From contig JAAOMT010000372.1 of the NCBI GenBank assembly GCA_016748015.1, positions 310,001 to 374,000 on the forward strand: DNA of 64,000 bases, read 5' to 3'. Under the pieces are notes generated by a model, which saw nothing but the letters and a program-made list of their open reading frames with translations, was not told the DNA's origin and ran no database searches. This document shows positions 1-64,000 of this stretch, piece after piece. A program made the translations under genes and the position numbers. This stretch comes from Geosiphon pyriformis uo1 (Eukaryota > Fungi > Glomeromycota). Position 1 is the first letter of the stretch; each line of letters starts with the position of its first letter.

Positions 1-340
1 ACTATCTTTACCAGAGGTAAGAATATTGCTTGTGCTATCTTTTCATTTGGTTCTATAATATAGGTCTTTTCTGAGTTATTTTGTAACATGGTAATAATAT
101 TTTTTACATATTCCACATTAATTATTCCTCTTCTGATGTTGATTCTTTTTTTTGCTAAACTACTTCTAGATGCTAATTGGATCATGGTTGTTGCTGGAAT
201 TTCCAGAGCTATTTTGAGATCAATACATGTGCATGAATTTGGTTTCAATTTAATGGCTTCTTTTTCCAGATATCTCAGATCAAACCCTGCATCAGTATCA
301 TGTGCACATTCTGGCATAATACCTTCATTATTATCACTAT
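1..340 (-). pseudogene. Retroelement-encoded trimeric dUTPase domain (open to window edge)
   Basis: Manual translation: HDTDAGFDLRY...LASRSSLAKKRINIRRGIINVEYVKNI...NEKIAQAIF, matching dUTPase motifs I-IV (motif III eroded by G>A changes). Confidence 0.88.
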
Positions 341-1628
341 ATTATTTGAGTGTCTATTTTTTAAAAAGATCAGGAAGTACAATAAATGTTTCAGGATTTG
401 AATTGGAGTTTGAATTGTCATAATTTTTGTTGCTATTTGGAGTGGAGCTGAAACCATTGTTTTTGTCATTGTTGTTGTCAGAGTTTGAATCAGGATTGAA
501 AGTTGATTCCAATTCTGATGCACAGTTGTTGATTGGTTCTTCCTTTTCTGGGATCATGTAGATCATGCATGGTGGTAGATTGTGAATAAGGTCACACTCA
601 TTACAATACTGGAAGTTACATGGAATCAAACAGTGGTCACATAGTTAAGTGTTGATTTTTTCCAAGCATTGTTTCTGCTCTTTTATTGTTAGTGCTAATT
701 GCTGGTAATGTTCATGGAATTCTTCCAGGTCATCCTTGATGTTGCCAAAGACATTGAAAGTTTGGACGTATTTGGGTTCAGGAAGAGATAAAGGATTGTT
801 TTTTATTTCCAGTAATTCACTGGTTGTCGTGCCTTCTGTTTTTACATATACTATTCTCCAAAGTTCATGTTTGTCATAGAGATATTCTTCCAATCATCAT
901 AGTGCTCTTTTCCATGCATTGTCAATTGGTGTTTTCTTGCATACCCAGTCATTTATTAAGATGGTGTATTGGCATGTCTCATTGCACATTCCTCCTTGCC
1001 CAAGAATGTCATTCCACATTCCTTCGTCAGACAAGATAGTTTTACATGTGAGACATGATTGGTTGTCCCACTTTCCTTGTTATTTCAGTCATTCAAAGCA
1101 CTCTATGATGCATGAACAGCAGTAGAATCTGGTGGCAGTGAAGTATTCTTTGTTATCACTACAGCATGTGCTCATTGATGACAATTTCTTGTCACAATCA
1201 ACACATACCAGTTTTGGGTGGTGATAACCTAATGGTGGTGGTAAAGTGTAAGCATATAGACTATAAGTGCTGTTGGTGGGTGTTGTTTTCTTTTTTTTCT
1301 CTTTTTCTTTCCTCTTACTATTATCATCTGTCTACTCCCAAGTTAATTTATTCTGGTCATTGTCGATTTCCCAGGTTTGGTCAGTATTCTAGGTAAGTTT
1401 GGTCTCCTTCTGTTTTCCTTTGCCATTGTTGTCCCAGAAGAGTATAGGTAATAGTTTGTTGTGATCTTTGTTGGCCCAGAATACTTGATAAGCTTCTCAG
1501 GTAGGTTTCTTATTTTCTTCTTCTATTTTGATGAGTGGAGTTGTTGAGTTGGTGGTTTTGAAGTGGTCACACATGGCTGGTACACATGTGTGTTGACTGT
1601 TTTGACTGAGTTGTAATTCTTGAGTGGT

Positions 1629-2174
1629 CTAATCGAGTATGGCATTAGTTTTGGATAACCAATTATTGCCTACCAATGTTTGATATTGGGTTGCTTCTAT
1701 CACTAGGACTTTGATGAGAGTAATAATGCCATTGACTTTGAAAGGGAAGTTGTCGATTTCACCAATGAGAGTTTTGGTTGCTCTATTGGCAGTTATAATC
1801 CTGGTGCTGGCAGTGCAATCAACTTGGCAACCTAATTGGTCCATGAGTTGTTTTGTAATTATGCTGCCAGCTGATCCACTGTCTAAAATCAGTTTAATAG
1901 AGTGGCTATCAACTTTGGCATCAGTGTATATGGCAGTAATGGGTTTTTCTTCCAGAGCGGCTCCACTAAATAATGGCATGATTGATGGTTCTTTGAGTTT
2001 AAACAGGAAGATGGCGTCCAGTGATTCATTCTCAGTGATGGTTGCTGGCGGAATGTTGCTGGTAAGTGTTGAATATTGGTTGGTTTCCAGATTATTGGGT
2101 TGGGCATCTTCTGGGGTGACCAGAAGATTTAAATAGTTCTGGAAATTCGGGTTTTGGGCATACCCAGTGCCCAA
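1629..2174 (-). pseudogene. Retropepsin aspartic protease of B1
   Basis: KLILDSGSAGSII active-site motif and LVGNNWL C-terminal motif in ORF 1629..2174. Confidence 0.88.
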
Positions 2175-2199
2175 ATTCTATTGTTGAGAGCCTAATGAT

Positions 2200-4310
2200 T
2201 GTGCTGTAGAACTGGGGATCAGTTAATGGACTACTATTGACAATCTCCAGTTTTGTTGGGTCAATCTTGGCTTTTGGATTCTATTTTAAAGTAAGTTCTG
2301 TGACAGTGTTTGAATTTGTTGGGGCTAATATATTACCTGGGGCTGCGGCTGATAAATGGATTGTGGCTGTGGCTGATAAATTGCTGGTGTCATTGGTTGA
2401 TAAATTGGCATTTGATATACTGGTGGTTGATAAAGTGGCTGCTACATCATAGATAAGTAATTCTGATGGTATGACTCTGAGTTCGGTGGGTTATTCGAAA
2501 TGTGAAACTGGCGATTGGGATTTTGATATTGATTTTCCGATCATTGGTTATTTAAGCGATAACAGCAATCAATTTGTAGATGTCCTTGTTTACCACAATA
2601 GTGGCAAACACGTGTTTCCTGTTGTCACTGTTGATTGGTCAATGATGATAGACACAACTGATTCTGGAAATGATTCACATTTCTGGAATTATTGCATCGT
2701 TGTGATGGTTGATAAATTGCACGATTGTCAGCTAAGTATTCTTCTAATTTCTGATTGATGGAATTACTAAATTGTTTCAATTTGGAATCCAATTCAGATG
2801 ATCCATTCATTACTAGATTAATGGCTTGGGCATGGTTAGCTTCAAGTTCAGTGGCTTTAAAATCTCTGGCATTTGTGATGGTTACTTGTAGATTGATGAG
2901 ATACATTGGACATACGCGTTGCAGAATGCTACTGCATAATCCGCGAATAAACTGATTTAGGATCTGGGCTACTGTGAAATAATTGGGGTCAATGGCTTGG
3001 ATCTTGTGCAGATTCCTGTGAAAGTGTTCTAAGTAAGTAGTGACTGCTTTATTTTCTCCTTGTTTGATGGTAGTAAAAGTGTTTGCTAGCCTGTTAATGC
3101 TGTTATTATTGCTGAAATATCTTAAGAACTCTATTTTGAATGTATTGAAATCTTAGAGTTTGTTGACCAGACTTTAGTACCATAAATTGGCAGTATTTTG
3201 GAAAAAATATCAGATGGCTTACATGGCTCTGGTGTCATTCCAGCCATTAGCTGCAATGGTTTTCTTCATATCATTTAGCCATACTTGGGTGTCATTCTCT
3301 TTGCCAGTAAATTTTTTGAGTTTGGCTATTAGTGCATATGCCATTGGATCTAAGTTGGATTGTGGTGGTTGTTGAAGTGATATTAGTGGCTGTTGAATCT
3401 GCTGGTGTGGTTGTTGTAGTGGCTGGCCAATCGGTTCAACTGGTAGTGGGTTAATGACAATAATAGGAGGTAGGTCTGGTTGATTAATTAGATCGAAGTT
3501 CTGATTGTTTTGATTTGGCAGTGGTTGAATATTTGGAGTTTCGATTTCCAGGTTTTCTAAATTTGAATTTTGCTGGGTTTGAAGATTCAAGATTCCAAAT
3601 TCCGAGTTTTCCATAATCAGATTCTGGTAAGTAAATTCCTGATTTTTAGATTTTTCTTCTTCTTTTTCTTCTGATTCTGTTATTTTCCAAGGACTCATAT
3701 TTCTGAAATCTGGTTGAGATAATGGTGATCAAAATCCTGATGGCGTTGATGATCGCAATTTAAATCCTTCAAAGTAATTACTGTATGGTCCTAATAACTC
3801 TGCTTTTTGTTGTTTACTTTGAAATGGGAAGTGTCCAAAGGTTAATGTTGCGTTTGATGTGAATGTGTCTGTTGATGAGATGTTAATGGCACTTTTGGGT
3901 GTATAATAGTATGATAGATGGGTAGGTGATTCAACTCAAGTTTTCTTCCAATTGGGTGGTTAGATTTGTTTTGGTGTTACTGCTGGAGTTTGCAATCTTC
4001 CTTTGTTTTTATCTGCATAGATAATAGGGAATTGTTGTTGTGTATACCTTTCAATAGTTTGATTGATTTTCTTAATAATTGGGGCAAAACTGTAGTTTCT
4101 TGGTAAGCTGGTATGTTAAAATAATTCTGTATAAAAATTTTCTCTTGCAGATTCAATGTTAACTGTTCCTCCTAAGCAGGCTGATTCCGCTGGGAAATGA
4201 TTATTGTTCAATCCTAATTGTTGACTGTACTGTTGAAATAAGAATTTGGCGAATCCTAAATGGTTTATTCCTATAATTTCTGATTCTGCCACTTTTAGAT
4301 GATTGTTGAT
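2200..4310 (-). pseudogene. Gag of B1 (capsid-like region, Pro/Gln-rich tracts, CCHC zinc knuckle)
   Basis: KFTGKENDTQVWLNDMKKTIAANGWND capsid-like segment; VCHYCGKQGHLQIDC at ~2563-2607; broken by stops; ends approximate. Confidence 0.75.
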
Positions 4311-4354
4311 GGTGCTGGTTCTCTGTAGGATTATATCTTACAGAAAGCATCAAA

Positions 4355-5265
4355 TGTTACAGATGATTATTTGGGGTTTCAAATCAAATAACAAACCCAT
4401 AACTTGGTGCTCAATATTTTGACAGTACTGATAATACTAGTACATTGGTTGTATTTGAAAGTTTTTTAGAGTTGAGTCTTTTGTATAATGGACAGAGATT
4501 CTTTGTTGATGTTATTTGCAGTTTTCTTGTAAGTTGTTTCTCAATTTCTTTCTCAGCTTGGTGGCTGGATTTATTCTGGCATTCATGCTCTTTTGGTAAG
4601 CTATCTGATAATATATATATAATTCTACCTTTATTTCTGGGTCTTTTACCAGGCTATCCATAATGTCAATAACTCAGTGCTTTAATCTTCAATCAAGTTT
4701 TAGTAAACAACCAAATCAAAATAAAAAAATGAAAATGAAAAGAAAAAAAATAAAAGAATAAGCCAAGGTGATAAACAAGTTAGTATTCCATTAATAGCCA
4801 TGATCAAGAGCTATTGGTCCAGTATGGTTAAGTATCAGTTACTATTAACATGAAGTGTTGATAGTAGAAAGTGAATAAAGATATAAAATAATTATTTATT
4901 TGATGATTATGAATTGGAAGGTTGTTTTTATAAAATTTAGACTGAGAGGGTTTTTTTTTCTACTTCTAATACTACTGCTATATATACATAATTGATGTTC
5001 TACGAGATTGCTCACATTTCTAAGCAATATGCTATGATTTTTTGAGCAATGCTCATATTGCTGAGCGATGTGCTCTAATTTTCTAACATCGCTCCACATT
5101 GCTGAGCAATGTGCCATGTTTTCTGATATTGCTTCACATTGCTAAGCAATGTGTTGTGATTTTTATCATTGCTCTATATTGCTGAGCAATGTGCTTATGT
5201 GTTACATACCATTCCCTCATTGGTCTACTATTCTCCCTATATCTGTTTTTTTTTTATGAGTAACA
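4355..5265 (-). repeat. Family B 5' LTR (~910 bp)
   Basis: TGTTAC/GTAACA termini; homologous to 15192-16073, 17313-18203 and 25929-26753; eroded PBS at 4337-4352. Confidence 0.9.
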
Positions 5266-7728
5266 CCAGTATGTCAATCCCAGTTCCTATTTGTTTCTCA
5301 GCACTTGACTCCCAAAAGGCATGATATTTATCAGAGCCAAAGAATACATTTTTTTCTTTAAGTGGAGTTAACTTTGTTTCTGTAATAATTACAAAGTCAA
5401 ATTGTTTTTCAATACACTATTCTAGCACTTCTTTTGCTTTATCTGGATTATTAAGTCTTTTAACATTAATTATACCAATTTTCCAAGTATTGTCATTGGA
5501 GTAGTTCTGTTCTGTAAAGGAATCAGATGTGTTACATATCATCAGTTTCCATGAATTTAGGTTCTTCAGTAGTAGGGCCACTCCAGCTACCCTGTTTTTT
5601 CATTTGTTTTAGCAACTCCATAATGGGTTCCAAAGTTTTTTTGATTTCCTTAATTTTTCTCTCTGAATTGTATGTATCTTTTTTTTTAGCCAAGTTAGAC
5701 TTAGATGTAGTACTTTGGCTTAGTAATCTGTTTTCCGCCTCTTTTTTTTCCTCTAAAATATGGCTCTACTGTTGAGTGACTATTATATCTTCTTTTTTCT
5801 CTATTGTAACTTTAAGTTTGGCAGCTACTGCACTCAGCAGTTTGGCCATTTTATTAACTTGCTGTTTCAACTTATTAATTTCAGTCCTCCAAAGTTGGTT
5901 GATTCTTTTTTTTGGTTGGTCTTCTTTGTTGTTTACTTGTAAACCAAGTTTCTGAGATCTGTTTGAATTGGTGTGTTGTTCAGATTATGAGAAAGTTTGA
6001 GTGCTGCCATTTTGGCATATGATTTTTTACCAAAAATTTTGATGGTATTCTCTAAAACATTCTTCCTAACATACAGTTTTGCCAATCTGATGTTATTGGT
6101 AACTTTCTTGTTATCTCTTTCTTTTTTTTTGTGTAAAGTTAGACATTTGGAGACTAAATGCCTTACTTGGTAACAGAAGTGGCATTCTTTGGCACCAGTG
6201 GGCACCCAGTGGACCAATATGTTTCCAATTACTAAAGGCTTAATGATAGCACTGTTGCAACTAGCTTCACTATCAAATCCAATATAAGCACAGTCCATTT
6301 TTGAATTCTTACTAGTTCTGGAGATAAAGCAAGATTGATCTAATCCAGAGTAGTACTTAAGTAATAAGCAGTACAGTTTTGTGGTAAACCTACTAGTTTA
6401 GCTTTCCAGGTTTTCTTCTGCTCAATAGTCTTCTGAATACTAATTATTGGGTAAATCCTGACTGCATCTTTCCTAACCATAGTTGACTATTGGTTTATCG
6501 CTCTGGTTGCCTCTTTTTGGTTGTTGTATTCAATTACTGCTGATTGCTATTTACCAGCCACTTTGATTTGTACATTTTTAATTTCACCAAATTTCTTCAT
6601 TGCAGCTCCTACCTTTCTGTCTGAAATGCCTAAAGAGATATCTCTTACTAGGACTTTTCTTTGACTGACTACCTGGTTGGTTATGCCATCAATAGCCATC
6701 AAAAAGATCTCAATTTTTTTTCTTACTAGGATTTCTCTGGCTTGGTTTCTCCCTGCTATTTGGGAGAAATCTATTCAAATTTCTTGGTTTCTCATTATTA
6801 CTGCCCCCAAAAGGTAATTGACATCCTCCAACAGATTGTAAATCCACCTTACTTTCTTTCCCATGTTTTTTTCCAGTATGTTCAGTATCTGCATAAATAG
6901 AACATGTCTCTTAGTACCATGAACAACAGTTTTCCACCCTTTTTCTTGATTTGTTTCCATAGACATGGCATTTTTCTCAAATAATTTGCTACTTTTTTGG
7001 CCCAAGCTTGGGCTTGGCATTCTGCTTAATAGACCCAATTCAGAGTTTTCTATGTCCTCTACAGTTTCTTCCAAATCAGCAATAGCTTTGTTTGTTTTAA
7101 ATAGATTGTCTATTTGCTTATCAAATTTTTCTACAGATTTTTTTTTGTTAATCTTGTTCAAAATCTCAGGATTGCATTTTTTTAGAGCTGTTTCAATCTG
7201 TACTGCTTTCTTAACCTCTTTATTAGGCAATTTGGATAGTCTATTCAATTTTTTTAGAGACTTTGATGCCCTCTTTTTACCAGTCCAAGCTTTTATTTGA
7301 AACTTATTACTGTTTTCTTTTTTGTTGAATATTGGTCACAAGACAAAATTATTGATTTGGTCTATTATTTTATTAGTAAGTTTCTCTTAAATAACCTGGT
7401 TAAATCTCTTCATTAGGTCTTTTACACTTATTTTTTCCAAGTGTCTATATTTTTTATTGGGTTTTTTTCTAGTTTGTTGCTTATTAGTGGAGAAAAATCA
7501 GCCACTCTTTGATGTAGAGCTGTTTTTTTTGATGTATTAGCAATTCTAAAAGGTGTATTATCTCGACTGCTTGTGTTTACACTTTCAGTTGTTTCACTGC
7601 TATATTCAAACCTGAATAGAGATATTATAGGTCTTGTATTTTTAACCAGTATTTGGTTTGGTATGATTGTATTATTTCTTTTTTTCTTTGTATTGACAGT
7701 TGAATTTTCTTCTACTTAGTTTTTATAC
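5266..7728 (-). mobile_element. LINE 5' fragment: ORF1 with CCHC knuckle and start of ORF2 APE endonuclease
   Basis: CHFCYQVRHLVSKC in ORF 5933..6298; minus-strand WKIGIINVKRLNN...FDFVIITETKL (APE motifs I-II) at ~5370-5490; cut by LTRs at both ends. Confidence 0.8.
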
Positions 7729-8419
7729 TGTTATGATTAAAATCTATACTTCTTATTAATTATCACATGTATTAGCCATTGATGTCATATAAATTAGCCA
7801 CTCTATTTTTAGAAAGTGATCATTGATCTGATCAATGACCTGACTATTGATCTGATTATTGATCTGATCATTAACTTGATTATTAACCACTTTTGATAGC
7901 TATATAAGTGATAAATCTCTTAGCTATAGAAAAATATGTAAGAATCAAAGAAAGAAAAGAAATAAAATAACAACTTTTATTTCAATTATTCTCTTATCAC
8001 TAATTTCTCTTTTCCTATCTTCAAGTATCTGAACATCTTGGAATAAAAAATTACTTGTTGGTTATTTCTTACTTTTTTTCTGAAACATGTAATTACAGCA
8101 TTTAAAGATTATTGAATAAAAATGTGACTGAAGAGTACATTTGATACCTGATATTGAATTCTAAGAGTGCTGACATGAGACATAGAATTATACCAGACAT
8201 GATCATTTGTTGACAGTACAGACTATTCCTCTACCTTCAAATTCCCTGGTTATTTTTGAAAAATATAGCAACTGAGATATTTTATAAGACTAATCTCGCA
8301 TATTGAATCTATACTTATTCAATTTGCTCTTTGAAGTTGAATTCTCTTTGATTTCTTTCATTACTCTACAATCCTGTTCTCTTTTACTATCTGTTAACTT
8401 GTTACTCCAATCCATAACA
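7729..8419 (+). repeat. Family C 5' LTR of C1
   Basis: TGTTA...TAACA termini; homologous to the other five C LTRs in the window. Confidence 0.9.
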
Positions 8420-8425
8420 TAAAAG

Positions 8426-8444
8426 TGGTGCTCCTTGTGAGGTT
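8426..8444 (+). promoter_or_regulatory. Primer-binding site complementary to the 3' end of elongator tRNA-Met
   Basis: TGGTGCTCCTTGTGAGGTT lies 6 nt after the LTR; its complement AACCTCACAAGGAGCACCA fits the T-stem/acceptor pattern of eukaryotic elongator tRNA-Met. Confidence 0.75.
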
Positions 8445-8471
8445 GTCAAAATTCACTTTGTTTCTTATTGT

Positions 8472-10021
8472 ATGGGTGATTATTCATACTTGCCACAACA
8501 ATCAGAAAAACACTTTGAAACACACAACAAAAACGATCTAGACTTTATTGAACTTAATCTTTTGCCCTTCTGCTTGATTTGCTTCCCCATTGAAAAACAA
8601 TCCAGCAAACAATTTCAAGACTTTTGAAACTGGTTCTTGAATGAGCATTCAGCTGAAATCTATACAGTTTATAAAACTTATTACTTTGACCAAGCTTATC
8701 TTAAAGACAACTTTGAAGAAAGAAACAACATCATTAATCAACTTTTATACTCAACAATCTTTGAACAACAGCCCCCTGATTTTGAATATCTGAATTATCA
8801 AATCCACATTTGGATTGCTGTCTATCAATCAACTGAAACTCTTCTTGAAACAGAAGAAGAAAGCTATCAAACCACTCTTGTTTTTGATTTCTTTTTAAGT
8901 AAATTAGAACACTCCACACAAACAGTTACATCTGAACCAATGGCTCAAGACCCTTTACAACAAAACATTTTGATCACTCTCCAAAGTATACAGACTGCTT
9001 TAGGGTGAAGAAACAACACCCCATTACCATTATTTAGAGGTGATGCCCAAGATCTAATTGAATGGCTGGATGATTTTGAGAAAGCTACTATAGCAAACCA
9101 ATATGATAATGAATACAAGTTCTAAATCATTGGTGGCTATCTTCAAGACTTTCCTGCTACTTGGTTTTCACAAGAAACCAATGCCAATGCTCAGCAAAAA
9201 ATCATTAGATGGACACCAGCAAATGCTGGAGAAGATAACACCTCTTTTATTACCCAGTTTGAAACAAAATTTAGAACTCCTATCTTGATATCCAAATGAC
9301 ACATGGAATTGGAAAGAAGAACCCAAGGCCCAGGAGAAATAGTAACTGAATATGCTAAAGCCATTAGAAAACTAATTAAGTGTGTAGATTCTAGTAGAAA
9401 TTGAACAGAAAAGCAAAAGATTCATTTCTTCACAAAAGAATTAAAAATTGATCTCTCATATGCTTTTTGGCCTCTCTTGGCCTTGAAAAATAATCTCACA
9501 ATAAACATGACCATTGAACTTGCCCAGAAAATAAAAAACAACCAAAAAATGCACCTAGGATTTACTTTTCCAGTTTTTGCTCCTGCTTCTGCCATGATTC
9601 CAGCTCCACAAATGGCTGCTACCTCTTTTGACACTTACACTCAAGATCCCATAAACAATTAATAGACAGACTTACTGTTAATCTTACTCAGCTATTAGAA
9701 CCATTAGCCCAAACAGTTAGAGACAACCAGCAATCTCAAAGACCCAGATTTGAACTCCACTTTAATCAGCCCCAACAACCACCATATCAAAGACAACAAA
9801 ATTATGGCCCACCTGTGTGTTATCACTGTGGACTAACTGGACACTTTTCCAGAGACTGTAACAATCCTCCATTGCCCTCTCCAGTTTCTAGAAATAATGA
9901 CACCTAGAATAATAGATCCAACAATAATAATGTTCCCAATCAAAGATCCAATCATGCCAACATCAATTTCTTTGGAGAGGATCTCTTAGTTGAAACTACT
10001 GTTTATCAGCCTTTAAACTGA
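8472..10021 (+). pseudogene. Gag of C1
   Basis: MGDYSY start; capsid-like LFRGDAQDLIEWLDDFE; CYHCGLTGHFSRDC knuckle; same protein as 54835..55923. Confidence 0.85.
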
Positions 10022-12702
10022 TAAGCACACTTCCAAAGAGTGAGAGTGCAAGCCAACCAGAAGAAAACTTTTTTTATGCTTTTAACCTAACTAATGATGA
10101 CCATGATATAAATAAACTAGCAATCAACACCTCTGAATCAACAAGAAAGAAGAAGAAAGCCAAGATTAATTTTGTTCTGAACCCAAATAAAGCATCTAAA
10201 TCAACTGCTAATAACAATAAGCCACCAAAAGCCAAAGTTTTTAAAAATCTTCCAAAGTTGAAACCCCCAGAAATTGTACAAAAATCTGGACCCTATTATG
10301 TTGTTAAAAATCTCATGGAAACCCCAGCTCACATTACATTTGGCCAACTAATGACCCATCCACAGTTCAGAAAAGATCTTCACAAATTCTTAATACCAAA
10401 AAAAAAAACACCAAAAACCAACAAACACCCTTGCCAAGCTGAACTTGCTGATAATAGCAATGTTATCCTTCTGATTTATAAAGCCCAAGTGGCTGGTTAT
10501 TTCATTGATCTGATCTTAGACAGTGGATTATCTGTTAGCATAATTGCCAAATACTTTCTTAAAGCAATTGGCAGAAAGATTAATGAGTCTTCTACAAAAC
10601 CAATGACCAACAAACATGGTAACAAAAAAAAAGGCCTGGACATAGCCAAAGCTATTCCTGTTCATATTAATGGTATTAACATTGAAACAGATATGGAAAT
10701 ATCTGATGTAAAAGAATATATCATTATTGTTGGTAATGAGTAACTTAAGAAAGCCAAAGCACTACTTGACTATAAACTTTGTGAACTAATCATCAGATGT
10801 GGTGAAAAACCCATTGTAGTTAAATGCCATTATTGGACAACTCCTCCAGCAACCAAACAGAACCAAGAAAAAAAACAATCAGATGAATCAAATGATAATG
10901 AGAGTGATAATAAAGATTAAAAAGAACCAGAAGAAACTGCTAAACTTACCTATATCATCTTTACCAGCAATGGCAAGCCACTGGACAATATTAAAGCTGA
11001 CAAAAAAAAAATTATAGTAAATGGCAAGCTAATCTGCTGGTCCTACTATGATATCCTCAGAAGAATCTTTGACAGAAAACCTGGCAAAAAAGCCAAATAC
11101 AGCTATTGGTAGCATGGTCTTTGTGCCAAGTGCTGGTACAATAAATCTTTGTATTCTCCTAGTAACAAATGCAAGTTTTGCCTAATCTATTACAAAGATT
11201 GAAAGCCAATTAGTTTAATACCCAGAGAAGAACTAAAAAAAGTTCAGAAGTCCTTTGAAAATGAACTATCTGAAATCCAATCACTAGTTATAGAACAAAA
11301 AGAACCTTCCCCTAAAGAAAAAAAAGTGGACATTAAAAATCTGTTGGCTAGAAATAGCCCAGTTATCTCAAAAGAAAGTAATACCCCTGGACAAACCCAT
11401 ATGATACAACACACTATCACCACCAAAAAAACTCGCACCATCTATTTGAAGTCTTATCACTCCAATCAACATAATAATAAGTTTATCAAGAAACAGATAA
11501 ACCAGATGAAAGATCTTGAATTTATACAAAAAACCAAGAGTGAATGGGCTTTTTCAGTTGTAGTGATATTTAAGAAAGGTAAAACCCTATGCTTTTGTGT
11601 TGACTACTGCCAATTAAATACCATTATTATAAGAAACATGTACCCATTCTTCAAAATTAATGCAATGCTAGATAAATTCAATAGTGCTGCTTTCTTCTTA
11701 ACTATTGACTTAACTGTTGGATTTTGGCAAGTAGAGATAGATCCAGAAAGCAGAAAAAAAACTGCTTTTATCACCAAGTATGACACCTATGAATTTACAG
11801 TCATGCCTTTTGGTCTTATCAATGCTTCTCCCACCTTTTAATATCTAATGGATAAAGTGTTTGAATCAGTAAAAAAAAACTTTGTTCTGGTTTATTTGGA
11901 TGACATAATAGTATATTTAAAAATCTGGGATGAACATCTTAAATATTTACAGAAGGTTTTTGACCTGCTCAGAAATGCTAACTTTAAGATTAATCCAATC
12001 AAATCTTTCTTTGGATGCCAATCCATCCAGTTCCTTGGTCATCTTATTACAAAAGATGGAATTTTCTTTGATCCAGCTAAAGTTGAAAAAGTCCAGAACA
12101 TTAGACAATTAATGAATGTTCTTGAACTACACTCTTTCCTTGGTTTGGCCTCTTACTACTGCAAATTTATCAAGAATTTTTCCAAAATCATCTTTTTTCT
12201 TAATCAGCTACTCAGGAAAAATGTCAATTATTATTGGGGCACTCATTAATAAAAAGCTTTTGAAATTCTGAAAGAAAAACTTGTTACTAAACCAATTCTC
12301 AAGCAACTTGATCTGGACCAACCTTTTATCCTCTACACTGATACATCTGGCTATGGACTTGGTGCTGTCCTTTCACAAAAAGATGAAAATGGCAGAGAAC
12401 ATGTCAAAGCATATGCCAGTAGATCCCTCACACCAGCAGAAAAAAACTATTCAGTTACTGAACAAGAATGTTTAGCAGTAGTTTGGGCTACTAGCTACTG
12501 GGAGCAATATCTTCTTGGTGCAAAATTCTTAGTGATAACAGATCATCAAGTTTTGGTTTGGCTGTGCAATAAAAAGAAGCTGGAACACAAATGAATAACT
12601 CACTGAATACTTTATTTGGATGAATTCGACTATGATATTCAACACTGCAAAGGAGCAAATCATCAAAACACAGATGCTCTCTCTAAACTTATCATTCAGT
12701 AA
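10012..12702 (+). pseudogene. Pol (protease-RT-RNase H) of C1, in the -1 frame relative to gag
   Basis: LILDSG, CVDYCQLN, MPFGL, YLDD and RNase H motifs; ends DALSKLIIQ* at 12702. Confidence 0.88.
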
Positions 12703-12760
12703 TAGTACAATCTCTTAAACCAAACCAACTTAATTATTAGTAACTCCTTTATAAACAAAC

Positions 12761-14080
12761 ATGATAATAGACTTGAACAACTACTCTGCCTTAATGGAAT
12801 TTTTGGGTAAAGAACAATACCCATCAGAATACATTTGACAGCAAAGAAAACATTTGCACAAACAATCAAATTTCTATTTGATTCACCAAAACCAACTATA
12901 TAAAAGAAATTGAAAAGATCTTAACTGCCCTCAGAGAGTTATTAGATTTGAAGAAAAAGAAATTTTAATATACAATATGCACACTAACCCATTAACTAGA
13001 CACTTTGGAAAAACAAAAACAATTCAGAAAACTTTAGCTCATTATTATTGGCCTACCTTAGGAAAAAACATTGCTGAATACATCAAAATCTGTGACATCT
13101 GCCAAAGAAAAAGCAAACCCAATTGCAAAGAAGATATCCATCCAATTTTTGTTGGTCAACTATTTGATAAAATTGGTATAGATGTTGTTGGATCTTTAAC
13201 AATAACTCTTGATGGCAATAGATAGATTATTACAGCTACTGACTATCTTACAAAGTGGGTAGAAGCAAGAGCCACCTCAGACCAAACAGCAGTTTCAATA
13301 GCCAATTTTATTTATGAAGATATTATCTGCTGTCATGGCTGCCCCAAAGAACTTTTATCTGATAGAGAAAGAGCTTTTTTCAGTACACTGGTTGAAGAAC
13401 TTTGTAGAAAAATGGGAATATGTCATAAACTTTCCTTCTTTTAACACCTCTAAACAAATGGCTTAATGAAATGTTTCAATAGAACACTATGTGAAACTCT
13501 AGCCAAAACCAGTAAAAAAACAAACTTATGAGACAAAGTACTACCTTCAGCTTTGTTTGCTTATAGAACTGTGAATCATAACATAACAAGTTATGAACTT
13601 TTTTATCTGCTCTATGAATGCATAGCAATACTATCAATAGAAACTGACATTGAAACAATACCCTTTGAAAAGATCACAATAGGAAATTACAAAGACATTT
13701 TGCAAAGAAAACTTGGTACCATTCTTGACTCCTTGGTAGAAGCACAAATAATTGCTTTTGAAAAGATAAAACAGTTTCAAGAAAAGCTTAAGAAAAAGAA
13801 AGTCTATAAAAAACTTTCTTTAAGTATTAGTGACTTGATACTAGAATACCATTCTAACAGAGACAATGTTTATGGTAATAAATTCTCTAGCCAATGAAAA
13901 AAACTTTTTATAGTCAACAAAGTTTTGAACAATAGTTCTTATATTCTTCAAGATCAATCTGAAACAATCTTCAATAATTGTTCTGTTTATGATACATGAT
14001 TCAAAAAATATTATAAACGACCTGATTGGCTGCTTGTTGTGGTAATACTGACTCAAATAATCAGCAAAAATCAAGTATAA
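12761..14080 (+). pseudogene. Integrase of C1 (separate ORF)
   Basis: HHCC domain (HTNPLTRH...CDIC), IGIDVVG, LSDR and a GPF-like C-terminus; no chromodomain evident. Confidence 0.88.
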
Positions 14081-14121
14081 ATAAATGCACTATTCCCAAA
14101 ACAGAGGTATTTTTAATCAAC

Positions 14122-14780
14122 ATGAACAATTATTTTCTGGATCAAAACATTCAAAATGCCTTCTATACTTTCCATGAGTATTGGATCAAAAACTATCCAA
14201 ATACTACTTTGACTATTGGAAAACAAACCACCATAATTGATAACAATGAAACACATAATGTTATTAGACCAAAGAAAACTACTACCAGAAGAGAAAAAAT
14301 TGGTAATAATATGAATAAATATCTGTTAAAAAGTATAACAACAGCTATACTTCCACTTTCCAATACAATTAAAAAAACACTCCAAAAAATCTTATCCATA
14401 GACAAAAACTTATCATATGGAAGACAATTGGAACTCTATGGTTGCCATGAAAAAATTATAGAAGATATGAAACTCATGAAGAAAACAACTTTAGAGATAC
14501 AAGCAGAAATTTTGGACATTATATAATTAGATGTCCCAAGAGTTTTAACTATTGCTAAAAGAGCCAAAACTCTAATACAAAAATTTTGTCTCTTGGATAC
14601 AAAACTCATTTTGTCTCAAGTGTTATATATTTTATCTATAAAAGATTTCAACAAACTAGTTAGCTTTGAGTTAGATAAAACTTTTTAATTAGATTACACC
14701 ATAAATAACTTGATTTCACTGAAGCTCAATCTTTTTGAAAAGAATGATATTACAATTGAAACTTATACTTCTTATTAATT
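14122..14780 (+). pseudogene. ORF3 of unknown function downstream of integrase (C1)
   Basis: MNNYFLDQN... is conserved in all three C copies (also 26876..27193 and 49751..50344). Confidence 0.7.
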
Positions 14781-16729
14781 ATTACATGTATTAGCCACTG
14801 ATGTCATATAATTAGCCATTCTATTTTTAGAAGGTGATCATTGACTTGATCATTAAACTGACCATTGACTTGATCAATAATCTGATCATTGACCTGATCA
14901 TTGACCATTTTTGATAGCTATATAAACAATGAATTTCTTAACTGTAGAAAAGTATATAAGAATCAAAGAAAAAAATAAAATAAAATAACAACTTTTATTT
15001 CAATTATTCTCTTATTACTAATTTCTCTTTCTCTATCTTCAAGTATCTGAACATCTTGAGATAAAAAATTACTTGGTTATTCCTTACTCTTTTCCTGAAA
15101 CATATAATTGCAGCATTTGAAGATTATTGAATAAAAATGTAATTGAAGAGTACATCTAATATCTGATATTGAATTTTAAGAGCACTGACATTGTTACAGA
15201 TAATTATTTAGGGTCTTAAATCAAATAACAAACTCATAACTTGGTGTTCAATTGATATAATGTTGTTGGTAATATCTGAAGGTATTGTTATCTAAAGGTT
15301 TTGGTTGAGTTCTTTGTATAATGAACAAAGATTCAATAAGATTGATGGTAGTTGTATTCTCAAGTTGTTTTCCCAGTTTCTGTTTTCAGTGTAGTGGCTG
15401 GTTTAATCTGGCAGTTGTGTCCTTCTGGTAAGCTCTCTATTAATATATATATATAATTTTATCTTTATTTCTGGATCTTTTACCAGGCTATCCGTGATGT
15501 CAATAACTCAGCGCTTAATCCTTTTAATCAATTTAGTAAACAACAAAAGAAAATAAAATAAAATAAAGAAAATAAAAGAAAATAAAGAAATAAGAAAATA
15601 AAATAAAAAATAAGTGTCCTGTTAATAGCCATGATCAAGAGCTATTGTGCCAGCAGGTTACATAGTGGATAATAACATGGATTTGAAGAATTAAAGAGAT
15701 ATTTTATTTATATAATTCTATTTCAGTTGATAGGAACTATCCTTGAAATGAGGGTTAATATGTAAAGAAGAAAGGAGATTGTTCTAAATTAATAAAACTC
15801 TATTGAATTCTCCAAAAATTGCTTTTTCTGCTTTTAACACTCTTACTATATATATATAATTTATGTTATATGAGATCACTCACATTTTTGAGTAATATGC
15901 TATGATTTTTTGAGCAATATGTCTTAATTTTCTAATATCGCTCCATATTGCTGAGCAATGTGCCATGTTTTCTAACATTGCTCTACATTGCTGAGCAATG
16001 TGTTCACGTGCTAAATACTATTTACTTATTGGTCTACTATTTTCCTATATCTGTTTTCTTTTTATGAGTAATATTATCTCCTCCTTTTTAATATTGAGCT
16101 CTGTCAAAATCTTCTAAATCTCTCTTTTGTATCAATGTTGTTGTTGTAATTTTTATTGCTATTTATAAATCTAATTTTATACGTGACTGGTGTTTTTAAC
16201 TATAATAGTCTGTTCAGAATATTCATATTCAAATCTTGCATCTGTATTATGTGTATGTTTAGACATAATGCTCTCATTATTATCACTGAATTAAGTTAAT
16301 TCTTGCTCCATTGTAAGATCTAGAAGTGTAATATATTGTTTGATGTTTGAAGCAAAGTTTGAATTATTGTTGACAAAGTTTAAATTATTGTTTGTCATTA
16401 GTGGAGTTTGAATCATTGTTGTCATCAGTGGAGTTTAAATTGTTGTTGTTATTAGTAGAGTTTGAATTGTTACTGTCATTAGTGGAGTTTGAATTATTGC
16501 TGTTATCAGTAGAGTTTGAATCGGGATTAAGTTCTGATTCTAATTCCCATTTGTTCTCACTGATTGGCTCTTCTTTGAATATATAATGCATGGGAATGGA
16601 TTGTGACTATGTCCCAATATTCTGACTCAGGGCTATCAGGTAAGTTTTGCTGATTTATTGGTACTGTAGGAATTAGGTTTTATTGGACTATCAGAGATAA
16701 GTTTCCTTGTATAATAGTAAGGTTTAAAA

Positions 16730-17180
16730 TTTATTGGACTTTGAATGTTCAGGTTTTTGGATAATTCCTGGAGTTTGAATTGCTAGAGATTTAACGAGTT
16801 TTATCGACGGTAAGTTTCTTTGTATGATAGTGGGATTGGAATTATTGGGTTTCGAATGTTTGGGTTTTTGAATAATCAGGTCTTGAATAATCAGAGTTTT
16901 AATTTAACAAGTTTTTAACAAATTTATCAAAGGTAAGTTTCAAAAGTTCAGGGTTTTAATGATTGGGTTTTGAATAAACAGAGTTTTAATTTAATGAGTT
17001 TTAATGAATTTATCAATAGTAATTTTCGAATGTTTAGGGTTTTAATGATTGGGTTTTGAATAATCAGAGTTTTAATTTAACGAGTTTTTAACAAATTTAT
17101 CAAAGGTAAGTTTCGAATGGTCAGAGTTTTAATAATCAGGTCTTGAATAATCAAAATTTTTAATTTAACAAGATTTTCAA
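16730..17180. repeat. Degenerate ~60-80 bp tandem repeats inside B2
   Basis: Recurring TTTGAATAATCAGAGTTTTAATTTAACGAGTTTT...AAGGTAAGTTTCGAATG units. Confidence 0.75.
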
Positions 17181-17294
17181 AGGTAATAGTAAAATAAAGA
17201 TTTCATGAATTCTAAGTGATTTTTTCTTGTTTTCTTTTGGTCTGCCACTTTTTTGCATGGTTGTTGTTAATACTGGTTCTTTGTTGGATTATAT

Positions 17295-17310
17295 CTCACA
17301 GAGAGCACCA
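17295..17310 (-). promoter_or_regulatory. Family B primer-binding site (elongator tRNA-Met type)
   Basis: Minus strand TGGTGCTCTCTGTGAG, 2 nt from the LTR end. Confidence 0.78.
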
Positions 17311-18450
17311 AATGTTACAGATAATTATTTGGGGTCTCAAATCAAATAACAAACCCGTAACTTGGTGCTCAATTGATATAATGTTGTTGGTAATATCTGA
17401 AGGTATTATTATCTGAAAGTTTTGGTTGAGTTCTTTGTATAATAAACAGAGATTCAATAAGATTAATGGTGATTGTATTCTCAAGTTGTTTTTTCAATTT
17501 CTGTCTTCAGCATGGTGGCTGGTTTAATCTAACAGTCATGTCCTTCTAGTAAGCTATTCATTAATATATATATATAATTCTATTCTTATTTTTGGGTTTT
17601 TTACCAGACTATCTATGATGTCAATAACTCAGCATTTAATTCTTTTAATTAATTTAGTGAACAACAAAAGAAAAGAAAATAAAATAAAGAAAATAAAGAA
17701 ATAAGAAAATAAAATAAGAAATAAGTGTCTTGTTAATAGCCATGATTAAGAGCTATTGTGCCAGCAGGTTACATAGTGAATAATAACATAGATTCAAAGA
17801 ATTAAAGAAATATTTTATTTACATAATTCTATTTCGGTTGATAACAACTATCCTTGAAATGAGAATTAATACGTAGAAAAGAAAAGAGATTGTTCTAAAT
17901 TAATAAAACTCTATTGAATTCTCCAGGAATTGCTTTTTCTGCTTTTAACACTCTTACTATATATATATAATTTATGTTATATAAGATTGCTCACATTCTT
18001 GAGTAATGTGCTATGATTTTTTGAGCAATACTCACATTGTTAAGCAATGTGCTTTAATTTTCTAACATCACTCCACATTGCTGAACAATGTGCCGTGTTT
18101 TCTGACATTGCTTTACATTGCTGAACAATATGTTCATGTGCTAAATACTATTCACTTATTGGTCTACTATTTTCCTATATCTGTTTTTTTTTTATGAGTA
18201 ATAATATGAGGCATAAAATTATACTAAGCATGATTATTTGTTGATAGTATGAACTATCCTTCTATCTTTAGATTCTCTGGTTATTTTTGAAAAGTATAGT
18301 GACTAAGATATTTTATGAACCTGATTTCACACATTGAATCCATACTTATTCAATTTGCTTTTTGAAGTTGAATTCCCTTTGATTCCTTTTATTACTCTAC
18401 AATCCTGTTCTCTTTTGCTATTTATTAGCTTGTTATTCCAACCTGTAACA

Positions 18451-21400
18451 ACATGAATTTGGTGAATATACATGGAATGTATACAGTAAACAATCCAAAT
18501 AATACATGGGCATCAAATAGAGTACAAAAGAAATTGGACTATGTATTTACTGATATTGTTATAGCCTCATTAGTCACAAATATTGGGATAATTAATATTA
18601 ATGAATCATTTAGCACTGATCACAAAGCAGTAATAACAATCATCCAATCTAATAGAATTTTAGCAGACACTAAAAAATCTAGATCTGAAAGAAAAAAGTG
18701 TAGCACAACTATGATTGATGTTAAAAAAGCATTTGAAGTCCAATGGGAGATCTATGCAAGAGAAACTAATCGACTAACAGATAAAGCACAAAAAAAATCA
18801 GTAGATAACAGCAATAATGATCTAAATCAGATGTGATTTACAATCAAGGAAACTGTGTTACAAGCTGCTGAATGCCTATTAAAAAGGAAAGTGGGAGCCC
18901 AATCTGTATACACAAAAAGGGAATGCATGGATTACAAGCTTGTTAAGATTGTTGCTGATATAATCAAACAAATAAGAGTAAACAATGCAAATATGCATGA
19001 TAACAATATTATGCAGCTCTTGGCCAAATAAAAATGGTTGAAACCTGAGATAGTTAATGCATATCTGATGACTTTCCCAAAAGATAAGCTTATTATAGAA
19101 TTACTAAGTATTAAAAAAGAATACAGATCTACACTGTATGCTAAGATCAGGCTACAACAGCAAAGACAAATAGTGGACAATATCATCAAAAGACAACAGA
19201 ACTTTGAGCTTAACAAAGAATCAATAATCAAAAGCATTATGAACAGAAAAAGACAAAGAATAGTACTAGATCATATTATTAAAGAAAGCAAATTTTATGA
19301 TAATCCTAATGAAATCAAAAAACTAGTAAACAAAAAAGCTCAAGGGTAGACTAGAACAAAAATTTTTGAACTTAAACTATGGAAAAGTTGGGAACACAGG
19401 TTTAAGCTAATTGAGAGCATCCCAAACTATGCTTTTGATAATGTAATGGCTGAAATAACAAATGAAAAATTCAAACACATATTGAGCCACACACTTCATA
19501 ACAAAGCTCCTAGTCTATTAGGCATACAAACTGAACTTTGGAGGAAGGCTGGGCTTAATACCAAGTCTAAACTGAGAACATTGTTTAATGCTTGCATAGA
19601 AACAGCAAACATGTCTAAAGAGTAAAGAATAGCACAAGTTATATTGATTCCAAAGCCAAAAGAATGGGGTGACAATATTGACATCACCAGACTGATCACA
19701 CTTATTGAAAGCACTAGAAAGATCTTAACAAAGATTCTTATTACAAGAATATTAAAAGCATATGAGCTCCACAATATTCTAAAAAGTTATAACACCTCAG
19801 TTTTAAAGAATACCTCTACAGTAGTGCCAATTCATGTGATTAATGCTGTTGCTGAGCATGCAAAAAAATTTGGTAATGAGACTTGGTTTATATTTCAGGA
19901 CATGAAAAAAGCATACGACTTAGTAAGATAAAAACCCATGGAAGCTGCACTAAAAAGAATCAAAATGAACAATAAGTTTACTGAGTTATTTTGCTTGATG
20001 CACAACAATAGAAGCAATAGGATTATTACTGAGTTTGGGTTAAGTGATAAATATCAAATACAGAATGGACTGGATTAGGGGGAGACAAGCTCACCTATTA
20101 TGTGGAGGATTTTCTATAAATTTTTACTGTGCAAAGTAAAACAAGCCAATTACAGCCAAAAATACAAATTAACAGCTGAATGAAAAAAGTAGGACAATCA
20201 AGCAAACACACAATCCTTAATAGCATCAGTAAACCATCTGGTCTTTGTTGATGACACAGTGTGAATAGCTAACTTAAGACTAAGAATGCAGAGTATTCTG
20301 GACACAGCCAGCTTCTTCTTTAGAATGGTGAATATTAAGATTAATTTAGATAAAACTGAAACAATAATGATCAGACCCTCTAAAGGGAGATCATTATTGG
20401 TTAAGTCACTAAAATTTGGTTCAAACAAACAAATCTTGAAATTGCTGGATTCATTTACATGTACCCAATATTTGGAGATATAAATCAGAGTAGATGGAAA
20501 AAATAAAACAGTTTTAAAAATGATAAGATCTGACATTGAAGCAGTATATATAGTTATTAGGAAAAAACACATTACTGAGAAACAGACCATTTATATTTTT
20601 AACAGTGTATTCAGTCCAACAATAGAATTCAGATCTCAATTGACTCATATTCCAAATAGCTGGACTAGAAAATAGACTTTAAAGATTTTGGCCACTGTAA
20701 AAAAAAAAGCAAAACTTTCAGTAAATTTCCCAGCCAGTGCCATGCATCACTTATTCTTGTATAACTTGTTCAAAATTGAGGATATATAAGCAAAAAGCAA
20801 GATTACAGATTTGTTAGTTAGATTGAACAGTACTAATATTGCTAATATGGCTACAAAAATCAGACTAGCCAACTTACAGACATAAAGATGGTCAGCTTAT
20901 AGTATACTTGAATATCCTACCAATGAACAATCTAGGCCAGAAGTTAATCTAATAGCTAATATTATGCAAATAATGGAGAAAAAGGGCATCTCATTCAGAA
21001 GCAATGGTAACACACATGGGATATCTGAATCTTCAAGACCACAGACATATTTAATTGAGACTATCATACCTTTAAGTAAAACCTACACTAAAATTAAAAG
21101 CTTACTAAGAAAGAAAAACATTTTGTACTTATATCAAATACAGAACAAAAATGAGTCATTGATAACATGAATGGAATTCACAAGGAAGTACAGACAAAAC
21201 AATAGTAGTAAAATTCTCAGATGATTTAAAATTTTAGAGTCTATAATTATTATGGATGAGTACAAAAACATTAATATAGCACAATGTAAAGTATTGGGGA
21301 TGCACAAACTGATTAACCAAATCCCAGATGATTTAAAAACAATGCAAAAAGACACTATTTACATCCATATCCCTAACACTTTATTACTATAATAGAGAGG

Positions 21401-22946
21401 TGTATAAGAGAAGTTAAGATTCAGAAAAGAAATAAAAATATCAACAGATGACTCACTGGTAAAAGCTGGTTCTGAGGATGCAAGAAGAACAGCTGTTTTT
21501 ATAACACATAAGATAAAGGCCGAATTTGGTATAATAGTTAATGAAACATTATTGTCAATAAAAACAGAGACAAAGGCTGTATTGTTGGCTTTGGAAACAG
21601 TATCTTACAGATGCAAACTAATTATAAACACAAATAGTCAAGCAATAATGTCAACAGCTCAAAAATGGTTGTTTGAAAATTCTCTCTTGTTTATTAAAAA
21701 TCTCAAAACTTCAAACTGGTGCACATGGAATGCAATCAGAGCAATAATAAGAAAAAAGAAGATTGATCTCAACATGAACAAAGTGGCTGCACATATTGGT
21801 ATATTAGAAAATAAGAAAGCTGACAAACTAGCCAAAGAATCTACTACTCTTGACACAATAAAATGGGCCTACAATGCTAAGGAGATTGTATACATTTTTT
21901 TTTGTAGAGGAGTTGAATTGGATCTAAATATTAAATATTTTCTGAGCAAACAGACTAGTCTTCAAGCAGCTTTGGATTGGATAGATAACAACAAAATCCA
22001 AAAGACAATAGATTCTTTAAACCAAGATATAGACTGGACGTGCACAACTAAGATTTGAAACTAGGATGGTAAAATGTCATTAGAATTCACTTCAGCTGGT
22101 TTTTCAGCAATGCACACATTCATTATAAAATTATTTCACAACATGCTGCCAACAGCAGAGGTGCTATACAACAGACATCCTTTTGTATACCTGAATAATC
22201 TTTGCAAAATATGTCACAGGGAAGTGAAAACCAATTAGCACTTTTGAGAAGGCTCTTTGAATACCCAAGAGGGCAAAATGCTGATTAATGATGTAAGAGA
22301 TAAGTGGATATAATGCCTTTCAGAGACTGTGAAAGGGGAATGTGAAGTCCTAAACACTAATGAGAAGATTGTATTGTCTAATAAATACATTATGTCAATG
22401 TTTAACATAGATCTGCTATGTAAAAAATTAATCAATAAGCAATTTGGTAGAATTAATGCTTTTGCTGACATAGACCTAAAGACTAACAATAACATATTAA
22501 TTAAGATGTGTAAATAGGCAGTTACTTAAGCAAGGAATAGATTGTAGGAAAACGTTGCAAATTACAAACTAAATGGAAAAAATCAATAGATATTGATAAC
22601 AGAGTCAAGAAAAATCCATTTGATGATTTCTATATACATAGCACTTCAAAGAATAGTAGTAGGGATACTGGCAAATCCATAGTCAAAATAGGTAATGTAT
22701 TCATACAGTGTAATAATATACTGATTAATGTTTTTTATGGTAGGAGTACTTTGTTTAATAGTGTGATACTCCATAAATTTTCTGGTTATACTAGCATATA
22801 GTTAGGCATAACCACTTAGTGGTTAGCCACATCTTGTAATTTAGATTATTGGGTGAGTTGGCTTTATAAAAAGATCATGTTTTTTGAGTGTGGCTAAACT
22901 AATAAAAGACTAGCATGACTACACATTAACAAAAAAAAAAAAAAAA
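18451..22946 (+). mobile_element. LINE ORF2 (late APE, RT, RNase H, CCHC), 3' UTR and poly(A); degenerate
   Basis: TWASN..KKLDYVF, FSTDHKAV (APE); IPKPKEW, QDMKKAYD, LVFVDD (RT); KVAAHIGILENKKADKLAK (RNase H); A16 tail at 22931-22946. Confidence 0.9.
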
Positions 22947-23021
22947 TGAAAAAGCCATACTTTATAGTATAGTTAAACTAATAAAAGACCAGCATAACTA
23001 CACATTAACAAAAAAAATAAA
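22947..23021 (+). mobile_element. ~75 bp extra copy of the LINE 3' terminus with A-rich tail
   Basis: Repeats AAAAAGCCAT...AAACTAATAAAAGACCAGCAT...CACATTAAC(A)n. Confidence 0.8.
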
Positions 23022-24526
23022 AGAAGTTGAGGCTCAGAAAGGAAATAGAAATATCAACAGATAACTCATTAATAAAGACTGGTTTTGAGGATGCTAAAAG
23101 AGCAGCCACTTTTGTAACACATGAAATAAAAGCCAACTTTAGTATAACAGTTAATAGAACATTATCATCAACAAAAACTGAGGCAAAAGCTGTATTACTG
23201 GCTTTGAAAACAGTATCTTACAAATGCAAACTGACATTAAACACAGATAGTTAAGCAGTAGTTTTAACAGTTCATAAATAGTTGTCCAAAGATTTTTTCT
23301 TGTCTATTAGGAATCAGCTTAAAACTTCTAACTGGTGCACATAAAATACAATCAAAGCAGTAATAAGTAAAAAAAGAATTGATCTCAACATAAACAAAGT
23401 GGCTACACATACTGGTATTTTAAAAAATGAGATAACTAACAAACTTGCCAAAGAAGCTACTGCTTTTGACACAGTGAAATGGGTTTACAATACTAAGAAT
23501 ATCAGTTACATTTTTTTTTGCAGAGGAATCGAAATGGATCTAAGTATTAGACATTTTCTAAGCCAACAAACTGGGCTTCAAGCAGCTTTGGATTGGAGGA
23601 GCAATAACAAAATCCAAGAGACACCAGGGCTTTTAGACCAAAAAATAGACTGGAAGTACACAATCAAGGTTTGAAACTAGAATGGTAAAATGTTTTTAGG
23701 CTTTATCTTAGCTGGTTCCTTGGCAATGCATATATTTATTATGAAATTATTTCACAACATACTGCCAACAGCAAAGATGTTATACAACAGATGTCTTCTT
23801 GTGTATTTGAACAATTTTTGCAAGATGTGTTACATGAAAGTAAAAACCAATTAGCACTTTTGAGAATGCTTTCTGAATACTTAAAAAAGCAAGATATTAA
23901 TAAAAGATATAAGAAATAAGTAAATGTGGTGCTTATTAAAAGCTGTAGGAGGGAAACAAAAAACCTTAGACTCTGATAAGAGAGTAGTCCTGTCTAATGA
24001 GTACATTATGTTAATATTCAACATAAATCTGCTATGCAAAGGAATAATCAATAAGCAATTTAGAAGAATTAATGCTTTTACTAATATTAATTAAAAGATT
24101 AACAATAATATATTAATTAAGGTATGTAAATGGGCAGTAACTCAAGTAAAAAATAGATTATGAAAGAAATGTTGCAAATTACAAGCAAAATAGAAAAAAT
24201 CAGTAAATATTGATAATAGTGCTAAAAAAAACCTATTAAAAGTATCCAATATACATAAAACACTAAAATTAAAATGAGTGATAGATTCATATATTGTAAT
24301 AAGATACTGGTTAATGTTGTTTGTAGTAAAATTACTCTATGTAATAGTATAATACCCCTTAGGTTTTCTGGTTATACTAGCATGTAGTTAGGCATAACTA
24401 CTTAGTGGTTAGCTATATTTTGTAATTTAGATTATTGGGTAAGTTGGCTTTATAAAAAAGCCATGCTTTTTGAGTATGGCTAAACTAATAAAAGACCAGC
24501 ATGGCTATATGTTAACAAAAAAAAAA
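23022..24526 (+). mobile_element. 5'-truncated copy of the same LINE (RNase H to poly(A))
   Basis: Colinear with ~21408-22946; A tail at 24517-24526. Confidence 0.88.
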
Positions 24527-25143
24527 GGCCAGCTAATAACCCATCCACAATTCAGAAAAAACCTTTATAAATTCTTAATCCCAAAAAAGAAGACACCAAA
24601 AACTAATAAGCACTCTTGCCAAATTGAACCTGCTAACAACAGCAATATTACTTCTCTAATTTGCAAAGCCCAAATGGCTGGCTACTTTATTGATCTGATT
24701 TTAAATAATAGATTATCTGTTAGTATTATTGCCAAACATTTTTTTGAAGCAATTGGCAAAAAAATTAATGAATCTTCAACTAGACCAATAACTAATATAC
24801 ATGGTAACAAGAAAAAAGGTCTGGACATAGCCAAAGCTGTACTTGTTCACATCAATAGCATCAGCATTGAAACTGACATGGAAGTATCTGAAGCAAAAAA
24901 GTACACCATAATTTTTGGCAATAAATGGCTCAAGAAAGCCAAAGCACTACTTGACTATAAACTTTGTGAACTAACCATCAGATATAGTAAGAAGCCTATT
25001 GTAGTTAAGTGCCATTATTAGACAATCTCTCTAATACCCAAGTAAAATCAAGAAGATAAACAATCAGATAAATCAGATAATGATAAAAGCAATAAAAAAG
25101 AAGATTAAAAAGAACAAGAAGAAACTGCTGAATTTGTTTATAC
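24527..25143 (+). mobile_element. Family C protease-region fragment (C4)
   Basis: GQLITHPQFRK...FIDLILNNRLSVSII, homologous to 10340-10950. Confidence 0.85.
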
Positions 25144-25928
25144 TGTTATAGGTTGAAATAACAAGCTAATGAATAACAAGAGAGAACAAGATTGTAGGGT
25201 GATAAAGAAATCAAAGAGAATTCAATTTCAAAGAATGAATTGAATAAGTATGGATTCAATGTAGAAGATCAGTCTCATAAAATATCTCAGTCACTATATT
25301 TTTTAAAAGATAACTAAGAAATCTGAAGGTAAAAAAATAGTCTGTACTGTCAAAAAATAATTACACACTGGTATAATTCTATGCTTTATGTCAGTGTTCT
25401 TAGAATTCAATATTAGGTATCAGATGTACTCTTCAGTCACATTTTATTCAATAATCTTTAAATGTTACAATTACACATTTCAGAAAAAAAGTAGAAAATA
25501 ACCAACAAGTAATCTTTTATCCAAAAATGTTCAGATACTTAAAGATAGAAAAAGGAAAATTAGCAATAAAAAAATAATTAAAATAAAAGTTGTTATTCTA
25601 TTTATTTATTTTCTTATATGCTTTTTTATAGCTAAGAGATTCATTACTTATATAGCTATCAAAAGTGGTTAATGATCAGGTCAATGATTAGATCAATAAT
25701 CAAATCAATAATCAGGTCAATGGTCAGGTCAATGATTACTATTTAAAAATAGAATGGCTAATTATATAACATTAATGGCTAATACATATAATAATTAATA
25801 AGAAGTATAGGTTTCAACTATAATATTATCTTTTCTAAAGAAATTAAGCTTTGATGAAATCAGGCTATTCATAGTGTAATTTATTTGAAGAGTTTTATCT
25901 AACTCAAAGCTAACTAGTTTGTTAATAT

Positions 25929-26753
25929 TGTTACAAGTAATTATTTCTGCTGTGGAATTAAATAACAAACCTGTAACTTTGTGCTCAAAAGCTATCTTAA
26001 TGTGAATGTCGGTAATCTGAAGGTTTTCATATCTGAAGGGTTTTAGTGCAAGTCTTTTATATAATGGACAGAGATTTAATAGTGTTAATAATTAGTGTAT
26101 TTTTTCAATAGTTTTTCCCAATTTCTTTCTCAGTGTGATGGCTGGATTTAGTCTGATAGTCATGCTCTTTTGGTAAGCTATCCAATAATATATAAAAATC
26201 CTACCCTTATTTCTGGGTCTTTTACCAGACTATCCTTGACATCAATAACTTAGTGCTTAATCTTTTAATCAATTAGTATACAACAACAAAGAAAATAAAA
26301 TAAAAAAAATAAATAAAAAAAAACAGAAATAAAATAAGGAAATAAGCCAAAGCGATTTTGATTAGTATCCCGTCAATAGCTGTGATCAAGAGCTATTGTT
26401 CCAGTGTGGTTAAGTATTTGTTACTATCAACATGAAGTTAACAGTGGAAGACAAATTGAGGTATAGAAATAGTTATTTATTGATATTTGTGATGTGGAGA
26501 GTTGCTTAGATTAAATCTAAACTCAGATATCTGTCTTTTCAGCTTCTAACACTACTACTATATATACATAATTGAGATTTCTCAATTCCTCAATTCTTTA
26601 TGATAGGAATCCTGCAATTCCTTGTGTAAGAATCCTGTAATTCCTGGAATTCTGCAATTTCTGAGAGGAATCCTGAAATTCTCTATTTACTATGTCTACT
26701 TCTGATTGGCTAATACTTATGCTAATATATTTCCTATATTTCTATGAGTAACA
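25929..26753 (-). repeat. Family B solo LTR (divergent subfamily) inserted in ORF3 of C2
   Basis: TGTTAC...GTAACA, TSD ATAT/ATGT; C sequence rejoins across it. Confidence 0.88.
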
Positions 26754-29700
26754 ATGTCTTTTGTAGATAAGGTATATAATATTTGAAGCAAAATGAATTT
26801 TGTATTTAAAAGATTAAATCTTTGTATTAAAGTTTTGACTCTTTTAGCAATAGTTAAAACTCTTGGGACATCTAATTATATAATGCCCAAAATTTCTGTC
26901 TGTATCTCTAAAGTTGTTTTCTTCATGAGTTTTATATCCTCTATGATTTCTTTAAAGCAACCATAGAATTCTAATTGTTTTCCATATGACAAATTTTTGT
27001 TTATGAACAAGATTTCTTGGATTGTTTTCCCAATTGTATTAGAAAGTAAGAGTATAGCTGCTGTTATACTTTCTAACATATATTTATCCATTTTGCCACC
27101 AATTCTTTTTTTTTTGGTAGTGGTTTTTTTTGGTCTAATAACAGTATGTGTTCCATTATTATCAGTTATGGTGGTTTGTTTTCCAATGATCAAAATAGCA
27201 TTTGGATAATTTTTAATCTAATACTTATAAAGAGTATAGAAGATGTTTTGAATGTTTTAATCTAGAAAATAATTGTTTATGTCATTTAAAGATATCTTTG
27301 TTTTAAGAATAGTATATTTATTTATACTTGATTTTTGCTGATTATTTGGGTCAGTGTTACTACAACAGACAACCAATTAGATTGTTTATGATATTTCTTA
27401 AATTATATACTATAAACAGAACAATTATTGAAGATTGTTCTGAATTGATCTTAAAGAATATAAGAACTATTGTTCAAAACTTTGTTGACTATAAAGAGTT
27501 TTTTTTACTAACTAGAGAATTTATTATTATAAACATTGTCTTTGTCTGAATAGTATTCTAATATTAAGTTACTAACACTTAAAAAAAGTGTTTTATAGGT
27601 TTTCTTTTTCTTAAGCTTTACTTAGAACTGTTTTATCTTTTTAAAAGCAATTATTCATGCTTCTACCAAAGAGTTAAGAATGATACCAAGTCTTCTTTAC
27701 AAAATGTTTTTGTAGTTTTCTATTGTGATCTCTTCAAAAAATATTGTTTTAATATCAGTTTCTATTGGTAATGTTGTCATGTATTCATAGAGCAGATAAA
27801 AAGATTCATAACTTGTTATGTCATAAATTACAGTTTTATAAGCAAACAAAGCTGAAAGCAGTATTTTATCCCATAAGTTTGTTTCTTCACTGGTTTTGGT
27901 TAGGGTTTCACATAGTGTTCTATTAAAACATTCTACTAAGCCATTTGTTTAAGGATGATAAGAAGAAAAAAGTTTATAATATATTCCTATTTTTCTATAA
28001 AGTTCTTCAACCAGTGTACTAAGAAAAGCTCTTTCTTTATCAGATAAAAGTTCTTTGAAACAGTTATAACAGCAGATAATATCTTCATAAATAAAATTGG
28101 CTATTGAGACTGTTGTTTGGTTTGAAGTGGCTCTTGTTTCTATCTGCTTGTAAGATAGTTAGTAGCTGTAATAATATATCTGTTGCCATTAAGAGTTATT
28201 GTTAAAGATCTAACAACATCTATACCAATTCTGTCAAATAGTTGATTCACAAAGATTGGATAGATATCTTCTTTGTGATTGAATTTGCCTCTTTTTTAGC
28301 AGATGTCACAGGTTTTGATGTATTCAGCAATGTTTTTTCCCAAGATAAATTAATAATAGTAAACTAAAGTTTTCTGAATTGTTTTTGTTTTTCCAAAGTG
28401 TTTAGCCAATGGGTTAGTGTGTATGTTGTATATTACAATTTCTTTTTCTTCAAATCTGATAACTTTTTGGAGGTGGTCAGAATTTTTTCTGTTTCTTTTA
28501 TATAATTGGTTCTGGCAGATCAAATAGAAATTTGATTGTTTATGCAAATGTTCTCTTTGCTGTTGAGTGTATTCTGGTGGGTATTGTCTTTTACCTAAAA
28601 ATTTCATTAAGACAAAATAGTTGTCCAAATCTATTATTGTGTTTGTTAAAAGAGAAGTTACTAATAATTAAGATGAATTGGTTTAAGAAGCTTGTACTGT
28701 CACTAGATAATAAGTCTAGAGAGAGCATTAGTGTTTTGATAATTTGCTCCTTTGTGGTGTTAAATATCATAGTCAAATTCATCCAAATAAAATATTTAGT
28801 AGATTATTTATTTGTGTTCTAATTTCTTTTTATTGTACAGTCAAACCAAGACTTGATGATCTGTTACCACTAAAAATTTCACACCAAAAAGATATTAATC
28901 CCTGTAACTAGTAGTCCAAACTACTGCTAAACATTCTTGTTCAGTTACTAAATAGTTTTTTTCTGCTGGTATAAGGGATCTATTGGCATATGCTATAACA
29001 TGTTTTCTGCTATCTTTATTTTTTTGTAAGAGAACAGCACCAAGTCCATAGCCAGATGTATCAGTGTAAAGAATAAAAGATTGGTCCAGATTAGGTTGTT
29101 TAAGGATTGGTTTAGTAACAAGTTTTTCCTTCAGAATTTCAAAAGCTTTTTGTTAATGAGTGTTCCAATGGTAATTGACATTTTTTTTAAGTAGCTAATT
29201 GAAAAAAAAAGCAATTTTGGAGAAATTCTTGATAAATTTGTGATAGTAAAAAGCCAAACCAAGGAAAGAGCATAGTTTAGAAACATTTATTGGTTGTGTA
29301 ATGTTCTGGACTTTTTCAACCTTAGCTAGATCAGAAAAAATTCCATTTTTTGTAATAAGATAACCAAAAAACTGGGTGGATTGACATTCAAAAAAAGATT
29401 TGATTAAGTTTATCTTAAGGCCAACATTTTTGAGCAGATCAAAAACTTTTTGCAAGTGTTCAAGATGTTTATTTCAGGTTTTTAAGTATACCATTATGTC
29501 ATCTAAGTAGACCAGAACAAAGTTTTCTTTTACTAATTCAAACATTTTGTTCATTAAGTATTAAAAGGTGGAAAAGGCATTGGTAAGACCAAAAGACATG
29601 ACTGTAAATTCATAAATGCTATACTTGGTAATAAAAGCAGTTTTCTTTCTGCTTTCAGAATTCATTTTTACTTGCCAGAATTTAGCAGTTAAGTTAATGG

Positions 29701-30161
29701 TTAAAAAAAAAGCAGCATCATTGAATTTATCTAGTATTGCATCAATTTTTGGGAGTAGATATATGTTTCTTATAGTAATAACATTTAATTGGCAGTAATC
29801 AATAGAAAAGCATAGAATTTTATCTTTCTTAAATACCATTACAACTGGGAAAGCCCATTTACTCTTGGTTTTTTGTATGAATCCAAGATCTTTCATCCAG
29901 TTTATCTCTTTCTTAATGAACTTATTATTGTGTTAATTGGATTAATAAGACTTCAAATAAATAAGACAAGTTTTTTTTGTGGTGATAGTATGTTGTATTA
30001 TATGAGTTTGTTTAGGAATACAGTGAACTTTCTTTATAATAACATCTTTTGGTCAACACATTTGTGGTGACTATAGAGAGATGGGACTATAAAAAATGAT
30101 TAATATCTTATCACATAATCTATATATCACATACATAATATAATAACCAATTATATATATT

Positions 30162-31720
30162 TTATATAAAAAAGCTATCTATTTGCAACTGTTTTTTCTC
30201 TTCTTGAACTTTGAGAACAGTATTATAAATTAATGTTCTCAAAGTTTTAAAAAAGTCTGAATCAATTTTTTTATTATACTGCTCTTTATAATAGTGCAAT
30301 GTATTTTCAAGTGCAATTTTACCTTGATGTATAAATAGCAAAGGCAAAGATTTATCTTCATTTTTACTTTCTAAATCTTCATTTGTATTAGAATTTCCAC
30401 TATACTTGTTGTTAATAAGATCCACAATTTTATTCTCTAAGGCATAAGTGAATAATGGTTCAAACTTGTCAATATTAATAAAATCTATTACCAATAGCTT
30501 GTCAATATTAATGTGTTCAATAAGAACTTGTACTTTTTGTAGGAGTTCTTGTTTAATATCTAATAAATGGGCTGGCATTTAATTATTGTTCAGAATTCCC
30601 ATATGACACCAACAGTTTTGGATTATAGTTGTTGTTACTGCTGATTATGCATCAATTAAAAAGTCAATCGCATCCTTTAATGTTACTGTTAATATTGAAA
30701 TCTTGCCATCATACTGATTAATAAGATGGAAAAAAAACAACTTTCGGTATTGTGCCTTAAAGAATGCAATAATTCCTACATCTAATGGTTGCAAATGGGA
30801 TGTTGTATTGGATAATAGATATCTAATCATAATATTAAATAATACAGAAGATTTTCTATCATGGAGATTAGTATTATTAAGCAATAGCAAAATCTTTTTT
30901 TCTTGTGACATATTTTTTTATTTAATAAATTAAGCCATTCACTAAAAATATCAGTTTGCATCCATGCTTTTGTATTATAACAATAAGTGATTAGAAGTGC
31001 ATTTATATTAATATTGTGAAAACATCGTGGCTTTGCAGCTTTGCCAATAATTAAAGGCTGCAACTTGATGCTGCCTGTTGCATTACAAACAAGAAATATG
31101 GTAATTTGACTCTTATTACACTTGGTGCCAGAGATAGATCTTGTTGCCAAAGTTGCATTTGGTGGCATTCTAAAGAATAATGCTGTCTTATTGGCATTGT
31201 AAACATTATTTAGATCATATTCACTGATAATTTTACACAGTTTCTCTTATTCTTTTGGTAAAATTTCCAAAGGGATACTGTTTGCTTTGCCATGCATTTT
31301 AATATGGTGCAAATTATGACATTTTTTGAACTTTTCTAACCAACCATCTGATGCTTTAAAGTTATTTTCTTCCAGAAACTTTTCAGCAAACTTGAGAGCT
31401 TTTGTTTGTAAAATTTTTTTAGTAAGAATGCAGTTGGTAACTAGTGCTCCAAGCATTCATTCTCCCAGTGCATCATTTATCTTTGGAAACATCTCTTTTC
31501 TATTTTTTGTTAATTAACCAGAGTTGCCAAATACATTCTTTTCAATCAATTGGTCTGATTTTACAAGTATCTTTGTTATAGTAGAGTGGTCAACCTTTAG
31601 ATTAAATATTTCAATAAATCTATTTGCTGAGTAGTCAGGATATTCTAGTTTGTATTGGCAGAGAGCCTTTTTAGTTTCTAAGGAGATTGCTGCTTACTTT
31701 TGGTTTGCATTTTTTGGCAT
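30162..31720 (-). pseudogene. pogo transposase (CENP-B-type HTH plus DDE_1)
   Basis: FKASDGWLEKFKKCH, CNATGSIKLQPLIIGKAAKPRCF, KAWM, ILLLLNN, TTSHLQPLDVGII. Confidence 0.9.
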
Positions 31721-32109
31721 GTTAATAAGAACACACTTTTTACTGCATTTTGCTTTTATAATACATTGATATATCTGTTATGTCTTAAACGTTATTTTGC
31801 CTTATATTTAATTAGACATGTGAAGTATCTCATGTCATATGAGGTGCCTCAGATTATAAAAAGCAGCCAAATTATAAAAATGAAGGTTTTAATTCAACTG
31901 TAGAATTCTAAGTACAAATGACAGATTCTCAGTAAAAAGAAACCTAATTTTGATAATGCATCTGTGACACTTTTTACCTCCAACTGATAATCAATAATGA
32001 AGACTGTCAATTTGATCCTCCACATATTTGTATAATTGTGTAGAAGATAGCACAATGTTATGTTGTTAAGTTTTCCAAACACAGCAATGCCTATATCAAT
32101 TAGAATATC

Positions 32110-33080
32110 AATATAAAATACTTTGCACAATGTCAGAGATATTGGAGTAAAAGTCAACTGCAGTTTTTTAAAAAATGTCCTGATTATCATAAGTCATGGG
32201 ATTTGATATGTAATATATATAGGCATGCAATGACTTTTGAATTAATGTGGCCATATGTTGTTTCTAAAGAAAATCTATCTGTTGAAGGTTATTTAGAATG
32301 AGCCCAAAATGAAACAGATTCCATGTTTAGGTTAAAGTATAAACAAGTCTTTTTTTATTTACAAGCAATTATTAACTTTTGCACTGGAATTTGTTTTAAT
32401 AGATCTTTATTAAGACTCATGACTAGACGAATGTTTGTACCAATTTGGTCTGCTTGGTGCTATTCTATTTACCAATTAATTGAAATTGCTGATAAAGAAC
32501 AATGACTATAATTGAAGCCTAAAGTTTGCAAGCTAATTCAAGAAAAAATTGTAATTTCTCGATTTAAACTTTCAAATCAACATCAAAGCCATGATGCAAT
32601 ACTTGAAGAAATTAACAAAATGCTCAAATCATTGATTTCTTCTACATCTTCACAACGGCATTGAAAAATTGTAGTGCATAACTGTATCAAATTTGAGAGA
32701 TTGTGTACTAACCTCTTTAATGTCATCAGATATTCTAAAAGTGAAATATACAGGTCTTATACACATCCTAGCTTTATTGCTGAATCAAATTGATTTCAAG
32801 TTCAGATAAAAAAGACACAGTTTGTAAATCCAAATGTCTCTAATCATGTTTTTTGTGATATTGGCCATGAATAGATATTAAGCAAAGAAATGAAAAAATT
32901 TAGTAAAATTACACGGATGAAAAGAATAGACTTTTTTAAAGCAAGACAAATTAAGAAAATATTGTTAAGTACTTGAAAACCAATTCCAATAACAAGTGAA
33001 GAAGCAGATCATCAAAAAATGTAAATTTGTTAATAAAATCACAACTATTACTTATTATTAACTCTCTAATACCTTTTTTA
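32110..33080 (+). pseudogene. Captured fragment of an unrelated transposase-like (DUF6589-like) gene inside pogo
   Basis: One long frame with scattered stops: FAQCQRY...FKKCPDYHKSWD...YLQAIINF..GI..N...NQHQSHDAILEEINK. Family assignment is from motif resemblance only. Confidence 0.5.
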
Positions 33081-36000
33081 AGTGATCATGTTTTTGAAAC
33101 TTATCAAGTTAATTGTGTGACAGCCTAATAAATATCCTTTAAGAAGTTATAAATATATTGTATTGTGTACAGTTTTGTTTATCTTGAGTTGGATCCATTA
33201 CCATTTATAATTGGCATTTTTAAAACATGATATGTTAAGTCTAGGTCCGAATTTTCATTCTGCGTAATTATGTTTGGATTATGAAAAGCATTGAATATGG
33301 ATTTATTTGCCCCAAAAAAGTTGATTTTTAATACATCTTTAAAACTATCAGTCAAACTTTTGCTTGCTAATACTAAATATTGGTCAAATGATGAATATAA
33401 TTGCTAGTATAAAGCCTTTTTTTAATTGTGAATGCCAAAGTTGGCGTGAAAATGTATTTATTGGGTATATATCGGAATCTTCATGCTCTGAGTTTTATTA
33501 CTGGTCACATTTCTCTTCCTAAGGAATAGTAAATTCAAACTTCATTCCCAGTTGATTTGCTTAAGCAATATTCTATTAACAAACTTGTTCTTGGAGGATC
33601 TCATTGGGCCATTATTCTTGCTTGTTGATCTGTTAATTTTTTCTCCTAATACAGAGAAAAAGTAATTTTGTTAGCCAAAATTTGATCCAGAGTAACTTCA
33701 TTGATACCTGCAACAACAGTCTCCAAAGCACTACCAGCCTCTAAAGCACCACCAGTCTCTAAAGCACCAAGAACAGCAGTATTGTATCATATGTTAACTA
33801 TTATTAAAACTTTCATAATACCCACAAACAACAAGCCAGATATAATAGTTCCATCATTGTTTTTTAATGGTAGTGATAACTTATAAAGAAGAAGAGTAAT
33901 TGAATATTGTAATATTTCAAAAATTTTGTTTAGTGTTCTACAATTGTTTTTAGAAACTTCTCTAATTTTTTTTACTATCATAAAAAGAATGAATTCTATT
34001 GACAAATCAGAAAATCTCTTTGACTGTATATGTCTAATTAAATATAAGATAACATCTAATGTTCATATCTAATATTATATGATTATAGTGTGACTATAGA
34101 GAGTGGAAATTACTTATATTCTGCTATCATATTTGTGGAGATAGGGACTATAAGAAGATATATATAGTAAAAGTGACTATAAGAAGATAATATTATATAT
34201 AAATGATTTTGGTTTTTAAAAAAATGTGATTATAAAAAGATAATAACTATAATCAGAGGGACTATAAAAAGAATTCACTATATTATTATTTTTTGAGATA
34301 ACTGGGCTATTTCTAGCCAACAAATTTTTAATGTCCACTTTTCTTTCTTTAGGAGAAGGTTCTTTTTATTCTACAATTAGTGATTAAATTTTAGGTAGTT
34401 TCCTCAAAGAATTTCTGTATTTTTTTTAGTTTTTTCTAAGTATTAAACTAATTGGCTCTCAATCTTTATAATAGATTAGGCAGAACTTGTATTTATTATT
34501 AGGGGAATACAAAGGTTTATTACATTAGCACTTGGCACAAGAGTCATATCACCAATAACTGTATTTTGCTTTTTTGCCAGATTTTCTATCAAAGATTCTT
34601 CTAAGGATATTATAGTAGAACCAGCAAATTAGCTTGCTATTTATTATAATTTCTTCTTTGTTAGCTTTAATATTGTCCAGTAGCTTGCCATTGCTGATGA
34701 AGATAGTATAAATAAGTTCAGCAGTTTCTTTTTGTTCTTCTTAATTTTCTTTTTATTGCTTTTATTATTATCTAATTCATCTGATTGTTTTTCTTCTTAG
34801 TTTTGCTTGGATACTGGAGGGGTTGTCCAATGATAGCATTTAACCACAATGGGCTTTTCACTACATCTGATGGTCAGTTTACAAAGTTTATAGTCAAGAA
34901 AGACTTTTACTTTCTTAAGCCATTTATTGCCAATAATTATTGTGTATTTCTTGGCTTTAGATACCTCCATGTTAGTTTCAATGCTAATATCATTAATACA
35001 AACAAGAATAGCTTTGGCTATACTCAGATTTTTCTTTTTGTCATCATGTACATTGGTTATTGGTTGAGTGAAGACTCATCAATTTTTCTGCCAATTGTTT
35101 TAAGAAAGTATTTGGCAATTACACTAACAGATAATCTACTGTCTAGAATTAAATCAATAAAGTAACTAGCCACTTGGACTTAACAAATTAAAGAGATAAC
35201 ATTGCTGTTGTTAGCAAGTCTAGCTTGGTGGGGGTGTTTGTTGGTCTTTGGTGTTTTTTTCTTTGGTATCAATAATTTGTGAAGATTTTTTCTAAACTGT
35301 GAATGAGTTATTAGTTGGCCAAATGTAATGTGTGCTGGAGTTTTCATGAGATCTTTAACAACAAAATAGGGGCCAGATTTTTGTACTATTTCTAAAGATT
35401 CCAACTTTGAAAGATTTTTAAAAACTTTAATCTTTGATGGTTCATTGTTATTAGCAGTTGATTTGGATGTTTTGTTTGGATTTAAAACGAAATTAACCTT
35501 GGCTTTCTTTTTCTTTCTTGTTAATTCAAAAATGTTAATTGCTAGTTCATTTATGTTATGGTTATCATTAGTTAGATTAAAAGCATAAAAGAGGTTTTTT
35601 TTTTATTGGCTTGCACTTTTACTCTTTGGAGATGCATTTATTAGTTTAAAGACTAATAATTAATAGCTTTAATTAAGGAATTCTTTCCAAAAAAATTCAT
35701 GTTGGCATAATTAGGTCACAATTTTGTTGTCTTTAATAAGGGGATTGTTGGAATTGATTAAAATAGGGTTCAATTCTGGGTCTTTGGAGTTGTTAATTAT
35801 TTTTGATTGCTTGGGCTAAGAGTTTTAGTAACTAAACAAGATTGGTTATAAGTTTATTTATCAACTGTTTATTTGGGTCTTAAGTTTGGACAACAAAGAA
35901 AATAGTGGCCATTTGAAAAGCAGAAGCCATAAAAAAAACAGGAGCAAAAACTGGAAGTATAGATTTTAAGTGTATTCTTTGATTGTTTTTTATTTTTTGG

Positions 36001-37824
36001 ACAAGTTTAATGGCTATATCTATTATAGGATTGTTTTTTAGGGCCAGAAAAGGCCAAAAAGCATATAAGAGATTAGTTCTTAATTCTTTTATAAAAGAGT
36101 AAATTTTCTGCTTTTCTGTCTAGTTTTTTCCAGAGTCTACCTGCTTGATTAGTTTTCTGATTGTTTTGGCATATTTAGTTACAATTTTACCAGAATTTTG
36201 GGTTTTTTTTTAATTTTATATGCCATTTTGAGATTAAAATGGGAGTTCTAAATTTAATTTCAAACCAAATTGTAAAAGAAATGATTTTTCTTCAGCATTT
36301 ATTAATGTTCATCTAATAATTTTTTGGTAAGTACTAGTATTGATTTCTTGTAAGAACCAAGTAGCAAGAGAGTCTTGAAAATAGTCACCAATAATTTGGA
36401 ACTTATACTCAGTATTGTATTAATTGGCAATAGCTGCTTTTTCAAAATCATCTAACCATTTAATTAGATTTTGTGTATCATTTCTGAATAAAGGTAATAA
36501 GGTATTGTTTCTTTACTCTAAAGTAGTTTGTATATCTTGGAAGACAGCCAAAATGTTTTGTTGTATAGGGTTATTAGCCATTGGTTTAAGAATAGCTGTT
36601 TGTATAGAATGTTTTGATTTGCTTAAGAAGAGATTAAAAACAGAAGCAGTTTAATAGCTTTTTTTTTTGTTTTAAAGAGAGTTTCAGCTAGTTAATGGGC
36701 AGCAATTTTAATGTGAATTTGGTGATTTAGATATTTAGAATCAGAAAGCTGTTGTTCAAAAGTTGTAGAATATAAAAGCTGATTAATGCTGTTATTTCTT
36801 TTTTCAAAGTTGTTTTTAAAATAAACTTAATCAAAATAATAAGTTGCATAGGCTGTGTAGATTTTAGCTAAATGTTTATTTAGGAACCAGTTCCAAAAGT
36901 CTTAGAATTGTTTACTAAATTGTTCTTTAATAAAGAAGCAAATCAAGCAGAAAAACAAAAAATTGAGTTCAATAAAGTCTAGATTGTTTTTATTGTATGC
37001 TTCAAAATATTCTTCTGATTGTTGTAGTAGATATGAATAATCATCTATATAATAAGAACAAAGTGAATTTTGACAACCTTACAAAAAACACCCCTTTTAT
37101 ATTATGAGTTAGAGTAACAAGTTAATAGATAGCAAGAAAGAACAGAATTATAGGGTAATAAAAATAATCAAAGAGAAAATTACAATAAGGGAACAAATTG
37201 AATATATAAAAATTCAATGTGTGTGATCAGTCTCATAAAAATTACAGTCACAAATCTTTTTTGGAAATTTGAAGATAAAGGAATAGTTTATAATTGTTAA
37301 TAAGATAATACTACTGCTATTATTTTATGCTTCAACTTAGCAATTCTTAGAATTAATAACAGATATTATTGTGCTTTTTAATTGTTTCTTTATTTAATAA
37401 ATTACAAGAGCAAACAATTGCTTCTCAGACTAATTCTAACAAATACAAATCAAGAAGAGGAAAAAATAAGATATGTAAATGCCAACAAATAATCTTTTAT
37501 CCCAAAATGTTTAGATACTTAAAAATAAAAAATAAAAATAAGCAATATAAAAAAATGTAATTAATAGTGTGTTTTATTTTGTTACTTTGATTATGTTTTT
37601 CTATAATTAAGAAATTCATTACTTATATAGCTATTGAAAGTAATTAACAACTAGGTTAATAATTAAATTATTAATCAGATTAATAATTAGGTCAATAATT
37701 AGGTTAACAATCAAGTCATTGATCAGATCAATAATCACTATTTAAAAATAGGATGGCTAATTATGTGATATCAGTGACTAATACATGTAATAATTAATAA
37801 AAAGTATGAGTTTCAATCATAACA

Positions 37825-38780
37825 ATATTAAAAAAAGAATTAGTTTCTACTAAAAAATTTTTATTTAAGATCTTATTTAAAACTGCAAAAAAATTTGGTA
37901 TAATAATAGGAAATATAAACAATTACTGTTGTTTTTTTGATTTTTTGGTCTTTTTGGCTATTTGCAAAAAGATAATAATAATGTTAATAATAAAAACAAA
38001 AAAAAACAATTTATTAACTAATTTATTATTAAAAACTTTAAGATTTTTAAAAGAAATAAAATTAATCCAAATATGTTTTTTAAAGAAAACTTTGACTGAA
38101 AAAAACCACTAGCCAAAGGTAAAAAAAATAATATTTAAAATTTTTTATTTTTTGTTTTGATTGTAGTCATAAAAATAGAAAAAAAAGTGTTTTTTTAAGT
38201 ATTTTAAATAATAAATAATTATTATGTAAAATAGATAAAAATACAAATTAATTTGTAATTTATAAAAAACATTTTTATAAAAAAGTAGTTTTTAATTATA
38301 TTTTTTTTATTAAATAAATTGTGTAATTAGTTTTCAAAGTTTAATAAAATTATATTTATTTTAAAACTTTTATTATTAATTATTTAATTATTTGTTTTGT
38401 GTTATTTATTATATTGTATTAATTTAAATTATTATTGCTTTATTTATTTTTTATATTTTTATTAATTATTAACTTATTTTGTTTTGTTTTTTTACTATTT
38501 AAAAAGTTCAGTTATCAACTTTTCAAACTTTAATTAATTTAAAACTATTACTTAATCTAAATATTCTTTGGCCACTTAAGTTTTAGTTAACAGATATTAC
38601 TTTATTAAACAATAAAAAAAACAAAAACAAAAGCAAAAACAAATTAATTTTAATAATATAAAGAATAGAAAGGCTAATTATATAATATTATTTGGTTAAT
38701 ATATATAATAATTAATGAAGCTAAAAGAAGTCAATATTAATTTCATTAAGTACTTTGATTTTAGAATTTAAGTGGCTAAT
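37825..38780. repeat. Extremely AT-rich degenerate repeat relic
   Basis: Part of it resembles the reverse complement of ~61650-61870. Confidence 0.45.
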
Positions 38781-38939
38781 TCATAATTAAATAATATCAA
38801 ATCTTTTCTGCCCCGTGGCGTTTGAATATTAATACCCCAACAGGGATACACGTCATTTAAGAGTTCTTGAAAATTCTACCATCCGTCTTCGTATTTTTAT
38901 AATCTTTTTTTGATAAATAAAACTAAAAGATTTCAGACA

Positions 38940-40992
38940 ATGGGAACTAGGGTCTACATTGGTCGTCTCGCGAGAGATGCTCGTGAGCGAGATATTGAAA
39001 AACTGTTTCGTGGCTATGGCAATATTAGAGAAATCAAATTGATGAACGGGTTTGGTTTTGTTGAATTTCGGGACCATCGTGATGCTGATGATGTTGTTTA
39101 CACCTTTAATGGGAAGTCTTTCATGGGAGAGAAGTATGTCAATTAATTTTAAAATGGAAACCATAATTTCTGGCTCTCTTTCTCGCCTAGTTTACCTATT
39201 AGTGAAACCTGTTGACTCATCATCTGAGCGACAAAAAATTATATTGGCCTTTCTGAAAAATATTCTAAACCTTTTTCTATGGTTAAAAATGCAGACTTAT
39301 TGTTGAATATGCTCGCGGCGAGAGACGACGTCGTGATCGTGATGATCGCAGGGATAGAGATAGGGACGAACGCAGAGACAGGGATAGGGATAGGGATGAT
39401 CGTCGCCGGGACGACCGCGACCGTGATCGTGGTAGCAGGCATGTTGCAGCAGTCCTGGAAACCTTTATTCCTCTCCCCTTTCCTTTTTTTTTTTTGCTTG
39501 AATTTGTTTTCAATTTGATTTTTTCTTGGATGAGTTTAACGATCTGAACGCTAGATCCTGGTTTTATTTAATTTTTATAGTCGGTTCGCCCCTCCCCAAA
39601 GAAACCCCCAGTATCGATTGATCGTAGAGAATTTGTCTTCAAGCTGTAGCTGGCAGGTATGCAACCCTTGTTCCGTACTCCCTACATAAGCCGCTTCTGC
39701 TCCTACTGTTTGGCTGGACTCCTGGTCCAACTCTTCCTAGTGGTTTTGACAAGATTGAATTGGGCCTGGATGCTTCTTTTCCTCATCTCCATTCCGTTTT
39801 GGTGTCTGTGTGTGGTTTTAGCCGCTTCTGTCTCCCATTGCTCTTTAGACCTATTGCTTCTTTGAAACTTCTCATGGATCAATATGTCTACATTTTGAGT
39901 AAGCTCTTTGGTTCAAGAAATTTTACCACGAATAGTAATGGAAAAAAATGGGTGAAAATGGAGAATTCACAATTTTTACATTGTGGCCCGATCAAATTTA
40001 AAAGCTCCTCTCCAGATAAACCCAAACTTTTACCAGAAATTTGCTTGAATTATAAGAGTTTTCTGGTTCTTTGTATTGTTTATGAAATTCTGGGTCTGTT
40101 TCCAACGGGATATTTGGGTTTTCTCTACCGACTTATGGTCTTTCCGCACTGTCCAATCAAATGGCATTTTCCTCTGGAAACACTGAATCCTGAGGGTCTT
40201 AACGCGCAAGTCCGTTCAACATAACTCAAAAACCAACACTACACTCCTACTCCTATCTACCATTCTTTAACAAAAGGATCTGAAGGACCTAATGCGGAAG
40301 GCTGGTGAAGTAACCTTTGCTGATTGCCACAAGGACCGCGACGGTGAAGGGTATATATAATTAACTCTAATAATCTTTATTAAAAACTATGATAAATCAT
40401 TCATAAATAATTATTGTTTTGTTTAGTGTGGTCGAATTCTCGTCTTACGAAGATATGAAGAACGCTATACGAAAGCTGGATGATACCGATTTGAAAGGCA
40501 AACGTATTATCCTGCGCGAAGCTCCTGTAAATAGTTTGACTAGATTATTTGCCTCTCGTGATTGCAAACACTATTTTTTTTTAATTAACAGTATTTTCTA
40601 TTTATCTATAGGACAACGACACCGATCGCGAACGTGAACGTGACCGTGACCGACGTTCTTCTAGACGTTCACGATCCCGATCCCGTTCGCCTCGTCGTAG
40701 TTCACGTCGGTCTTCGTCTCGTTCCCCTCGTCGTAGCGTTCGTCGCTCTCGCACGAGATCCAAGTCGCCTAGCGGAAAAGATCGTAACTCTCGCTCGATT
40801 TCACCTCGTCATGGTCGAGATGAATCTCATAGTCCAGCCAAAAGAAGTCGATCCAGAAGTGGGGAACGTGCTCGTGAAGACGACAAGTAAGTGAACATGC
40901 TTAATTCAAACGCAAAAATAGTAGCGAATTCCTAAATGCAGATTAAACTTCCTGAATATCATTATTTTAATAGGGAAATGAAAGTGGATTGA
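38940..40992 (+). CDS. SR splicing factor, SRSF4/5/6 (SRp55/B52/Srp2)-like, with two RRMs and an RS domain
   Basis: Exons 38940-39133, 39295-39438, 39581-39656, 40277-40350, 40427-40526, 40612-40886, 40974-40992. Motifs RVYIGRL, GFGFVEF, SWQ|DLKD, GVVEF and a long RS tail; frame stays open across the junctions. Confidence 0.93.
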
Positions 40993-41606
40993 GGATAATT
41001 GATTGGTATAAAACTTTAATTATAAGCAGTCTTTGATATTCTTGCTTAGCTTTCTTTTTGGTATTTCAGATGCCTTGCTTTTATTTCTATCCTACTTTTT
41101 AGAGTCATCCGGAACCGTTAGCTTTCCATTTTGTAAAGTTTCGATGATATGCTGGTTGCGTTGGTTATCTGAGTTCGTGTTATTTTATCAGAGTTTCTTA
41201 TATTAAAAGTAATTCGGCTCTCCTATTACCCATGGCTGTTTCTATGTTGTCTTTTGGTATCTCAGCCTGTTCCATATTTCAAAGCATCTATCACCTATTA
41301 AAATAGAGATAATTTACCTTGTGTATTTTACACTTTCAAATTTTTGTTTTAGCCAATTTGACCGATCATAAGACGAAGCTATCATTATTTACTCAGCGAT
41401 GTTGAAATTTTATTGTCATAGAATATGAATTTCCAACATTGGAATATAGCAAATAGATTTGGGTCCTATTGTGATACTTTTAACTCAGCAGAAATTTTAA
41501 TCACGTTATTTACACCTCATAAACTATATGAAGTTGAATCTCAGATTTGTAAATCCCCTAAGTGAACACTTACACTATAATGATGTGAACTAAACGATAT
41601 TTTTTG

Positions 41607-41612
41607 ACGCGT
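41607..41612 (+). promoter_or_regulatory. Possible MCB (MluI cell-cycle box) ACGCGT upstream of CAC2
   Basis: Exact ACGCGT ~48 bp before the ATG of a replication-coupled chromatin gene. Confidence 0.35.
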
Positions 41613-41659
41613 TTTAACTTAAAATTTGGTTTTTAAACGACAACTAACTGAATCACAAA

Positions 41660-44209
41660 ATGCGAGTAAAGCCTCTTCAGATTCACTGGCACGCCACGCT
41701 CCCAGTCTATTCTGCCGATTTTGAGCCTTTTTCTAAAGGGCGATTGGCAACGGCAGGGGGAGATAGCAATGTTCGGGTACTTGAAGTCATTTCCTACTTG
41801 TAAAGTCATTCCGTGATTGGTTTCTTTGCTTAATTTAAGTATATCTCTGTATTTTGTTGATTTTAAGATGTGGAAAGTAGTGAAATATGAGAAAGAATCG
41901 CCTAGAATTGAGTTCCTCTCAACCTTAAACAGACACACAGCCCCCGTGAATGTGGTTAGATTTTCACCCAGAGGTGATATATTGGACGATTTCTTCGTTT
42001 TTAAAAAATACCCTTATACATAAAATTCTTTAAATCTTACGCAGGGGGCGTTTTAGCGTCTGCTGGAGACGGTGAGTTCTTGAACTAGTTGAGGTTTTTC
42101 TTCCACAGCGAATTTTCCTTGGCTCAAAATAGATTATCCTATATACCCCAAACTCCTTATGATTAACATTAAAGTATTCTCAATGTATTAGATGGGAACG
42201 TTATTTTATGGATTCCGGCTGGTCAAAAGAACCCTAAGCATTCTCTGATTGGGAACTCTGACGGGGATTCAGATGATGAAATTGAAAGCTGGCGAGCTAA
42301 GACAATGCTAAGGTATTTTAAAGGGTATCTCTAGAATCCAAAAATTGTTCAATTTGTCATGATTCTTATCCCTTATTCAGAGGCGCATTATCCGATATTT
42401 ATGATCTTGCATGGTCACCTGATGCGATGCACTTAATCACCGGGTCTATAGATAATACTGCAAGAATATGGAACACTCACAGCGGTTAGTCAATTTTATT
42501 ACTCCCCTAGTAAAGTATTATTTAAATATTATTAACCAGAGTCAGTCATTCTTGTAGCAACATGTTTATATATTTTAGCCGATCACAGCCACTACGTCCA
42601 AGGGGTCGCTTGGGACCCTTTAGGAGAATATATAGCTACTCAAAGCAGTGACAGGTAAATTGAAGATGAGCTAAATTTTTGAAATTTTCATTTATTTACA
42701 AATATAGTCTACGAATATTAGATCCGTTCACCTTTATTCATACGGCGTTCAGTCCGATGGAAGCCTAAATATCCTTGATATGGGAAAAAATATGAATTTT
42801 AAAAGAGAATCCCCCAAAGTTGTCGGTTTTTCCGATCCCGATACTTTACATAATCCCGAAAAAGATACCCAAGAGCTTATTACTGGCACCTCCACAAAAA
42901 TCAATCCATCTTCCCTCGATATTAATTCTGAGGACTCACCCAATAGAGAAGATATTCAAAAAAACGGCTCCGAAAATTCCAAGATATCTATTCCTTTAAA
43001 AGTGATGGCCTGTCCTAATAACGAGTTTATCTTTCCATCCTCACCGATTCAACCAAAATTTGCCCCAACTCAGACATCATCGGCAATATCGACTGCGCTT
43101 AAAATTTCCCCCTCCAAACCGTTCACAAAATCTTTTCGCATGTATTGTGATGAGAATCTCAATTCATTTTTTAGAAGATTGACATTTACTCCTGATGGGG
43201 CGCTTCTTCTAACACCAGCTGGTCAATATCGTGCCTTAGCAGAAAATATCAAAATTGAATCTGAGGCAAGAAATACTGTTTATCTTTATTCTCGTAATAA
43301 ATTGAACAAGTAAGGCTTTTTAGCTTTAGTATCTCCTTTTATTTAGGCCTGATTTTTGAACAGTATCACTTTCTCAATAAAATTCAGGTTACCGATTGCA
43401 TGTCTTCGAGGTTACCAAAAACCATCTATATGTGTGAAATGTAGTCCTGTACTTTACGAATTACGAAGCTTCCAAGAGGAATCCAGGGATTTCGACATTG
43501 ATAATTCTTTATCTGACACGAGTATCAACGGCACTTCGAAAAATAACGAGACAGATTTACGAACATTTGAATCAAAGCTTTTCGGTTTATCAACAACTAG
43601 GCTTTTAGATCTACCTTATCGAATGATTTACGCGGTTGCAACTCAAGACGCTATCATAATATATGACACTCAACAATTAAGTCCTCTCGTAACAATATCT
43701 AATTTGCATTATGCCACTTTTACAGACTTAACTTGGTAATGTACCTTGAACTGAGCTTGTAATGGCAATGGCAAAGACCTGAATTATTTATTAATCTCAA
43801 GATCTCAAATATCAAAAGGTCTGCGGATGGTAACACTCTAATTGCTACATCATCCGATGGATTTTGTTCAATTGTTTGCTTTCATAAGGGTGAGCTTGGC
43901 GAACTTCATTCTAAAACTTTTCCCACTTCAGATATAAAAGATGATTCATTGGAAAACGCAAGTTTGACTTTGGACCTCAAAAATTCTATTCCACTTAATA
44001 CGCCATCGGCTTCCACAGTTCCCCAGCCAAATCAGAAAACCGCAACTCTTAACCTATCTACAGTGGGATTTGATAAAGAAAAAGTTGTCCCATCAGCCCC
44101 AACTGTTCCACAAAATGTTAAAGATCTTCAACAACAAACAGAATCATCGCACCAAAATAAAAAAAGAAGAATTGCACCTATTTTTGTGGAATCTTTGGAT
44201 ACCAAGTAG
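41660..44209 (+). CDS. CAC2: Chromatin assembly factor 1 subunit B (p60), WD40 protein
   Basis: Nine exons: 41660-41776, 41868-41973, 42045-42071, 42192-42312, 42381-42484, 42558-42654, 42722-43309, 43388-43735, 43819-44209. Motifs [60 protein letters not shown], and C-terminal Asf1-binding B-domain KRRIAP. Confidence 0.95.
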
Positions 44210-45691
44210 ATAGTTACTCTGAAACCCGCAAAAGTTGTGGATAGTGGCAAGCTGAAACAAGATCCTTTACACGATCAAGTATTAAGATAGATTCTTTTTT
44301 AAGTGTAAAACCCCACAGCATTCACGACCCCAAAACATCTGATCGCGACAAAATCCCATAATACATGGAGAGGCATCTATTAAGAGGAAGAAATCGATGA
44401 TGTGTAGTAAACAGATTTGGTTAGCTTTATAGTGATTTTTAATTGTGTCTGCAATGCGGGAGATGAATTCCAGAGCCGCTGGTTATATTCCTCTACAGGT
44501 ATTGTCAAATTCAAGTACAGAATTAGTATTTTTATATAAATTACTTATTTATTTAAAACTCGATTTAAATAAATTTAATTTTTAAATTTCAATTATTGTT
44601 AATTGTTGAAAATTTTATTGAATGCATTTTTTATATTGAACTTAATAAAATATTTTTTTTAATGTTAAAAAAAATATTTGGTTATTGTATGTTATTATGT
44701 ATTAAAAATGTAATTAGCTAATTAATATTATTTGATTTTTAATTGATTTTAACTTAAATAACAGTATTTTTTCTATGGCTGTTAAAAAAACTTTATTGTA
44801 AAATCAAAATTTTAAAACTTGTTTTTTAAAGAATCAAATTAAGAATCTTGGTAAAATAGTTATTAATATATTCAAAAAAAAATTTAAGTTTAAAAATAAG
44901 TTTAAAGCTGTTTTATTATATAATCACAATATAATCAATAATAATTTAAATTTTATTCTAAGTAATAATGTTTTTATTAATTTGGTAGTTTTTTAAAACT
45001 AAAAAACCAGAAATTAAATTTATTATACAAGTTATAAAAACTTAGATAAATAAGTTTTTTGTTAAAAATAATTATTTAAATAGATATATTAATAAAATAA
45101 ATACATAAAATTTATTTATTTTGTTTAAGCTAAAATAATTTTAATAAGTTTAAATAGCTAATTATTATAATTTTTTCTTTTATATTTTTATAATTAAAAT
45201 AAAAAATAAAAAATTACAAATATTATTATATCTAAAACTATTATTATTTTTATTAAAAATACATTTATAGTTATAAAAACTGAATAATACTTTGTAAAAA
45301 TACTTTTTTAAATAATATTATAATAAACTAATTTATTATTAATATTACAAATAAATATATTAAGTTATGTTTTATAATTTGGTATTATAATTTTATATAA
45401 TTTGAAAAATTTTGGTAAATTTAAATATTTTGTTTTAATTTAAAGTTTTTTGTAGTTGAGTTTTTTGTATAAAAACAAAAATTCAATATTAATAGTTTTT
45501 AATATTTAATATTTTATTTTTTGGTATTGGTAAATATTTAATTATTAATAAATTAATTTTATATTATTTTTGCTTTTTTTACTAAATAATATTTGATATT
45601 ATAATCTTAATATTTATTTTCTAATTAATTAATTTGACAATAAAACAACAATAAAAATAAAAAAACAAAACAAAATAAAGTAATAAGAAAA

Positions 45692-45694
<3 letters not shown>

Positions 45695-45727
<33 letters not shown>
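45695..45727. repeat. (AAT)n microsatellite
   Basis: About 11 perfect AAT units. Confidence 0.85.
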
Positions 45728-45738
<11 letters not shown>

Positions 45739-45849
45739 AAAATTTAATAAATACAGTATAATTGCTATTTAGTATATAGAATCAAGACTAAAGTTCCAGT
45801 TAGATACAATTTATGTTTTTATTAGATATAATTAATTACTTAAACTAAT

Positions 45850-46601
45850 CAAGACAATACTAAGCTCTTATATAAAAAATAATTTTACAATTCAAATCTA
45901 AAAAAAAACAAGCAAAACTTATAAATACTAAAATTAATACTAAATAACTTATTAATACAATTTATGGTTTCTTTTGTAAATTTTTTTTTCAACATAATGG
46001 CTGGTTTATTCTAACAATTGTGCTCTTCTAATAAATTATTCTTAAATTTTTATTTTTGTTTTCAGGTTTTTTACCAGATTATTTTTGACATCAAATATTT
46101 AATACTTAATTCTTTTAATTAATTAGTAAACAACAAAAAAACAAAAGAAAATAAAATAAAATAAAAAATTAGTATCTTATCAATAGTCATGATTAAGAGT
46201 TATTGGTTCAATGTGATTAAATATTAAATTTTATTAACATAGAGTATTAATAGTATAAAAGTAATTAATATTTCTTTAATCAAATGATAATAACATAGGT
46301 TGAATAATAATGGATAATTTTATTAATATAGAAATAATTCTAATTTAAATTATAAAAAATTATTTTTTAAAAAAAAAAGTATTGTTGTTTTAAATTAATC
46401 TGAACTCTATTGAATACTTTTTTTGCTTTTAATATTCTTACTATATATATATAATTTATATTATACAAAATTCCTTGAAATTCTTCAATTTTTTTGAAAA
46501 AAATTCTGAAATTTTGGAATCCTGCAATTTTTTTTTACTACACCTATTTTTAATTGGCTATTTTATCTAATTATTATAATTTCTAATTTCTATAAGTAAT
46601 A
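45850..46601 (-). repeat. Highly degenerate family B LTR
   Basis: ATGGCTGGTTTATTCT, TTTTACCAGA, AATTAGTAAACAAC, CTATATATATAT and terminal TTTCTATAAGTAATA match B LTRs; left boundary uncertain. Confidence 0.7.
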
Positions 46602-49599
46602 TTTCCAAATACTAATATAGCTTTATAATATTAATTTTTAAGCACAAAACTTTTACAAAAAAGTGCATATAGTTTAACATTCAACAAACATAAGAAAAAA
46701 ATTCCAGTACTATAAAAGATAGCAAAGTGCATAATTCTATTAAAAACTTTTAAACTGCAATTTGGTTAAGTATTATTTTTCTATAGAAATTAGTTTTCTT
46801 TGAATATATAAACACATAATTGAAAAACTTAATTTCTATACAATATAAACACAAAATTCTTAGATAGCTTTTATTATAAAGTTTTTTTTTGATAACAACA
46901 AACAGTTTTTTATGAACTGCTTTTATAAAATATGTATACAAACTAGCTAAAGTCTTACTAATAAAGTCTAAAAGCATATGTAAATTCAAATGCCAAATTA
47001 TAAAAGTTTGAATCTAATCAATTTTCTAAACCAAAGACTAATCTATTATTCTGGAGTCAGACTTAGCTTTTTAATAAGTACAATTTACTAATTTATATAT
47101 ATTTCAAACAAAACAATAAAAATTATTAAACACAGCCAAATTATTAGTCTTAATAAAACATGTATATATGTTGTTAAGCAATAATAAAAAAGAACAAACA
47201 GCTCTATTTGCCAAAATATTAGCATAAATATTACTTAAAATCTTTGAATATTCTTTAACTTTTAACCAAGCCACCAAAAAATTCTTATCTCTAATCAAAT
47301 TCATAATATAATTTTTTTTTATTAAACAACAATTGTAAAAATCAGAACCTAACAACTCTAATTTCAAAATACATGTATTTATAATAGCTTAACTATTTAA
47401 GTATACAATTATAATACAAAAAGAAGACATATATTCTAAAAACAAAACAACAGTTTGCAATTTGGTTAATATTAAAGATAACAATCATTAATTCTGATTC
47501 TAATTTCCAAATTTACTTTAAAAAAATAAGCAGCAGTTCTATTAACAATAGCAAAAAAACCCAAAATTTTCAAAAATTTATTAGTATATACATTAATTGT
47601 ATTTAACCAAATTTTATGCTAATGTTTTCTCAAAGTTGAAAACTTATTAATTAATAAAATACTACTACTTACTGACCTAAAAATTACACTAAAAGAAGCT
47701 AATACAAGATCTGTATTGTGCAAAAACTCTAATATTAGCACAAACCAAAAAGACACAAACTTTTTAAAATTTAATTTTTTCTAGCAATAAAATATTTTTT
47801 AATTCATGATTTTGCTTTGTTTATTCAAAAGCTTATTGCAAAAAGTCATACCAAATTTTTTCAAAAAACCAATTTTATCAAAATATAATAAAGTTTCTAA
47901 AATACTTGATATAAAAAACTTGTTAAAGTTAAGAAATACACAAAACAAATTATTTACTAATGAAAAACTATTGTTCAAAAATATACACACTATTCTAGCC
48001 AAAAAATTGCTGAAAAAATTGACTTACAACTTAACCAAGTGCTATAAAAAATTTAAAAAAACCCAGTTTAAAACTTAAAAATCCAAAAATTTGTAATTAA
48101 AGAGCCAATTAAAAATATGCATAATATTTACAAAGACAACTATTGAAGTAATCTTTTCTTTTATCTGAATTTGTTTAAATATTTTTAGACTATACAATAA
48201 AAAATGATACAATATTTTACTAAGAAAGTTGTAAAATAAGCCAGCTTTTATCTTAAAATTCTTTCTAATTAAAACATTTTATTAATAGCAAATCTCAAAA
48301 AAAACAAAACTAAATCGTAATTAATAGCCAATTATAAACTATAGAACAACCAAAACCAGATACAAGAACTGTTTATTTATAACAGTTTTTCTCAATACTA
48401 TATTTGAAAAAAACTTAATATTAAATTAAGCTTTAGCCAAATTAGACTTAGACAATTTATTTGTTAACAAAAAAATTCTCAAATATCTGTATAGTATATT
48501 ATTTTTGACAATTAAAATTAACAAATTATTGATTTTTAAAGAAGTATTCTTAACTCTTTAATTAATAAAAATAACTACAGTCTTATCATTATTAATTGAA
48601 ATATTATTAATTAAGATAAATTTACTGGTAATATTTAATATATATTGTATAAAAGTCTGACTATTTTTAATTCAGATAGTATTATTAACAAAAATATTAA
48701 TTGTAAAAAGAAAGTTTTTTCTCTTTTAATTTTTACTCTATCTGTTTTGGTCACAAATTTAATATTAATTCAGTATTTATATAAATATTTATGTTTTTTA
48801 ATCTTATATAAAAGAGAATTATAGAAGATTTTTTAAAGAAGAAAAAAAAATATCTTATTCTGATCTAGCTCATTATGTACTCAATATCTATTTGTAAGAT
48901 TAAAGTTTATTATTATTTTATTTATTTTGTTTTTATAAATATTGTTACAGGTTGGAATAACAAGCTAACAGATAGCAAGGAAGAACAGAATTGTAGGGTA
49001 ATGAAAATAATCAAAGAGAATTTCAACTTTAAAGAACGAATTAAATGAGTATGGATTCAATATGTGAGATCAGTCTCATAAAATATCTCAATTGCTATTC
49101 TTTTCAAAAGTAACTGGGAAATCTGAAGGTAGAGAAATAGTCTGTACTGTCAACAATTAATCACTGCTGGTATTAATTTTATGCCTTCACGTCAGTGCTC
49201 TTAAAATTTAATATCAGGTATCAACTTGTGCTCTTCAGTCACATTTATACAAATAGTCTTCAAATACTACAATTATTCAAACAAAAAAAGACCAACAAGT
49301 AATCTTTTATTCTAAAATGTTCGGATACTTGAAGGTAAGGAAAGGAAAATTAGCAATAAGAGAGTGATTGAGATAAAAGTTGTTATTTTTATTTATTTGA
49401 TTCTTGTCTGAGAGATGATTTTCTACAGCTAAGAGACTCATTGCTTATATAGCTAATAAAAGTGGTCAATGATCAGGTCATTGATCAGGTCAATGATCAG
49501 GTTAATGGTCAGGTCATTAATTAGGTCAATAATCACTATCTAAAAATAAAGTGGCTAATTATATAACATCAATGGCTAATACATGTGATAACTAATAAA

Positions 49600-50248
49600 A
49601 ATTATGGGTTTCAATCATAACATCATTCTTTCCAAAGAGATTGAGCTCTGGCAAAATCAAGCTATTTATAGGGTATTCTAATTGAAGGGTTTTGTCTAAC
49701 TCAAAACTAACTAGTTTGTTGAAATCTTTTGTGGATAGAGTGTATAGTACTTAAGGTAAAATAAGCTTTGTATCTAAGAGACCAAATCTTTGTATAAGAG
49801 TTTTGGCTCTTCTTGCAATGATCAAAACTCTTGGGACATCTAAATGTATAATGCACAAAATTTCCACTTGTATCTCTGAAGTTGTTTTTTTCATAAGCTT
49901 CATTTCTTCTATGATTTCACCAAGACAACCATAAAGTTCTAGTTGCCTTCCATATGACAAGTTTTTGTCTATGGGCAAGATTTCTTTAATCGTTTTTCCA
50001 ATTGTCATGGAAGGTATAAGTATTGCTGCTGTTATGCTTTCTAGCAAATACTTATCCATTTTGCTACCAATTTTTTCTCTTCTGGTAAAGGTTTTCTTTG
50101 GTCTAATAACAGTATGTGTTCTACTGTTATCAGTTATGGTGGTTTGTTTTCCAATAGTCAGAGTAGCATTTGGATAATTTTTGATCCAGTACTCATGGAG
50201 AGTGTAGAAAGTGTTTTGAATGTTTTGATCTAGGAAATAATTGTTCAT
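49600..50248 (-). pseudogene. ORF3 of C3 (unknown function)
   Basis: ORF 49751..50344; after one stop the frame continues through the polypurine tract. Confidence 0.72.
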
Positions 50249-50289
50249 GTCAATTGAGGATATCTCTGTTTTGGGAATGGTGTATTTAT

Positions 50290-51603
50290 TTATATCTGAT
50301 TTTTGTTGATTATTTGGGTCAGTATTATTACAACAGGTAACCAATCAGGTCATTTGTGATATTTCTTGAGTCATATGCCATGAACAGGGCAATCATTGAA
50401 GATTGTTTCATATTGATCTTGTAAGATATAAGAACTATTGTTCAAAATTTTGTTAACTATAAAGGGTCCTTTCCACTGGCTAGAGAATTTATTACTATAG
50501 ACATTGTCTCTGTCTGAACAGTATTTTAAAACTAAGTTACCAACACTTAAAGAAAGTGTTTTATATGTTTTCTTTTTCTTAAGCTTCTCTTGGATTTGTT
50601 TTATCTTTTCTAAGGCAATTATCCGTGCTTCTACTAATGAGTCAAGAATGGTACCAAGTCTTTTTTGCAAAATGTTTTTGTAATTCTCTATTGTTATTTC
50701 TTCAAAGGGTATTGTCTCAATGTCAGTTTCTATTGGTAGAGTTGTCATTCATCTATAGAGTAGATAAAAGGATTCATAACTTGTTATGTCATGATTCACA
50801 GTTCTATAAGCAAACAAAGCTGAAGGCAGTACTTTGTCCCATAAGTTTGTTTCTTCACTGGTTTTGGCTAGAGTTTCACATAATGTTCTATTGAAATGTT
50901 TTACTAGGCCATTTGTTTGGGGGTGATAAGGAAAAGAAAGTTTGTAACGTATTCCCATTTTTCTGCAAAGTTCTTCAACAAGTGTACTGAGAAAAGCTCT
51001 TCTTCTGTCAGATAAAAGTTCTTTGGGGCAGCTATGGCGACAAATGATATCTTCATAAATGAAATTGGCTATTGAGACTGCTGTTTGGTCTGAAGTGGCT
51101 CTTGCTTCTACTCACTTTGTAAGATAGTCGGTAGCTGTAATAATGTATCTGTTGCCATCAGAAGTTATTGTTAAAGGTCCAACAACATCTATACCAATTC
51201 TGTCAAAGGGTTGATCAACAAAGATTGGATGGATATCTTCTTTGCGATTGGATTTTCCTCTTCTTTGACAGATATCACAGGTTTTGATGTATTCAGCAAT
51301 GTCTTTTTCCAAAGTAAGCCAATAATAGCAAGCTAGAGTTTTCTGAATTGTTTTTGTTTTTCCAAAGTGTCTAGCTAATGAATCAGTGTGCATATTGTAG
51401 ATCACAATTTTTCTTTCTTCAAATCTGATGACTCTTTGGAGGCAGTCAGAATTTTTTCTATTTCTTTTATAAAGTTGGTTTTGGTGAATCAAATAGAAAT
51501 TTGATTGTTTGCACAAATGTTCTCTTTGTTGTCATGTGTATTTTGGTGGGTATTGTTCTTTACCCAAAAATTCCATTAAGGCAGAGTAGTTGTCCAAGTC
51601 CAT
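50290..51603 (-). pseudogene. Integrase of C3 (own ATG: MDLDNY)
   Basis: HHCC, IGIDVVGP, YHPQTNGLV, WKGPF. Confidence 0.9.
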
Positions 51604-51670
51604 TATTATGTTTGTCAAAAAGGAAGAATTACTAATAATTAAGTTGGTTTGGTTTGAGAGAGTTGTTCTG

Positions 51671-54364
51671 TTACTGGATGGTAAGTCTGGAGAGAACATT
51701 GGCGTTTTGATGATTAGCTCTTTTACGATGTTAAATATCATAGTCAAATTCATCCAAGTGGAGTATCCAGCAAGTTATCTGTTTGTGTTCTAGCCTTTTT
51801 TTGTTGTGCAGCCAAACCAAAGCTTGGTAATCTGTTACCACCAAAAACTTCACACCAAGAAGATACTTACTCCAGTAACTGGTAGACCATACTACTGCTA
51901 AGCATTCTTGTTCAATGACTGAATAGTTCTATTCTGCTGGAGAAAGAGTTCTACTGGTATAGGCTATGGCATGTTTTTTGCCATTTTCATCTTTCTGAAA
52001 GAGAACAGTGCCAAGTCCAAAGCCAGATGCATTAGTGTAGAAAATAAAGAGTCAATCTAGATCAGGTTGCTTGAGGATGAGTTCTGTAACCAGTTTTTTC
52101 TTTAAAGTTTCAAAGGCTTTTTGCTGATGTGTTCCCCAATAGTAATTGACATTTTTTCTGAGTAGCTGATTAAAGGAAGAGGCAATTTTGGAGAAATTCT
52201 TGACAAATTTGCAATAATAAGAGGCCAAACCAAGAAAAGAGCATAGTTCATGAATATTTATTGGTTGTTTGATGTTTTGGACTTTTTCAACTTTGGTTGG
52301 GTCAGGAAAAATTCCATCTTTTGTGATAAGATAACCAAGGAACTGGGTGGATTGTTTTTTAAAAAAAGATTTGATTGGGTTGATCTTGAGGCCAGCATTT
52401 CTGAGGAGGTCAAAAACCTTTTGTAAATGTTCCAGGTGTTCATCCCAGGTTTTTGAGTATACCATTATGTCGTCCAAATAGACTAGAACAAAGTTTTCCT
52501 TGACTGATTCAAATATTTTATCTATTAAGCATTGAAAGATGGGAGGAACATTGGTAAGACCAAAAGGCATGACTGTGAATTCATAGGTGCTATATTTGGT
52601 GATGAAGGCAGTTTTCTTTTTGCTTTTTGGATCCATTTCTACTTGCCAGAATCCAGCAGTTAAGTCAATGGTTAAGAAGAAAGCAGCATCTTTGAATTGG
52701 TCTAACATTGCATCAATCTTGGAAAGTGGGTACATGTCTCTTTCAGTAATGGCATTTAATTGGCAGTAGTCAACACAGAAGTGTAGTGTTCCACCTTTCT
52801 TGGATACCACTACAACTGGGAAAGCCTATTCACTCTTGGTTTTTTGTATGAATTCAAGTTCTTTCATCTGGTTTATCTCTTTCTTGATAAACTCATCATT
52901 GTGCCAATTGAATTGGTAAGACTTCAAATAGATGGGTCGAGTTTCTCTGGTGGTGATGGTGTGTTGTATTACATGGGTACATCCAGGGGTATCATCTTTT
53001 TTGGAGATAACTGAGCTATTTCTAGCCAGCAAATTTTCAATGTCTATTTTTCTTTCTTCTGGGGAGAGTTCTTTTTGTTCTATAACCAGTGATTGAATCT
53101 CAGGTGGTTTATTCTCAAAGGACTTCTGTACTTCTTTCAATTCTTCTCTGGATATCAAACTAATTGGTTCCCAATCTCTGTAATAGATCAGGCATGATTT
53201 GCATTCATTGCTTAGAGAATACAAAGGTTTGTTGCACCAATACCAGGCACAAGAATCATGCCACCAAAAACTGTATTTGGCTTTCTTGCCAGGTTTTTTT
53301 TCAAAAGTTCTTTTAAGAATATTATAATAAGGCCAACAGATCAGTTTGCCATTTACAATAATTCTTTCTTTGTCTGCTTTAACATTGTCTAGTGATTTGC
53401 CATTGCTGGTAAAGATAGTATAGGCGAGTTCAGCAGTTTCTTTTTGCTCTTATTGTTCTTTTTTTTCATCACTCTCTTTATCATCTGATTCATCTGATTG
53501 TTCTTCTTCTTGGTTTTGTTTGGGTACTGGAGGAGTTGTCCAATGGTAACACTTAATCACAATGGGTTTCTCACCACATCTAATGGTTAATTCACAAAGT
53601 TTATAATCAAGCAAAGCTTTTGCTTTCTTGAGTCATTCATTGCCAACAATAATGGTGTATTCCTTGGCTTCCGAAACTTTCATGTCAGTTTCAATGCTAA
53701 TTCCATTGATGCGGACAGGAACAGCTTTGGCAATATCCAGTCCTTTTTTTTTGTCACCATGTACATTGGTCATTGGTCTGGTGGAAGGTTTATCAATCTT
53801 TCTACTAATTGCTTCCAAGAAGTGTTTGGCAATGACACTAACAGATAATCCACCGTCCAGAATTAAGTCAATGAAGTATTCAGCCACTTGGGCTTTACAA
53901 ATCAGAAGAGTAACATTGCTGTTGTCAGCAAGTCCAGCTTAGCAAAGGTGCTTGTTGGTTTTTGGTGTCTTTTTCTTTGGAATCAAGAATTTGTGAAGAT
54001 CTTTTCGGAACTGTGGGTGGATCATTAACTGGTTAAAAGTAATATATACTGGAGTTTCCATGAGATTTTTGACAATGGAATAGGGTCCAGATTTTTGTAC
54101 AATTTCTGGGGGTTCCAACTTTGGAAGATTCTTAAAAACTTTAGTCTTTGATGGCTTATTGTTATCAGCAACAGAAGTTGAGACTTTGTTGAGGTCTAGA
54201 ACGAAATCAACCTTGGCTTTCTTCTTCTTTCTGGTTGGTTCTGAGGTGTTGATTGCTAGTTTATCCATGTCATGGTCATCATCAATTAAGTTAAAAGCAT
54301 AAAAAAGGTTTTTTTCTGGTTGGCTTGCACTCTCATCCTTTGGAGGTGTGTTTATCAGTTTAAA
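51671..54364 (-). pseudogene. Pol (PR-RT-RH) of C3
   Basis: LILDGG, CVDYCQLN, MPFGL, YLDD; ends VLSRLTIQ*. Confidence 0.9.
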
Positions 54365-55908
54365 GACTGATAAACAGTGGCTTCAACTAGGGGATTCTCT
54401 CCAAAGAAATTGATGTTGGCATAATTGGGTTTTTGATTGGGGACATTGTTGTTGTTGTTGGATCTGTTGTTTTGGTTGTTATTGTTTCTGGGAGCTGGAG
54501 GAGACAGTGAAGGATTGTTACAATCTCTTGAATAATGTCCAGTTAATTCACAACAATAGCACACAGGTGGGTCATGATTTTGCTGTCTTTAATAGAAAAG
54601 TTGCTGGGGCTGGTTAAAACAAAGTTCATATCTAGGTTTTGGTGGTTGCTGGTTATCTCTGACTGCTTGTGCCAATGGTTTTAATAACCGGGCAAGGTTA
54701 GCTGTGAATCTATCTATCAATTGTTCATTTGGGTCTTGGGTTTGGGCAGCAAAAAAAGTAGCAGCTACTTGAGGAGCAGGGGCCATGACAGAAGTAGGAG
54801 CAAAAACTGAAAGTGTGGATCTCAGATGCATCCTTTAGTTATCTTCAATCCTTTGGGTGAGTTCAATAGTGATATTCATTGTAGGGTTGTCTTTTAGAGC
54901 CAAAAGAGACCAAAGAGCATAAGATAAGTCAGTTCTCAATCCTTTTGTAAAAAAATGAATCTTTTGTTCTTCTGTCCAGTTCCTTCCAGAGTCTACTCGC
55001 TTGATTAACTTTCTGATTGCTTTGGCATATTTGGTTACAACTTTACCAAGACCTTGGGTTTTTCTTTCCAGTTCTATGCACCATTTAGATATTAAGATTG
55101 GAGTTCTGAACTTGTTTTCAAACCGGATAGTAAAAGAGGTATTGTTTTCTCCTGCATCTGCTGGTGTCCATCTGATAATTCTGTGCTGGACATTGGCATT
55201 GGTTTCTTGTGAAAACCATGTGGCAAGAGAGCTTTGAAGGTAGCCACCAACGATTTGGAACTTGTACTCATTATCATATTGGTTGGTAGTGGCTGCTCTT
55301 TCAAAATCATCCAACCATTTAATTGGATCTTGTGCATTACCTCTGAATAATGGTAATGAGGTGTTGTTTCTTCGCCCCAAAGCAGTTTGTATGCCTTGGA
55401 GAGCAGCTAAGATGTTTGCTTGCATTGGATCTTGAGCCATTGGTTCAGGAGTTACTGTTTGAGTGGAATAATCTGAATCACTTGGGAAGAAATCAAAAAT
55501 AGGAGTGGTTTGGTAACTTTTTTCTTCTGTTTCAAAAGGGGTTTCAGCTGATTGATGGGCAGCAATCCAGATGTGAATTTGATGATTTAAATATTCGAAT
55601 TCAGGAGGTTGTTGTTCAAAGGTTGCTGAGTATAAGAGCTGATTGATATTGTTGTTTCTTTCTTCAAAGTTGTTTTCAAAGTAAGCTTGGTCAAAGTAAT
55701 AGATTGTGTAGGCTGTGTAGGTTTCAGCTGAATGCTCATTCAGGAACCAGTTCCAAAAGTCTTGGAATTGTCTACTAGATTGTTCTTTAAGGGGGAAGCA
55801 AATCAAGCAAAATGGCAAAGGATTGAGTTCAATAAAGTCTAAATCATTTCTGTTGTGTGCTTTAAAGTGTTCTGCTAATTGTTGCAGTAAGTATGAATAA
55901 TCACCCAT
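54355..55908 (-). pseudogene. Gag of C3
   Basis: Three in-frame ORF pieces (54835..55923, 54589..54831, 54355..54564); CYCCELTGHYSRDC knuckle. Confidence 0.88.
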
Positions 55909-58900
55909 ACAATAAGGAAACAAGTGGATTTTAACAACCTTACAAGGAGCACTACTTTTATGTTACGGATTGGAGTAACAAACTAACAGATAGCAAAGGA
56001 GAACAAGATTGTAGGGTGATGAAAATAATCAAAGAGAATTTCAACTTTAAAGAGCAAATTGAATGAGTATGGATTCAATATGTAAGATCAGTCTCATAAA
56101 ATATCTCAATCACTATTCTTTTCAAAGATAACTGGGGAATCTGAAGGTAGAGAGATAGTCTGTACTATTAACAATTGATTACTGCTGGTATTAATTCTAT
56201 GCCTTTATGTCAGCACTCTTAGAATTCAATATCAGGTATCAACTTGTGCTCTTCAGTCATGTTTATACAAATAGTCTTCAAATACTACAATTATTTAAAC
56301 AGGAAAAGACCAACAAGTAATCTTTTATCCTAAGATGTTCGGATACTTGAAGGTAAGAAAAGGGAAATTAGCAATAAGAGAGTGATTGAGATGAAAGTTG
56401 TTATTTTTATTTATTTGATTCTTGTCTGAGAGATGATTTTCTACAGCTAAGAGACTCATTACTTATATAGCTAATGAAAGTGGTCAATGATCAGATCAAT
56501 GATCACTATCTAAAAATAGAGTGGCTAATTATATGACATCAGTGGTTAATACATGTGATAACTAATAAAAATTATGAGTTTTAACTGTAACAATATTGTT
56601 AAAAAAACTAATAAATTTCTTATATATTATAATATATTGTAAATTAGTTTTCAAATAGTACTATTTAATAAAATTATATACTTTATTTATGTTTTGCAAA
56701 ACCAACCAAATTTTTTTGTTTTTGTTTTTTTTTAAGACATTTTCAATTATTAAATTGACAGCAAAAATAAAAGATTACATTAAAGTATCTTTCAAAACAG
56801 AAAAGTTATTTCTACAAAAAACACTAAATTTGTTATATATAAATAAAATTTGATCTAAAAGAATCTTAAAAATTTTTTTTTAGCCATCTTAATCAAAGCA
56901 ATAAACAAAGTGTTTGTTAAAATTTCATCTTATTTATAAAGCTTAAATATTATTAAATCTCATGCTCTTTTCTATAAAATTAAAATTGTATTCAAAGTTA
57001 AACATAAATTCAAAAAAACTAAAAACATCTGAAAATTTTATTATTACAATATTTTTATAACTTATTTAAAATACTACTTAAATCTGCAGTTTTTTTGTCT
57101 GGCAAAACTTTAACTATTTGAACCAATTCCTTAAAACCAATAACATTTATAATATTTAAAAAAGTATTATTATCTATATAGCTTAAGAAACATACTAATT
57201 AGCTTAAAGCCCAAACAATAATTCAAGAACTGTTTACTTCTTGGTTTAATTTTTCATGATTGTATTAACTTTAACTTTAATATTTTCAGATTCCAAAATC
57301 AGTTCCTTATCAATTATTAAATAATCTAATATTATTTTGTAAAATAGCTTTTTTAATATATTCTTAATTATGCAGTTTTTATTTGAACAAAAATTTTTTT
57401 TTTTTTTTTTAATTACAAACTTAATAGTAATTGTTTTAATAATTTTGAATTTATATATCTTTAATTGATAATAACTTTTCTGAATTTTTGATAAGCAGCC
57501 AAAAACTTTAATTAACTTGATACTACTTTCAATTAATATTAATATTTCAAAAGTTCTAATATTATCAATAACCAACTAAGTATACAACAAAAAATTAGTT
57601 TTAGATATATTACTTAACTTTAAAATTCTTACTATTTTGGCAATTTGTAACTTCAATTTAAAAAATCTTAATAATTGTTTATTAGAAAGAAATTTGGTCT
57701 TATTATACTATTGTTTAGAAAATATTTCGTTTGCTAATTCTAATATTAAATTTCATAAAAGCTTTTATATTACATCCAAATTACTCTTTTTATTTATACT
57801 ATTAAACTTGTTTATTATTAATAAAAGTCTGGTTGAAAAAAAGCTCTAAATACTAATTTATTTAACACTATTAAAATTCCCAATTTTTAATTTTTAATTC
57901 ACTTTTTTTTAGTTTGTTTATGAACATTATTTATATAAGTATCTAAAAAACCATCCAGTTTTATTAAAAATAAAACAGTTTTATAATCTGTATCAAAAAA
58001 CTCTAAAATATTTCCAATTATTTGGCTAGTTAATGAAGACAATAGATTATTATTCACAAAAAACAAAATTAATAACCTTCTTAATTTCTTTTGAATTGTT
58101 CTATATAGATGTTTTAACTAAAAAGTAATTCTAAAAAACATTAACCAGATTTAAATTCAGATACTTTCTGTAGCTTAATTTCTTTTAGAACTATTTTTAT
58201 TAAAATCTCTTTTTAAAACCACAAATAAACAAGAATTTATTATATTAGCAATAATAATATTTATTTTCAAAACCAGTACAGCTTTTGCTTCAACAGAAAC
58301 ACAAGTGTACAAATCCAGAATTGTAACCAAAAGTTTATTTTTAAAAATTAAATAAACAGAAATCAGCTAATCAAAGACTTCTTTGATCTTTAAGACATAA
58401 TAAGCCAGAAAAAAATTTATAACTACAGTCAAATTAACACCAAAAAAATTATTGTTTTAACCAGATATAAAGATTCAAACTTCATTAAACTTATTTGTAA
58501 TTCATGATTTAATGTTAAATCTTAGCTTTATTTCTGTAATAATAGATATTATATAATCAGAATTCACATATTAACAAACAATATCTTTTTGTTTGGCTAT
58601 GTTGTTTATGCTTTTAATATTATATGTGATAATTTTTCAAATAAAATCTATCATTGAAATATAAGAAATCTACAGAATTTAAGCTAACATTCAACTGATT
58701 CAATTTCTTTAAAACAGAAGAAATAAACACTTTAAAAACAACTAATTTTAATTTCAAACTGCTAATCTTGATGGTTAAGACTTTAAAACTACTTAAACTC
58801 AAATCTAAAATTTTTTTTATCATTAGCAAAAAGAGAAAAAATAATACTTGTAAGTTATTTAAAACCATACTCAAGCCCAAATCAAAATTTGAGATTATTA

Positions 58901-59749
58901 TATCAATTATAACAGAAAATAAAAATAAAAAAGTAAAAACCAGAAACACCAAATTCATGTCATCTAATTTGTACACAATACTAAAAATTTAATCAGTCAA
59001 CAGCTCCAATAATTATTCCAGAGATACTAACCAATTACCAATTAAAAATTTTTTTTAGAACACAAAAAAAACAATATCAAAATGAAAGACACCAAAAAAA
59101 AAAATTCAGAAAGAGATTTAAAGTAAATATATACAAAAATAACAACTGAAAAGACCATTTGCATTCAAAACTTGCCATCAAAAGAAGCTGGTTAAAAGAT
59201 GAAAACATTTTTTTTTGCATAAAAATAGACCAGTTAAAGAAAATTTTTATCTGAAATAAACTTCTTATAAACTTTTTTCAAAGCAGAGACAACTAATTCT
59301 AAAAAGTCACACTCAAGAAATAAATGTTTAAAACATTCACATTTTTTACAATAAATCAAACTTAATTTGGTTCAAGAAAGTTTTACTTTATTCAAGGTTG
59401 GCTTTGTGTAAAAAACTAATTTCAAATTTTTTTGAATTAAAACCAATTACAACACAACAAATCTTATTGCCAGTTTTAAATAAATAATTGATAACACAAG
59501 TTTTTTCACCACCTCTTTCCAATAAAACACCAAAATTATAAACAGTTGTTTCTATTAGCAAAATAAACAAAAACAACTTAAACTGATCTTTTAATATCTT
59601 TTATAATCTTGGTCATATGTACTAAATCTTTTCTAATTAAAAATAATTACTTAAATGTCAACTAATCTGCTTGATTTGATTTAATAAACTCTATTACAGT
59701 CTTCTATTACAATCTAATTAACTGTAATTAGATTAACACAATTTGACCA

Positions 59750-62700
59750 AACTTAAATACTGTAACAACAATTATTTTTTTAGGCATATTTATGAAAATT
59801 TCTTTAATAATTACAGTCTAATCTGAATATATTTTTTTTAAAAATTAGTATTTACAATAATGCCTTTTTTTTAGCCAATAATACAGTTTTTTTTATGTTT
59901 TTTTCTAATGTAAATATAAATCTGATAATTTTTTTAAATTTTGAAAAAAAAGTTGTTTCCCAAAATTATTGACTGTTGAAAAATATTTTTTAATTGCCTA
60001 AGTTTTTGTTATAACTAATTTGTCTTCTATAATCAACAAATAATATTTAAAGCAAAAATATTTTTAATAGATATTTCAATTTAAGCTTTAATAATCTTTA
60101 AATCAATTTATTTTTTGTTTAAAAAGATGTTAAAAAAAAAAGAAAAGAGTTTTTTATTTTTTTTCATGTCATAATCGATTGTGTCAATAAAAAAACCATA
60201 TTTTAGGTCAGTATTTACATTTTTAATCTTAAAAATTGTTATTATTGAACAAAAAAAAACCACTATTAACACTTATTAAAACACTATTATTTTTATTATG
60301 TCTTTTAAATTATACAAAAAAAAATTATAAAAATAACAAAAAAAATACTTTATTTTAATTTACTAAATTTATTATCTATATTCAAATATATATCATCTCT
60401 AATATCAGATTTAACTAAGAAAATATTAATATTACTAATAAAAACTTTTTTTTTTGAGAAAAAAAAACTTCAACAAAACTATAAAAAGCTTTCTTGGGTG
60501 CTTTTTTTTAGACATATTGCTATTTAAAGCAGTTACTAGGTTTATTTCAAAAAAATTATTTGCTTAAAAATATTGAAAGTAATATTATAAGAAAAAACAA
60601 AGATAAAAACTTTTTTTCTAAAAAATTGCTCTTTGAAAAATTTTGGATGTAGAAAAAAAAATGTTTTAATAAGTAATATAATAATAGTAATAATAATAAT
60701 TTTTATTTTTTTTATAAATAATACTAGTTTTAAAATATTTTTTGGCTTTAAATAAAAGTTTTTTTTGAAATTTTTATCAAAGTAATATATTAAGAATAAA
60801 TTTTAATATAATTACTATTATTATAAAAAGCTTTAAATTTTTAATTATAAGTTAATAATTAAGCTATTATTTTTTTTGTTATATTTTTTAGTTGTTTAAA
60901 TAACAAAAAAGTCAAAAAAAATCTTTTTTTCTTTTAAATTAGTTATTAATATTAAAAAACTGTTTTTTTATTATTTTTAATTATATTATAATCAGTTTTT
61001 TTCAAAAAAAAATAAAACTTTGGTTTTTTTCTTAATTTTATAATATTAACATTAATTTTGGTGCTTAATTTTATTATAATTATAAATAATAATTAATTAT
61101 TTGTTATAAACAATAATAATAAAAATATATTTATTAAATTTATGTTAAATTAATATTTGATTTTGTTTTTTAATATATTAAATTTTAATTAATTATTATT
61201 AGTTTTAAAAGTTAAATAAGTTATATTTTTATATGTAATTTTAACTAATTTGCTTATTAAATTATCTAATTTTAAAAATTAAACAAATTAAATAAAAACT
61301 AAATTAAGTTTTTTTGTTTTTAAAAAATATTGTCTTTGGTAATATTTAAAATTTTTTTACAAATTATCAAAATTTTTTAAGTAAATAATTTTAAATATAA
61401 TTAATAATAAAATTTTTTATTTTCTTATTTTTATAATTATAATCAAAGCAAAAATTAAGAAAGTTATACCATTTTTACTTTTATTATTATCTAAAACAAT
61501 TAATATTTTCTTTATTAATAAAGCTTTAACAATTGTAGAAATTATTTGTTAGTACTTTATAAAAGCAGTTTTTTTAAATAAAATAATAATTAAACAGTTT
61601 TTTGTTGCTTTAAAAACATCTTTTTTGTTTTTAACTAAAAGTTTTTTCTTTTTTAAAATTTCTTTAAAATGGCTTATTTGAGATTATTTTAGTGTGATTT
61701 CTGTTTCTTTTAAAAGTTTTAAGATTTTTAATAAGAATTAATTACAAAACTGCTTTTTTCTTTTATTCTTTTACTTACTGTTATTAAATAATCAAAAAAA
61801 CTAAAGTGATTAAAAAACAATTTCTTTATATTTTTAATATTTTGTTTAACAATTCTTTTGAAATATTAAAAAAATTTTTTTTAATGCTTTTAATAATTTT
61901 AATATATTGAAGTTTGTTTTTTTTGTAAAAAATAATGCTTTATTTTTTTTGTTTTTTCTGGCTCTTTTATTAATTCTGTATTATTTATATTAATTATAAA
62001 ACCTAAGTTTATTAAAGCTATAAGTGAGAAATTTTCTTTTATTCTAAATAATAATAAAAGAAACATATTGATCAATTTTGGTTAAAATTAGTTTTTGATT
62101 AATATATTAATTTTGGCATATTTTTACTAATTTTAAATTTAAAAAATTATATATTTTTGAATATGTTTTTACTTGATTAATTTTCTAAGTTATCTGATCT
62201 TAAAAATTGAACTGATTAAATAGAAACTAAACTATCTGTTTTTTTTTGTTTTTTGGTACTGTTTCTAGTAATACATAAGAAACTATTATTAATTATTAAA
62301 AAATTTTTAAATAAATAATTTCTATTTGGTATTTAATATTATATTTAAAATCAAATTGGCTTTGGTTAATTTTTTGTTTTATTTGTTGTTTGGTTTTATT
62401 GAAATCAAATCTGTTTTTAAAAATAATATTAAGTTGTTTTGTATAAAGTTTGCTTTTAAAGTTTTTTTAATTGCTATTACTAATATTTTTATTAATAATT
62501 TCTTTTTTTTTAACTATGTTTTAGATTATAAAATCTTTTATAGTGGCTTTTAATTCTCTTTTTTTCTCTTTTGTTGCACTTTATAATATTTTTCTTAGCA
62601 TATTTTTTAATAATATTAAAATTACTCTTGATGTTTTTAGTATTATTATTTTAATAAAATTAAAATTTGCTGGTTTGTAACAATATGTTATTGTTTTTTT

Positions 62701-64000
62701 TAAGAACTTTTTTTTGTTGTTGCTGTTTTTGATAACTGGTTTGTGTTGGTTAAAAAAATTAGTATTTGAATTCTTTTTTTTGTTAACCAAAAAGAAATTA
62801 TTATTTTACATAATAATTTTAAGACCAAATTAATCAACTTTTTTTTGGTGTATTGTTTTTAAAATTAGTAGTATAATTTTTTAGTTTAGTAGCCATACTT
62901 GTTTTATTTTTTATTTTTCTAATTTTTATTATTGTTAATGTTTTACTGTTGTAATATTTGGGTCTTATAAGTTTTTAGATCTTGCTATAATTAAAACTGA
63001 AACTTTACACAAATATTATATCTAATAGAAAACTTTTAAATATTATTACTATCACAAATACCAAAGTTCGAAACATTTGTTTAAAGATTATAAAGTATTA
63101 TTACTTCTTTTTTCCAAATTGGTTATTAAATTTGTTGTTGGTTTTAAGTTTTTTGTGTTATTTTTGGCTGATAATAAATTTTAGCTGTTTTTTGGTAATA
63201 TTTATTGTTAATTCTATTATCAAGTTTAAATTAAACTTCTTAAAATCTTAAATTTTAAGTTTAATTGCTTTGGTAAAATTTGTTGTAAAGCTTATTGGCT
63301 TTTTAATTATTTTAGTTACCATTTTTTTGAATAAAAATACATACAAAAAGCTTTTAATAAAAAAAAATTTGCTTTTTATAAAAAATACTGTTAATAATTT
63401 TGTGATTTGTATTTTTAGAAACTTTACATATTTAAAATCCAAAATAAAATAAACTATAATAGTATACTAATTATTAAAGCTTTTTTTTTAAGTAAAGATA
63501 ATATTAAGTGTATAATTGCTTTGTAATATATATTAAATCTTAATATTAAAGATAATATTAATGTTATAATTTAAAAATTTAGCAAAAAAATCATAAAATA
63601 ATATAAACTATTTAATTATAATATAGCATAATAATTAACATAATAATAAGTACTATCTTATAATAGCAATAAGCATTAATTTGTAATAGTAATAAATACT
63701 AATTAATAATAACAACAAATATTAAGTTATGATATTAAAAAAAGAGTATTACAATATGTTTTTTATAGAATTACAAATATGTATATATATAATAACTTTA
63801 ATATTGAAAAAAATAAAAATTTATCCAATATTTAATTTTGTTAGATTTTAATTTTTCACTTTAATTATCTTTTAACTTTTATTTTTAATAAATTTTTAAT
63901 CAAAAAAAATGAAAAAAAATATATTAAAAACTTAATTATTATAATCTAAAATATTAAGAAACTTATTTATATTATTTATTAAATAAAACTATTATTTATT
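59750..64000. repeat. Extremely AT-rich, unclassifiable repeat relics
   Basis: Almost no G/C; the ORFs are K/N/I/F-rich artefacts; partial similarity to 37825-38100. Confidence 0.45.

Follow-up and report, generated by a model that had tools for sequence, protein, structure and literature searches.

Two-part complementarity to the anticodon arm of elongator tRNA-Met in the LTRs of a Ty3/gypsy retrotransposon family from Geosiphon pyriformis

All six long terminal repeats (LTRs) of a Ty3/gypsy family, family C, found in the window (the whole 64,000-nt stretch of Geosiphon pyriformis DNA analysed here) contain two boxes that jointly complement the anticodon arm and variable loop of elongator tRNA-Met, tRNA-Met(e), at positions 27–47. 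The primer binding site (PBS), like the boxes, points to one tRNA type, this elongator tRNA-Met. The boxes are a real and specific feature of these LTRs, and they were probably functional while the elements were active. We consider it reasonably likely that they represent selected auxiliary sites at which the priming tRNA-Met(e), besides annealing to the PBS, would bind within the 5' leader of the RNA. A second LTR family, D, also has one of the boxes, so that families C and D both likely used extra pairing for primer capture.

Family C is an LTR retrotransposon of the Ty3/gypsy type, with RVT_1, RT_RNaseH, Integrase_H2C2 and rve domains in that order, and the best solved-structure relative of its reverse transcriptase (RT) is the Ty3 RT (E 6.8e-51). 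A gag domain was detected in relatives; the ORF of copy C2 itself gave no gag domain match. For the family C gag ORF, all 119 named matches, among 120 listed of 161, were Geosiphon proteins. The LTRs are about 630–725 nt long and have TG...CA termini, and a PBS is present. Three insertions (C1, C2 and a third copy) account for the six LTRs in the window, and every copy is broken. The target-site duplication is an exact 4 bp around C2 and decayed around the others. The two LTRs of C2 differ by 53 substitutions, and since all of these are transitions, the divergence suggests a deamination-type decay. The window has a G+C content of 29%, with a strong CpG depletion except at 38–46 kb, and the Glomeromycota lineage of G. 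pyriformis has been described as showing LTR expansion (PMC11952901). A TATA-like element was found at LTR position 120–200, after tandem repeats, in 5/5 C LTR stretches examined, and every AATAAA hexamer in these five stretches is located upstream of the boxes. The boxes would therefore most likely fall in U5. The features are listed in Table 1.

Table 1. Positions of the family C and family D features in the window
Feature	Position	Strand	Remarks
C1	7729-18450	+	3' LTR split by family D element
C1 5' LTR and PBS	7729..8443	+	PBS 8426-8443; decayed boxes: B 8233-8243 (1 mismatch), A 8282-8293 (2 mismatches)
C1 3' LTR, second half	18208..18450	+	first half 14755-15191; decayed boxes 18264-18274, 18313-18324
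Third C insertion	spans 25144-37824	-	flanked by two C LTRs
C LTR, third insertion	25144..25829	-	exact boxes: B 25320-25330, A 25269-25280
Diverged C LTR with decayed PBS	37076..37824	-	box A exact 37227-37238; box B 37266-37276 with two transitions; spacer 27 nt
C2	48943-56592	-	full family C copy
C2 3' LTR	48943..49622	-	exact boxes: B 49120-49130, A 49070-49081
C2 internal region	49623..55936	-	gag, RT, RNase H, integrase, further ORF; stop-interrupted
C2 PBS	55937..55954	-	18 nt, decayed, 6 nt past LTR end
C2 5' LTR	55961..56592	-	TG...CA termini
Box A, C2 5' LTR	56088..56099	-	exact; 12-nt complement of tRNA-Met(e) 27-38, spanning the 5' anticodon stem and the loop
Spacer, C2 5' LTR	56100..56137	-	38 nt; weak hairpin at most
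Box B, C2 5' LTR	56138..56148	-	exact; 11-nt complement of tRNA-Met(e) 37-47, spanning the variable loop and the 3' anticodon stem
TATA-like element, C2 5' LTR	56463..56469	-	about 310 nt upstream of box B; putative function
Older D LTR end	4335..4462	-	box B with two transitions 4453-4462; hairpin; decayed PBS
Box B, D LTR 15192-16077	15274..15283	-
Family D 5' LTR and PBS	17293..18203	-	PBS 17293-17310; box B 17395-17404; 1-mismatch repeat 17411-17420
Predicted 26-bp U5 hairpin, family D	17303..17370	-	buries first 8 PBS bases, takes in LTR end; z -6.5, 0/200 shuffles
Two box B copies, D LTR 25929-26575	26013..26039	-	tRNA 36-47 (12 nt); tRNA 38-46 (9 nt)

Both boxes recur in 6/6 C LTRs and both are exact in three of them. 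In C2 they lie 133–194 nt upstream of the PBS, with box A 127 nt inside the LTR, and on the tRNA the two boxes overlap by two bases. The sequence matches bore out the originally predicted positions at 56 and 49 kb and the recurrence at 25, 37 and 8 kb; the five LTRs named then were correct, but a sixth copy, in the 3' LTR of C1, had been missed. The spacer is 27 nt long in the 37-kb copy versus 38–39 nt in the remaining five C LTRs, so that the change of spacer length between subfamilies that had been proposed is that of one copy. A stable hairpin in the spacer was not supported (significant in 1/6 copies; z 0.23 and -1.39).

The assignment of the boxes to the anticodon arm and variable loop of elongator tRNA-Met agrees with the environmental sequences. 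For the 21-mer obtained by joining the boxes, 8/9 matches in viral contigs are tRNA-Met(CAT), and when metagenomes were scanned for box B with a PBS-like 3' end after it, 14 loci were returned, 13 of them tRNA-Met(CAT); these reference genes are environmental eukaryotic ones, so the match is to them and the host gene is a presumed counterpart. Eleven of the 13 are intronless and two have a 14-nt insert. The tRNA-Met(CAT) genes at L057:551-637 and L064:551-637 have a 14-nt insert after the anticodon that starts by repeating the 3' stem bases and is not called as an intron by ARAGORN. The PBS was also held to fit this tRNA, and it does: over positions 4–18, tRNA-Met(e) matches C1 at 13/15, C2 at 12/15 and D at 14/15, with at most 9/15 for 12 other tRNAs, a scoring based on three of five rows (those for the 37-kb copy and for the D copy at 4 kb, being off register, were left out). 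In 4,393 contigs from run X1, possibly the sample from which the assembly itself was made, the letters in the majority at 55941, 55945 and 55953 shift the C PBS towards tRNA-Met when compared by eye. The PBS pattern gave 30 matches in viral contigs, of which 0/30 contained a tRNA or matched the window by tblastx; the RT query gave no match in viral contigs, and the PBS-matched tRNA pattern gave 0 matches in prokaryotic genomes. Watson-Crick runs of at least 10 nt with tRNA-Met were present in 7/10 LTR stretches, always within positions 27–47, versus 0/170 LTR–tRNA pairs for 17 control tRNAs; the ten stretches belong to two families and are not independent.

The conservation of the boxes relative to their neighbourhood had been proposed as a check in the original prediction. 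The boxes are better kept than the spacer (columns with transversions or gaps: 1/23 vs 17/39, 11 of the 17 being due to one deletion), but the difference from the rest of U5 is not significant, either by columns (1/23 vs 22/169, p 0.20) or in the diverged copy (0/23 vs 18/169, p 0.09). Decayed cells amount to 8/48 in the boxes and 135/402 elsewhere in U5 (p 0.011, with cells that are not independent). Among the 31 listed run X1 contig differences that do not follow the decay direction, none falls in the boxes (p 0.17; 0.067 within U5; 52 further rows lie beyond the listing); the contig depth peaks over box A, whereas box B is covered no more deeply than the spacer next to it. The excess of conservation over U5 is consistent in direction and modest in effect, and the test is limited because decay after insertion is neutral and U5 is conserved throughout.

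Selection on the boxes had been argued from the variable spacer length, an argument that comes down to a single copy. The case for selection is strengthened, because a second LTR family shares the primer and the 38–47 box. The LTRs of this family D are located at 4236, 15192, 17313 and 25929, with a PBS for the same tRNA-Met 2 nt past the LTR, and box B is found 82–102 nt before the LTR end (exact in 3/4, repeated in 3/4; the fourth copy has two transitions). At 46 kb there is a fifth D-like stretch, a partial one, which stops short of the box B region. The C and D LTRs do not align, and the words that they share are short or AT-rich, the 11-nt box B being among them; when 4.2 kb of the interiors were compared, the sole similarity was in the protease (segments of 37 and 27 aa with 51% and 41% identity). 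Near the end of the family D 5' LTR, in the copy whose PBS is intact, a long hairpin is predicted that would bury part of the PBS (Table 1). The older PBS-bearing D copy has the same predicted fold (z -1.1), and the two D copies without a PBS were not significant. A hexamer in the hairpin loop (17334-17339), spotted by eye afterwards, is complementary to tRNA positions 30–35; it is exact in one of the four copies, one transition off in two and absent in one. The inner stem of the hairpin is also predicted in the 4.4-kb and 26-kb copies.

In the arrangement that we favour, transcription would start near the TATA-like element, which would place the boxes in the leader. Nucleocapsid proteins have a chaperone role in tRNA annealing, and Gag/NC would open the anticodon arm to form two helices, of tRNA positions 47–38 on box B and 37–27 on box A; the spacer would loop out, and the last 18 nt of the tRNA at its 3' end would anneal to the PBS. 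A single tRNA would need a pseudoknot-like complex, because the PBS and box helices cannot nest. Pairing with the boxes would aid primer selection, packaging and annealing, and about 130 nt into strong-stop synthesis the RT would need to dislodge the tRNA. It counts against this reading that 21 bp of RNA duplex on the strong-stop template would hinder synthesis more than the 7 nt and A-rich loop of HIV-1. In family D, the exposed box B would act as a toehold from which the tRNA invades the hairpin-buried PBS. The co-folding that had been suggested as a check was favourable in one respect, the box–tRNA helices appearing in the minimum-energy co-fold of 7/9 leaders. The co-fold energy failed as a test of specificity, tRNA-Met being the best binder among 19 tRNAs in just 2/9 leaders. 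We put forward, more tentatively, that in this fungal lineage the Ty3/gypsy families priming with elongator tRNA-Met may repeatedly have acquired a clamp in U5 by which the entire anticodon arm is unzipped: in family C through 21 paired bases around a looped-out spacer, and in family D through a toehold box present in repeats and a loop, matching the anticodon, on a hairpin that locks the PBS until the right tRNA docks. If this were true, the clamp would be a tRNA-triggered switch for reverse transcription, and it would explain how an element draws an elongator tRNA out of translation.

The original prediction named the Ty1 boxes, the Ty3 bipartite PBS and the HIV-1 primer activation signal as analogous to, though different from, this arrangement. 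Closer analogues than the Ty1 boxes or the primer activation signal are the A-rich loop and nt 142–148 of HIV-1 (PMC3185550) and the 11-nt site of Drosophila gypsy (PMC1635307). In HIV-1, the A-rich loop is reported to pair with the anticodon loop of tRNA-Lys3, and nt 142–148 with the 3' anticodon stem and variable loop (PMC3185550, PMC13191261); the virus is also reported to retain a tRNA-Met primer once both the PBS and the A-loop match that tRNA (PMC1797187). The same tRNA parts would be bound in family C, likewise upstream of a full 18-nt PBS, and the sequence upstream of the family C PBS is complementary to the anticodon arm and variable loop of the primer, as judged against environmental tRNA-Met genes. 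The order box B, box A, PBS is apparently also that of HIV-1, in which nt 142–148 precede the A-rich loop in the published description (PMC3185550). Family C differs in being a fungal Ty3/gypsy element that uses elongator tRNA-Met, and in having 11 and 12 nt that are exact, cover all of 27–47 and lie 133–194 nt from the PBS, whereas in HIV-1 the pairing is described as involving 7 nt and a short A-rich loop that are within a few tens of nt of the PBS (PMC3185550). By analogy, the family C arrangement would work like the HIV-1 extended complex, in a longer, exact form farther from the PBS. Drosophila gypsy, a Ty3/gypsy element like family C, is described as having an auxiliary anticodon-stem site, a second site of 11 nt for tRNA-Lys2 covering part of the anticodon stem and beyond (PMC1635307). 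According to that description the site is internal, near the RNA 3' end, single and accompanied by an 11-nt PBS (PMC1635307), whereas in family C the sites are in the LTR, doubled, and accompanied by an 18-nt PBS.

Extra sites for the primer tRNA are also a feature of Ty1 and Ty3, and those of Ty1 are reported to aid primer packaging and initiation (PMC5371799, PMC4974528). However, the Ty1 and Ty3 sites are described as targeting initiator tRNA-Met at its T and D arms, and as lying downstream of the PBS in Ty1 and at the 3' end in Ty3 (PMC5371799, PMC4974528). No T- or D-arm complement of at least 8 nt was found in the C and D LTRs; the PBS fits over 18 nt, and the tRNA is of the elongator type, unlike in the multipartite Ty1/Ty3 type, where such sites complete a short PBS. 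The family D PBS is predicted to be buried in the same way as that of HTLV-1, which is reported to lie in a stable hairpin (PMC13366004), with the difference that in family D an adjacent tRNA-complementary box could provide a toehold. Pairing with these tRNA parts is already known from HIV-1 and Drosophila gypsy, and the present case would be a longer version of it. In the literature searched, which took in few subscription papers and few Repbase entries, no description was found of fungal LTRs with boxes of this kind, or of an LTR retrotransposon primed by elongator tRNA-Met. A survey of transposable elements in arbuscular mycorrhizal fungi contains 0 occurrences of "primer binding" or "tRNA" (PMC11952901). 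The role of the HIV-1 anticodon-arm and variable-loop pairing is described as disputed, one reason being that these helices are short and vary between isolates (PMC3185550). A natural 21-bp exact case, together with a family whose hairpin would bury the PBS, would be a much cleaner system for testing the effects of such pairing on primer choice, packaging, initiation control and strand transfer, and the present case shows that a search of LTRs for complements of the tRNA to which their PBS points can reveal auxiliary primer sites.

The boxes could also bind the primer from the RNA 3' end, if R were long or if they belonged to U3, with the tRNA bridging the two ends and helping minus-strand transfer, as in Ty3 and Drosophila gypsy. 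A transcript start downstream of the boxes, treated in the original prediction as fatal to the idea of extra pairing, would in fact leave them in U3 at the RNA 3' end, the arrangement of Ty3. The distance between the boxes and the PBS, long for a local initiation complex, is in keeping with such bridging. However, the TATA-like element (LTR position 120–200) and AATAAA upstream of the boxes favour U5, and the box in family D adjoins the PBS hairpin, so we regard bridging as unlikely.

A quite improbable reading is that the boxes bind a second tRNA or an anticodon-cleaved half, as a packaging aid, decoy, dimer link or secondary priming site. That the PBS and box helices cannot nest, as judged from the pairing order, would be accounted for in this way, as would the D copy with two near-perfect box B repeats, and box A spans the segment reported to be used by half-tRNA primers of the copia type (PMC10886601). 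Nevertheless, the anticodon-arm complement of half-tRNA-primed copia elements is described as directly following the LTR (PMC10886601), where it replaces the 3'-end PBS, whereas here a full 3'-end PBS follows the LTR and box A is 127 nt inside it, unlike in the half-tRNA type of copia and Ty5. If priming took place at box A, the final 127 nt of the LTR would be lost.

The original prediction offered as its alternative an antisense relic of an intron-containing tRNA-Met gene, captured and since neutral, with the spacer as the intron. The split of the boxes is compatible with the canonical 37/38 intron site, one eukaryotic tRNA-Met (L048) has a 17-nt intron at 37/38, and a tRNA-gene-like sequence is reported for HIV-1 U3-R. 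However, the D, T and acceptor arms are missing from the flanks (3–6/26 matches upstream and 6–10/26 downstream), and local scores of the flanks were no better than those of shuffles in 3/3 copies. Because the flanks have no D or T arm, a neutral relic is very improbable. Neither ARAGORN nor Rfam called a tRNA at the LTRs, and Rfam at E up to 10 gave six sub-threshold matches, none to a tRNA. The Pol III A and B promoter boxes, described as kept in Helenus TRIMs, which have tRNA-related sequence in the LTR (PMC10886601), are absent, so that the D and T arms with Pol III boxes expected of a tRNA-derived LTR were not found. The 11 intronless genes among the 13 tRNA-Met matches with a PBS-like end, none of which has a 38–39-nt insert, also argue against a spacer of intron origin, as do the occurrence of box B in family D without such a spacer and the two-base overlap of the boxes; a split near the loop would equally be what two helices need. 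Capture of a tRNA gene is possible as the origin of the boxes, but keeping only positions 27–47 would still require selection.

A single box alone is not proof of pairing, because a lone 14-nt match arises by chance in the window. This match, to tRNA-Met positions 31–44, lies at 5979-5992 within an unrelated coding frame and is taken as chance. In addition, shuffles of family D LTRs show a run of at least 10 nt somewhere in 2–3% of cases, and split box patterns matched two non-tRNA sites in viral contigs. An ordered, adjacent pair of boxes matching the tRNA of the PBS is not due to chance: in 20,000 dinucleotide shuffles of one C LTR, a run of at least 12 nt appeared 55 times and two separate runs of at least 10 nt just 13 times, with neither order nor adjacency demanded, the PBS names the same tRNA, and family D matches the same 10 positions, so that a coincidence of AT-rich words passed down within one family deserves almost no credence.

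Several other observations concern the elements and their surroundings. The region 38000-46000 is the sole CpG-retaining island of the window and holds the host CAF1B gene, with the surrounding repeats mostly at CpG o/e 0–0.2; a CAF1B exon has 99% identity to a Geosiphon pyriformis protein, the next best match being from Ambispora (59%). The two LTRs of the third C insertion share just about 69% identity, versus 85% for the C2 LTR pair, and this insertion may have arisen by recombination between two subfamilies; a 4.3-kb insert that carries a DDE_1 ORF (30011-34281) breaks up its pol. In both full C copies, RNase H is directly followed by a stop, and a Met precedes the integrase frame by a short distance (about 51600-51700, minus strand, and about 12600-12750, plus strand). 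An extra ORF of up to 197 aa follows the integrase in family C (49751-50344, minus strand; 14026-14526, plus strand) and gave no Pfam match and no usable atlas match. The family D element at 15192-18207 is inserted in the 3' LTR of C1, with an interior of about 1.2 kb, 88-bp tandem repeats at 16849-17177 and a decayed 4-bp duplication, and is probably non-autonomous. Finally, the gap between the LTR end and the PBS is 6 nt in family C (55955-55960, 8420-8425) and 2 nt in family D, a difference that may be relevant to the processing of the U5 end by integrase.
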